Position numbers and translations under genes: made by a program. A stretch of DNA of 64,000 nucleotides from contig NC_086097.1 of assembly GCF_963921235.1 (NCBI RefSeq), forward strand, positions 107,820,001 through 107,884,000. The letters run 5' to 3'. The stretch is from Mobula hypostoma (lineage: Eukaryota). This document shows, piece after piece, positions 1 through 64,000 of the stretch. Each line of letters begins with the position of its first letter. Position 1 is the stretch's first letter. The notes beneath the pieces are model-generated. The model had not been told where the DNA came from. It made no database searches and saw only the letters and a program-made list of their open reading frames with translations.

Positions 1-820
1 TGGCAAATGAAGTACAATGTTGGAAAGTGTATGGTTATGCACTTTGGCAGAAAAAATAAACGGGCAGACTATTATTTAAATGGGGAAAGAATTCAGCGTT
101 CTGAGATGCAACGGGACTTGGGAGTCTTCGTACAGGATACCCTTAAAGTTAACCTCCAGGTTGAGTTAGTAGTGAAGGAGGTGAATGCAATGTTGGCATT
201 CATTTCTAGAGGAATAGAGTATAGGAGCAGGGATGTGATGTTGAGGCTCTATAAGGCGCTGGTGAGACCTCACTTGGAGTACTGTGGGCAGTTTTGGTCT
301 CCTTATTTAAGAAAGGATGTGCTGACATTGGAGAGGGTACAGAGAAGATTCACTAGAATGATTCCGGGAATGAGAGGGTTAACATATGAGGAACGTTTGT
401 CCGCTCTTGGACTGTATTCCTTGGAGTTTAGAAGAATGAGGGGAGACCTCATAGAAACATTTCGAATGTTAAAAGGCATGGACAGAGTGGATGTGGCAAA
501 GTTGTTTCCCATGATGGGGGAGTCTACTACGAGAGGGCATGACTTAAGGATTGAGGGGTGCCCTTTCAGAACAGAAATGCGAAGAAAGTTTTTTAGTCAG
601 AGTGTGGTGAATCTATGGAATTTGTTGCCACGGGCAGCAGTGGAGGCCAAGTCATTGGGTGTATTTAAGGTAGAGATTGATAGGTATCTGAGTAGCCAGG
701 GCATCAAAGGTTATGGTGAGAAGGCGGGGGAGTGGGACTAAATAGAATGGATCAGCTCATGATAAAATGGCAGAGCAGACTCGATGGGCCGAATGGCCTA
801 CTTCTGCTCCTTTGTCTTAT
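1..820 (+). mobile_element. CR1 LINE 3' part (end of ORF2 plus 3' UTR), subfamily A
   Basis: ORF 7..741 has CR1 ORF2 C-terminal motifs (RDLGV, LYKALVRPHLEYCGQFWSP, RRMRGDLIETF, FFSQSVVNLWNLLP); near-identical to 26326-28197 on the opposite strand. Confidence 0.95.
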
Positions 821-1920
821 GTGGATGGAGAATTGGTTAGCAGACAGGAAGCAAAGAGTGGGAATAAACGGGACCTTTTCAGAATGGCAGGCGGTGACTA
901 GTGGGGTACCGCAAGGCTCAGTGCTGGGACCCCAGTTGTTTACAATATATATTAATGACTTGGATGAGGGAATTAAATGCAGCATCTCCAAGTTTGCGGA
1001 TGACACGAAGCTGGGCGGCAGTGTTAACTGTGAGGAGGATGCTAAGAGGATGCAGGGTGACTTGGATAGGTTGGGTGAGTGGGCAAATTCATGGCAGATG
1101 CAATTTAATGTGGATAAATGTGAAGTTATCTACTTTGGTGGCAAAAATAGGAAAACAGATTATTATCTGAATGGTGGCCGATTAGGTGCAACGAGACCTG
1201 GGTGTCATTATACACCAGTCATTGAAAGTGGGCATGCAGGTACAGCAGGCGGTGAAAAAGGCGAATGGTATGCTGGCATTTATAGCGAGAGGATTCGAGT
1301 ACAGGAGCAGGGAGGTACTACTGCAGTTGTACAAGGCCTTGGTGAGACCACACCTGGAGTATTGTGTGCAGTTTTGGTCCCCTAATCTGAGGAAAGACAT
1401 CCTTGCCATAGAGGGAGTACAAAGAAGGTTCACCAGATTGATTCCTGGGATGGCAGGACTTTCATATGAAGAAAGACTGGATGAACTGGGCTTGTACTCG
1501 TTGGAATTTAGAAGATTGAGGGGGGATCTGATTGAAACGTATAAAATCCTAAAGGGATTGGACAGGCTAGATGCAGGAAGATTGTTCCCGATGTTGGGGA
1601 AGTCCAGAACGAGGGGCCACAGTTTGAGGATAGAGGGGAAGCCTTTTAGGACCGAGATTAGGAAAAACTTCTTCACACAGAGAGTGGTGAATCTGTGGAA
1701 TTCTCTGCCACAGGAAACAGTTGAGGCCAGTTCATTGGCTATATTTAAGAGGGAGTTAGATATGGCCCTTGTGGCTACGGGGGTCAGGGGGTATGGAGGG
1801 AAGGCTGGGGTGGGGTTCTGAGTTGGATGATCAGCCATGATCATAATAAATGGCGGTGCAGGCTCGAAGGGCCGAATGACCTACTCCTGCACCTATTTTC
1901 TATGTTTCTATGTTTTTATG
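821..1920 (+). mobile_element. CR1 LINE fragment (RT motifs to 3' tail), subfamily B, frameshifted by a deletion near 1185
   Basis: [10 protein letters not shown] and FADD in ORF 732..1385, C-terminus in ORF 1186..1821, TTTCTATG-type tail at ~1897-1920. Confidence 0.95.
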
Positions 1921-2225
1921 TGTGTGGTATAATAAATGCAGTTTCTAACTTTCTGCATGCCATACGTATTGGTTGCTCAGTTCTGATCCAGATGGTCCCA
2001 TGAAGTGTCAGGAGGGGTGGCAGTGCAATCACTTGAGTCGAGTACGATGCTCTTGTCTATTGGTGGGTCCTCAGGTGGCTGTACAGGCCATTCATTGACT
2101 TTGTTTAACGTGGGGAGGCTGATACCTTGACAGATCATGGTCAGGGTCTAGTGGGGCTCCTTCACTGCCGTTGTGATGTGTCATTCTCTTCCACCGTTGA
2201 GAAGCACATAATGAATGAATATAAA

Positions 2226-2324
2226 CTACTGAATGTCATCTTCACCTGTACTGAACCAGCAGAATTTTTGGGAAGTTTCAAAATTCCAGTCATGCTGAGT
2301 GTAACCAAATTTACTTTCTGTGGC
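2226..2324 (-). CDS. Candidate last coding exon of unidentified host gene (ATESKFGYTQHDWNFETSQKFCWFSTGEDDIQ*)
   Basis: Acceptor gtaatttcctgtgcag, open phase-0 frame to TAG, non-repetitive DNA, phase matches exon 10530-10576; no polyA signal identified. Confidence 0.25.
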   Translation of the reverse strand, partial: ATESKFGYTQHDWNFETSQKFCWFSTGEDDIQ

Positions 2325-2389
2325 CTGCACAGGAAATTACCACTACATTAAATGCAGGAGAAATAAGGTATAAAAATGTAAGAGAGGAG

Positions 2390-3000
2390 AGCTCATATGA
2401 ATCAGAAGCAGGAAAGGCCATTATGTCCTCAAGCACTGCTGCCATTCATTAAGATCATGACTAATCTGACTGTAATCTCAACTCCAAATTCTTGCCGTCC
2501 CATAATCTTTCACCCCCTTGCTAACTGAAACTCAACCTCTGCCTTAAAAGCTATTCTGAAAGTCTGTTAGCACACCCCCTTCCCTACTTTGAGGAAAAGT
2601 TCAAAAAATTCACACCTGTCAAAAAGTGTTTTATCACATTTTTTAAAAATATGCAGTCCAAGACAGTGACCATGGTTCTAGATCGTCTCACAAGAGGAAA
2701 TATCCTCCCCATATCCATCCTGTCAAGATCCCACAAGGTATCATTTGCTTCAGTCAAGTCTCCTCTCATGCCTCTAAGCTATAGCAGGTAGAAGCCAAGT
2801 TTCTCAAACCCTTTCCTCATTAAAAAATACTGCCTAATAATTAGCCGAATTAATCTTCTCTGAACCACATTCAGTATTTTACAGTATGTCTTTCATTAAA
2901 TAAGGAGCAGACCTATATACTGTGCTCCAGATGTGATTTCATTGATGCCCTATGTAAATGAAGCATAACTTCCCTGCTTATATATAAATTTCCATTCTAA
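2390..3000 (-). mobile_element. Old decayed CR1 3' fragment
   Basis: ORF 2584..2769 MRGDLTEA...IFPLV...SRT resembles the CR1 C-terminus. Confidence 0.75.
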
Positions 3001-3427
3001 TTACATTCCACTGGAAGGATAAATCATACAGCATCTGAGTCTTCCCAGACCAACATCTCCAGCACTGACAAGCTAATTAAATTCAGCTGCCTCCACACTG
3101 CTTGCACAATCAACACCAACTCCCAAATCAGACACTCTACCTCAAACTGTCACAGGAAGAGACAGAGGGAAGAAATACAACTCATTGAAAGATCGAGTAT
3201 TGACTGTGAGAATCACTGGCCCACAACCAACTCCATAAGGCAGAGGAGGAAGGTTCAGTTGAGAACATGAAGTTGCTGTATGAAGCCCTATATGAACGGT
3301 TGAAGGAGTGTACTTCCTCACAAAGTACCCATCTATCCATTTACCCACCCCGACACCCATTTCCTGCTCCACTGCGAAAGTATCTGTGCTTCCCTCACTA
3401 GCTTCATCAATCACCTCAGGATGCATA

Positions 3428-3710
3428 CAAGGTAGCGTAGTGGTTAGCGCATCACTTTATAGCACCAGTGATCAGCGATTGAGGTTCAATTCCCGAGCTT
3501 GTACATTCTCCCCATGACCTTGTGGGTTTCCTTCATGTGCTTCAGTTTGCTCCCACATTCCAAAGACGTGTTGTTAGGGTTAGAAAGCCGTGGGTATGCT
3601 GCGCTGGTGCTGGAAGCATGCTAACACTTACGGGCTTCCCTCGACACATCATTGGACTGTATTGGTTGGTGGCGCTAACGATGCGTTTCACTGTATGTTT
3701 TGGTGTCTAA
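3428..3710 (+). mobile_element. tRNA-derived SINE
   Basis: A-box-like TAGCGTAGTGG and B-box-like GGTTCAATTCC; body shared with 11140-11880, 18390-18710 and 47720-48210. Confidence 0.7.
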
Positions 3711-4283
3711 GCTAAATACCTCACTTTTTTAATATACAGTATTTCTGTTTTTGCACATCTTTTAAAATCTATTCAATATATGTAATTGATTTACTTGTTT
3801 GTTATTGTTCTATTTTTATTTATTATTATATTTACTCTCTCTGCTAGATTATGTATTGCATTGAACTGCTGCTGCTAAGTTAACAAATTTCATGTCACAT
3901 GCCGGTGATAATAAACCTGATTCTGATTCTAATCTGTTTAGAAACGTCCTCAATCCCAATGAACAGCCTCAGAAGAAAAGCAGTAAAATCCTGTGAGTTT
4001 TCCTAATTACATACTTCCATGTTGTCAATCATATACTTGGGCACTGAGGTTACTTTGCATCTGAGATCTCTGCGATCACTCACCATCTGGACATACTTTT
4101 GTTATTTTTCTTGCCAAAATTAACACTTCCACATCATCCTACATTTTTCCCTCAACAGATTCTGTTCAGCAGTTTGTCTGTTCCAGCATCTGCAGTCTCG
4201 TGTTTCCTTCCTACACAATGCTTCATTTGCTATTTTTGTACACTCTATCTACTTATATATCTTTGTAGCCTTCTCACATCTTA

Positions 4284-6697
4284 GAACACAGAACATACAA
4301 AAGTACAGCACAGTACAGGCCGTTCGGCCCACAATGTTGTGCCGACCCTCAAACCCTGCCTCCCATATAAGCCCCCACCTTAGATTCCTCCATATACCTG
4401 TCTAATAGTCTCTTAAACTTCACTAGTGTATCTGCCTCCACCACTGACTCAGGCAGTGCATTCCACGCACCAACCACTCTCTGAGTAAAAAACCTTCCTC
4501 TAATATCCCCCTTGAACTTCCCACCCCTTACCTTAAAGCCATGTCCTCTTGTATTGAGCAGTGGTGCCCTGGGGAAGAGGTGCTGGCTATCCACTCTATC
4601 TATTCCTCTTATTATCTTGTACACCTCTATCATGTCTCCTCTCATCCTCCTTCTCTCCAAAGAGTAAAGCCCTACCTCCCTTAATCTCTGATCATAATGC
4701 ATACTTTCTAAACCAGGCAGCATCCTGGTAAATCTCCTCTGTACCCTTTCCAATGCTTCCACATCCTTCCTATAGTGAGGTGACCAGAACTGGACACAAT
4801 ACTCCAAGTGTGGCCTAACCAGAGTTTTATAGAGCTGCATCATTACATCGCGACTCTTAAACTCTATCCCTCGACTTATGAAAGCTAACACTCCATAAGC
4901 TTTCTTAACTACCCTATCCACCTGTGAGGCAACTTTCAGGGATCTGTGGACATGTGCCCCGAGATCCCTCTGCTCCTCCACACTACCAAGTATCCTGCCA
5001 TTTACTTTGTACTCTGCCTTGGAGTTTGTCCTTCCAAAGTGTACAACCTCACACTTCTCCGGGTTGAATTCCATCTGCCACTTCTCAGCCCACTTCTGCA
5101 TCCTATCAATGTCTCTCTGCAATCTTTGACAATCCTCTACACTATCTACAACATTACCAACCTTTGTGTCGTCTGCAAACTTGCCAACACACCCTTCTAC
5201 CCCCACATCCAGGTCGTTAATAAAAATCACGAAAAGTAAAGGTCCCAGAACCAATCCTTGTGGGACACCACTAGTCACAATCCTCCAATCTGAATGTACT
5301 CCCTCCACTACCACCCTCTGCCTTCTGCAGGCAAGCCAATTCTGAATCCACCTGGCCAAACTTCCCTGGATCCCATGCCTTCTAACTTTCTGAATAAGCC
5401 TACCGTGTGGAACCTTGTCAAATGCCTTACTAAAATCCATGTAGATCACATCCACTGCACTACCCTCACCTATATGCCTGGTCACCTCCTCAAAGAACTC
5501 TATCAGGCTTGTTAGACACGATCTGCCCTTCGCAAAGCCATGCTGACTGTCCCTGATCAGACCATGATTCTCTAAATGCCTATAGATCCTATCTCTAAGA
5601 ATCTTTTCCAACAGCTTTCCCACCACAGACGTAAGGCTCACTGGTCTATAATTACCCGGACTATCCCTACTACCTTTTTTGAACACGGGAACAACATTCG
5701 CCTCCAATCCTCCGGTACCATTCCCGTGGACAACGAGGACATAAAGATCCTAGCCAGAGGCTCAGCAATCTCTTCTCTCGCCTCATGGAGCAGCCTGGGG
5801 AATATTCTGTCAGGCCCCGGGGACTTACCTGTCCTAATGTATTTTAACAACTCCAACACCTCCTCTCCCTTAATATCAGCATGCTCCAGAACATCAACCT
5901 CACTCATATTGTCCTCACCATCATCAAGTTCCCTCTCATTGGTGAATACCGAAGAGAAGTATTCATTGAGGACCTCGCTCACTTCCACAGCCTCCAGGCA
6001 CATCTTCCCACCTTTATCTCTAATCGGTCCTACCTTCACTCCTGTCATCCTTTTTTTCTTCACATAATTGAAGAATGCCTTGGGGTTTTCCTTTACCCTA
6101 CTCGCCAAGGCCTTCTCATACCACCTTCTTGCTCTCCTCAGCCCCTTCTTAAGCTCCTTTCTTGCTTCCCTATATTCCTCAATAGACCCAGCTGATCCTT
6201 GCTTCGTAAACCTCATGTATGCTCCCTTCTTCCTCCTGACTAGATTTTCCATCTCACTTGTTCCTTCACCCTACCATTCTTTATCTTCCTCACCGGGACA
6301 AATTTATCCCTTACATTCCGCAAGAGATCTCTAAACATCGACCACATGTCCAGAGTACATTTCCGTGCAAAAACATCATCCCAATTCACACCCGCAAATT
6401 CTAGCCTTATAGCCTCATAATTTGCCTTTCCCCAATTAAAGATTTTCCTGTCCTCTTTGATTCTATCCTTTTCCATGATAATGCTAAAGGCCAGGGAGCG
6501 GTGGGCACTGTCCCCCAGATGCTCACCCACTGAGAGATCTGTGACCTGACCCGGTTCATTTCCTAGTACTAGATCTAGTATGGCATTCCCCCTGGTCGGC
6601 CTGTCCACATACTGTGACAGGAATCCCTCCTGGACACACTTAACAAACTCTGCTCCATCTAAACCCTTGGAACTAATCAGGTGCCAATCAATATTAG
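4284..6697 (-). mobile_element. CR1 LINE, 5'-truncated ORF2 (end of endonuclease plus full RT), subfamily C
   Basis: ORFs 6240..6608, 5638..6252 and 4349..5707 ([31 protein letters not shown]) separated by frameshifts; 3' tail at ~4284. Confidence 0.97.
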
Positions 6698-7666
6698 GTG
6701 CAAATCAATATCTTCTTTATAACTTGCTTTCCTACTTAAACTTTGCATCATCAGAAATTTTAGCACCATACCTTCAACTCCGTGTAAGGCATGAAAATGC
6801 CCGACGCAGGTCTCTCATGGTCTGAGTGGACGTTCCCCTCCCTGTCCCCTTCAACGCCCTTCATTCATATGAAGTGTAACAGCACGAGGCAGCTCCAGCA
6901 CAGAATGCTCTAGAATACCACATATTTTGAATAAATCTCTGCTTTATGTTGGACAACCAATCCTCCATTTCCATCACTATATGATCTCCTAAACCATAAG
7001 GGTCTACATTCTGTAATAACCTTTAAGGTGGCACTTTATTAAATGTCTTATGAAAATCCAAGTGTTCAACATGTACCAGTTTCCCTCAACCACAGCACAA
7101 ATTACTTCAATAAATTGATTGGAAACAATTTCCCTTTCAAAAAACCATCTTAATTTTGGCTGATTACTTGGAACTTTTTTCAGTGACACCTTTAACAGTA
7201 ACTTCTCAAATTTTCCAAAAGACAGTTTTAAACTTATCATTCTTCCTTTTGAATGTAGAATTAACATTCACAATCTTCCAATCTGATTAACCTTCCGTAT
7301 CTATGGTAAATTTTAGAAAATTAAAACATCTCGAAAACATGGACGTGAGAAATTCTGCAGATACTGGAAATCCAAAGCAACACACACAAAATGCTAGAGG
7401 AGCTCAGCAAGTCAGGCAGCATCTATGGAAATGAACAGATAGTTGATGTTTCAGCCAAGGACTGGACTGCAAAATCCATTTCTTTTCAAACCGTCGGAAG
7501 AACCCAGAGAACTGTTAGGTACAGTACTACTCCTCAACCGATTTTAGTTTTTCCAAGTTTCATCCTCGCTTCCAATTCCTGATTCATAGCTATTTGTGAA
7601 ATGGTAAATGTATTTTCTATTAAAAAGACCGATGAAAAAGTTAATTCACTTGCTTATTTTCTAATA

Positions 7667-9240
7667 CAAGTTTCCCCCGCCATCCGAAGGTAGAGCGTTC
7701 CTATGAAACGGTTCGTAAGCTGAAATGTCGTAAAGCAAAGAAGCAATTACCATTTATTTATATGGGAAAATTTTGTGAGCATTCGCAGACCCAAAAATAA
7801 CCTACCAAATCATGCCAAATAACACATAAAACCTAAAATAACAGTAACATATAGTAAAAGCAGGAATGATATGATAAATACACAGCCTATATAAAGTAGA
7901 AATATTTTTCCACAATCATTGCCGGCACAGATCTCTGTAGCGAAAATCTCACGCAAGCGCCGTCGGCAGAAAATCTCACACAAGCGCTGTTGGCAAAAAC
8001 ATGGCGCAAGCGCTCTCCAGTAACCTTTAAACTATGACGCTGCCAAATCATACCAAATAACACATAAAAATACACAGCCGATATAAAGTAGAAATAATGT
8101 ATGTACAGTGTAGTATCACTTACCGGAATTGGTTCAGCACCGAGCACACTGATGATGGTGTGTTAGGCTGAGTCGGAGTTTCGGTGGTGCAGTGGCCCCC
8201 ACCCTCCGGGCCACTAACTGATACATTGCCGCGAAGCACGCAGGGGTCCAGCGGTAGCCGGGACGCACCCAGCACATCTTTAAGAAAAAAGCCAAAATAA
8301 ACATGCTAATTAATTACGTGCTGCCCGACACATAATTGTCGGCACAGATCAGTGCCGATTGCCAATTGCATCGCCTCTGATCTGGGCCGACAATTATGTG
8401 TTGGGCGGCACCTAATTAATTAGCATGTTTATTTCAGTTTTTTTCTTAAAGATGTGCTGTGTGCCTCCCGGCTACCGCTGCGTTCTCCGCGAATCGGTAC
8501 AGTATCTGTCTGAGGCCCAGGTGTTGGGGTGGTAGGACACAGGGGTGTCATCTCATCGTCGATCAGGGCAGGCAGCTCATCTTCTCCTATGACTGCCCGC
8601 CTCGATGTCGAAAGTCGAGGTTCGTCATCTGCTGTGGCTGATGTGGAAGGCTTGCTTGACTGCTGAGCCTCGCGCATTTTTCTATCACACAGTTCTTTGT
8701 AAGGACTCAAAGAATCTTGCAAATATCCCCTAAACCTACGTACCCTTTCAAAATTAAAGGCGTATGTTATCATTACTCATTCGGTTTCGGTTGTTATCCT
8801 TTCCTCTTCCAATTGCATCAGCTCTTCATCTATCAGTTCTTGTTCATGGGATGCCAAAACCTCTTCAACATCATCTTTGTCAGCTTCCACAAGCCAAATT
8901 CATTTTGTCCTTGCTTCGTTCACCACGATCAAAACACTTAATTATGTCTAGTTTTACGCCAAGTGTAACACCCTTACGAGCTCTTTCAGGCTTTTCCGAC
9001 ACCATAGAACTCATCTTGCAAACGACTGCTCACAGGTTCGTGTTAAAGCAATGCTGGCGAGAATGCCGTTCCGAATCCGGGGAGAGCGGCTGCTCGGGGC
9101 GCGCGCTGCTTTTTATCACGCGCTGAATTTTTTTCATAACAGTGAAAACACCTTCTGAAAGCGAAAACTGGGTACTAATGTAGGTCTTTCGTAACAGTGA
9201 GGTTTTGTAAAGCGAACATTGGAAAAGCGGGGGACACCTG
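7667..9240 (-). mobile_element. Tigger/pogo-type non-autonomous DNA transposon
   Basis: Imperfect TIRs CAAGTTTCCCCCGC... and ...GCGGGGGACACCTG, TA on both sides; transposase C-terminus-like remnant around ORF 8429..8773; related copy at 28225-28939. Confidence 0.8.
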
Positions 9241-9249
9241 TATTCATCC

Positions 9250-10200
9250 CCCCAGAATCACTTCTTATAGGACCAACTTCATTAATCTCCACCCCCCCCA
9301 ATAATATTGACATAATGTGTACTTTACCTTCTTTATTAATCTTTCAGTCATTGTTTTTTAATGTTTTGTCTGGTCTTTTAATCTGCCACTAACGGTACTA
9401 TAGGCGTCTTTAACTTTGGAACTATATTTATCTTCTGTAATTAACCAAAGATGGAGGATCCTCTACCAGGAATTTAGGACATATTCCCTTCAATGTCTGT
9501 TCCTTCATTTTGATTGACCAATCCCCTAACCTTATCTGTCAGTCCACTTCAATGCCCTCATAATTGCTCTTATTTAAGTTGAACATGCTGGCATTGCACC
9601 CCTCTTTTCAATCAAACTAACTGTAATATTCAATTATATCAGGACTACAGCTACATTCTATCTTGTTTCTCACCTCCATTAACAACAGGCATAGCTTGTT
9701 CTCCAACTGGCTCCAGAAAATGCTGTTCCAAGAAACTATCATGAAGACACTTCATGAACTTGTCAAAAGGCTACCTCTGCCAGACCATACATAGATTACA
9801 ATCCCTCATTATTACAAATGTAGCTTTCTGACATTTATGTTCTCTCTCTCGCTCTCTCGTCCCATGTGGTTACTGTTAGGGAGCTTGTACACCGGTGTTC
9901 TAGATGGTGTTTCATCTCACTGCAAGTTTTACATCCTAGTATTTTGAAGTTAGGTCATTTTTCTCAAACAAACCCACTGACAATTTTCTACCTTTTCCAA
10001 CTTCCTGTCCTTAAATGTCATGTACTCTTCAATATTCCATTCATGGTCTAGGCTGCCTTACAGCCATGCTTCTGTAGTGGCTATCAAATCATACTTATTC
10101 AAGTCCATGAGTTTTGTTTTGAAATTAAGGTGCATTCAATGCAGACTGTTTTTAGCTTCTGTCCTTTCCCTATTTTTGTAATCTCTAGCCTTACCTGCTG
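9250..10200 (-). mobile_element. Very old CR1 endonuclease-region remnant
   Basis: Reverse strand reads YDLIATTEAWL (~10060-10095), matching the YDVVAVTETWL-type motif of other CR1 copies here. Confidence 0.6.
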
Positions 10201-10529
10201 ATTTACTGTTAGATTCAAAATTCTCTATCCCTTTCTGCTGATCTGATTTTATTAAAGAAGTATGAAGCAAGAATTATAAAATCTTCAAAGATGGTTGAGT
10301 TCTACAATGTTTCTTCACAGTCTGACAGCAAATCCAGCCAGTTGCAGTTCAATGGTTCAAAAGATGATGTTAAAAGATATGATTGGAATTTTAAGTTCAT
10401 TTATTGAATTTTACTTTTTTTTAAATTTAATATTGTAGAAGCATCATTCCTCGCTATTAGCCTCCAAACTCGGTGTATTAGGGCCAACAGAAAGGACTGA
10501 TTTTCTCCTACAAAGTAGAAACATATTAC

Positions 10530-10576
10530 TGAAGGCAGAGGTTGCTTGCTATAATCATTATCACCTTCACCTTCAT
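10530..10576 (-). CDS. Candidate host exon ((N)EGEGDNDYSKQPLPS), 47 nt
   Basis: Acceptor ttgtattttgcag, donor gtaata, phase 1 to 0. Confidence 0.4.
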
Positions 10577-11018
10577 CTGCAAAATACAATTGTTGTGTGC
10601 TACCAGCTCCACTTAAAGCTCTCTCGTACTGTTGACAGCTAGTTAGTAGATTTTAAATGGAGATGTGCTTTCTAGCTGAAGTATATGAAGTCAGATGTTC
10701 TACAGGTAAGCCAGCATGGGGAGAGAGCAAAGTATGGTGCAGATGGGAAAGCCCTTGCCCCAAGGCTTTCAACACTCTACTCAAGTCCCTGGTGGGCAGT
10801 AACAGATATGTTGGCTCTTCAAGACAAGATAATTTCAAGATACACACTCAGAAGGCAAACAGAGTAGGTAGTCATGAAGATTCATGTTAGCCATGTAGCC
10901 AAGAAGGAGAAAAAAAATAATTCGTCTTCCAATTCATTGCTCAACACACAATCTGTGCACATGGCCAAATGTTCAATCACAATGGCCACATCACCCTCAT
11001 ATTTTACATTACACTTAC

Positions 11019-11037
11019 TGTCAAGAGTTTTCTTGGT
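11019..11037 (-). CDS. Candidate host micro-exon (TKKTLD), 19 nt
   Basis: Consensus donor gtaagt; weaker acceptor cttgtccatcaag; phase 0 to 1 bridges the neighbouring candidates. Confidence 0.3.
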
Positions 11038-11139
11038 CTTGATGGACAAGTTGATACATAAAAGGAGGGATCAGCTCCTATCCTAAGCCCAGAGAGGGGA
11101 TACAGTTAAACATTACTTGCTGAGAAATAATTCAGGGTG

Positions 11140-11880
11140 ACATGGTAGCGTAACAATTAGCGTAACGTCATTACAGCGCTGATGACCTGGGTTCAATTCA
11201 ATGCTATCTGTAAGGAATTTGTCTATTCTCTCTATGCCACTCAGTTAGCCACTCCCACATGGGAGGAGTTCACATACTGTACAAGCAGGGTTATCAATAA
11301 AGTTCAGTTGAGTATCCTGAAAAAAAGGAATTGGAGAAAGAGAAAGAGAGGGAGAGAGAGAAAGTGGGGGAGAGAGAGAGTGTGTTAAAAACAAAGAGAA
11401 AGACAGCTATAATATTGGCAATTCTTTTTTATATTTATGTAAGGAGCATAATTTATGTGCTATCGTTAAAGTGAATGGAATTGCACAATATCAGTAACTA
11501 TAATTTCAATGCAGCTCTATAGACAAGAAGTATGTGCCTAGCTTTTATTTTTTTCAGGAAGGGAGATGTAGTGGCAGTTAATAGTGGTTTTCCTATGTCA
11601 GTCAGTTAGCCACTCCCACATGGGAGAAGTCACATACTGTTCAAGCAGGATTGTCAATAAAGTTGAGTTGACTATACTGCATGCTGGCATCCTGGTGTGC
11701 TCTGCACTATCCCTCAATAACGAACACAATAGTAACTGTGTGGGTTAACTCTGGATGCTCTGGTTTCTTCCAACTTTCCAAAGACACATGGGTTTGTAGG
11801 TTTATTGGTTGCACAGGTGTAATTGGGCAGCATGGGCTCATTGGAAGGGCTTACAACGCTGAATCTCTAAATAAGAAATA
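11140..11880 (+). mobile_element. tRNA-derived SINE interrupted by a ~490 bp insert (about 11236-11730)
   Basis: SINE head at 11140-11235; body resumes at ~11731 (gtaactgtgtgggtt...tctggtttc). Confidence 0.6.
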
Positions 11881-12679
11881 AATGAAACCATATTCTCATT
11901 ATCCTCATACATAATCTTCTTTTGCACAACCAACCTCTCCCATTAAGCTCACTCAAGAGCCAAAAGTTGGAGCACTTAACAACATTGCCTAGATTTCATT
12001 TAAAATGTATTGACTGAAACTTGGCAAGCAAATGCAATGAATGTCACTTGATTTTATGCTCATGGCCATATTGACATAAAGTGGATTATATTGGAGGTTA
12101 AAGGAAAGCATTATATCTGTCAGAATAAAAGTTGCAAAATGTAAACTCTTTTTTAATACATAAAGAGAGATAATCATCTGGACATATAAAGTTCTCCAGC
12201 AGTTCAAAATATTTTAGTCTGCACTGGGACCAGAATGGCTTGTAAAACTAAATGATCTCACTAAACACAGAAGCTCCAAGAGCACCCGAGCATTGGTTGA
12301 AATAGGATAAGTCAAGCTAGAAGTTACATTTCAAACCCAAGACAACCGGTGAGTGACAGAGTCCAATATCAGCAAGCACTGGAAACACAGCTTGAGGAGA
12401 AACTCATGATAATATGAGCATAATTATGCAAGCAAAACAGAACATTTTATCAGAATGCTAAATAAATTTTGATTTGCATCACTCTTTAATAAAATGTTTG
12501 AAAGTCTAAGAATAAAAACAGTACTAGAAGTCCAGATATGGACCTAGGCAAAACATTAACCCCTTTCAACACATTGGGACAGCATAAAAAGTTAATTTAC
12601 CCTTTTAGAAAAATCTAATCCAGTTAATTACATTTCTTATCAACACTTGGCTTGTCTGAACTTGGCTGATGGTGCATAC

Positions 12680-12718
12680 CCAGTAGTTTAGCATATCTGC
12701 AATTTTTTGCGCATCATT
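12680..12718 (-). CDS. Candidate host exon (NDAQKIADMLNYW), 39 nt
   Basis: Strong acceptor tgcttcttctccag, donor gtatgc, only phase 0 is open. Confidence 0.5.
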
Positions 12719-13494
12719 CTGGAGAAGAAGCATTTAAATGTAGCAACTTCAAATCTCATCCTGAATTTTAATTTTGACACATTTTATTAAACTGAACAAA
12801 GTCAAAACTGTGCCTCAGTGTGTAGTCTCCAAAAATAATCAACACACTTTGCATAGTAAAAGCAGGTGCATAATACTCAATTTTTCATCTGTTTTACTGC
12901 CGGCCTTCATGCCAGCTGACAAGATTCTGATGGCAGGGTGGAGAGGTGGGGGTGGGGGTGGGGGTGGGAGGTGGGAGGTGGGAGGTGGAACAATAATTAG
13001 TGTATGTTACAGCAGAAAGATTTAAACATATATAGGGATGTTGAAAACTACGGCTTTTTAAGATAATACTTCTTATAAGATTTGTACTTTTTAAGAAACA
13101 ATTGTATTTTTCACACTTGGTGGCAGAAAGCAGTGTAGCAGCTAAACTAAGTTTATCACCTTTCTCATTTTTTATTAGCTAAGTAATCGCACATTACCCA
13201 CGTGATGTAATTGTTTTAAATAAGTAGCCTATTAACTAATTCATTCCTATTTAAGGAATTTTCCTTAACTTATTATAAAAGTGATAGATCTTTCAGAGGC
13301 ACCATTTTAGCTTCTCTATTCCTTTGTATCCATACACCTCTTCATATCAATTCTCAGCTCTTTATTGAGTTTACTTAGCATTCATATGTTTCCTTGTACT
13401 CTAAAATAAACTGAAATATTGGAATTAAGACTGCTCATCATTCCTGACTCCCAGTAGAACCCCAAAGATCAGAAAATAAACAGAGGTTCATTCT

Positions 13495-14720
13495 TTGTTT
13501 CTTTGTTAATCTTTTTACTGATTTAAAAAAAAATAGATACAATCAAATATAATCAAGAGGAGAATTAGTTCAAATATATATATATCAGTAACCAAAATTA
13601 AAATAGACACTGTCAAAATCATAGATATTGTTAAACTAGTATAAAATATATAATAAAAAAATGAAAATAACAATTCTCCTCTTACCAGTTAAAAGGAGAA
13701 AGGAAAAAAAAGGGGTTTTAAATAGAGAGAAAAAAAACCCACTACACTATAAAAAAGACCAGAACAAACAAAACAAAACAAAAAAAAAGGGACTGGGCAG
13801 TCCGTTTTGAGGATACAACCAAAAAAAAGAGGAGAGAAAAACTTTCTGATCAAATCTAAAACCTCAAAAAACTTGAAAGAGTAATAAATCAAATTAAATG
13901 AAAATATTGGATAAAAGGTCACTATATTTGTTCAAATTTAAAGGATGTATCAAATGTCCGCCTTCTTTTTTTCTCTAAACTTAAACAGGACATGATAGAG
14001 GAGAGCCAATAAAAGACCGTAGGTGGATTCAAATCCTTCCACTTCAATAAAATGGCTCTCCTAGCCAGTAAGGTCGAAAAGGCTATCACATGTTGAGCAG
14101 AAACAGGAATATTTCCTGCTTCCGATGGGATAATCCCAAAAATTGCCGTAAGCAAGTGAAGTTGTAGATCCAAATCCAAAACTCTTGATAGTGTTTTAAA
14201 AACATCTCTCCAAAAGTTATCTAGCTTTATACAAGACCAATACATATGAGTTAAAGTGGTCAACTCAGTATTACATCTGTCACAAATAGGATTAATATTG
14301 GAGAAAATACGTGCTAGTTTATCCTTTGACATATGGGCCTGGTACACTACCCTGAACTGTATCAAGGAATGACGGGCACAAATAGATGAGTTGTTAACCA
14401 AATGAAAAATTTTACTCCATTGACTATCTGAAAATGACTCTTGAAGTTCCAATTCCCAAGTGCGTGTAATGTTATTGTTAGATATCATTCATAAACTCAA
14501 TAACCGTTTACAGATTATAGCTATCAACCCTTTTTGAAATGGTTTAAACTGAAAGAGAACATCTATCATATTAGGTGGATAAGCCGAAGGGTAATTTGGT
14601 AACAAACCACTTAAAAAATTCCTGATTTGTAAATATCTAAAAAAAAGTGTACATTAGATAAATCATATTTATCCGCTAACTGAGAAAAAGACATTAAACA
14701 GTCCCCTAAAAACAAAACAG
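13495..14720 (-). mobile_element. L1-clade LINE 3' fragment
   Basis: ORF 13922..14488 with C-terminal zinc knuckle (CDRC...HMYWSC) and WELEL/ILLKWK motifs, followed by a long T-rich 3' UTR and A-rich end on the minus strand. Confidence 0.85.
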
Positions 14721-15079
14721 TGGTTCAACAGGGAGCACATTCCTCGAAGAATGGGGTTATCTTGGAAGGGGAACAATATGGGACTTGGCATGTTCATTAG
14801 TATGGATCAGTTGGGCTAAAGGGCCCGTTTCGGTGCTGTACAATTCTATGAGTCTGCTTGAAGAAATTTCTCCTTATCTCAGGTTTACACAGATGTCCCT
14901 TTACTACTGAGGCTGTGCTCTTGGATCCTGACTTCTGCTAATGGAAACATCCTCTATGTCCATTCTAGCTGGGCCTTTCAGTATTCAGTAAGGTTCAATT
15001 ACATCCTCCTCCTTTCTTCTTGATTGACTTCAGGCCCGTAGATATCAAATGTTCTTCATATGTTAAGCATTTCATTCCA

Positions 15080-16300
15080 TAAGAACATAAGATATAGGAG
15101 CAGAAGTAGGCCTTTTGGCCCATCAAGTCTGCTCTGCCATTCAGTTATGGGCTGATCCAATTCTTCCAGTCATCTCCATTCCCCTGCTTTCACCCCATAC
15201 CCTTTGATGCCCTGGCTAATCACAAACCTATCTATCTCTGCCTTAAATACACCAAATGATTTGGCCTCCACAGCCACTCGTGGCAACAAATTCCACAGAT
15301 TTAGCACCCTCTGACTCAAGTAATTTCTCTGCATCTCAGTTTTAAAAGGACGTCCTTTAATCCTGAAGTCATGCCCTCTTGTCCTAGAATCCCCTACCAT
15401 GGGAAATAACTTTGCCATATCTAATCTATTCAGGCCTTTTAACATTTGGAATGTTTCTATGAGATACCCCCTCATTCTCCTGAACTCCAGGGAATACAGC
15501 CCAAGAACTGCCAGACGTTCCTCATATGGTAACCTTTTCATTCCTGGAATCATTCTTGTGAATCTTCTCTGAACCGTCTCCAATGTCAGTATATCCTTTC
15601 TAAAATAAGGAGCCCAAAACTGCAAAATAAGGAGCCCAAAACTGCAAACAATACTCCAAGGGTGGTCTCACGAGTGCCTTATAGAGCCTCAGCATCACAT
15701 CCCTGCTCTTATATTCTATACCTCTAGAAATGAATGCCAACATTGCATTCGCCTTCTTCACCACCGACTCAACCTGGAGGTTAACCTTTAGGGTATCTTG
15801 CACAAGGACTCCCAAGTCTCTTAGCATCTCTGCATTTTGAATTCGCCCCCATCTAAATAATAGTCTGCCCATTTATTTCTTCCACCATACACTTTCCAAC
15901 ATTGTCTTTCATTGGCCACTTATTTGCCCGTTCCCCTAAACTATCTAATTCTCTCTGCAGGCTCCCAACACTACCTGCTCCTCCACCTATCTTTGTATCA
16001 TCAGCAAATTTAGCCATAAATCCATTAATACCGTAGTCCAGATCATTGACATACATCGTAAAAAGCAGCGGTCCCAACACCAACCCTGTGGGGCTTCACT
16101 GGTAACTGGCAGCCAGCCAGAGTAGGATCCCTTTATTCCCACTCTCTGTTTTCTGCCGACCAGCCAAAGCTCCACCCATGCTAGTAACTTCCCTGTAATT
16201 CCATGGGCTCTTATCTTGCTAAGCAGCCTCATGTGTGGCACCTTGTCAAAGGGGTTCTGAAAATCCAAGTACACCATGTCTACTGCATCTCCTTTGACTA
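15080..16300 (-). mobile_element. CR1 LINE RT to 3' end, frameshifted
   Basis: ORFs 15987..16277, 15853..16083, 15600..15872, 15170..15625; 22 bp internal tandem duplication at ~15602-15646. Confidence 0.93.
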
Positions 16301-16309
16301 CTCTGCTTC

Positions 16310-17690
16310 TTGTAAACCTTCTCTGGACCCTCTCTCAGACCAGCACATCTTTCTGTGAAAACAGTGTCCAAAATTGCTCACAATATTCCATATGTGGTCT
16401 GACTAACACCTCATACACACCTTAATTATGGCATCATCCATCATTAAGGACCCCCACCACCCAGGACTGCCATCAGACAGGAGCCTGAAACACACACTTA
16501 ACATTTAGGAACAGCTTCTCCCCTTCCGCCATCAGATTTCTGAATGGACAATGAAACCATGAATGCTACCTCAGTACTTTTGCTCTCTTTTTATTTAATG
16601 ATGTATTTATTTTACCACCTGTACCTAATAAAGTGGCCAATGAGTGGTCTTCTACTGCTGTAGCCCATCCAGTTCAAGATCTGACGGACTGTGCATTCAG
16701 CAATACTCAAACCTGGTTACTCTCACCTTCCTCTCCATTTTTCACCAGTCTGGCCATTCAGTTCTACACACCACTGTTGTAACCTGGTTACTCTCACCTT
16801 CCTCTCCATTTGAACCAGTCTGACCATTCAGTTCTGACCTCTCTCATTAAGTAGGATTAATTCTGAACTAGGATTCCCAAGTTCCTTTGCACCTCTGATT
16901 TCCAAATTCTCTCTCCATTTAGAAAACAGTTAGTGTAATACATATACACACTGTACATCTTTATTCCTTCTACCAAACTGCGTAATGTCACACTTCCCTA
17001 TGTTGAATTTCCATCTGTTACTTCTTTGCTCACTCTCCCAAGCTGTCCCAAGTCCTTCTGCAGACACCTTCCCTTTTCAAAACTGCCTGTCTGTCCACTT
17101 ATCTTTATACTGTCTGCAAACTTTTGCATACATTAATGCATAAAGTGAGTTGTGATCCCTGTGGATCTCCACTAGTCTCCAGCAGCCATTCTGAAAAAGA
17201 CACCTTTATTCCTACTCTCTGACTTCTGCAAGTCAACAAATTCTCTATCCATGATAGTACTTGCCTCTAATACAGTTGGCTCTTCAATTTTTTGGCAACA
17301 TTGTCAAAAACCTTCTGAAGATCCAAATAAATAATGTCCACTGACTTCTCCCTTGTCTGACTTGCTTGTTACTTCCTCAATAAATTCTAACAGATTTCTC
17401 GCTCTGTAACAAAACCTTGCTGACTTTACCATATTTTGCGTACTTCCAAGGACTCCATAACTTCATTCTTAATAATGGACTCTAGAATTTTACCAGCCAC
17501 TGAGGTCAGACTAACTAGCCTCAAAATTTCCTATTCTCTGCCTCTTTCCCTCCTTAAGCAGAGATGTCACATTTGCAATTTTCCAGTCCTCTGGGGCCCC
17601 TCCCTGACTTCAGGTATTTTCTTCAGCTCCCACCTTCAAGACTCTCGGGTGTAGTCCATTTGGTCCAGGTGATTTATCCACCTACAGGCC
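16310..17690 (-). mobile_element. Old CR1 RT remnant carrying nested LINE and Tc1-like fragments
   Basis: Decayed RT sequence colinear with other copies; CACCTGTACCTAATAAAGTGGCCA at ~16616-16640 is the reverse complement of the terminus at 44588-44612. Confidence 0.6.
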
Positions 17691-17973
17691 AGAAGGAAGT
17701 TCTCTATTACACTCTCCTGACACTTCATGCATGAGATGGTGGCAGGAAATGATGGGAAATTTCTACACTCAGGTTGTGAGGAATCTTTGGAATTCTCCAA
17801 GACACAGTCACTGACTGCAATCAAAACCAAGGTCACTGTTATCAAGATATTAGAGGATAAAGAGACAAGTGGTACAATAATGCAGAGGCAGAAAATAAGT
17901 CATGAAAATTATTTTCTTAGACCTTGTTTCATTTGAAATGCAATAACAAGACAATCAAGGTAGTGTGCAGATA

Positions 17974-18218
17974 CAGGTCGACCTTCACTAATCCAACTAC
18001 CTGTAATCCGGTTCCTTTGATAATCTGGCACTGATTATGCTTAATGTGATCCCTTCTGTAATTTGGCATTTTCACTAATCCAGCACCCTTCAGGTCCCAA
18101 TAGTGCCGGATTAGTGAAGGTTAGCTATTGCTTAATGCGATCCTTTTGTAATTCAGTATTTTCACTAATCTGGCACTCCTCAGGTCCCAATGGTGCCAGA
18201 TTAGTGAAGGTCGACCTG
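17974..18218. mobile_element. MITE with 20 bp TIRs (Tigger/pogo-like)
   Basis: CAGGTCGACCTTCACTAATC ... GATTAGTGAAGGTCGACCTG; TA left, CA right; internal ~90 bp tandem duplication. Confidence 0.8.
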
Positions 18219-18389
18219 CAGTTGAGAAAATAACAGGTGCATATCAACAATGACACCTACAGAGATGATCTCTACTCTATCAGATGTTGCAACTTAAGGA
18301 AGGATTGTAACTTCTGCCAGACTAACTTTAATAACTAAGGCTCAACGTCCAGTGCAATGTTCTTTTCATCAAATGTAATTATGCCCCAG

Positions 18390-18710
18390 TGTCACATCAG
18401 GTAGATCTGCTAGCTCACAGCTTCAGTGACTGTAGCTCATTACTGACCCCCAAGTGCTGTTTCTGTGAAGTTTGCATGTTTACCTTGAGACCATATGGGC
18501 TTTCTCCAGGTGCTCTGGTTTCCTCTCACATATGGGCTGGTAAGTCAGTTTACTACTGTAAATTGACTCTAAATGTGTAGGATAGTTATAGAATCTAGCA
18601 ATGGGGAGAGTAAAATGGGATGAGTGTAGACTTGTGTAATATGGGTACTAGAGAATTGGAATGGACCTAGTGAGCTGAAGAATCTGTTTCTGTGTTGTAT
18701 GACTCTTTGA
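18390..18710 (+). mobile_element. Decayed SINE with CR1-like tail
   Basis: tctgtgaagtttgcatgt...ctccaggtgctctggtttcc body shared with other SINE copies. Confidence 0.55.
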
Positions 18711-19009
18711 TGTTGTGAGAAAGAATTCTCCATTGTTGGCCGTATTGAAGCAAATTATGTGAAAGTGCTATGCTTAGTTTCCCCTGATGTAAATGACATT
18801 TTTTGAAGGTCATTAAATAATTATGCCAGAGCTCAGGGCACTATGAGTGAGCTAATAGTTCAAGCAACTCTTACTACATCTTGATTGTGATAAGAAATAT
18901 GAAATTTTCAGTATTCTTATTTGCATGGAGATGTTTGCATCTGAATAGTCACAATAACCTCTTACTGTGGTCTAAAGGAGAGTCCATAAACTTTAGCATA
19001 ATGTTCCAA

Positions 19010-19460
19010 CAAGTCAGTCCATGGCCTCCTCTTGAGCCAAGATGAAGCCACCCTCAGGATGGTATTCTGTCTGGGTGGCCTCCAACTTGATGGCAGAAAT
19101 GTCAAATTCTCCTTCCGAAAATGATTTCCCCTCCCAATTGCCTTAATTTATTCCCCACTCTTACCTATTCTCATCTGCCTATGACGTCCCCCTGGGTCCC
19201 CACCATCTTCCCTTTCTCCTATGGTCCACTATTCTCTCCTATCAGATTCCTTCTTCTCCAGCCTTTGACCTTTCCCACCCACCTGGATTCACCTTCAATT
19301 TCCAGCTAGCATCCTTCACCACCCCCACTTTTTTATTCTGGTATCTTCCCCCTTCCTTCTCAGTCCTGAAGAAGGGTCTCAGCCTGAAATGTCGACCATT
19401 TATTTACTTCCATAGATGTTGCCTGACCTGCTGAGTTCCTCCAGCAATTTGTGTGTGCTG
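19010..19460 (+). mobile_element. Penelope-like element 3' fragment with hammerhead motif at 19362-19397
   Basis: Colinear with 24400-25069; AGTCCTGAAGAAGGGTCTCAGCCTGAAATGTCGAC. Confidence 0.8.
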
Positions 19461-19649
19461 CTTTGGCAAAACTTGCCTGCTTTGGACTCAGTAGCCTAAC
19501 CCACTGTAAGGAGTCTCTGTACAGTGTTCCTATGGAATGCATGGGTTTTTACCGGGTGCTCCAGTTCCCTCCCACTGTCCAATGATGTACCAGGTAGGTT
19601 GATTGGTCATTGGACTGGTCTGGGCCTATTCTACGTTGTATCTCTAAAA

Positions 19650-20102
19650 AAAATAGATGATTGTCAATAATTTCAGATTCTTTGTAATTCCTAACTTGCT
19701 GAAGTAGTGAAATAATTTCATTTTCACTCCCAGCCATTTCTTGACTCTCTAAGCTTGAATGCTTGAAAATGCGGTTCGCTAAACAGTTTGGAATAGTTTT
19801 CATGCTTTTTTATCACCAACTACAGAGACTAAAATTGCTGCTTTTTGAACACAAGAAGATGGAACTGATGCTATTTAAAAACTGTGTGGTCTAAGTTCAG
19901 TGTAGTGACTAACAGCCACACAACTGGACACTAGTTAAAAACTGTTCGACAACAATCTCTTGCTCCAATTAAGCAGCAAAGTGTCCCAGATAAACAAAGG
20001 GAATCCTGGCTTTTTTCTGGATACATTTTTATTCTTTAAGAGTTGTCCCAAATAAGCGGCCGCCCTGATTACCTAATGGTCTAACTAACCAGAATCCACT
20101 GT
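19650..20102 (-). mobile_element. Tigger-type element fragment, second family
   Basis: Terminus CAGTGGATTCTGGTTA on the minus strand next to TA; ORF 19549..19803 (KTIPNCLANRIFKHS) is transposase-tail-like; reverse-complement match to 56890-57610. Confidence 0.65.
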
Positions 20103-22387
20103 ATATGCTGGCTCTTCTCAATTAACTCAAACATCTCTATTACCCTCACTTTATTCAGTTCCATTTCAATTACCTTCAATTGAATTTTTTTGTTTTTGAA
20201 GTAGGTCATAGGAACATAGAAAACCTACAGCACAATACAGGCCCTTCAGCCCATGATGCTGTGCCGAACAGGTACTTAATTTAGAAATTACCTTGGGTTA
20301 CCTATAGCCCTCTATTTTTCTAAGCTCCATGTCATAAACTCCTATCCAGGAGTCTCTTAAAAGATCCTACTGTATCCATCTCTACCTCTGTCGCTGGCAG
20401 CCCATTCTACGCACTCACCACTCTCTGTGTAAAAAACCCTGACATCTCCTCTGTATCTACTTCCAAGCACCTTAAAACTGTGCCCTCTCATGTTAGTCCT
20501 GGGAAAAAGCCTTTGTCGATACACATGATCAATGCCTCTCATCATCTTACACACTTCTATCAGGTCACCTCTCATCCTCCATCGCTCCAAGGAGAAAAGG
20601 CCAAGTTCACTCAACCTATTCTCATAAGGCATGCTCCCCAATCCAGGTAACATCCTTGTAAATCTCCTCTGCACACTTTCTATGTTTCCACATCCATCGT
20701 GTCGTGACATGACCAGAACTGAGCACAGTACTCCAAGTGGGGTCTAACCAGGGTCCTATGTAGATGCAACACTACCTCTCAGCTCTTAAATTCAATCCCA
20801 CAATTGATGAAGGCAAATGCACCGTATGCCTTCTTAACCATATAGTCAACCTGTGCTGCAGCTTTGAGTGTCCTGTGGACTTGGACCCCAAGATCCCTCT
20901 AATCCTCCATACTGCCAAGCGTCTTACCATTAATATTATATTCTGCCATCATATTTGACCTACCAAAATGAACCACCTCACACTTATCTGGGTTGAACTC
21001 CATCTGCCACTTCTCAGCCCAGTTTTGCATCCTATCAATGTCTCGCTGTAACCTCTGACAGTCCTCCACACTATACACAACACCTCCAACCTTTGTGTCA
21101 TCAGCAAATTTACTAACCCATCCCTCCACTTCCATCCAGGTCATTTATAAAAATCACGAAGAGTAGGGGTCCCAGAACAGATCCCTGAGGCGCACCACTG
21201 GTGACCGACCTCCATGCAGAATATGACCCGTCTACAACCACTCTTTGCCTTCTGTGTGCAAGCCAGTTCTGGATCAACATAGCAATGTCCCCTTGGATTC
21301 CATGCCTCCTTACTTTCTCAATAAGCCTTGCATGGGGTACCTTGTCAAATGCCTTGCTGAAATCCATATACACTACATCTACTGCTCTTCCTTCATCAAT
21401 GTGATTAGTCACCTCCTCAAAAAACTCAATAAGGCTCGTAAGGCATGACCTGCCTTTAACAAAGCCATGCTGACTATTCCAAAGCATATTATGCCTCTCC
21501 AAATGTTCATAAATTCTGTCTCTCAGGATCTTCTTCATCAACTTACCAACCACTGAAGAAAGACTCACTGATCTATAATTTCCTGGGTTATCTCTACTCC
21601 CTTTCTTGAATAAGGGAACAACATCTGCAACTCTCCAATCCTCTGGAACCTCTCCCGTCCCCATTGATGATGCAAAGATCATAAACCAGAGGCTCAGCAA
21701 TCTCCTCCCTCGCTTGCCACAGTAGCCTGGGGTACATCTCGTCCGGGTCCGGTGACTTATCCAACTTGATGCTTTCCAAAAGCTCCAGCACATCCCCTTC
21801 CTTAATATCTACATGCTCAAGCTTTTCAGTCTGCTGCAAGTCATACCTACAATCGCCAAGATCCTTTTCCATAGTGAATACTGAAGCAAGGTATTCATTA
21901 AGTACCTCTGCCATCTCCTCTGCTTCCATACACACTTTTCCATTGTCACACTTGATTCGTCCTATTCTCTCACGTCTTATGCTCTTGCTCTTCACATACT
22001 TGTAGAATGCCTTGGGATTTTCCTTAATTATGCTCGCCAAGGCCTTCTCCCCCCCGCTTCTGGCTCTTCGAATTTCATTCTTAAGCTCCTTCCTGCCAGC
22101 CTTATAATCTTCTAAATCTCTTTCATTATCCAGTTTTTGAACCTTTCCGAAGCTTTTCTTTTCTTCTTGACGAGATTTTCAACTGCCTTTGTACACCACG
22201 GTTCCTGTATGCTACCATCCTTTACCTGTCTCATGGGAACATACCTACGCAGAACCCCATGCAAATATCCCCTGAACATTTAAAAACGCAAACACGAGGA
22301 ATTCTGCAGATGCTGGAAATTCAAGCAACACACATCAAAGTTGCTGATGAACTCAGCAGGCCAGGCAGCATCTCTAGGAAGAGGTAC

Positions 22388-22423
22388 AATCGACGTTTCA
22401 GGCCGAGACCCTTCATCAGGACT
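22388..22423 (-). ncRNA. Minimal type I hammerhead ribozyme motif in PLE terminus
   Basis: Minus strand AGTC CTGATGA A GGGTCTCGGCCT GAAAC GTC GATT. Confidence 0.7.
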
Positions 22424-23410
22424 AACTGAAGGAAGAGTTAGCAAGAGATTTGAAAGTGGGAGGGGGAGGAGGAGATCCAAAATGATAGGAGAAGACGGGG
22501 GGGGGGTGGGGGATGGAGCCAAGAGCTGGACAGGTGATTGGCAAAGGGGATATGAGAGGATCATGGGACAGGAGGTCCGGGGAGAAAGACAAGCGGGGGG
22601 GTAACCCAGAGGATGGGCAAGGGGTATAGTCAGAGGGACAGAGGGAGAAAAAGGAGAGTGAGAGAAAGAATGTGTGTATATAACTAAATAACAGATGAGA
22701 TACGAGGGGGAGGTGGGGCCTTAGCGGAAGTTAGAGAAGTCGATGTTCATGCCATCAGGCTGGAGGCTACCCAGACGGAATATAAGGTGTTGTTCCTCCA
22801 ACCTGACTGTGGCTTCATCTTTACAGTACAGGAAGCCGTGGATAGACATATCAGAATGGGAATGGGATGTGGAATTAAAATGTGTGGCCACTGGGAGATC
22901 CTGCTTTCTCTGGCGGACAGAGCGTAGGTGTTCAGCAAAACAATCTCCCAGTCTGCGTCGGGTCTCGCCAATATATAGAAAGCCACATCGGGAGCATCGG
23001 ACGCAGTATATGACCCCAGCCGACTCACAGGTGAAGTGTCACCTAATCAGTTCTCCGCAACCACCACTCTGCTCCATCTAGCGGAATTAGTCCTTACTCT
23101 TAATACAAATGCTTGTAATTTCTCCTTTGGCTCCTCCTACTTCCTCCAAACTAAAGGTGTAGCTATGGGCACCCATATAGGTCCTAGCTATGCCTGCCTT
23201 TTTGTTGGCTTTGTGGAATAATCTATGTTCCAAACCGATTCTAGTACCTGTCCCCCACTTTTCCTTCGCTACATCGATGACTGCATTGGCGCTGATTCCT
23301 GCACGCATGCTGAGCTCGTTAACTTCATTAACTTTGCCTCCAACTTTCACCCTGCCCTCAAGTTTACCTGGTCCATTTCCAACACCTCCCTCCCCTTTCT
23401 AGATCTTTCT

Positions 23411-23579
23411 TTTTAAATCTTTTTACTAAGTAAGTATACAAAAAGGTAAGCCATATAGACACTAATACATTGTTAGAATATAATAAAATTACAGAAGATA
23501 TTAATACAAAAAAAAACTACAAACAATGTAATTTAAACATAATATACCAAGGTAACATAATAGTATACTAATTTTATAA
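23411..23579 (-). mobile_element. Short AT-rich retroposed fragment nested in the PLE RT region
   Basis: Flanked by 8 bp direct repeat ATCTTTCT (23403-23410, 23580-23587); PLE frame continues on both sides. Confidence 0.6.
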
Positions 23580-24424
23580 ATCTTTCTGTCTCTATCTCTG
23601 GAGACGGCTTATCTACTGATGTCTACTATAAGCCTACTGACTCTCACAACTATCTGGACTATTCCTCCTCTCACCCTGTCTCTTGCAAAAATGCCATCCC
23701 CTTCTCACAATTCCTCCGTCTCCGCCGCATCTGCTCTCAGGATGAGGCTCTTCATTCCAGGACAAGGGAGATGTCCTCCTTTTTTAAAGAGAGGGGCTTC
23801 CCTTCCTCCACCATCAACTCTGCTCTTAAACGCATCTCCCCCATTTCATGCACATCTGCTCTCACTCCATCCTCCCGCCACGCCACTAGGAATAGGGTTC
23901 CCCTGGTCCTCACTTACCACCCCACCAGGCTCCGGGTCCAACATATTATTCTCCCTAACTTCTGCCACCTCCAACGGGATCCCACCACTAAGCACATCTT
24001 TCCCTCCCCCCGCCCCTGCTTTCTGCAGGGATCGCTCCCTACACGACTCCCTTGTCCATTCGTCCCCCCCATCCCTCCCCACTGATCTCCCTCCTGGCAC
24101 TTATCCTTGTAAGCGGAACAAGTGCTACACATGCCCTTACACTTCCTCCCTTACCACCATTCAGGGCCCCAGACAGTCCTTCCAGGTGAGGCGACACTTC
24201 ATCTGTGAGTCGGCTGGGGTGATATACTGCGTCCGGTGCTCCCGATGTGGCCTTCTATATATTGGCGAGACCCGACGCAGACTGGGAGATCGTTTTGCTG
24301 AACACCTACACTCTGTCCGCCAGAGAAAGCAGGATCTCCCAGTAGCCACACATTTTAATTCCACATCCCATTCCCATTCTGATATGTCTATCCACAGCCT
24401 CCTCTACTGTAAAGATGAAGCCAC

Positions 24425-24592
24425 CTCAGCCAATAGGCTGGTCCTGGACTTATTTCCTGGCATAATTTACATATTACTATTTAACTATTTATGGTTTTAT
24501 TACTATTTAATTACTTATGGTGCAACTGTAACGGAAACCAATTTCCCCCGGGATCAATAAAGTATGACTATGATTATGACTATGACTATGAC
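24425..24592 (+). mobile_element. LINE 3' tail fragment (Rex1/L2-like) nested in the PLE endonuclease
   Basis: AATAAA followed by (ATGACT)n; absent from the homologous PLE copies at ~22820 and ~50565. Confidence 0.65.
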
Positions 24593-24971
24593 TACACTCA
24601 AGTTGGAGGAACAACACCTTATATTCTGTCTGGGTAGCCTCTAACCTGCTGGCATGAACGTTGACTTCTTTAACTTCCGCTAATGACCCACCTCCCCCTC
24701 ATAACCCATCCGTTATTTATTTATATACACACACATTCTTTCTCTCTCTCTCTCCTTTTTCTCCCTCTGACTATACCCCTTGCCCATCCTCTGGGATTTT
24801 CCCCCTCCCCCTCTTCCTTCTCCCTGGGCCTCCTGTTCCATGATCCTCTCATATCCCTTTTGCCAATCACCTGTCCAGCTCCTGGCTCCATCCCTCCCCC
24901 TCCTGTCTTCTCCTATCATTTTGGATCTCCCCCTCCCCCTTTCAAATCTCTTACTAGCTTTTCCTTCAGTT

Positions 24972-25007
24972 AGTCCTGATGAAGGGTCTCCGCCCGAAAC
25001 GTCGACT
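24972..25007 (+). ncRNA. Minimal type I hammerhead ribozyme motif in PLE terminus
   Basis: AGTC CTGATGA A GGGTCTCCGCCC GAAAC GTC GACT. Confidence 0.75.
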
Positions 25008-26325
25008 GTACCTCTTCCTGGAGATGCTGCCTGGCCTGCTGCGTTCATCAGCAACTTTGATGTGTGTCTCCTGAACATTTGCCATATTTCTTCCATATGT
25101 TTCCCTGAGAACATCTGTTTCCAACTTATGCTTCCAAGTTCCTGCCTGATCACCTCAGATTTCCTCTTACTCCAATTAAATGTTTCCCTAACTTGTTTGT
25201 TCCTATCCCTCTCCAATGCAATGGTAAAGGAGATAGAAGTGGGATCAGTATCTCCAAAGTGCACTCCCACTGAGAGATCTGACACCTGACCAGGTTCATT
25301 TCCCAATACCAGATCAAGTACTGCTTCTCTTCTTGTAGACTTATCTACATATTGTGTCAAGAAACCTTCCTGACCACACCTAACAAACTCCACCCCATCT
25401 AAACCCCCCACTCTGAGGAAATGTCAATCAATATTTGGGAAATTAAAATCTCCCACCACAACAACCCTGTTATTATTATTCTTTTCCAGAATCTGTCTCC
25501 CTATCTGCTCTTTGATGTCCCTGTTACTATTGGGTGGTCTATAGAAAACACCCAGGAAAGTTATTGGCCCTTTCATGTTCGTAACCTCCACCCACAGAGA
25601 CTCCGTAGACAACCTCTCCATGACCTCCTCTTTTTCTACAGCCGTGACGCTATCTCTGATCAACAGTGCCACACCCCCACCTCTTTTGCCTCCCTCCCTG
25701 TCCTTTCTGAAACATCTAAAGCCTGGCACTTGAAGTAGCCATTTAAGTCTCTGTAACGGCTACAACATCATAGCTCCAAGTGCTGATCCACACTCTAAGC
25801 TCATCCACTTTATTCATAACACTCCTCACATTAAAATAGACACATCTCAAACCATCGGTCCGAATGCGTCCCTTCTCTATCATCTGCCTATCCTCCCTCT
25901 TACACTCTCTCCAAGTTTTCTCTATTTGTGAGCCAACCTCCCCTTCCTCTGTCACTTCAGTCCTGTTCCCACCCCCCAGCAATTCTAGTTTAAACTCTCC
26001 CCAATATCCTTAGCAAACCTCGCTGCCAGGATATTGATCCCCCTGGGATTCAAGTGCAACCCGTCCTTTTTGTACAGGTCATATCTGCCCCAAGAAGAGG
26101 TCCCAATGATCCAGAAATCTGAATCCCTGACCCCTGCTCCAATCCCTCAGCCACGCATTTATCCCCCACCTCATTCTATTCCCATACTCACTGTCATGTA
26201 GCACAGGCAGTATTCCCAACATTATTACCTTTGAGGTCCTGCTTCTCAACTTCCTTCCCAACTCCCTGTAGTCTGCTTTCAGGACCTCCTCCCTTTTCCT
26301 GCCTATTTATTGGTACCAATATGTA

Positions 26326-27043
26326 GACTATAAGACCATAAGACAAAGGAGCAGAAGTAGGCCACTCGGCCCATGGAGTCTGCTCTGCCATTTTATCATG
26401 AGCTGATCCATTCTTCTATTTAGTCCCACTCCCCCGCCTTCTCACCATAACCTTTGATGCCCTGGCTATTCAGATACCTATCAATCTCTGCCTTAAATAC
26501 ACCCAATGACTTGGCCTCCACTGCTGCCCGTGGCAACAAATTCCATAGATTCACCACCCTCTGACTAAAAAAATTTCTTCGCATTTCTGTTCTGAATGGG
26601 CGCCCTTCAATCCTTAAGTCATGCCCTCTCGTACTAGACTCCCCCATCATGGGAAACAACTTTGCCACTTCCACTCTGTCCATGCCTTTCAACATTCAAA
26701 ATGTTTCTATGAGGTCTCCCCTCATTCTTCTAAACTCCAAATACAGTCCAAGAGCAGACAAACGTCCCTCATATGTTAACCCTCTCATTCCCGGAATCAT
26801 TCTAGTGAATGTTCTCTGTACCCTCTCCAACGTCAGCACATCCTTTCTTAAATAAGGAGACCAAAACTGCCCACAGTACTCCAAGTGAGGTCTCACCAGC
26901 GCCTTATAGAGCCTCAACATCCCATCCCCGCTCCTATGCTCTATTCCTCTAGAAATGAATGCCAACATTGCATTCGCCTTCTTCACTACTGACTCAACCT
27001 AGAGATTAACCTTAAGGGTATCCTGTACAAGGACTTCCAAGTC
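26326..27043 (-). mobile_element. CR1 subfamily A 3' fragment
   Basis: ORFs 26696..26986 and 26420..26695; TAAGACCA-type tail at the left end. Confidence 0.93.
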
Positions 27044-28197
27044 CATAAGACCATAAGACAAAGGAGCAGAAGTAGGTCATTCTGCCCATGGAGTCTGCTC
27101 CGCCATTTTATCATGAGCTGATCCATTCTCCTATTTAGTCCCACTCCCCCGCCTTCTCACCATAACCTTTGATGCCCTGGCTATTCAGATACCTATCAAT
27201 CTCTGCCTTAAATACACCCAATGACTTGGCCTCCACTGCTGCCCGTGGCAACAAATTCCATAGATTCACCACCCTCTGTCTAAAAAAATGTCTTCGCATT
27301 TCTGTTCTGAATGGGCGCCCTTCAATCCTTAAGTCATGCCCTCTCGTACTAGACTCCCCCATCATGGGAAACAACTTTGCCACTTCCACTCTGTCCATGC
27401 CTTTCAACGTTCAAAATGTTTCTATGAGGTCCCCTCTCATTCTTCTAAACTCCAAGGAATACAGTCCAAGAGCGGACAAACATTCCTCATATGTTAACCC
27501 TCTCATTCCCGGAATCATTCTCGTGAATCTTCTCTGTACCCTCTCCAACATCAGCACATCCTTTCTTAAATAAGGAGACCAAAACTGCCCACAGTACTCC
27601 AAGTGAGGTCTCACCAGCGCCTTATAGAGCCTCAACATCACAACCCTGCTCCTATACTCTATTCCTCTAGAAATGAATGCCAACATTGCATTTGCCTTCT
27701 TCACTACTGACTCAACCTGGAGATTAACTTTAAGCGTATCCTGTACGAAGACTCCCAAGTCCCATTGCATCTCAGAACGCTGAATTCTTTCCCCATTTAA
27801 ATAATAGTCTGCCCGTTTATTTTTTCTGCCAAAGTCCATAACCATACACTTTCCAACATTGAAGTATCATTTGCCACTTCTCTGCCCATTCTTCCAATCT
27901 ATCCAAGTCTCTCCGCAGACTCTCTGTTTCCTCAGCACTACCCGCCCCTCCACCTATCTTCGTATCATCAGCAAACTTAGCCACAAAGCCACCTATTCCA
28001 TAATCCAAATCGTTGATGTACAATGTAAAAAGAAGCGGCCCCAACACTGACCCCTGTGGAACACCACTGGTAACCGGCAGAATAGGATCCCTTTATTCCC
28101 ACTCTCTGTTTCCTGCCAATCAACCAACACTCTATCCACGTATGTAACTTTCCCGTAATTCCATGGGCTCTTATCTTGTTAAGTAGCCTCATGTGTA
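27044..28197 (-). mobile_element. CR1 subfamily A RT to 3' end, tandem with the previous copy
   Basis: ORFs 27977..28201, 27817..28047, 27411..27845, 27135..27407. Confidence 0.93.
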
Positions 28198-28224
28198 CCA
28201 CAACCTCAAGCTGTTCTTCTGCCT

Positions 28225-28939
28225 AGCACGTAATTGTCGGCCCAGATCAGAGGCAATGCAATCGGCAATCGTCTCTGATCTGCGCCAACATTTACGTGCC
28301 GGGCAGCACCTAATTAATTAGCATGTTTATTTCGGCTTTTTTCTTAAAGATGTGCTGTGTGCCTCCCGGCTACTGCTGCATTCTTCGCGGCAATGTATCG
28401 GGTCGGTGGCCCGGAGGGTGGGGGCCACTTCACCACCCAGCCTGCAACAACTCAGTCTAACACACCATCATCAGTGTGCTCGATGCTGTTTTCCCAATTC
28501 CGGTGTAAGTGATACTACACTGTACATACATTACTTCTATTTTATATAGGCTGTGTTATTTGGTAGATTTGGCAGCTTCATAGTTTAAACGTTACTGGAG
28601 AGCGCGTTCATGCCAACAGCGCTTGCGTGACTTTTTCTGCCGAGAGCACTCGAGTGAGATTTTCTCTACGGAGATCAGTGCAGGCAATCGTTGTAGAGAA
28701 GTATTTCTACTTTATATAGGCTGTGTATTTATCATATCATTCCTGCTTTTACTATACACTACTGTTATTTTAGGTTTTATGTGTTTTTTGGCATGATTTG
28801 GTAGGTTATTTTTGGGTCTGCGAACGCTCACAAAATTTTCCCATATAAATAAATGGTAATTGCTTTTTCGCTTTACAACATTCCGGCTTACGAACCGTTT
28901 CACAGGAAAGCTCTACCTTCGGATGGCGGGGGAAACCTG
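28225..28939 (+). mobile_element. Truncated Tigger-type element, same family as 7667-9240, opposite orientation
   Basis: Ends ...GGATGGCGGGGGAAACCTG followed by TA; reverse complement of ~7667-8400. Confidence 0.8.
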
Positions 28940-29001
28940 TACTTAGCTTATTACCACCCATTTTTAATGTAGTAACTACAACCCTTTTTCTATAACCTTA
29001 C

Positions 29002-29057
29002 CCTGGACATTATCATGGAACTTCTCATTAGGTCCTGCTCCATTTTTTCCTCTGCAG
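29002..29057 (-). CDS. Candidate host exon ((T)AEEKMEQDLMRSSMIMSR), 56 nt
   Basis: Acceptor cacattttcag, donor gtaagg, phase 1 to 0. Confidence 0.5.
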
Positions 29058-29714
29058 CTGAAAATGTGCCTTAATGCCAGCTTTCGCCATGGTGAAAGGT
29101 CATTGATATGGAACACTAACCTATAATTTCTTTTATGTTTTATTGTTGGGGCTGTAACTGCATCATATGACATTCTAATATTGTCTTCACCAGTCTGATA
29201 GGCTTTGCAGTGCTCCACTGAGAAATGTAAAAAAAATGTCAAATTTCCTGGGATGAAAACTTGTTGCTTTCGTTATGAACCATTCAAATTTCTGCTGCAA
29301 TATCAAGCAGATGCCACGTAGCTGTAACCTCAGCAATCAACCCTTACAGACACAGAAGCAATACACAACACCTATCCACTGGAGAGCACTTCTTCGCTTT
29401 ACATGACAGAGGGCAGAAGCCAAGAAATACAGAAGTGTTTATGATCAAGGAGGCCAAGCAGACTACAGTCAGACTAGGCTACAGTCAGGGATTATTGGCA
29501 GGAGGAGGGCTCTTCTCATAGTGTGGCCTAGTGTCTCAGAAATAACATGATCTCATGAGAAATATTCAGGTGAGCCCTAAAGTTCTCCAGAATTGAACAA
29601 GGATCTCCTTGTTATCGGTACAACCTTTAGCATCTGCTCCATTCGCACTTTGCTGACTCCCTTTCCTTAGACCACATTCTTACTCACATACACAAAATGC
29701 TTTTATCTCAGTTG

Positions 29715-29976
29715 CAAACAACAGGAATTCTGCAGATGCTGGAAATTCAAGCAACACACATCAAAGTTGCTGGTGAATGCAGCAGGCCAGGCAGCATCTC
29801 TAGGAAGAGGTACAGTCGACGTTTCAGGCCAAGACCCTTCGTCAGGACTAACTCTTCTCTTACTAACTCTTCCTTCAGTTAGTCCTGACGAAGGGTCTCG
29901 GCCTGAAACGTCGACTGTACCTCTTCCTAGAGATGCTGCCTGACCTGCTGCGTTCACCAGCAACTTTGATGTGTGT
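29715..29976. mobile_element. Palindromic mini-PLE insertion (two inverted terminal repeats, hammerheads at 29814-29849 minus and 29881-29916 plus)
   Basis: Arms are near-perfect reverse complements; flanked by TGCTTTTATCTCAGTTG at 29698-29714 and 29977-29993. Confidence 0.88.
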
Positions 29977-32688
29977 TGCTTTTATCTCAGTTGTCTTCTT
30001 TCACTCTCTCTTCCTTTCCACATGTCCCTGTCCCTTTCTTTTGTCTATCTCTACCTCTATCCTTCTTACCTTCTCTGCATATCTTTTTACCTGACTCTTC
30101 CCCTCTTCCCGCCCCTATATTCATGCCCACACACTCACTCTCTCTCTCTCTCGCATTTCTTTCCATCTCTGTTGGACTCGATCACTCATTTCTTGCTTTG
30201 TCTGCGCTGTTATTCAGTGTGAGAAAGTTTCCCTAGGCATAACATCATTGTTTCTAACAAAGTTGGCTCTGTACTGGGTCAGAATCATACTGTAGTTGCA
30301 GGACAGTCTTGATGTTGCAGTTGGGATCTGCTGCAGAGTGTTGTGAAGTGGTGGGGAGCTTCTGACATTGGCGAGGGGCAAGGTTCAAACATCCATCCTC
30401 CACAAAACTTCCCCCTCCCCTCCCCACCTCACCACTGAGCAACTCTCTCTCTTCCCTCATGTACCATACCCCAGCCTCTCACATAACACACGGTAAGTCT
30501 GCCCCCACCTCTGTCATCTGCCAAATTCTTCTCAAACACACAATACACACATTGACAACAACTCTGTCACTGCACTAGCGCACTTAGTTCTTCAGCCCAT
30601 TTGTTCCCCAACATCCACCCTCAAGCACACATGACCGTCCACAAAAGCTTCCAAGGAGGCAATAATCTACTCAACAAACTTCAGAGCTTTCATCTGAGGT
30701 TGGCAAATATGCAGGAGATTAAAGGAGAGCATATGGGACTTCATAAATACTTGGACACGCAAACAAAGAAAAGCTTACACAAGGGCAAGGAATACTGCTG
30801 TCCAACAGACCATGAGTTTTGCACTAAGCAATCATAAAATTCTCGTTTTCTCAACATGATCAAGAGCTTTGCTAGCGCATTGAGAGCTATTGTGAATTCC
30901 ATTATTAGAAATAGAGCAGGTCAAAGGCTAGGTGAGCAATTCACCTCCTCTGTGTCTTTTTCACCATCTACAAGGCACTAGTCAACAACATGATGGAAAC
31001 TTCTCTGCTAGCCAGGATGAATGCACTTTCAACACTCAGGAAGCCTGGCACCACACAGGACAAAGCAACCTGCTTAATTGGCTTACATTCATCACGCAAG
31101 ATATTTATTCTTCACATCATCTGCTCACAGGCTTTGTACCAATAACAAAATGAATGCCAGTTTCTGATCTGGACCAATTTGAAAGCACCTCACAGAAGAC
31201 GGTGGCAGGTGTATGAGAGCACCACACCTGCAGCCTTCCCTCTAAGTCACACGTTACCCAGTCTTGGCAATAAATGGTCATTCTTTCAATACTATTGAAT
31301 CTAAATACCAGGCTCCATATTGAAGAACACTGTGAGAGTACCTTCACTAGAAGGATTGCAGTTTTCCAAACAGTAGCCCTGTGACATCTTAGATCAGTTA
31401 GGATGTGGCCTGATGAAGGATTTCGGCCCAAGACATTGACTCCTTATTCCTCTCCATAAATGCTGCCTGACCTACTGAGTTCCTCCAGTTTTTTCTGCGT
31501 GTTATTCAGGATTTCTAGCATCTGCAGAAGCTCCTGTGTTTACAATTAAAAATGGGGTGGGCAATAAACACTGGCTTTTCTAGAACTCCACATATCTTAA
31601 AAAAGTAAACTGAAAGAATTTTATAAGGATGAAAAAATAACCTACTGTCATTTGCCACAAAATGACCTATTTTTGTGATCTTTTTCCATTCCTTTATTAC
31701 ATTCAATGGAGTTTTTTTAAATTGAGAAGACAATGACTGTGGCTCCTGACAAGGCTGTCCTTTCATACGGCCTCAGTAAGTTGTCCAGGTAATCAGGCAC
31801 TGGTATCAGAAGCAACCAGAGCTGCCAATGGCAGCTTGTTATTATCAGGCTCTCTTACTGCCTTACGATTTAATGCTAGCAATCATTGCAAAATAAAGCA
31901 GATGCTTAAAAATGATATAATCCTTTAAAGGCAGAATTCATTAAAAAAAAATCGAACAGTGGTACAGAGTGATACCAAGATGGATCCAATCCTGTAAGGG
32001 GAGCAAGACACCATCTCCACCGAGCCATATCACCACAAGCTGCCAAACAGGCAGAAGGACGGGCTACCCTTCATGCCTTACAGCTACAGAAATGTCAATC
32101 GGTCCAACGTTATTACTGGAGAAAACTCTCCATAGGGTAAAATACTATATATCTGCCTGAAGAAGGTTGTAACAAAGCTCTAGGGTCTCTTTTCGTTTCC
32201 AGAAGCTTCACAGAAACAGCAGGATCCCAGTGTGCTAATCAAAGTATTGTCTAGGTCTATAATTGTATTAATTAATTGCAAAGAAAGGCTGCAAAGTTAC
32301 AAAATTAACAGCTGCTTCAAATTATGCCATGAGGTTAATGAGAGTCTTTTCTTGATCAAGTGTGAAGTCTACTTGCACCTGTTAGGTAAGCAATATTCTG
32401 TTTAATCTGGATGAGACTGATAAATGTCCTTCAGAACTCAGTGAGTTATCCTCATTGCTCTCATCCTAAATAAGCAGCAGCACACTTAACTGTAAGCATT
32501 CTTAAGTAAATGACATGATGAGCACTTAGATGATTTCTAATAGTCAAGAGGATATTGTTACAAGGATCACTCCTTAGTAATAATGATGAGAGAAGCACAG
32601 GAGAATCTGTGATTACCGACAAGTACCTTTACTGTCTAAACTATCAAGCATGTGACTTCATACATTAAGTACCTGTGTGCACACTCAC

Positions 32689-32704
32689 TAGGTTTCCATG
32701 ACCC
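32689..32704 (-). CDS. Candidate host micro-exon (GSWKP), 16 nt
   Basis: Long polypyrimidine tract ctctttccttttctattctttgtctattcag, consensus donor gtgagt, phase 0 to 1 joins both neighbours. Confidence 0.55.
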
Positions 32705-32774
32705 CTGAATAGACAAAGAATAGAAAAGGAAAGAGCTGGGCAAAGGAGTCGACACTGGCCAGGTGTTCCTCATA

Positions 32775-35700
32775 GTCATATAACCATATAACCACATAAC
32801 AATTACAGCACAGAAACAGTCCATCTCGGCCCTTCTAGTCCGTGCGGAACTCTTACTCTCACCTAGTCCCACCGACCTGCACTCAGCCCATAACCCTTCA
32901 TTCCTTTCCTGTCCATGTAGCTGTCCAATTTAACTTTAAATAACAACATCGAATCTGCCTCAACCACTTCTGCTGGAAGCTCATTCCACACAGCTACCAC
33001 TCTCTGAGTAAAGAAGTTCCCCCTCATGTTACCCCTAAACTTTTGCCCTTTAACTCTCAACTCATGTCCTCTTCTTTGAATCTCCCCCACTCTCAATGGA
33101 AAAAGCCTATCCACGTCAACTCTATCTATCCTCCTCATAATTTTAAAATACCTCTATGAAGTCCCCCCTCAACCTTCTACACTCCAAAGAATAAAGACCC
33201 AACTTGTTCAACCTTTCTCTGTAACTTAGGTGATGAAACCCAGGTAACATTCTAGTAAATCTTCTCTGTACTCTCTCTATTTTGCTGACATCCTTCCTAT
33301 AATTCGGTGACCAAAACTGTACACGATACTCCAAATTTGGCCTCACCAATGCCTTGTACAATTTCAACATCACATCCCAACTCAATGCTCTGATTAATAA
33401 AGACCAGTATACCAAAAGCTTTCTTCACCACCCTATCCACATGAGATTCCACCTTCAGGGAACTATGCACCATTATTCCTAGATCCCTCTGTTCTATTGC
33501 ATTCTTCAATGCCCTACCATTTACCATGTATGTCCTATTTTGATTAGTCCTACCAAAATGTAGCACCTCACATTTATCAGCATTAAACTCCATCTGCCAT
33601 CTTTCAGCCCACTCTTCTAACCGGCCTAAATCTCTCTGCAGGCTTTGAAAACCTACTTCTTTATCCACAACTCCACCTATCTTAGTATCATCTGCATACT
33701 TACTCATCCAATTTACCACCCCATCATCTAGATCATTAATGTATATGACAAATAACATTGGACCCAGTACAGATCCCTGGGGCACACCACTAGTTACCAG
33801 CCTCCAATCTGACAAACAGTTATCCACCACTACTCTCTGGCGTCTCTCATCCAGCCACTGCTGAATCCATTTTACTACTTCGATATTAATGCCTAACGAT
33901 TGAACCTTCCCAACCAACCTTCCGTGTGGGATCTTGTCAAAGGCCTTACTGAAGTCCATATAGACAACATCCACTGCTTTACCCTTGTCAACTTTCCTAG
34001 TAACCTCTTCCAAGAATTTCAATAAGATTTGTCAAAACACGACCTTCCACGCACAAATCCGTGTTGACTGTTCCTAATCAGACCCTGTCTGTCCATTTAA
34101 TTATATATACCATCCCTAAGAATACTTTCCATCAATTTACCCACCGCTGACGTAAAAACACACAGGCCGATAATTGCTAGGTTTACTCTTAGAACCCTTT
34201 TTAAACAATGGAATTACATGAGCAATACGCCAATCCTCTGGCACCATCCTCGTTTCTAATGACATTTGAAATACTTCTGTCAGAGCCCCTGCTATTTCCA
34301 TACCAACTTCCTGGTCCTAGGGAATATCCTGTCAGGACCCAGAGACTTATATTCAACTTTTATATTCCTTAAAAGCTCCAGTACTTCCTCTTCTTTAATC
34401 ATCATAGTTTCCACAACTTCCCTACCTGCTTCCCTTATCTTACCCAATTCAATATCCTTCTCCTTAGTGAACACCGAAGAAAAGAAATTGTTCAGAATCT
34501 CCCCATCTCTTTTGGCTCCACACATAGCTGTCCACTCCAATTTTCTAAGGGACCAATTTTATCCCTCACTATCCTTTTGCTATTAATATAACGGTAGAAA
34601 CCCTTGGGATTCATTTTCACCTCACTTGCCAAAGGAACCTCATATCTTCTTTTAGCTTTACTAATTTCTTTCTTAAGATTCTTTTTACATTCTTTATATT
34701 CCTCGAGCACCTCATGCTGCCTATATTTATTGTAGATATCTCTCTTTTTCCGAACCAAGTTTCCAATATCCCTTGAAAACCACGGCTCTCTCAAACTTTT
34801 AACCTTTCCTTTCAACCTAACAGGATCATAAAGATTCTGTACTCTCAAAATTTCACCTTTAAATGACCTCCATTTCTCTATTACATTCTTCCCATAAAAC
34901 AAATTGTCCCAATCCACTCCTTCTAAATCCTTTCACATCTCTTCAAAGTCAGCCTTTCTCCAATCAAAAATCTCAACCCTGGGTCGAGACCTATCCTTCT
35001 CCATAATTATATTGAGACTAATAGCATTGTGATCACTGGACCTGAAGTGCTCCCCAACACAAACCTCCGTCACCTGACCTATCTCATTCCATAACAGGAG
35101 ATCCAACACTGCCCCTTCTCTAGTTGGTACTTCTATGTATTGCTGTAAAAAACTACCCTGCACACATTTTACAAACTCCAAACCATCCAGCCCTTTTACA
35201 GTATGGGCTTCCCAGTCTATGTGTGGAAAATTAAAATCTCCCACAATCACAACCTTGTGCTTACTACAAATATCTGCTACCTCCTTACAAATTTGCTCCT
35301 CCAATTCTCGCTCCCAATTTGATGGTCTATAATACTCCCCCATAAGAGTTACTACGCCTTTCCCATTCCTCAATTCTACCCAAATAGCTTCCCTAGACAA
35401 GCCCTCCAATCTATCCTACCAGAGCACCACTGTAATATTTTCTCTGACAAGCAATGCAACACCTCCCCCGTTTTCCCTCCGATTCTATCACACCTGAAGC
35501 AATTAAATCCAGGAATATTTAGTTGCCAATCACACCCCTCCTGTAACCATGTTTCACTAATAGTTACCACATCATACTTCCAGGTATGAATCCATGCTTT
35601 AAACTCCTCCACCTTTCTTATAATGCTCCTAGCATTAAAATAAATGCATTTAAGATATTTTCCACTTCTTACTCTCTGTTTATCACTAATGGTGCAAACA

Positions 35701-36995
35701 ACTTCACTATTTTCTTTTTCCTCCTTATTCCCTATATCTGTTCCTACACTCTGGTTGCCCTTCCCCCTCGTATCTAGTTTTAATCCACCAGCATCTCTAG
35801 CAAACCTACTTGCAAGAATATTTGTCCCCCTCCAGTTCAGATGTAGACCGTCCCGCCGGAACAGGTCCCACCTTCCCTGGAAAACTGCCCAATTATCTAT
35901 AAATCTGAAGCCCTCCTTCCTGCACCATGTCTTCAGCCACGTGTTGATCTGCGCTATCTTATTATTTCTAAACCCGCCTGCACGTGGCACTGGTAGCAAT
36001 CCTGAGATTGCTATCCTGGAGGTCCTGTCCTTTAACTTGGCGCCTAACTCCCTAAACTCTCCTTTCAGGACCTCCTCACTCTTCCTACCCACGTCATTGG
36101 TCCCTACATGGACAACGACATCCGGCTGCTCACCCTCCCTCTCGAGAATACCATAAACTTGATCCAAGATATCACAGACCTTCGCACCAGGGAGGCAACA
36201 GATCATCGGGGATTCTTGATCTCTTCCACAGAACCTCTTATCTGTCCCCCTAACTATCAAATCCCCTATCACCACAGCTCTCCTCTTTTCCCTCCTGAGT
36301 TGAGGGTCCCATCTTGGTGCCAGAGGTGCAACCACTGCAACTTGTCCCTGGTAGGTCATCCCCATCAACAGTATCCAAAACGGTGTACTTATTACTGGTG
36401 GGAACGGCCATAGGGGTGCTCTGCTCATTCTGTCTATTCCCCTTCCCTCTCCTGACAGTCACCCAGCTACCTGTCTCCTGACCCTTAGGGGTGACTATCT
36501 CCCTGTAACTCCTCTCTATTTCTGCCTCTGCCTCCCAAATGATCCGAAGTTCATCTAGCTCCAGCTCCAGTTCCCTAACTTGGTTTGTCAGGAGCTGCAG
36601 ATGGATGCACCTTTCGCAGGTGTAGTTATCAGGGACGATTGTGCTCGCCCTGACTTCCCACATCCTGCAAACTGAGCACTCAACTGCCCTAACTGCTGCC
36701 TCCATTACCTACTCTTAAGGTAATTAAATTAATTAAAGGAACTTATCCGGCCTTACCACACTTAGAGTGAAGCTCTTCCTCAGCTTCTGCTCGCCAAAGC
36801 CTCCCTATTCTGTCTCCCTCTGCTCTGTCACCCGCTCCGTTAATCTGCTCTCTTTTAAATACTCCCGCTGCCTCATGGTCCAATTTACACGTGCTTGCAC
36901 AGTCATGCCCCGTTCAACTGCCGAAGAAAATGACTGACTTCCACAAACTGCTCTCTTTCAAATACTCCCGCTGCCTCACGGTCCGACTTACACGC
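32775..36995 (-). mobile_element. Near full-length CR1 LINE (5' UTR, ORF1, ORF2, 3' tail), inactivated by frameshifts
   Basis: ORF1 from 36705 with CxxC...CxxC, leucine zipper and SGNH esterase motifs (IGDL, VHVGTND, DGLHLN); ORF2 from YFNARSI through GDFN, SDH, GVPQG, YADD. Confidence 0.96.
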
Positions 36996-38110
36996 ATCCA
37001 GATTTATTCTCCACATGTTCCACCTAGGGTCGCTCACACTTGTATCTGTGATGGTTAATCTTTGAAGTTGTCACTACATTGTGTTCGAAATCTCGGTTTT
37101 TATGTTCATTCCTTATCAGTTCAAATGTTGCATTTCAGTGTCATTGACTGACCTATAACACCTCCTTACTGGCTCTCGTCCAGGTCAGCATCCATTCTTT
37201 CACGGGTGACAAATGGTAATTCTTTGGCTCTTTATTCAAAATCAGTTACGAAACCAGTAGTCAGCTTGAACCACTCAGGGTAGACACAGACCCCAGCATT
37301 CACAAACCTACAAATTATATCTAACCAAAGAACACCTCATAAATAAGTTCCTATTTGGAAGTTATCTATAGTCCAGCAGAATACCTGGAGCATCATTGTT
37401 TCTACTCAAGCCAAGTAACTCCAGCTCAAAAATAGAGGATGCAGAGCAGCTTCACAAAATGGCAGCCCCCATTCCTTCAACTTCATGGCAAAAACAAAGG
37501 CAATTGGTCCATCTGCTTCCACTGTCCTTCATTCTTTCGAATCCACTGATTTGTAGGCTGTAAGTTGTTTCTGGCCAACAATATTCACCATCTGATGAAA
37601 TTAATTCAAGGCACAGAAGGAACCCCTCGTGAGAAGTGGAGTACAGTTAAATGAGTGTATACACTGAAATGTTTGTAAGGGGCATTGTGCTGAAAACAAA
37701 CAAACAACCAGGAGAAACATGCACATGGTTACAGGGAGGACAGGCAAACTCCACACTGACAGCAACACAAAATTGATCTTGATTTGCTGGAGCCATGGGC
37801 CATCAATTTTATTAGCCAATCCCTCTAAGGTGCCAGAACTCATAAACTGCCCAGGGAGGTCTAGCTTCTCATTAATGGGAAAGACTAAGTCACCTGCCCG
37901 AAATCATGAATAAATCGTGTGGTGCTGCAGTGAAGATGTGGCAGCAGCTTTGGGAATAGCATTCTCGGAAGAGCACAGCAAAAATCCTGTGATGGTGTAT
38001 AAACACAACACCCTTATTGGTGTGTGAGTGACAGGAGGATGAGCATGCTGTAATGTTTGAATTTTCTGAGCAGCATGAAAACTTCTATGAATCAGAAATC
38101 GCTAACTCAC

Positions 38111-38276
38111 AGTACATGTGGGAATGAGATAGCCGGAGCAGTCTGGCACCGAGCTCCTGTCGTTGAGTGACGATACTGATTGGGTCCTGCTGTCTTCGCT
38201 TTCCTCTTCTTCTTGGTCTTCATGTTTGGCCTGATCCAGGTATTCACACTGCCAAAGTGCTGGTCTTCCCCTTAAT
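38111..38276 (-). CDS. Candidate host exon (LRGRPALWQCEYLDQAKHEDQEEEESEDSRTQSVSSLNDRSSVPDCSGYLIPTCT), 166 nt
   Basis: Acceptor gaaatcacag, consensus donor gtgagt, 55 open codons, CpG-retaining non-repetitive sequence with an acidic run. Confidence 0.6.
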
Positions 38277-38480
38277 CTGTGATTTCAAACAGCGGCTGCA
38301 TTTGTGTGATAACCAGGATTATGGACTGCTACAAAGCATAACACCTTAGCTAATGCACAGTGCAATGCAATCGAGAGTGATAAAGACACAAAATCTCATT
38401 CTGAGTGGCTCTCCCAAGGTCAGCGTAATGCTCCTCGTGGTGGGAGGACTCTCCACATGGGGGTGCTCAGTGATTCTCAC

Positions 38481-38508
38481 TGAAGTTCTGCAAGGACTGG
38501 AAAGCCAC
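38481..38508 (-). CDS. Candidate host exon ((G)GFPVLAEL(Q)), 28 nt
   Basis: Acceptor ttcattcctcag, donor gtgaga, phase 1 to 2 links 45030-45073 with 38111-38276. Confidence 0.45.
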
Positions 38509-39597
38509 CTGAGGAATGAATCTTTAGTCTCCCTCAATATCCATCCCCAGAAGCAGTGCAGACCCAGAAAGATAACAATCTCTGACACCGTGAAAGAATC
38601 AGAGAATCACGAAAGCTACCAGCATAGCTGGAATTGGCAATGAAGAAGTCCTTGTGATGGCTGACCACCACAAGTTGCATGCTGAGTGAACACACTCCCT
38701 TCCAGTTAAAGAGTAGCTCAGGTTGTGAAGCAGATCTCTAACAGCTACGTTTGCTGTCTGTGAGACCTGCCTTGCAGGGAAGCTTGAAATGAGAGCAAAT
38801 GCCCATCACCAGGTCTGCCTGTTCTTTTGCACTGAAGGAAAAGTAGGTGAATTCTCCCCTTTTAAAGATCCATATTTTAGATTTTTTTTTTAAATCACTA
38901 ACCTGAAACATCAACTCTCTGCACAGATGCTGCCTGGTCTTCTGAGTGCTTCTGACATTTTCTGTCTTTACAGAAAATACTGGAAATACTCACCTAGTCA
39001 GGCAACATCTGTGCAAATAAAAACAGCTAACATTTTAGATTTAGGATCTCTCATCAGAACAGGGAAAACGAGCTAGATTTTAGGTTTCATCAAGGTCTAG
39101 TATGGAAACACCAAACCTCATGAATGAAAAGGACATGTTTAGCACAACATTGGGGGCCCAAGGGCCTGTATTGTGCTGTAGGTTTCAATATTTCTATGAA
39201 AAAGGCTACAGAAAGTACAGGATACAGCTAGTCCATCACGGGCAAAGACCTCCCCACCATCAGATATAGAGCACTACCACAAGAAAGCAGCTTCATCAAA
39301 AACCCCTACCATCCAGGACATGCCCTCTTCTCGCTGCTACCACCTAGCAGGAAGTACTGAAGCCATAGGTCCCACACCACCAGGTTCAGGAACAGCTATT
39401 TCCCTACAACCATCTGGCTCTTGAACCAACCTGGATACCTTCAGTCACTATGGCTCTGAACTCATCCTAGATGCACTTTCCGACTCTTCGCAACTCATGT
39501 TCTCAGCATTATTTTTACTTAAATCGTTGTCTTCTTCTGCACATTTGCTGTTCGTCAGTTTTTTTTCAGTTTATGGATAGCATTTTTGTAAAATTCA

Positions 39598-42275
39598 AGA
39601 ACATAGAAACATAGAAAACCTCCACCACCATGGCTGGCAGCCCATTCCACGCACTCACCACTCTCTGCATAAAAAACTTACCCCTGACATCTCCTCTGTA
39701 CCTACTTCCAAGCACCTTAAAACTATGCCCTCTCGTGCTAGCCATTTCAGCCCTGGGAAAAAGCCTCTGACTATCCACACAATCAATGCCTCTCATCATC
39801 TTATACACCTCTATCAGATCACCTCTCATTCTCCATCGCTCCAAGGAGAAAAGGCCAAGTTCACTCAACCTATTCTCATAAGGTATGCTCTCCAATCCAG
39901 GCAACATCCATGTAGATCTCCTCTGCACCCTTTCTATAGTTTCCACGTCCTTCCTGTAGTGAGGTGATCAGAACTGAGCACCGTACTCCAAGTGGGGTCT
40001 GACCAGGGTCCTATATAGCTGTAGCATTACCTCTCGGCTCTTAAATTCAATCCCACGGTTGATGAAGGCCGATACACTGTATGCCTTTTTAACCACACAG
40101 TGAACCTGCGCAGCAGCTTTGAGTGTCCAATGGACTTGGACTCCAAGATCCTTCTGATCCTCCACACTGCCAAGATTCTTACCATTAATACTATATTCCG
40201 CCATCATATTTGACCTACCAAAATGAACCACCTCACACTTATCTGGGTTGAACTCCATTTGCCACTTCTCAGCCCAGTTTTGCATCCTATCAATGTCCCG
40301 CTGTAGCTTCCGACAGCCCTCCACACTATCCATAACACCCCCATCCTTTGTGTCATCAGCAAATTTACTAACCCATCCCTCCACTTCCTCATCCAGGTCA
40401 CTTATAAAAATCACGAAGAGAAGGGGTCCCAGAACAGATCCCTGAGGCACACCACTGGTTATCAACCTCCATGCAGAATATGACCCATCTACAACCACTC
40501 TTTGCCTTCTGTGTGCAAGCCAGTTCTGGATCCACAAAGCAATGTCCCCTTGGATCCCATGCCTCCTTACTTTCTCAATAAGCTTTGAATGGGGTACCTT
40601 ATCAAATACCTTGCTGAAATCCATATACACTACATCTACTGCTCTACCTTCATCAATGTGTTTAGTCACATCCTCAGAAAATTCAATCAGGGCATGTAAG
40701 GCACGACCTGCCTTTGATAAAGCCATGCTGACTATTCCTAATCAGATTATGCCTCTCCTAATGTTCATAAATCCTGCCTCTCAGGATCTTCTCCATCAAC
40801 TTACCAGCCACTGAGGTAAGACTCACTGATCTGTAATTTCCTGGGCTATCTCTACTCCATTTCTTGAATAAGGGAACAACATCCAAAACCCTCTAATTCT
40901 CCGGATCCTCTCCCATCCCCATTGATGATGCAAAGATCATCGCCAGAGGCTCAGCAATTGCCTCCCTTGCTTCCCACAGTAGCCTGGGGTATATTTCATC
41001 CGGTCCAGGTGACTTATCCAACCTGATGCTTTCCAAAAGCTCCACCATATCCCTCTTTCTTAATGTCTATATGCTCAAGCTTTTCAGTCCACTGTAAGTC
41101 AACCCTACAATCGCCGTAGTGAATACTGAAGCAAAGTATTCAGTAAGTACCTCCATTACCTCCTACGGTTCCATACACACTTTTTACAGTCACGCTTGAT
41201 TGGTCCTAATCTCTTACGTCTTATCCTCTCGCTCTACACATACTTGTAGAATGCCTTGGGATTTTCCTTAATCCTGCTCGCCAAGGCCTTCTCAAGGCCC
41301 CTTCTGGCTCTCCTAATTTCATTCCTAAACTCCTTTCTGCTAGCCTTATAATTTTCTAGATCTCTATCATTGCCTAGTTTTTTGAACCTATCATAAGCTT
41401 TTCTTTTCTTCTTGAATAGATTTTCAACTGCCTTTGTACACCACAGTTCCTGTACTCTATCATCCTTTCCCTGTTTCATTGGAACGTACCCATGCAGAAC
41501 GCCATGCAAATATACCCTGAACATTTGCCACATTTCTGCCATACATTTCCCGGAGAACATCAGTTCCCAATTTATGCTTCCAAGTTCCTGCCTGATAACT
41601 TCGTATTTCCCCTTACTCCAATTAAACGCTTTCCTAACTTGCCTGTTCCTATCTCTCTCCAAAGCTATGGTAAAGGAGATAGAATTGTGATCACTATCTC
41701 CAAAATGCTCTCCCACTGAGAAATCTGACACCTATCATTTCCCAATACCAGATCAAGTACAGCCTCTCCTCTTTGTAGGCTTATCTACATACTGTGTCAG
41801 GATACCTTCCTGAACAGACCTGACAAACTCCATGCCATCTAAACACCTCGCTCTGGGGAGATGCCAATCAATATTGGGAAGTTAAAGCCCCCCCATCATG
41901 ACAACCCAGTTATTACTGCACCGTTCCAGAATCTGTCTCCCTATCTGCTCCTCAATGTCCCTGTTACTATTGGGTGGTCGATAAAAAAATACCCAGTGGA
42001 GCTATTGACCCCTTCCTGTTCTTAACTTCCACCACAGAGACTCAGTAGACAATCCCTCCATGACTTCCTCCTTTTCTGCAGCTGTGACAGTATCTCTGAT
42101 CAACAGTGCCACACCCCCACGTCTTTTGCCTCCTTCCTTGTCCTTTCTGAAACACCTAAAGCCTGGCACTCTAAGTAGCCATTCCTGCCCTTGAGCCATC
42201 TGTAATGGCCTCAATATCATAGCTCCAAGTACTGATCCACGCTCTAAGCTCATCCGCTTTGTTCTTGATGCTTCT
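39598..42275 (-). mobile_element. CR1 subfamily D, nearly whole ORF2, frameshifted
   Basis: ORFs 42002..42355, 41234..41731, 39968..40726, 39566..39946; AGAAACAT-type tail at 39598-39616. Confidence 0.95.
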
Positions 42276-42491
42276 TGCATACAATTCTGCTGTATTTCTT
42301 TTTTAAAAACGTGCAAGAAGATGAATCTCAAGGTTGTAGAGGGTAACATGTACACACTTTGATGATAAATTTACCTTGAGCTTGAGGTTTCAGTAGTGAT
42401 CCTCCAATACCTCTCCTACTCCCCATATCCCTGATTTTCTCTGGTCCTCTTTAGAATCATAGATTTGTACAGCAAAGCAAAATTTCTTTGG

Positions 42492-42853
42492 CTATCGTGC
42501 TTATCCACACAAATCCCAATTCCTGCATTAATTCTGTACTCCCTATGCTGATTATCGTGCCTATCCACACAAATCCCAATTCCTGCATTAATTCCGTATT
42601 CCCCTATGCTGATTATCGTGCCTATCCACACAAATCCTAATTCCTGCATTAATTCCGTATTCCCCTATGCTGATTATCGTGCCTATCCACACAAATCCCA
42701 ATTCCTGCATTAATTCCGTACTCCCCTTTGCTGATTATCGTGCCTATCCACACAAATCCCAATACCTGCATTAATTCCGTATTCCCCTATGCTGATTATC
42801 GTGCCTAACCACACAAATCCCAATACCTGCATTAATTCCGTATTCCCCTATGC
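42492..42853. repeat. Minisatellite, about 6 copies of a 60-61 bp unit
   Basis: Unit TATCGTGCCTATCCACACAAATCCCAATTCCTGCATTAATTCCGTATTCCCCTATGCTGAT, at the 3' UTR end of an old CR1 (42860-43440). Confidence 0.95.
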
Positions 42854-44581
42854 CTTGCTCAGTCAAGTACTTGTCCAGATACTTCTTACTGTTATTGCTG
42901 TACTTACCTCCTCCAGCTCCACCTGCAGCTTATTCCAGATAGCAACTTCTTCCAGTGATTAAGATTCACCCCTCAGATCCCCTTTAAACCTTTTCCTTTT
43001 CACATTACACCTATGTCCTCCAGTATTAGACACTAGTACCATGGGAAACAGGCTCTGGCTATCTACCAGAGGTCTTTCATATTTTTATATACCTCTATCA
43101 TGTCACTTCTGAGCTTGCTCTGCTGCAGGAAAAACAGATCCAATCACTCCTGATAATGCAGGCAAATTCTTTGTGAAGTTTTTCTACACCTTCTCCAGCA
43201 CAATCACACTCCTCTCTTGCATAACCGCAAAAAGAATCAGACACTAACCTCTAGGACTGGTCTAATCAGCATTTTATACACTGTAACACGATATTCCAAC
43301 TCTTTTCATTATTGCCTCAGCCGCGTAAGATTAACAGGCCATAAGCCCTCTTCACCACCCTGTCTTATTTGTGTTGGCACTTCCAGGGAACTATGTACTT
43401 GTACACCTAGGTTTCTCTGTTTAACGACACTCGATAGGAGCTGTGTATGTCCTCACCTGGTGTAATTTACATCACAGTCATCACTACCATCCCAGTTCTC
43501 TCTAGTTCCACCCAGTTTACTCTGCCAGGCAGCAACAAATTATGTGTCCTCCTGCTTTCTCTGAGCCTCAGCACTTCCCCGCTCTTTGTCTCACATTTTC
43601 TGCATCTGCATCCCTTCGCACTTGTTCCTTCTTCACCTTACTTCACTCCTCCCTGTTTCCCTCCCTCTTCTCTTCCTCCCTACCATCTTCTACTGCAGTA
43701 ATTGGCCCAAAGATGTAGATTTCATTTTTTTTGCCAAACAGATTTTTACCAATATATGTTAACTAGATATCATCTAGTTTTAAAACATTTCTGACAAGAT
43801 GCGGCAAAAAATAATCTGTCTGACGATGAAGAAACATAACATCAGTTCCATATTCTCAAATCTTATTGAAACTAGCGGATTCCTATTTCACATTATTGAG
43901 CTGTTTGCAATATCTTCACAAAAATGTAAAGGCTGTCTTTTTTTGATAATGATTATTCAGTTTGATCAGTTAAGCAGCATCCTTATTGAATAGGACACCA
44001 GTTTCAAAGGGTCGTATGACCCACTCCTGTTTCTTTTTATGTTCTTATATTCTTTACCTTTTTTACCTCGAACAAAATATCTTTATTGCTCAGAAAAAAA
44101 TCACCACAGCTGAAGGATGCAACATTACCAAACTATTTTGTGGATAACTCTGATCTATTAGTTGGTGCTGCAAAGAAGACGAAACAACAGGGGCTACATA
44201 ACACTACAAAATGGAAAGGAAATTAAGATGGGAACGAGGATAAGGCAAACATCAGCTAGCAGCAATGAAACAAATAAAAATTGGCAACAAGAATCCATAA
44301 GGCTTAATCAATTTGGAACAACTTAACAGCAGATGCTACATCAGAAAAAAACAAACAGGACTAGCCATCTTGAAACCATTTCTAGAATAACCTAGACGTA
44401 TTGAGAAAGATCAAGATATCATGACCAAAAGGAAAGTCCACTTACTAAACGCAGTTTTGATTTCACTATCATTCTGGCTGCTTGACCTGATCATTCACTA
44501 AAGCACTGGCACTGCACATAAAGCAAATGAATCAGTGAAGGATCAAATCAGACACAAATTTGGCACATTACTCAAGGACAC

Positions 44582-44670
44582 GCACTCAGTGGCCACTTTA
44601 TTAGGTACACCTGCTCATTAATGCAAACATCTAATCAGCCAATCATGCGGCAACAACTCAATGCACAAAA
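44582..44670. mobile_element. Tc1-like terminal fragment
   Basis: CACTCAGTGGCCACTTTATTAGGTACACCTG...ATCAGCCAATCA. Confidence 0.55.
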
Positions 44671-45029
44671 GTTAACTTGTGATGTTATCTTTATTTAAAA
44701 CTGTGAACTCTGGCTGCACTTACTATAAAAATGCAGCTTTCTCGTGGAATGAAAATATAGTCCATTGATGATACAGCTCTGGTGTTAAAGCACCAAACAT
44801 CATTTCATAACTTCCTATTTTGTGGGACTGCTCTAGATAGCATGCCTGAAACTAAATTATATCTGACAAATATTTATATCTTCAATATTATTTCAGATCT
44901 GAAGCATTTCTCAATCTCTTGCACAACACAGAGAAAAATGGGTTCTTCCGGTCTTGAATCTTGTATCAAAGGACTTCCTCTGGCCAAAGAATTACAAATG
45001 AAAATTGATTTTTGTGAATACAAACTCAC

Positions 45030-45073
45030 CATATTCATTTATTGGGCTCCATATACCATAACTACAATTATAC
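45030..45073 (-). CDS. Candidate host exon ((R)YNCSYGIWSPINEY), 44 nt
   Basis: Acceptor caattctgcag, consensus donor gtgagt, only one frame open (phase 2 to 1). Confidence 0.5.
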
Positions 45074-46699
45074 CTGCAGAATTGACTGATAATCTGGAAC
45101 TAAAATAGGTTTCTTGCTGAATAGATGGGGATGGCCTGATTCACTTGGATGAAAAACTTCATTTTGAAATTTCAGGTGTAAAACATGATTTTTTTTTTCT
45201 CTCCTTCAGTTTTCCTTGTTAGGAAAATTTGCAACTTCTCTATCAATGTTATAATTACATTCTTTTAATACACTCTTATTTTATTTCCAGCAGCTAACAT
45301 AAATTCTGGCCAGGGGCAAATCATATAATAGAGGTTACAAAATTTGTTTCTAGGTGCCATAAATTTTCATAAAATTTTCATTTTAAGCAACATTGTATCT
45401 TATCTTTTCATAACAGAACCACATTCAAATCAAATAGGAATTTATGTTTTAAGTTGATGACATTATCAGAACTAAGAAAAGTTAGACATCAAATGTCTTC
45501 AGTTGCAGAAAAGGGGAGAAGTCTGGAGAGAACAAAGGGAATGTCTGTGATAGGATGGAGTCCAAAAGTGATTGAATGAAACAAATGAGGGTGGTACTGG
45601 CTGAGAGAAGGTAGCAGTATCTGTAGAAAGCCAAACTGAGTTAACATTTTAGATAAAAGATTTTCTATCTATTCGAATCAGGGAAGTAATAAACCAAGTT
45701 AATTTTAAGCTGCAGAGAGGGCGGAGAAGGGATGGATGGGGACATAGGGAATAGTGAAGCCAAAGTTGCCATAGGACCAAGCTATAGATTTGGAGAGCAC
45801 AGGACAACTTTTTCAAGTTTGGTTTTCCTGACAGTGAACTCAATAGAAGATAAATATCAAAAACCTGCAGAAACTCTCTCTTCTGCAGTTTCCTTTTTTT
45901 GATTTTCATAGAGAGTTAGACTGGCAGAGGGATGGAATTAAAATAAAAGACAACTGGAAATTCAGATTTGCCTTTGTGCTCTAAGTGACTCTCGTAATGA
46001 CAATTCTAAAAACTGACACAGACTTCATACACAATTGTCATTATGAAATATGAAAATAATTTGATACGTATCAATTCTTGACAATAATTTTTAAGTTTAT
46101 GCAAATATACTTGTTTCCTGTGCAATTAATTATTTAAAATTACTTGATTTCTATGGATGCCAAAGGAACCAGCAAATCACTATTTCCACTCCCATTCATA
46201 TTGGGTCGCATGTACCATCACCCTGATGTTGCTGTCCACCTGTCCTTGAGTCATGCAGCTTGTGCTAGTATTGCTACAGTGAGAGACTTCTGCATGGGAT
46301 TTAGTTTCCAGAATACTGGCCAGCTGTACAGACACAAAGGTTGCAATAGCTAATGAGGTTCTATGCTCAGGTTCACATTTACCAGTGTCATTAAGTTAAA
46401 CTGAGTGTCTGTAAATGTTTTTAGATTCACAAATTTTCAGAAACACCTAGAATCTGACTAGAAGTATTATAAAAATTAATACAAAAAAGTTCTTTAAATA
46501 TTTGACAACTATTAAACTTGCTAGCTAAAAAAACTACTGAAACCAACAACAAAATAATTTATAAAAATCTCTAATGTTCTTATAGTAGCCAATTTCTCCC
46601 ATTGCTCTGAATCAGAAATGTTGTGTTTGCTCAACATTTAGGCCCTCCAAAACTTGCCGTTGTTCACACAACTTGGGTCTTAAGAGTAGCTAGTAAAGT

Positions 46700-47225
46700 A
46701 TTTTAATTCCGATTCCCACTTCTGTTCCAACCTATCAGTCCGTGGCCTCCTCTTGTGCCAAGAAGAGGCCACCCTTAGTGTGGAGGAGCAACACCTTATA
46801 TTCCATCTGGGTAGCCTCCAAACTGAATACATGAATATCAATTTCTTCTTCCAGAAAAAAATTCCCTCCTCCTCCCCCTTCTCTTATTCGGCACTCTAGC
46901 CTTTTACCTTTACTCACCTGCCTATTACTTCCCCGGAGATTCCCTCTTCCTTCCCTTTCTCTTATTGTCCATCCTCCTCTCATATCAGATTCCTTCTTCT
47001 CCAGCCCTTCACTTTTCCCACCCATTTGGCTTCACCTATCTCCTTCTAGCCTCCTCTCCCTCCACCCACTATTTTATTCTGGCGTCTTTCCCCTTGCATT
47101 TCAGTCTTGAAGAAGGATCTTGGCCCAAAACTTAGACTTAATTCATTGCCTGAGCTGCTGAGTTCCTCCAGCATTTTAAGTGCGTTGCTTTGGATTTCTC
47201 ATATCTGCAGGCTTTCTCGTGTTAG
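46700..47225 (+). mobile_element. Penelope-like 3' fragment with degenerate hammerhead
   Basis: EEQHLIFHLGSLQ-coding stretch and terminal repeat colinear with 24600-25069. Confidence 0.8.
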
Positions 47226-47719
47226 TAAAATATTTAATGTGTGGCTTTATTTGCACAAAATTTCTGAGGCTTTAAGAAGCTTCCAATAGATTGGAAAGTA
47301 GGAAGTGTGACTCCTTTGCTCAAAGGGGGAGAGAGGAAGTAGGAAAGTAAAGGCCAACCAGCTTAACATCCATCACAGGAAAATAGGAATTATTCTTAAA
47401 CATTTTGTATCAGGACACTTAGATAATCAGGAAAAGGAAATCTTCTTTGACCAATTTACTGGCAATCTTTGAAGAAATAACATGTACTCTGGATAGAAGT
47501 GATGGAGACTGCACAAGGATTTCCAGAAAGCATTCAATAAGGTGCTGCATCAAAAAACTAAACACATGGTCTAAGAGATACTGGCAGAGACAGAAGATGG
47601 TCTGGCTATCGCAAAACAGAGAGTAGGCAGAAATATATTTTTTTCCTGCTCTATAATTTACTTATCTTTATTTATTGTGATACCTTTGGGATACACAGAA
47701 TAAACCCTTCCAGCCTTCC

Positions 47720-48210
47720 AAGCGCTACATGTTTGGACTGTGGGAGGAAACCAGAGCACCCAGAGGAAACCCATGTGGTCATGGGGAGAATGTACAAACT
47801 CCTGCAAACAGCAGCAGGAAATACCTGCATTGCTGGTACTGTAAAGCGTTGTGCTAATCACATTGCTGGTACTGTAAAGCGTCGTGCTAATCACATTGCT
47901 GGTACTGTAAAGCGTCGTGCTAATCACATTGCTGGTACTGTAAAGCGTCGTGCTAATCACATTGCTGGTACTGTAAAGCGTCGTGCTAATCACATTGCTG
48001 GTACTGTAAAGCGTCGTGCTAATCACATTGCTGGTACTGTAAAGCGTCGTGCTAATCACATTGCTGGTACTGTAAAGCGTCGTGCTAATCACATTGCTGG
48101 TACTGTAAAGCGTCGTGCTAATCACATTGCTGGTACTGTAAAGCGTTGTGCTAATCACATTGCTGGTACTGTAAAGCGTCGTGCTAATCACTACACTACC
48201 ATGCCGCCCC
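47720..48210 (-). mobile_element. tRNA-derived SINE with expanded head region
   Basis: Minus strand GGGCGGCATGGTAGTGTAGTGATTAGCAC head and typical body. Confidence 0.7.
47828..48191. repeat. Tandem repeat, 11 x 33 bp, near-perfect
   Basis: Unit CATTGCTGGTACTGTAAAGCGTCGTGCTAATCA; no spacers. Confidence 0.98.
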
Positions 48211-50116
48211 AAGATGAAACAAATGGTGCTCCATAATGAACAATTTAAACGAACAACTTGTTCGATGGCTGGTTTGTTTGTGAAAAAGGATAGGTGGAAA
48301 AATAAATCCTGAAGAAGAGGAAGATACAGATATAGTAAGTGAGCAGAAAAATACCCGGCAAATGGAGTATATTGTGAACAATATTGAAATTGTCCACTTT
48401 GATAGGAAAAATTTTTAAAAATTGATTTCAAAGCTGAGACCAACAGTCCCGAATATCCATCCTCTCAACTGTGCATCTGTGTTGAAATGTTTCTTTTCAG
48501 ATTTTGGCTGCCCAGATCTCCTGCAATCTTACTTATTTAATCAGTTTGTCTAGTAGGTACTGATAATAAAATGTTAAATAATCAAATAATATAAATAAGA
48601 TAATCAAATGTTATACAATGGAGTGAAAGGAATTAGAGTTTAATGAGTGGAGTGGGGAATAAATTAAGGGATTACAGGTTAGACAGGTCAGTGAGAAGCT
48701 CCTAGCATTCACTTTCAGGTTAGACCCATATATCAACCCCAAAATTATGTAATCCACTCATTAGTTTTCTCAGCAATAGAGGATCTTAAGAGCATTCCTG
48801 ACTTCCAACAATTCAACTAACTCAAGACTGATTTATACTTCAATTTTATTTTCCTATCTTTGTTATTTTATATCCTATAGCCATGCCTAACATAAATCAA
48901 TCAGCCGTGCATATGTACTTTGCAAGTTCATTCCTACGCAGTCTAACTCCAACTTTACAATTACTCTCATTCCAGTGAGGTCTGGAACATCTCCAGTTAT
49001 CCCTGCCAAGAGTCCAATGCTGAGAATGGAGCTTTGTCTTCTATTACAGCTCACAGTGTTTTCAATGGTTTTCAAATGTCTCTGCAGTTTAAAATTACTA
49101 AGATTTAAATAAATAAATATTTTAAAAATATTTAACTAAATTAAAAGTGCAGAACACTTCAATTTAACTAAATTAATAATGAGGTTTTTTTTCTCCCCGC
49201 TCTTGTTCTGCAAATCTAGAATCATCCCCAGTCACTGTGGTCCCAGATTCTATGCCATGTCAGGCCTAGTGTACGATCCAAATGGCGACTCACCAGAGCG
49301 GTGCTAGGGAATCTCAGCAGGACTGTGCTCCACCAGTGGATGCCATGTGGAGACACTACATAGAGTGTTGTGGCAGATGCAGCACCATCTGTCATTCAGT
49401 AAGTCACTCACAGCATGCATGTGCTGTTCCGGAACTGACTTTCATTCAGATGGCTTGGTGCCAGCAGTTCACAACCAACAAGATACAGTCCATCAGTTTA
49501 CTCCCCCAGACTCTGCAGAGAAAGCAGGGGAGACTTCCAATGCTCCATGTTTTGTAGGCAAAAAAAATAGACCTGACAGAATAGTAACACTGTAAAACAT
49601 CACCCATTCAACGCTATACAGACATTACTTGAGAGGTATATACTGTATTTCCTGCTTCACGTTTCCAACATCCAAGTCCTATAAGTACAAAAGAAACAGG
49701 AATCTATGTGCACATCTACAGTCACGACAGTATGTGGTTTATCCGACTACAAGTGGTGACATTAATTCACTTTGCATATGTAGAGGTGGGTTATCACACT
49801 TCGGATGTTACAATTCCCGCCAAAAGTTTAACACAAGTCCCTCTGTTGCTCGAGGTTGACCATGAATTTTGTAACCTAGCTGTCTACGTGATACACAAGC
49901 CAGGGCAGTACGATATGGACAGCAAGTTGTTGCCCATGCAGCAGGTTCCCCCTCTCCAAACAGCTGATGAATCTAAAGGAATAACAGAGACCGACACAGT
50001 TTGGCACCAGTGGTGTTCCAGGAGTTGCCAGTCAGCATGGAACTCGATGGAGGACTGCCTTCGGGACTCTAGCTCTGGATATTTCCTTCGGGAAGACTTC
50101 CTCATGAATGGGTATA

Positions 50117-51016
50117 GCCACATAATTCTCCGCAACTTCCGCCATCTCCAATGGGATCCCACCACCAAGCACACCTTTCCCTCTCCCTCACTTTCTGCTT
50201 TCAGCAGGGATCACTCCCGACACAACTCCCTTGTCTATTCCTCCCTCCCCAATGATCTCCCTCTTGGCACAAGTGCCATACCTGTCCCTACACCTCCTCC
50301 CTCAATACCATTCAGGGCCCCTAACAGTCCTACCAGATGAGGTGGTCATTCAGCTGTGAGTCAGTTGGGGTCGTATACTGTGTCTGGTGTTCCCAGTGTG
50401 GCCTCCTGCATATCGGTGAGACCCGACCTAGACTGGGAGACCGCTTTGCCGAGCACCTATGCTCCATTCACCAGAAAAAGTGGAATCTCCCAGTGGCCAC
50501 CCATTTTAATTCCACTTCCCATTCTGTTATGTCCATTCATGGCTTACTCCACTGTCGTGATGAGGCCACACTCAGGTTGGAGAAACAACACCTTATATTT
50601 CATCTGGGTAGCCTCCATCCTGATGAAATTAACATCCATTTCTCGAACTTCTATTAATTCCCCCCCTTCACCATTCCCCATCCCCTTTTCCCTCTCTCAC
50701 CTTATTCCCTTGCCCGCCCATTGCCTCTCTCTGGTGCTCCTCCCCTCTTTTCTTTCTTCCATGGCCTTCTGTCCTCTTCTATCAGACCGGCCCTTCTCCA
50801 GCCCTGTATCTGCATTTCACCAGTCACCTTCTGTTTCTTTCTCCCCCCATCATTTAAATCCCCTCCTCAGCTTTTTTTTTGCAGTCCTGCTGAAGAATCT
50901 CAGCCCAAAAGGTCGACTGTACTCTTTTCCATAGATGCTGCCTGGCCTGCTGAGTTCCTCCAACATTTGGTGTATATTGTTTGATTTCCAGCATCTGCAG
51001 ATTTTCTCTTGTTTGT
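50117..51016 (+). mobile_element. Penelope-like element fragment (GIY-YIG plus terminal repeat)
   Basis: ORF 50337..50657 GVVYCVWCSQCGLLHIGETRPRLGDRFAEH; degenerate hammerhead at ~50883-50918. Confidence 0.9.
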
Positions 51017-51211
51017 CATTACGTTAGTTTTATATTTTTCTTATGAAGTTGCACTCTCAACAACATAAGGAATTCAATACCACAGATGGCTGTGGAGGTC
51101 AAATCATTAGGCATGCTTAAAGCAGAGGTTCAGGTTCTTGATTAGTACAGGTGTCAAAGGTTACAGGGAGAATGGGGTTGAGAGGGATAATAACTCTGCC
51201 ATAATGGAAGG

Positions 51212-52472
51212 CAGGGTGGAGATATGTCTCTACCAAAGAAGATGTAAGGTGCTCCAACCCTCAGGCTATGTCCACATTAGACCGGATAATTTTGAAAACG
51301 CCGGTTTCAAGTAAAAACGACAGGCCTCCACACTAGGCGTTTTTCAAAATATCTCTGTCCCCATTAAAACGGATACTTGGGTAATTCTACTCCTACTGGG
51401 CATGCGCTGACACATCTACAGAAACCATATAATATGTTTCTGCTGCGGCATTGTGCTATTTCCATTGGTCAAAAACTACAGTACCAACAACAGCGAAAAA
51501 AGTTTTCAACAATGTCTTCGAGGGATACAAAGAAAACCTCCACTGGAAAAATCAGACCGGACTTCTTCGTTTAGACAGACAATGAAGGTGAGCTGTTTCT
51601 GCGAGTTACTAATGACTACAAAGTCAGCAAAGCAGTGGAGATGTTAACTCCAAACAAGCTATTAACGTAGACAATAAAGTAAACAACACATGCATGAAGC
51701 TGTCCTCTACCCAAGATCAACAAGAGAGTGGAATCTTCTGCCGCCAGACCTGCGCAGTATTTCTGACATTAATATTTTAAAAGATTGACTCAATCAAATC
51801 AGTTTAGGGGATCTAGTCTAAAAAGCTCACTTTACAATTTAACTCTCACACCATTCACACCGACTGCATGTTATAACAGCCATCCGGCAGTACTTGCACA
51901 GTACCAAGCAGAAGCAGAAAAAGCATTGTTGTTGTGGTGTTGTCATGACAGCGTTTTAAAATATCTCCGTTTACCCCATCCACACTGCAATGCCCAACAA
52001 TCGTTTTCAAATTTACACACTCTGGAGAGTGTTTTCAAAAATCTCCGTTTTCGGGGGATGAAAACGCCGTTTCAATGTGGACGGAGGGTCAAAACGAAGA
52101 GAAAAAGCTTCATTTTCAAAATTATCCGGTGTAGTGTGGACGTAGCCTCAGTTAGCCTCTAGGTCACCCTTGGGCAAGGAGTAGCACCTGCTTAGTTCAT
52201 CCCAATCAGGGTCACGTGAAACCATGGGAGCAGGTGGTGAATGATCGTATGAGCAGCTGGTGCACATCACAAGTCCTGGTTATGTGACAACTGCCACCAG
52301 GCAGACAATCTCTGAAGAGTATTGATAAAGATTGGGGTCACCCATCTTGTAAAGACACTTCCCAGAAAAAGGCAATGAAAACTACTTATGTAGAAAAAAC
52401 TCCAAGAACAATCATGGCTATGGAAAGACCATGATCTTCCACGTTATATGACATCGCACATAATGAAGGAAC
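51212..52472 (+). mobile_element. RTE-related short element, interrupted by a Harbinger-type element and itself inside a CR1 3' end
   Basis: AAGGCAATGAAAACTACTT resembles the RTE/BovB AAGGCAATGGCAAACCACT motif; CR1 3' UTR continues either side (ATAATGGAA at ~51201 and ~52475). Confidence 0.5.
51264..52147 (+). mobile_element. PIF/Harbinger-type non-autonomous DNA transposon
   Basis: TIRs GGCTATGTCCACATTAGACCGGATAATTTTGAAAA and TTTTCAAAATTATCCGGTGTAGTGTGGACGTAGCC; 3 bp TSD TCA; Myb/SANT-like remnant from 51512. Confidence 0.8.
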
Positions 52473-52652
52473 GATAATGGAATGGTGGAGTAGACTTGAT
52501 GGGCTGAATAGCCTAATTGTGTTCCTATGTCTTGTGGTCTTGTATGTTCCTTCAGCAACTCTTGCTGAATGATACTATGTTGAACTCACAACTACAAAAA
52601 TTAGGTTTTGTAATACTTTAGCATTCAAAATCAATAGTGATGATTCACTTAC

Positions 52653-52735
52653 CTGACTTGGGAGATGCTCTCATTGATAAAGAAGTATTCATCTACAGCT
52701 GTACTCAGATGGGCTGGATTGCTCAGCAAGTATTT
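52653..52735 (-). CDS. Candidate host exon (KYLLSNPAHLSTAVDEYFFINESISQV(R)), 83 nt
   Basis: Acceptor actttctgctctgtag, consensus donor CAG/gtaagt, only phase 0 is open across the exon. Confidence 0.6.
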
Positions 52736-53533
52736 CTACAGAGCAGAAAGTAATTGGTAAAATGCTTAAATAATCTTATGAAAATTCACAACACAGGTAC
52801 TGCCCCCCACCTTGACTGCTTGGTGCAGGCATGCTCAAAGATGCAAATTTCCCCTCATAAACAATGATGCAAACTAATCAAAACAAGCACTTTGTTCAGT
52901 TTTGCTCTCCTTCAACTCTCTTTCATCAGCACACCATAAACACAAGAGATTCGGCAGATACTGGAAAGGCAGAGAAACACACACAAATTACTGGAGGAAC
53001 TCAGCAGGTCAGGCAGCATCTATGGAGAGAAGTAAAGAGTCAACATTTTGGGCTGAGACCCTCCAGCATTTTCTGGGTACTGCTCTTTCATCAGCACTGG
53101 TTCCCAACAGGTTTGAACATTTATGTTACATTTTGGTTCACATATATCCCAATCTATTGTAGGCATAATGCTGAAACTTGAGAAATCAGTTTTTTGTACT
53201 ATTTATTGGAAGGGTAAGTTAGCTTTTTTGAGACCCCTTTTAATATTTGTGTATATACATACTGTCAACAGAACTGGGAATGTCAAACATCAGCTTTATG
53301 GTGAAAAGGAGATGGCGAGGTTGAACAGTACAAATGGAATATCTCTGAAAAGGTGAGACCAGGTTCTGGAGGTGATCCCATTGCTTACGGATCTATCAGG
53401 CTGATAGATTAATGAGGATATTGAGAAAATAAAAAAAGGAACTTGTTAAAGCTGTGAAACACCAGTCACATTTATGGTAGAAAACTGAAACCAGAAGGTG
53501 GCTGGAAAATACCCAGGAACAATCACTGTAGAG

Positions 53534-53614
53534 CAGGGGTTCCCAATGTGAGGTCCACGGACCCCCCAGTTAATGATAGGGGTCCATGGCATAAAAAAAA
53601 GATGGGAACCCCTG
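53534..53614. mobile_element. hAT-type MITE, 81 bp
   Basis: TIRs CAGGGGTTCCCA and TGGGAACCCCTG; 8 bp flanks CTGTAGAG and GGGTAGAG (6/8 match). Confidence 0.8.
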
Positions 53615-53903
53615 GGGTAGAGAGATAACTATGTTAATGTTAGATATGGATAACATTATTTACCAATCATGACCTGATGACTGTTTCCAGAATTTTCTGC
53701 TTTTGTGTGCTCTCCTGTTTTATAGAAAAGAACGTTTCAGACTTTTCCAGTCAATGAGACCACTCTTGTGCAGTTCCCTCATAGTTATCCAAGAATTATG
53801 AAAGTATCTAAGCAATGACTTCACTAGCTTGTCCATCATCCCAGGCAGTGCATAAGGATCTATGTTTGCCCATTTTCTCTTCCTCACTTACATGCTTTAA
53901 CTT

Positions 53904-54362
53904 AACATAGAAAACCTAAGCACAACACAGGCCCTTCAGCCCACAAGGTTGTGCTGAACATGTCCCTACCTTAGAAATTACTAGGGTTACCCATGGCCCT
54001 CTATTTTTCTAAGTTCCATGTACCTATCCAAAAGTCCCTATCGTATCCGCCTCCACCACCGTTGCCGGCAGCCCATTCCATGCACTCACCACTCTCTGCG
54101 TAAAAAACTTACCCCTGACATCTCCTCGGTACCTACTCCCCAGCACCTTAAACCTGTGTCCTCTTGTGGCAACCATTTCAGCCCTGAGAAAAAGCCTTCA
54201 ATGCCTCTCATCATCTTATACACCTCTATCAGGTCACCTCTCATCCTCTGTCGCTCCAAGGAGAAAAGGCTGAGTTCATTCAACCTGTTTTCATAAGGCA
54301 TGCTCCCCAATCCAGAAAACATCCTTGTAAATCTCCTCTGCACCCTTTCTATGGTTTCCACT
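53904..54362 (-). mobile_element. CR1 subfamily D 3' fragment
   Basis: ORF 54086..54361 IERVQRRFTRM...RGDLIEVYK. Confidence 0.9.
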
Positions 54363-54384
54363 TGGTCCTGTTAACAAAAGAACA

Positions 54385-54967
54385 GCAAACACGAGGAAAT
54401 CTGCAGATGCTGGAAATCCAAGCAACACACACAAAAAATGCTGGTGAACGCAACAGGCCAGGCAGCATCTACAGAAAGAGGTACAGTCGACGTTTCCGGC
54501 CGAGACCCTTCGTCAGGACCAACTGAAAGAAGAGATAGTAAGAGATTTGGAAGTGGGAGGGGGAGGGGAGATCCGAAATGATAGGAGAAGACAGGAGGGG
54601 GAAGGATGGAGCTAAGAGCTGGAATGTTGATTAGCAAAAGGGATACGAGGCTGGAGAAGGGAGAGGATCATGGGACGGGAGGCATAAGGAGAAAGAAAGG
54701 GGGAGGGGAGCCCACTATAGTGAGAGGGACAGAGGGAGAAAAGAGAGAGAGAGAGAAAAAAGGGGGGGGGTAAATAAATAAATATGGGATGGGGTACAAA
54801 GGGGAGGTGAGGCATTAACAGAAGTTCATGCCATCAAGTTGGAGGCTACCCAGACGGAATATAAGGTGTTGTTCCTCCAACCTGAGTGTGGCTTCATCTT
54901 TACAGTAGAGGAGGCCGTGGATAGACATATCAGAATGGGAATGGGATGTGGAATTAAAATGTGTGGC
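54385..54967 (-). mobile_element. Penelope-like 3' fragment with hammerhead motif at 54485-54520
   Basis: Closely similar to 22286-22890; minus strand GGTC CTGACGA A GGGTCTCGGCCG GAAAC GTC GACT. Confidence 0.88.
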
Positions 54968-55062
54968 ATTTTATAGAATCAGTTTCATACATAAACCTAT
55001 GAAGCCACTCCATTGCATTTAATTCCCAGATCATCTACCAACAGGCAGGTGTTCTGCCTTAC

Positions 55063-55106
55063 TTTGGGAACAGGAAGGAACGTCTGTCTCAGGCAGATAT
55101 AGGTAC
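55063..55106 (-). CDS. Candidate host exon (xTYICLRQTFLPVPK), 44 nt
   Basis: Acceptor ttgttcttcaaatacag, donor gtaagg; frame chosen to match the next exon. Confidence 0.4.
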
Positions 55107-55214
55107 CTGTATTTGAAGAACAATACAAATATGTTTTGCTCTTCCACAAATCTATTTCTCTATCACTTCTCTGTTCCATTTCCACATCTCAGTGACAGAT
55201 CTGCTCTTTGAAGG

Positions 55215-55712
55215 TAGAACATTAGAAAGTTTTTGACAAGAACAGGCCATTCGGCCCAACAAAGCTTGCCGATTCCTCTTCACACAGTGTGTTGAAATAA
55301 CTATCAAGTTTAGATTTGGAAGAGTCCAAGGTCCTACTCACAACTACACAACAAGGTAGTTTGTTCCATGTGTCCACAACTCGCTGTGTAAAGAAATGCT
55401 TCCTGATGTTAGTCTGAAATCTCTCCTTAACCACTCTCCACCTACGGCCCCATATCCTTGATGATGGATTAATTTTGAAGTAGCAGCAGGCATCCACCTT
55501 ACTTGTCCCCTTAATGGTGCTAAACACTTCGATCATGTTCCCTCTCATTCTACATCTACTTAGGCTAAAAAGATTTAATTCTTTCAATCTTCCTTCATAG
55601 CTCATACCCTGCAGACCTGGAATGAGTCTAGTCACTCCTCTTTGAACTCTCCTCAGTATCTTCACATCCCTCACAAAATATGGAGACCAAAATTGTACTC
55701 AGTACTCAAGGT
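55215..55712 (-). mobile_element. CR1 3' fragment, divergent subfamily
   Basis: ORF 55222..55674 RRVQRGVTRLIPGL...FFTQRVVDTWNKLP. Confidence 0.9.
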
Positions 55713-56889
55713 TTGGCTTAGTCTGTGCTCCAAAAAATACACAGAGAAGTTGGCCTCTGTTTATCTGAATCTGTGCCATTCAACTAAACTGTCCTGTCCT
55801 GTGTTGAAGGAACTACTGGACTATCTTCATTTCAACCTGCTTATCTTTCCCATTGCAGTCCAGTGGAGTGCTTTGTTTCAGGCAGACCAAGAGTGTGCCA
55901 GCTGAGAGGGGTTTCTGCGAGACAAACAGAAAAGAGCATCTTGCTCACTAATCAGTACTTACTTCTGAATATTGATGGGGAAGGGATTTCCAGATAGAAG
56001 TACAGCCAGAGCCAAGCCAAAGTGGGGATCAAACTGAGTGGACTCAGAAATTCTGGAGGGGTGAGCAGACAAAGGCTATTGTCAATAACAATGTGAACAC
56101 CAAACACAGAAAACAAGATGAAGTCCTGTCTGCAGATTGATAGAGAGTTAGCTAAGAAGCAGGACCTCAAAGATAGTAATCTCCAGATGATTCCCAGTGT
56201 CAGGTGCCAGTGACCCCAGAGAGCAGAGGATGCATGGCTGGAGAAGGGATACAGGATTAGATTTTTGTGGCATTAGACCCGTTTTGAGGAAGACAGAACA
56301 TGTACAGCCAAAATGGATTGTATTCAACAAGGCCAGGAAGAGGCAGCTTGCTGGTACTGCCTGGGAGAGTTGAAAGTAACTTGGCAGGGGTTGAAAAGCT
56401 GAGCAAGGTTCAGTAAGTAAAAGCAGAACTAGAAATAAAAAGTAGAAAATTAATGAGAGGATGGAATGCAGAGATTAGAAGGTAGACAACAATGGACCGC
56501 TCCCTGCTCTGAATGGTCTACCCCTAAATGCAAGGAATATGAAAAGTGGTATAAAGTATTGGTTGATATGTGGAGTATATGATAGATATTATGGAAATGT
56601 GGTTTAAGAAGGAACAGAAATGAGTTATGAGAAAAGATCATCAAAAGAAGCTGAATGGATTATACTGAAGGGCAAAATAGGATCAAATTAACAGTGTACT
56701 ATCAACCTCCAAAAAGTAAGGCAGAGGCAAAAAGTTAACTTTCAGGCAAATTTTGGACCAAGGCACAAGTATCAAGGCAGTAATTCTGGGAGATTTTACT
56801 TACCAGAATATTAACTGAGATACAGTCAGTGTAGAAATGTATAGTGGGCCCAGAATTCATAAATTGAATTCAGAATAACACGTGGAACC

Positions 56890-58594
56890 AGTATAAAGAG
56901 AGGATTCTGGTTAACTGAGCCATCAGTTAAATGGGGCTTCTGCTTGTTTGGGACAAATCTTAAAGAACAAAAACTAGTCAAGAAAATAGCTGGGATTCTC
57001 TTTGTTTATTTCAGACACTCTGCCACTTAACTGGAGCAAGAGATTGTTGCCGAACAGTTTCTAACTAGCGTTAGTCACATGCACTTGCATGGCTATTAGA
57101 TGCTATACTGTGCTGAGTGTGAACAGTTTGTATACAGCATCAGTTGCATGTGTTTTTGTTCAAAAAGCAGCGATTTTTGTCACTGATAGTTATCAAGAAA
57201 TAAGCAGTAAGACAATTCAGAACTGTTTTGATCACTGAAGTTTCAAGCATTCAGCCTTGGAGATGACAGAAACTGCAAGGAATATGAAAAGCGGTATAAA
57301 GTATTGGTTGATATGTGGAGTATATGATAGATATTATGGAAATGTGGTTTAAGAAGGAACAGAAATGAGTTATGAGAAAAGATCATCAAAAGAAACCGAA
57401 TGGATTATACTGAAGGGCAAAATAGGATCAAATTAGCAGTGTACTATCAACCTCCAAAAAGTAAGGCAGAGGCAAAAAGCTAACTTTCAGGCAAATTCAG
57501 GCTGAGAATTTAATGAAACGATTTCACTACTTCAACAAGTTAGAGACATTGAAGAATTTGAAGATATCAACAATCACCTTGTATGTTACAATGAAAATGA
57601 AGATTTGGAGAATGCAATCATCAACAGCATTGTATGAAGGAAGTCCACTGTCTACACTAAGTGTGCTGATTTTGTTCATTTACAGTCAAAAGAACACGGT
57701 AAGGACAAATTCCTCCATCCATAAGTATTAGGAACTAATACACAAGTTTTATAATACTCCAGTAGTATTGGAAGTGTTCTAATTTGTTCTATATTTCATT
57801 TAAATACATAGTTTATTACAGTTTGTAATTTTTATACCATTTTGGAGGAAAAGACAGCGGCGCGACACAGCTTGCACGGCCACTCCGGTGAATGATATCT
57901 ATAATCTGTCAAGTAGGGTGCCGTGCACAATTCTGATTTGATGGAGATAGACGTGAGAGGACAGAGGAACATCTGGAGAAACCTCTGAAATGCCTTTTTC
58001 GCTGCTGTTGTTACCGTGTGATCCAGAATCTCCGGAGGGGAAGGCCCCGAATCCTTGGCTTTGCTTGTTGCATGGTGGCCGGGACAGGGTCGAAGCGCTC
58101 GGCAGAAATGGTGCTCGGTGTTGAAGGGCTAGTCGGAGGCTCGAAGTTTTCGGACGGATTCAGGGTCGGCTGTGGTCAGGTACTTCCAATGCATCGACAG
58201 TTGTCAGTGCCTGGAGGTTTATGGCAGAGAGAGTTTCTGCCTTCTGCCGCCTGCCATCGGGGACTATCGGGAGTCAATCAGAACTTTGAGAATTTTTTTA
58301 CCGTTCCCATGGTCTGCTCTTTATCAAATTACGGCATTGCTTTGCACTGCTGTAACTATATGTTATAATTATGTGGTCTTGTCAGTGTTAGTCTTTGGTT
58401 TGTCGTGTGATATCACTCTGGAGGAACATTGCATCATTTCTTAATGCATGTATGCATTTCTAAATGACAATAAACGAGGACTGAGTGTCCTCATAATCTA
58501 ACCTAATCTAATTTCATGAACTCTGGCTAATTGCGACAGCCACTTAATTGTGCCAAGATGTGCTGGTCCCAGTGTGGTCAATTAAAACCAGAAT
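56890..58594 (+). mobile_element. Tigger-type element (family of 19650-20102) with two internal insertions
   Basis: GGATTCTGGTTAA near the left end and AAACCAGAATC near the right end; inserts at 57274-57497 and ~57845-58512 (the latter ends AATAAA then (CTAAT)n). Confidence 0.6.
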
Positions 58595-58751
58595 CTGTCC
58601 TCACTGTTTGGAATTATGTGTTTTGTTTGACGGAAAGCGTATCAGTAGAGAGCTCCTTCATTCTGTTGCTCATTATTATGTTAGCTTAACACAGATATAG
58701 AAACTGACAGAAACAAAACAGGATCCTAAATTACAAGTTGGGATATGTCCA

Positions 58752-59285
58752 ATCTTCTTCTTGTTCTTCTCCATCTTGTTTTACAGTGGTTGGCACCCAG
58801 CTTAATGGCGTATTTCTGCCAGCTCCTGCTCCGGAGTGTGCAATAGACTTACATTCTAAATCCCTTCACCCAATCACACACACACATACCCTAACCTACA
58901 CTTTATCCTCCCACCTTTGGCCGTCCTAGTACCCTATTCCAGCGTATCCATCATATCCTATAAAAAACCCCTGTACCCCTTAAGAAAGCTAAAAATACCC
59001 TGACCTGTGCTCTCTCACCCATGCCCAGCAACCCTTTTAATGTGAATTCCTGCATCCCCAATTCCCTTAGATTAATTCTCATCATCTCTCTCTGTATCCC
59101 ATGCTTCCTGCAACTCAGAACTACATGTTCTCCTGACTTCTCTTCCTTACATTCCTCACACAATCCTGTCTGGTGTTTCCCTACCATTTTCAATATTTTG
59201 TTTAATGCACAGTGCCCCAGCCTTAACCTAGTCCACACAATTTCCTCTCTTCTGTATCCACTACCTACCCTAGTACCTATCCTTT
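58752..59285 (-). mobile_element. I-group (Nimb-like) LINE 3' end
   Basis: ORF 58951..59238 TRLRLGH...CEEC...EHVVLSC C-terminal CCHC region; GAA-rich tail at ~58753-58771. Confidence 0.75.
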
Positions 59286-59289
59286 CTAG

Positions 59290-60180
59290 TCAAAGGATAC
59301 AGTAGGTTATAGCTCAGTTGGAGGTACGGGTGGAGAAATGGCACAAAGAGCTTTAAACTGGACAAGTGTGAGCTGTTGCAGTTTGGGATGTTAAAAGACA
59401 GGACCTTTTGCTGCACTGATGTATAGGAGTGCAAGTTCATAGGTCCCTGAAAGCGGCCAAACAAGTAGATGAAAAAGTGTGATGCACTTGCCTCTGTCAA
59501 TTGGAGATCGAGTTTAGGAATTAGCATGTCATGTTGCAGCTCTTTGGTTAGACCACAGTCGAGTTTAGGAATTAGCATGTCATATTGCAGCTCTTTGGTT
59601 AGACCACAGTCGAGTTTAGGAATTCGCATGTCATATTGCAGCTCTATAAAACTTTGGTTAGGAATTAGCATGTCATATTGCAGCTCTTTGGTTAGACCAC
59701 ATTTGGAGGACTGTGTACAGATATGGTAACCGCATAGAGGGAAGGGTGCAATAGAAGTTCAATGGGGGTGCTGTCTGAATTAGAGTATTAGCTATGAGGA
59801 GAGGTTAGAAAAAGCCTTGGATTGTTTACTCTAGAACATCAGAGCCTGAGGGGTTATCTGATAGATATTTACAAAATTATGAAAAGCATAGACAGGATAT
59901 GTAGCTAGTCTTTTTCCCAGAGAGGTAATGTGAAATACTTACATTGTTTTAAAGGTTAAAGTTTAAAGTAGATTTGAAAAACAAGTCTTTCTTTCACACA
60001 GAGAGTGAGTGATAAGTGTCTAGTACTGAGAGGAGAGGTGTGGAAGCAGATACTGCAGCAACGTTTGAGAAGCATGCAGATAGACACATGAATATGAAGG
60101 GAACTCAGAGAATCAGGCCGTGCGCAGGCAGATGGTCAACAGAGACACCATGGGGTAAAGGGCTCTTTACATGTTCTAGA
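59290..60180 (+). mobile_element. Old CR1 3' region with internal ~51 bp tandem amplification (59508-59700)
   Basis: LVRPHLEDCVQIW motif; repeated TTAGGAATTAGCATGTCATATTGCAGCTCTTTGGTTAGACCAC. Confidence 0.75.
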
Positions 60181-60774
60181 AAAGCCTGGATGGAATTATA
60201 CAGAATAGTCACAGAATTAAAAGGGGAAGCAGAACAGCAGAGAGAGCACATGAGAAAATAAGGTTCAGCAAAACCACTGAAAACCCAAATATGTTTAGTA
60301 AATACAAGAGCAAGAGAATAACAAAACTATGAACTAGTACATATTTGGTACCAAGAATATAAATTAATGTGGTTAGGACTTTTAATAATTATTTTGCAGC
60401 CACTTTATCAAAAGCAGGGGAAAAAAGCTGATGTTGAAGTGGACCTTTGCAAAGTATTAGCTGAGATATCATACTAAAGGAGCATCCCATATTTCAGCAT
60501 CTTTTAAACTGGATAAGGAAGTTTTGGACTGCGGGATGCAAATCGTATGGTCAGTTGGCAGAAAAGCAGTAAGTATGATTTAATGCAGAGAAAACGTGAG
60601 GCAATTCATTTGGAGAAGTGCAGGAAGGGAAGAGAATATGAAATAAATGGGAAGACACTAAGAAAACTGGAGGAACAGAGGGACCGCTTTTACTGACTTT
60701 AATACAACCACAGACCATTTAAGGGAGTAGTACAGGTAGAAAAGATAGTAAAAAAAATATATAAAATACTTTCT

Positions 60775-61958
60775 CTTTACCCTTTCCAATGCTTCCACAT
60801 CCTTCCGATAGTGAGGTGACTAGAACTGGACACAGTACTCCAAGTGTGGCCTAACCAGAGTTTTACAGAGCTGCATCATTACCCCTCGACCCTTAAACTC
60901 TGTCCCTCGACTTATGAAAGTTAACACTCCATAAGCTTTCTTAACTACCCTATCCACCTGTGAGGCAACTTTCAGGGATCTGTGGACACGTACCTCCAGA
61001 TCCCTCTGCTCCTCCACACTACCAAGTATCCTGCCATTTACTTTGTACTCTGCCTTGGAGTTGGTCCTTCCAAAGTGTACCACCTCACACTTCTCCGGGT
61101 TGAACTCCATCTGCCACTTCTCAGCCCACTTCTGCAACCAATCAAAGTCTCTCTGCAATCTTCGACAATCCTCTACACTATCTACAACACCACCAACCTT
61201 GGTGTCGTCTGCAAACTTGCCAACCCACCCTTCTATCCCCACATCCAGGTCGTTAATAAAAATCACAAAAAGTAGAGGTCCCAGAACCAATCCTTGAGGG
61301 ACACCACTAGTCACAACCCTTCAATCTGAATGTACTCCCTCCACCACGACCCTCTGCTTTCTGCAGGCAAGCCAATTCTGAATCCACCTGGCCAATCTTC
61401 CCTGGATCCCAAGCCTTCTGACTTTCTGAATAAGCCTACCGTGTGGAACCTTGTCAAATGCCTTACTAAAATCCATGTAGATCACATCCACTGCACTACC
61501 CTCATCTATATGCCTGGTCACCTCCTCAAAGTACTCTATCAGAGTATGCATTATGATCAGAGATTAGGGGAGCTAGGGCTTTACTCTTTGGAGAGAAGGA
61601 GGATGAGAGGAGACATGATAGAGGTATACATGATATTAAGAGGAATAGATAGAGTGGATAGCCAGCGCTTCTTCCCCAGGGCACCACTGCTCAATACCAG
61701 AGGACATGGCTTTAAGGTAAGGGGTGGCAAGTTCAAGGGGGATATTAGAGGATGGTTTTTTACTCAGAGAGTGGTTGGTGCGTGGAATGCACTGCCTGAG
61801 TCAGTGGTGGAGGCAAATACACTAGTGAAATTTAAGAGACTACTCGACAGGTATATGGAGGAAATTAAGGTGGGGGGTTATATGAGAGGCAGGGTTTAAG
61901 GATTAGCATCATATTGTGGGCCGAAGGGCCTGTACTGTGCTGAACTGTTCTATGTTCT
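60775..61958 (+). mobile_element. CR1 subfamily C insertion with inverted 5' segment (60775-~61541 minus, ~61541-61958 plus)
   Basis: Both parts closely match 4284-5510; ORFs 60820..61314 (minus) and 61330..61899 (plus, CR1 from SMHYDQRL). Confidence 0.92.
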
Positions 61959-62205
61959 ATACTTCCCTTTATCAACCAAGACAAAGAATACAAGATGCAG
62001 CCTTGCCTGCTGAGTTCCTCCAGCATTTTGTGTGTTGCTCAAGATCAGAGAGGTTATGTATACAACACTGGTTAGATCATAGCTTGAATATTGTGTAAAG
62101 TACATCAGAGGAAAGATGTAATTGAACAAAAGATGACGCAGATATTTACAAAGGTGTTGCTAGTATGGAAATATAGTAGCCATGAAGTGAGGTCAGAAAG
62201 CTCAA

Positions 62206-62463
62206 ACACGAGGAATTCTGCAGATGCTGGAAATTCAAGCAACACACATCAAAGTTGCTGGTGAACGCAGCAGGCCAGGCAGCATCTCTAGGAAGAGGTA
62301 CAGTCGACATTTTGGGCCGAGACCCTTCGTCAGGACTAACTGAAAGAAGAGTGAGTAAGAGATCTCTTACTAACTCTTCCTTCAGTTAGTCCTGACGAAG
62401 GGTCTCGGCCCGAAACGTCGACTGTACCTCTTCTTAGAGATGCTGCCTGGCCTGCTGCGTTCA
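62206..62463. mobile_element. Palindromic mini-PLE insertion (hammerheads at 62302-62337 minus and 62388-62423 plus)
   Basis: Loopless centre GTAAGAGATCTCTTAC; TSD TCAGAAAGCTCAA at 62193-62205 and 62464-62476. Confidence 0.88.
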
Positions 62464-62639
62464 TCAGAAAGCTCAAGTTGTTTTCCTTTGAAAGGGAAGG
62501 CAGACAAAAGACTAAAGTGTGATACATAAAGGCATGTTTGGCAGGAGTATGGTAACCAGAAAGTGGAGGGATGGAGAGGAAGGTAGATGTCATAGCCAGT
62601 AAAAACAGGCAGGAACAAAATATTAGATATAATAGGACA

Positions 62640-64000
62640 GATAGTTTGAAATGTGTATATTTTAATGCTAGGTGTAAAATGGATAAAGGTGATGATCTTA
62701 GAACATGGATCAGTACATGGAACTATGATGTGTAGCCATTCCAGAGACTTGTTTGAGAGGGGAACACAAAGAGGTGCTTAATGCCCCAGGGTTTCGATGT
62801 TTCAGTAAAGATAAAGGGAGAAATGGGGGGGGGGGGGAGAGAGTTACACTACCAATTTGGGACAATATCATAGCTGCACTCCCTGGGGAAATAATGGAGG
62901 GCTCATCACTGAGTCTATATGGGTAAAAATAGGAAGGGTGCAATCACTCTGATGGGACTGTAATACTGACCCCATGAGTCGCCAGGACATTTAGGAACAG
63001 ACATGCAGGTAGATTAAGGAAAGGTGTAAAATCAATAGGGTTGTTGTCATGGGGGACTTCAACTTTCCTAATAGAAACTGGGACCTTCTTAGTACAAGAG
63101 GTTTAGATTGAGCAGAATTGGTTAGGTGCATCCAGGAGGGTTACTTAAATCAATATGTGGATAGTCTAACAGGAGGAGGGGCTGGGTAATGAGCCTGGCC
63201 AGGTGATTGGGTGAGTAGTTAGGGAATAGTCAGCAAAGCTCCTTAAGCATTAGGATAGCTATAGATGAGGATAAGTATGGACCTGGCAGGAGAGTTTTTA
63301 AATTGGAGCAGGGCAAATTATGAGAGCATCAGGTGCGAACTAGGAGAGTTATTTGGAAACAAGTATTTTTGTGCAAGTCCACATCTGCCATGTGTTGGAT
63401 GTTTAAAGACCAACTGCACAGAGTACAGGACAGGTACATTCCAGTCAGAAGGAAGGACAAGGATGGCAAGGTCAGAGAACCTTGGATGTTGAGAGAGGTG
63501 AAGAATTTAGTTAATTTAATTAAGTTTAGGAAGCTAGAATCAAACAAAGCCCTTGAGCATTATCAAGATTGCCAGAAAAGAACTCAAGAAGGGAATTAGG
63601 AAAGCCAAAAAGGGCCATGAAAGGTCCTTGGCGGGTAAGATTAAAGGGAATCCCAGGGTGTTCTATACATACATCAAGAGCAAGAGGATAACTGTGGAGA
63701 GGATATGACCACTCAACGATTAAAGGGGGAACTCAGTGCAGAGGGTATGGGTTAATAAGACGTGACCTGCCCAAACAAACCCATGCTAGCTCATCAGTAT
63801 TTCCCAAAGAGGAGAACATGAAATATGGGGAGATCAATGCTGGGTGTAATGATATGTCAGGGCATTTTGAAGTAAAGGAGGAGATAGTGTTGGATCTCTT
63901 AGAGAGCATTAAGTTGGATAAGACCCCAGGGCCTGATGGGATATACCCCCGGTTATTGAGAGAGACAAGTGAAGAGATTCTTGGGGCTTAACCTATATCT
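62640..64000 (+). mobile_element. Old CR1 ORF2 5' half (endonuclease and linker), runs off the window
   Basis: LKCVYFNAR at ~62646, GDFNFP at ~63052, DKTPGPDGIYPRLLRE near the end. Confidence 0.88.

Follow-up and report, generated by a model that had tools for sequence, protein, structure and literature searches.

The locus described here raises the question of what a minimal hammerhead motif does in the terminal repeat of a Penelope-like element (PLE), and whether it routinely cuts the RNA of its element as a dimer, as a preliminary description of the sequence had proposed. The motif lies on the plus strand of a 64,000-nt window, that is, the whole stretch of DNA analysed, from Mobula hypostoma (assembly GCF_963921235.1, contig NC_086097.1, positions 107,820,001 to 107,884,000). 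Core positions are given in hammerhead numbering, and splice-like sites are judged by the splice consensus.

Table 1. Features of the hammerhead motif, of its host elements in the window, and of related tandem arrays elsewhere in the genome
Feature	Position	Strand	Remarks
Minimal type I hammerhead motif	24972..25007	+	Sequence, structure descriptor, predicted fold
Stem I, 5' strand	24971-24975	+	
CUGAUGA core box	24976-24982	+	
Extra A	24983	+	
Stem II	24984-24987 with 24992-24995	+	Loop 24988-24991
GAAA; CGUC	24996-24999; 25000-25003	+	
Predicted cut; stem I, 3' strand	after 25003; 25004-25008	+	
Predicted 3' splice site just before stem I	24952..24969	+	Branch-like TACTA(A/G)C, pyrimidine tract, CAG
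5'-truncated, broken Neptune-type PLE arm	23041..25066	+	Short 3' end, about +65
Inverted second arm of the same insertion	22288..23044	-	Own hammerhead 22388-22423; long tail (about +104)
Target-site duplication, left copy	22271..22281	+	11 bp or slightly more
Target-site duplication, right copy	25070..25080	+	
Short inverted two-arm insertion	29714..29988	.	Hammerheads 29814 (minus) and 29881 (plus); ~17-bp target duplication
Short inverted two-arm insertion	62202..62470	.	Hammerheads 62302 (minus) and 62388 (plus); ~13-bp target duplication
Truncated copy	54385..54967	-	Hammerhead 54485; G10.1-C11.1 pair broken
Older copy, lineage with C at core position 6	50119..51015	+	Motif near 50883
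Older decayed copy	19228..19463	+	Motif near 19362; stem III palindrome broken
Tandem array L367 (G000:C2)	L367:2473-3735		310-nt unit, 4.1 units; one hammerhead per unit, predicted GT/AG joint
Tandem array L373 (G000:C50)	L373:1495-1960		310-nt unit, 1.5 units; one hammerhead per unit, predicted GT/AG joint
Tandem array L368	L368:2025-2561		262-nt unit repeated twice; different, microhomology-type joint

The letters of the motif are exactly as first described, and the CUGANGA and GAAA boxes and the NUH triplet are present in type I order, both in the sequence and by a structure descriptor. Stem I, formerly read as AGTC with GACT, does pair, although its length is five base pairs rather than four, a U.G or C-G pair being added. 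Stem III had been described as the bare palindrome ACGU without a loop, which is the case in all four lineage profiles, with a loop length of 0 in 27 of 27 descriptor matches. The extra A, an unpaired base between positions 9 and 10.1 that was said to be conserved in all copies, is present in 98% of the young copies (n = 46) and in 96% of the old ones (n = 71). The full pattern had been listed for seven copies in the window and is found in four of them (24972, 29814, 29881, and 62388), whereas the copy at 19362 has GAAAT and GACC, that at 22388 has GATT, and that at 54485 has GGTC and GCCG. The replacement of GAAAC by AAAAT at 62302, a core broken by CpG decay, is seen as reported, as are decayed versions near 31408, 47103, and 50883. 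Two further partial copies, absent from the first list, lie on the minus strand at 7342-7462 and 52937-53117.

The descriptor of minimal hammerheads matches five times in the window, against a mean of 0.04 and a maximum of 1 in 100 dinucleotide shuffles. In an 864-kb sample of the genome, made up of three contiguous blocks and twenty scattered 10-kb pieces, all 27 matches belong to one family and fall at one place in the element. Since all published hallmarks of the class are present as well, a chance resemblance to a hammerhead is hardly conceivable, even though no Rfam family matches at gathering or E-value thresholds and the extended downstream hairpin has folding z-scores of only -0.7 to -1.0, which are not significant. 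The 24972 motif lacks the closed stem III of the curated model for canonical type I hammerheads. It is a real, intact copy of a known hammerhead kind from Penelope-like terminal repeats, and its sequence supports the earlier identification as a minimal type I motif that would fold only as a dimer.

The proposed terminal-repeat context is likewise borne out, as the motif occurs in both repeats of full-length units. The copy that carries the 24972 motif is dead and truncated, with the motif about 70-105 nt before its 3' end. Its arm holds a reverse transcriptase (RT) with YIDD and thumb, a CxxxxCxxC linker, a GIY-YIG nuclease, the 3' UTR, the hammerhead, and the 3' end, and is broken by stops, frameshifts, and two AT-rich insertions. 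These insertions occupy 23415-23580 and 24430-24595, and the second ends in a (TATGAC)n run. The second arm is joined to the first head to head, with the two hammerheads of this insertion on opposite strands; on its own strand the 24972 copy has no partner within the insertion, and it is likely inert.

Walking upstream from genome copies gives full units of about 3.5 kb, each terminal repeat carrying a single hammerhead. At nine of ten long loci, one motif precedes the start codon and a second follows 3.2-3.7 kb on, mostly at 3,505-3,518 bp; the distance from motif to start codon is 138 nt (123 nt at one locus), and the second motif comes about 330 nt after the stop. A coding constraint on the motif was considered and discarded because of stops in the frame of the ORF. 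Locus L328 has an open frame of 1,016 amino acids in which RT motifs, a CKRNKCYTC linker, and GIY-YIG can be read by eye. This frame fits Neptune or Nematis as described in PMC8557442, where the Cys linker is given as common to both clades. The broken PLE frames of the window gave no match in Pfam, the intact ORF gave only a weak RT match, and a search of solved structures gave none. Partial tandems, inverted 5'-truncated arms, and a tail at one end only are all found in this family; the last is a published PLE trait (PMC8557442) and matches the long and short 3' ends seen here. Of the 56 young copies in the 864-kb sample, 22 are paired in inverted orientation, and in all 11 pairs one arm has the long 3' end and the other the short one. 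This count excludes the window's own 22388/24972 pair, which the script missed.

Each of the features named in the preliminary description, including the extra A, the palindrome, and the dimer idea, was already published in 2014, in a study describing minimal hammerheads in the pLTRs of metazoan PLEs as a class with all the hallmarks and low in vitro activity, even as dimers (PMC4209133). The motifs of that study and the present one are alike in being type I, without loop III, and with a palindromic 15.2-16.2 (elsewhere 15.1-16.1), an extra base between 9 and 10.1, and a stem I of 4-5 bp. They are also alike in their arrangement: each terminal repeat has one motif, some 3 kb from the other, and lone copies are frequent, as are close pairs on opposite strands. 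Compared with what is reported there, helix II is 4 bp with a tetraloop instead of the 7-8 bp of the Schistosoma mansoni families, the copy number is far above the 4,000-9,000 of coelacanth and Xenopus, most young copies have G.U at 10.1-11.1, an A6C lineage exists, and variety is low, as only one family is involved. The supplementary alignment of the same paper may already contain a motif from a cartilaginous fish. What is new is thus a family member at very high copy number, the kind itself having been described. A literature search that covered mostly titles and the starts of abstracts, and subscription journals only thinly, turned up no publication that deals with this family, with A6C in PLEs, or with PLE circles made by splicing.

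A 31-mer has 50,694 exact matches in the 3.48-Gb genome, against 0 for the control, and the 24972 copy is one of more than 50,000 that are nearly identical. The 864-kb sample contains 148 copies of a downstream anchor, 117 of them with the motif region, which extrapolates roughly to several hundred thousand copies genome-wide. Differences among copies lie mostly at CpG sites. In 46 young copies, the non-CpG core positions A9, A13-A15.1, and U16.1 are kept in 98-100%, the same as the flank, and the CpG positions G8 and G12 in 89% and 91%, beside 91% and 85% at a downstream CpG. The core therefore decays like its surroundings, which indicates that inserted copies decay neutrally.

Changes at the level of lineages are of another kind. 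Stem I shows U.G in place of C-G as well as an A.C mismatch; the other changes are G.U at 10.1-11.1, a GUU triplet, changes in loop II, and A6C. All of them, except the one A.C mismatch, keep pairing or are known tolerated variants. The 10.1-11.1 pair, which is G-C in the 24972 copy, is G-C in 34 and G.U in 38 of 81 sampled copies, these being the ones among the 148 in which the motif and its 5' part are recognisable. A compensatory change CGGTC/GACCG in lineage O2 was also considered and rejected, as the copies with GACCG keep CAGTC. The A6C motif has 395 exact genome matches; 24 of 30 such loci lack the spacer of the young family, and most have flanks of their own in common. C at core position 6 occurs in 18 of the 117 sampled copies, or about 15 once three joint artefacts are removed, and marks an older amplified lineage (50883 in the window; L201-L230).

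Identity among the four lineage profiles is 87-95% over the 38-nt motif, against 48-67% in the upstream flank, 45-73% in the spacer just downstream, and 75-91% at +16 to +47, although the motif value is inflated because three of the four profiles were chosen with patterns covering the motif. The same contrast between motif and flank appears in the 71 old copies found through the downstream anchor. Only one of the 11 invariant core positions has changed at lineage level; with seven changes across the 38 positions, this is no significant shortfall. Stem cells pair in 86.9% of cases among the 81 copies, and the covariation score of the stems is 0.159 against 0.162 when shuffled, in a set with little power, as it represents one closely related and neutrally decaying family. 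Between lineages the motif is under selection, perhaps but not necessarily for its catalysis; the region at +16 to +47 is almost as conserved, so that conservation does not single out catalysis.

Hammerhead dimer cleavage is reportedly treated in a paper by Lunse, Weinberg and Breaker. In the present family, the predicted monomer pairs G5-A6-C7-G8 with C15.2-C17 to form a self-blocked rod, the probability of the G8-C15.2 pair being 0.97. The double hammerhead is predicted to lie 10.6 ± 2.2 kcal/mol above two monomers in the young family (24 of 30 loci, with intact stem I), 8.2 kcal/mol in lineage O2 (23 of 30 loci scored), and 2.4 ± 2.0 kcal/mol in the C6 lineage (14 of 24 loci scored), on nearest-neighbour energies that omit tertiary core contacts. 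According to these models, A6C removes the self-blocking helix of its lineage. Close inverted pairs were discarded as possible dimer partners, as motifs on opposite strands cannot share one transcript.

If cut RNA served as the template for insertion, copies would be expected to begin at the cut site. Genome-wide, GTC-GAC is intact across the cut in 74,203 copies, and in 498 the three bases ahead of the cut are foreign; the corresponding counts at control positions are 114 at -8, 248 at +4, and 319 at -34. After manual scaling for the probability that all three bases are foreign (0.42, or 0.28 at -8), these become about 1,180 at the cut site and about 405, 590, and 760 at -8, +4, and -34. Joints at the cut site are thus 1.6-2.9 times as frequent as at the controls, an excess that could reflect real cleavage, yet they account for at most about 1.6% of copies. 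Thirty of these joint loci comprise 23 inversions, 4 internal joints, and 3 plain ones, with GAC(T) microhomology in at least 11 as judged by eye. A pile-up of 5' ends at the cut site can be dismissed, given plain joints at only 3 of 30 loci compared with 10, 3, and 14 of 30 at the controls. Three of the inversion joints (L054-L056) have one extra A directly before the cut-site G, perhaps added without a template where an RNA truly ended.

Longer copies tell the same. Among 30 of the 385 loci running from tail to ORF, 21 extend past the 5' motif and 9 end between +16 and +96, with none ending at 0; none of the 21 long copies begins at the cut site, nor does any of the 56 young copies in the 864-kb sample, where the nearest begin at +7, +7, -5, and -7. 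The 3' ends of the young copies lie 47-115 nt past the cut site, at +61 to +76 in 22 and at +95 or more in 25 of the 56. Overall, insertions reach roughly 70 or 105 nt beyond the cut and almost always include it. Many copies are truncated at the 5' end just within or ahead of the motif's 5' half (16 of the 56 young ones start between -17 and -41), where self-complementary stems may favour inversion joints. In this genomic record, cut RNA has seldom been the template. Because inserted copies come nearly all from RNA that was uncut there, the motif likely cuts RNA only rarely, although the record may under-report cleavage if cut RNA is a poor template or serves as mRNA only. Religated circles, or cut RNA acting only as mRNA, would leave an identical insertion record.

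The closest functional parallel is PAc, a Poseidon element from Anolis carolinensis, for which PMC11167929 reports a hammerhead that cuts only with protein and is dispensable for insertion, the uncut RNA being the main template and catalytic mutants having no effect on insertion in vitro. In both elements the 3' end falls at one of two positions in the tail, beyond the cut site and separated by about 35 nt, and both appear to use uncut RNA as the main template with both target strands extended. In PAc, however, the ORF starts inside the hammerhead, whereas the present motif does not code and precedes the start codon, which lies 138 nt past the cut; the present element has a Cys linker, which Poseidon is described as lacking, and protein-assisted cleavage, shown for PAc, is here only an analogy.

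Taken together, sequence, folding models, and analogy make it probable that the motif is a slow, self-blocked ribozyme that cuts rarely, as a pair, and with the help of the element's protein. In a monomer, core bases G5-G8 would pair with CGUC of stem III, locking the RNA into a rod. A read-through transcript of a partial tandem would carry two motifs, and reverse transcription, starting at either of two sites in the tail, would mostly copy such RNAs uncut. A smaller share would be cut after GUC once two motifs are brought together, and the cut ends might then be joined into circles, or the cutting might trim mRNA. That the family processes its RNA by routine dimeric self-cleavage, as first proposed, is not supported, given inserted copies that run through the cut site and the roughly 10 kcal/mol by which the double hammerhead is predicted to be less stable; the opposite strands of the close pairs in the window and the lack of stem covariation in the low-power set point the same way. 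Rare or protein-assisted cleavage may still occur.

Routine, spontaneous cleavage by dimers that set the RNA ends used for transposition would explain why the palindromic ACGU is kept in all lineages and why each full ORF is flanked by two same-strand motifs, and dimers of such motifs do cut in vitro, if weakly (PMC4209133). The modest excess of joints at the cut site would also fit, and a seamless GUC-GAC is expected from religated circles too. Such a reading is nonetheless improbable, as no long or sampled young copy begins at the cut site, 3' ends lie well beyond it, and the double hammerhead is strongly disfavoured in prediction even in natural 310-nt tandems, where the intermolecular stem III pair has probabilities of 0.000 and 0.002. 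Rather unlikely, though less so, is that the motif is kept as a fold or binding site within a replication signal of the terminal repeat, together with the tail and the splice site, its catalysis being vestigial. This would agree with the absence of covariation in the low-power set of 81 copies, with the conservation of +16 to +47, and with G.U at 10.1-11.1 in 65% of the 46 young copies. It would also agree with the amplification, to about 15 of 117 sampled copies, of a lineage with A6C, a change that slows the reaction in Mg2+ and is known from an active phage hammerhead (PMC7151607), with the spread of Naiad PLEs, described as having no canonical hammerheads (PMC8557442), and with insertion of the anole element in vitro despite catalytic mutations. 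Against vestigial catalysis, the single changed core position has turned into the variant of an active natural hammerhead, the C6 lineage has lost the blocking helix and narrowed the dimer gap, which fits a trade-off in a working ribozyme, and the anole motif does cut with protein (PMC11167929). The rarely cutting, protein-assisted ribozyme is accordingly the best explanation. With tens of thousands of copies, the family offers a test bed for what PLE hammerheads do, read from counted insertion ends.

Beside the hammerhead, the terminal repeat contains splice-like sites. A similar consensus is known from Penelope of Drosophila virilis, whose intron ends at helix I (PMC4209133); in both elements a 3' splice-site consensus stands at the 5' edge of stem I, but splicing is only predicted here, no donor could be recognised within the terminal repeat, and none of 30 joints at -34 comes from an element-derived donor. 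Thirty of the 319 matches at -34, the predicted acceptor, comprise 15 inverted and 14 plain joints and 1 local deletion, with neither a 5'-end pile-up nor a shared donor. Short tandems make up about 9 of the 30 tail-to-ORF loci and join +176 to +408 back to -32 to -156, one exception reaching about -1,440, mostly with 1-4 nt of microhomology. One of these joints, +276/-34, is blunt and lies between CAT|GT and CAG|TT, behind a branch-like motif and a pyrimidine tract; the G allele at the CAT|GT donor is found in 19 of about 55 sequences examined, duplicates included.

The +276/-34 joint occurs four times in L367 and twice in L373, which lie on different contigs with their own target duplications, normal 3' ends, and four allele differences. 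As L373 has no repeat by which a DNA crossover could make its second joint, its template was a circle or a multimer. That one of about 11 joints should coincide with GT/AG by chance has a probability near 0.04; against a splicing origin, the 30 other joints at -34 include none with an element-derived donor, and it is possible that the joint shared by the two arrays is a single old deletion that later diverged. Four contig sets from sequencing runs that are not recorded as RNA contain neither a joint at the cut site nor the 310-nt junction, a result that weighs neither way.

The units of L367, L373, and L368, of 262-310 nt, derive from the PLE terminal repeat and, being short tandem units each with a ribozyme, resemble animal non-LTR retrozymes (PMC7229834; 10.64898/2026.07.22.740005). 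The window copy lies outside such arrays and has no short tandem units, and classical retrozymes are described with canonical hammerheads, tertiary contacts, and proven circular RNAs. The preprint among these sources derives retrozymes from pLTRs and reports cleavage of one of nine dimers. It can tentatively be suggested from the sequences that a predicted 310-nt exon, running from an acceptor 2 nt ahead of stem I to a GT donor at +276, is spliced into small circles copied by RT into arrays, which would then be nascent retrozymes, alongside an A6-to-C lineage freed of its self-blocking helix. The circles might arise by back-splicing, or by forward splicing that places the terminal hammerheads 310 nt apart, followed by cutting and ligation. 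If these side finds hold, splicing would be a concrete way in which retrozymes arise from PLE terminal repeats, and the A6 and C6 motifs would form a natural pair for asking whether such motifs are tuned mostly off.

The window also holds other repeats. LINE-type fragments, likely of the CR1/L2 type, are found at 720-1385, 4349-5749, 21113-21808, 33297-34031, and 35376-36458, with RT matches and a GDSL-esterase ORF. Two young minisatellites are present, one at 42493-42853 with 5.9 units of 61 bp and 96% matches, and another at 47828-48191 with 11 units of 33 bp and 99% matches.

Follow-up and report, generated by a model that had tools for sequence, protein, structure and literature searches.

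A probable dead, extremely 5′-truncated Penelope-like element of known layout within an old CR1 LINE of Mobula hypostoma

Introduction

Endonuclease-bearing Penelope-like elements (PLEs) leave insertions of a recognizable build. An inverted end combined with a target site duplication (TSD) and a one-sided tail, palindromes at the inverted junctions, and minimal hammerhead motifs on opposite strands are all already published (PMC3846280, PMC8557442, PMC4209133, PMC11167929). Pairs of hammerhead motifs on opposite strands have been reported about 100–700 bp apart (PMC4209133). In Drosophila Penelope, whose promoter and intron are treated in PMC2377424, the intron ends at the base of hammerhead helix I (PMC4209133). 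The biochemistry is represented by the Poseidon protein of Anolis carolinensis, which in vitro cuts and extends both target strands. Its reverse transcription has two internal start sites, one on either side of the tail, and uncut RNA is the main substrate (PMC11167929).

Here we describe a 258-nt insert found in a 64,000-nt stretch of the genome of Mobula hypostoma, the whole of which was analysed and is called the window below. We assign a probability of about 0.95 to the reading that the insert is a dead, extremely 5′-truncated PLE with the known layout.

Structure of the insert

The insert occupies positions 62206–62463 and consists of two head-to-head copies of one element end with a spacer of 0 nt, which is how the first-pass annotation of this DNA, made from the sequence alone, had described it. 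The long arm (62206–62362, minus strand, 157 nt) is an inverted Penelope-like end (pLTR) whose sense direction lies on the minus strand, and it is 93.8% identical over 160 nt to positions 22289–22448 of the same window. The short arm (62363–62463, plus strand, 101 nt) is a sense copy of the same end and stops about 20–25 nt inside the usual inner start. Within the 101 shared positions the arms differ at five (62291/62434, 62309/62416, 62313/62412, 62345/62380 and 62353/62372), bearing out the several differences noted at first pass, and the perfect centre claimed there takes the form of an 18-nt palindromic core at 62354–62371. Each arm follows the family sequence 1 base past the axis, giving a 2-nt AT overlap at 62362–62363.

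What remains unpaired is a one-sided tail on the minus strand (62203–62261, 55–59 nt), a concept that we take from PMC3846280, PMC8557442 and PMC11167929. The tail is one-sided in all three two-armed insertions considered here, with 55–59 nt in the present insert, 34 nt in sister insertion B and 39 nt in sister insertion A. The outer ends had been described as a left arm reaching the element end and a right arm stopping short with a few bases of overlap into the TSD, and both descriptions need some adjustment: the left arm does reach the usual end, with a 3-nt overlap with the TSD, but copy A runs about 7 nt further, while the right arm does stop short but has its 4-nt overlap only against the variant seen in copy A. 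The insert itself holds no open reading frame; it codes for nothing and most likely does nothing.

A loopless palindrome is the kind of structure that an assembly or library artefact, a fold-back chimera, could mimic, and among the contigs listed from four public runs over 61980–62760 none bridges the centre or crosses a filled junction, which is what such an artefact would predict. Against this, two of the five arm differences are CpG-type decay, the inversion ends at the TSD and does not run into the flank, and the empty site of organism D (see below) skips exactly the insert and one repeat. We regard an artefact as extremely improbable; at the palindrome centre itself it is excluded only indirectly, by the decay of the arms, the end of the inversion at the TSD and the two sister insertions that share the build.

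Insertion site

The left copy of the TSD lies at 62193–62205 (plus strand), with its last 3 nt (62203–62205) also matching the element end, and the right copy at 62464–62476 (plus strand), with its first 4 nt matching a family variant of the element. The copies are identical at 13 of 13 positions, and this 13-mer occurs only at these two sites when both strands of the window are searched; the chance of such a repeat is about 8e-6 with 400 boundary placements allowed for. On both sides lies a decayed CR1 LINE in plus orientation. Its left flank (62044–62192) belongs to the 3′ part of ORF2 and its right flank (62477–62586) is assigned by CR1 alignment, by register and by a contig of organism D. 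The host flank aligns to CR1 copies elsewhere in the window. To the left the host CR1 is adjoined by an older Penelope-like end fragment at 61993–62043, inside which the organism D contig starts.

The register of the host element was examined with anchors on either side of the insertion point. These are 58 nt apart with one TSD copy retained, 71 nt with two and 45 nt with none, and the same anchors are 59 nt apart in all five measurable CR1 relatives (seven were tried in the window, of which two lacked an anchor). Scored by local alignment, one repeat copy was favoured in four of six comparisons, and blastn returned a single 43-nt match that was identical for all three variants.

An empty site is provided by run X10 (organism D), where contig 9, with a length of 294 nt and a depth of 8.2, covers 62011–62191 and continues at 62463–62586. 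This one contig of one run skips 271 nt, that is, 258 + 13. The 13-nt duplication is therefore real, because the CR1 register is restored with one copy and the empty site agrees. The first-pass claim of a 13-bp TSD splitting an older CR1 stands on these results, and so does its reading as a single integration of a non-coding Penelope-family end, given the family match, the true TSD and the empty site. An empty allele carrying both copies of the flank had been named as a possible objection; the organism D contig lacks the insert together with one repeat. Divergence between the arms (5/101) equals that between the flanks and organism D (15/294; Fisher p = 1.0), as expected for an insertion after the split from organism D.

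Among the public runs listed, 20 of 23 match some part of the stretch and none matches half of it; no matching run in the list is recorded as RNA. Contigs of four runs (X1, X2, X10 and X15) were aligned to 61980–62760; contigs are a form of data that cannot show starts, strands or splicing. In runs X1, X2 and X15 no listed piece crosses either filled junction or the empty site, a gap that is no proof in either direction.

The Penelope-like family in the window

The arms are 90–95% identical to the ends of copies A, B and C, and the window holds six other young arms of the family along with several older ones. Sister insertion A (22289–25069, plus strand) is a 5′-truncated PLE with remnants of reverse transcriptase (RT) and GIY-YIG domains; it has an inverted left arm of 755 nt, a tail and an 11-nt TSD (22271/25070). 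By tblastn it aligns in order to the RT and C-terminal GIY-YIG parts of proteins of 804–896 aa, and the queries covering the span from RT to GIY-YIG were P0022 (E 3e-72), P0028, P0067 and P0102. Relatives of this length carry RVT_1, HTH_animal and GIY-YIG domains. The GIY-YIG part of sister A itself gives a Pfam E-value of 2.6e-4 with a score of 21.6, below the curated cut-off of 22.6, and it matches the Atlas clusters for GIY-YIG and HTH_animal. A Pfam search at 1e-3 left 10 of the 11 longer frames without a match, the sole match being a CR1 RT. The nearest named proteins are ray gene models (81–90% identical), and the domain order together with the hammerhead would fit the Penelope/Poseidon clade. 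Sister A is interrupted by an AT-rich stretch at about 23420–23572 and again by some 170 nt at 24425–24593 with short tandem repeats at its end.

Sister insertion B (29715–29976), like the present insert, is a mini-palindrome without an ORF; its TSD measures 17 nt (29698/29977). At its centre 21 nt of the left arm are absent and a short templated stretch is present, adjoining an internal inverted repeat of 7 bp that lies immediately upstream of the hammerhead. A head-to-head inverted, 5′-truncated copy is thus common to the present insert, A and B, and all three two-armed family insertions in the window combine a long, tail-bearing arm, a short arm and a TSD (13 nt here, 11 nt in A and 17 nt in B); in each, only one arm extends to the usual outer end. 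Elsewhere in the window a single 582-nt arm of a slightly older subfamily lies at 54386–54967, where no TSD of at least 7 nt was found.

The family of this end is very abundant. As many as 109,429 contigs of run X1 align to the 781-nt stretch, in which the older-subfamily fragment is also contained; the figure is not a copy number. Exact-pattern scans for the family found 0 loci in metagenome_contigs and 0 in viral_contigs. With respect to an open reading frame starting within the arm, none of 120 relatives' proteins matched the arms. In run X15, whose material is guessed to be RNA, a contig of depth 1673 over 62294–62336 changes strand inside the left arm; this contig could be an expressed head-to-head copy elsewhere.

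Rearranged repeats of other kinds are also present in the window. A young CR1 at 60773–61958 is inverted internally at 61542/61543 by comparison with the copy at 4290–5506, to which its two parts are 95% and 93% identical with about 31 nt missing at the turn; it resembles a twin-priming product, with no TSD of at least 7 nt found. An unrelated repeat at 7661–8491 contains a 233-nt internal palindrome (8249–8480, 88%), of which a relative at 28219–28946 carries only part. A CR1 tandem duplication of about 715 nt (96% identical) occupies 26330–27876, and tandem arrays of 61-nt and 66-nt units together with a 227-nt direct duplication occur at 42493–42853, 47828–48191 and 56526–57497.

Hammerhead motifs

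Each arm carries a minimal type I hammerhead motif. That of the right arm (62387–62424, plus strand) has an intact core by pattern match, comprising a stem I of 5 bp, CUGANGA, an extra A, G10.1–C11.1 and GAAA, with a palindromic ACGU replacing helix III and a predicted cut after 62419. That of the left arm (62301–62338, minus strand) is broken, having undergone the changes G12 to A at 62313 and C15.2 to U at 62309, both of CpG type. The G12 residue of the hammerhead is catalytic. The right-arm motif shows the conserved core and the features of helices I and II, and the left arm departs from them at G12. The motif occurs in all seven young-family arms of the window, six of them with an intact core, and was located by pattern, an Rfam search at gathering score having given 0 matches in the 64 kb.

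One hammerhead motif per strand, as the annotation had it, is accurate for the motifs; it does not extend to two working ribozymes, as the left one lacks G12, the two are on opposite strands and the stem II pairing probability falls to 0.0 in a read-through RNA. The two motifs being on opposite strands, no dimer is possible within one transcript. Read-through RNA of the insert is predicted to fold into one 101-bp hairpin of −203 kcal/mol, in which stem II pairs with a probability of 0.0 compared with 0.07 in the right arm alone; by this folding model, the hairpin in any read-through RNA would bury the ribozyme. Many such hairpin stubs could supply double-stranded RNA.

Since the sequence in both arms continues for 57 nt upstream of the predicted ribozyme cut, the template was uncut at that site. 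A cDNA stop at the ribozyme cut was considered and ruled out, the arms running 57 nt beyond it. At the 5′ foot of helix I a pyrimidine tract followed by CAG is present in nine of ten motifs examined, across subfamilies. Such sites, at 19340–19370, 47080–47105 and 50860–50890 and in the young arms, resemble a 3′ splice site.

Possible routes of formation

The route that we hold with slightly better than even confidence is priming on both target strands followed by joining of the ends, in one event in which the RT/GIY-YIG protein of the element would act in trans. Nicks staggered by 13 nt in the old CR1 would come first; the duplication is observed, and this enzyme would be the one to make them. 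The 3′ ends of the target would then each prime cDNA on the end region of the element, as suggested by PMC11167929, the top strand at the usual outer start through a 3-nt match and the bottom strand further in through a 4-nt match. Such unequal starts would leave a tail on one side only, which is the layout observed. Both cDNAs stopped 57 nt upstream of the predicted ribozyme cut, on a template uncut at that point, as the content of the arms shows, and their 3′ ends would have been joined through the 2-nt AT overlap and the gaps filled, yielding a loopless head-to-head palindrome. Neutral decay of about 2.5% per arm would have followed, breaking the left hammerhead.

Since Poseidon cuts and extends both target strands, this layout is obtainable without fold-back. 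In our reading of its sequence, the centre of sister B is made up of an annealing over 7 nt, a templated stretch of 4 nt and a re-annealing over 2 nt, which would be as expected for the joining of two ends. Some observations run counter to priming on both strands. The tail of 55–59 nt exceeds the 30–40 nt given in PMC3846280 and PMC8557442 as well as the 34 and 39 nt of B and A, and matches of 3–4 nt occur at both junctions, whereas initiation in PMC11167929 proceeds without homology to the cut DNA. Furthermore, cDNAs made independently of each other would not be expected to share their last base without a fixed stop.

This last point is where fold-back or a switch of the RT becomes attractive. 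Here the top-strand cDNA would turn at the centre, copy 101 nt and land through the 4-nt match, and the equal inner ends of both arms are explained more cheaply; the short arm is the one expected to be the copy, and palindromes at inverted junctions are interpreted as self-priming in PMC3846280. The first-pass annotation had singled out this mechanism, and the sequence does not sustain that choice. The cDNA end at the centre has no predicted snap-back hairpin, its last 6–14 nt being unpaired, and a loopless turn needs a 2-nt loop. Relative to copy B the arms have no private variant in common, and they are no more alike than separate copies, differing from each other at 5/101 positions compared with 3/101 between the right arm and copy B. 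The 4 nt of the landing match correspond to a family variant missing from the long arm, and in sisters A and B the inner ends of the arms are unequal. On this balance we consider fold-back possible but doubtful.

Two further explanations were weighed. In the first, the open reading frame of a full-length canonical insertion would have been lost by recombination between direct repeats, in the manner of a solo LTR. Removing the ORF from the canonical series of inverted pLTR, pLTR, ORF and pLTR leaves exactly this layout, and PMC3846280 describes the inverted pLTR adjoining the direct pLTR inside the TSD and ascribes solo pLTRs to recombination. We nevertheless find such a loss very unlikely: the homology tract is only about 100 nt long, no chimeric pattern is readable from five differences, and ORF-less head-to-head stubs make up two of the three two-armed insertions in the window, which would be made more easily directly. 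The second envisages a non-autonomous palindromic family copied as a unit, with sister B a copy that later lost 21 nt at its centre. The sense arm of sister B starts at the same base and lies 3/101 from the right arm of the present insert, as this would predict. The outer ends of the short arms differ, however (equivalents of 62262 and 62237), a hairpin RNA would by the folding model hide the hammerhead and presumably a protein-binding site, and the loose ends at 62362/62363 mostly continue as ordinary pLTR (174 and 87 contigs of run X1, agreement 0.63–0.65). Copying as a unit has, in our estimate, an equally slight chance of being correct.

If priming on both target strands is retained, the shared inner end calls for comment. 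Among the seven young arms in the window, three have inner ends that coincide to within 2 nt, namely both arms of the present insert and the sense arm of sister B; these represent two events and the coincidence was noticed post hoc. The base lies 24–27 nt before the pyrimidine tract with its CAG, and in copies A and C an initiator-like motif stands 1–3 nt upstream of it, a weak signal with about an 8% chance of occurring within a 7-nt window. We tentatively raise the idea, which we think unlikely, that a fixed stop lies at the centre, in the simplest case because the element's RNA has its 5′ end there, and that the insert is two joined 'strong-stop' cDNAs. In that case priming from both target strands would have used whichever copy of the RT start site lies closest to the RNA 5′ end. 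A stall of the cDNA at a putative splice branch point 24 nt before the CAG was also considered. A second preferred stop at 62388–62389, suggested by three listed joints from the left arm, was ruled out because older subfamilies first match the reference there and the intervening letters are mostly unknown. Among the papers listed in a literature search that left aside most subscription papers, including the 2005–2006 reviews cited for these structures, none deals with a fixed inner stop in palindromic stubs that lack an ORF.

As a single locus, a decayed stub in an old LINE, the insert is of small importance. It is usable as a presence/absence marker between related rays, and it offers a clean example of the step of Penelope integration that is understood least, with an empty site, a true TSD and spacerless cDNA ends. 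If the shared stop base were found to recur across the genome, it would identify the 5′ end of the RNA and allow the origin of the inverted copy to be tested. Were the fixed stop correct, junction positions and arm variants across many copies would map the start site, and this step of the Penelope cycle could be assigned in vivo either to priming on two strands or to self-priming.

Comparison with known systems

The nearest relatives in layout are the insertions of endonuclease-bearing PLEs (Arkhipova et al. 2013, PMC3846280; Craig et al. 2021, PMC8557442), which share the head-to-head inverted, 5′-truncated copy, a TSD of about 10 nt, a one-sided tail, a palindrome at the inverted junction and arms of 100–200 nt. 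Unlike those insertions, the present insert lacks an ORF, a second direct pLTR and a spacer, and its tail measures 55–59 nt compared with 30–40 nt. The resemblance to Poseidon of Anolis carolinensis (Frangieh et al. 2024, PMC11167929) includes RT starts that flank the tail, a hammerhead left uncut in the template and arm ends about 70–185 nt downstream of the hammerhead core. It departs from the Poseidon described there in its junction matches of 3–4 nt, and the present locus showed no open frame with its start in the hammerhead. The hammerheads themselves are like the minimal ones of metazoan PLEs (Cervera and De la Pena 2014, PMC4209133), being type I without helix III and having the extra base after A9, G10.1–C11.1 and a palindromic 15.2–16.2. 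In contrast to those hammerheads, helix II is shorter here (3 bp with a 6-nt loop, by our own reading) and one motif is broken.

Non-LTR retrozymes (Cervera and de la Pena 2020, PMC7229834; Li et al. 2026, 10.64898/2026.07.22.740005) are likewise non-coding, PLE-related and hammerhead-bearing. They form tandem arrays arranged head to tail with at least two motifs on one strand, whereas the copies described here are head to head with one motif per strand. Tandem head-to-tail copies with at least two same-strand motifs, which define a non-LTR retrozyme, are thus absent from the insert. Nor does it have the terminal inverted repeats from both element ends that characterize a MITE or fold-back DNA transposon, because its arms are unequal, 55–59 nt are unpaired and the ends belong to an RT element.

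In the twin-priming inversions of L1, an inverted and a direct segment lie inside a TSD and both target strands prime, the two segments coming from different parts of one RNA. In the present insert, unlike in L1, both arms cover the same part of the element, and thus two templates, a repeated template or a self-copy is needed. Taken with these systems, the layout is the published standard for endonuclease-bearing PLEs and not a new kind of mini-element; what new information the locus holds may lie only in the exact point at which its two halves meet.
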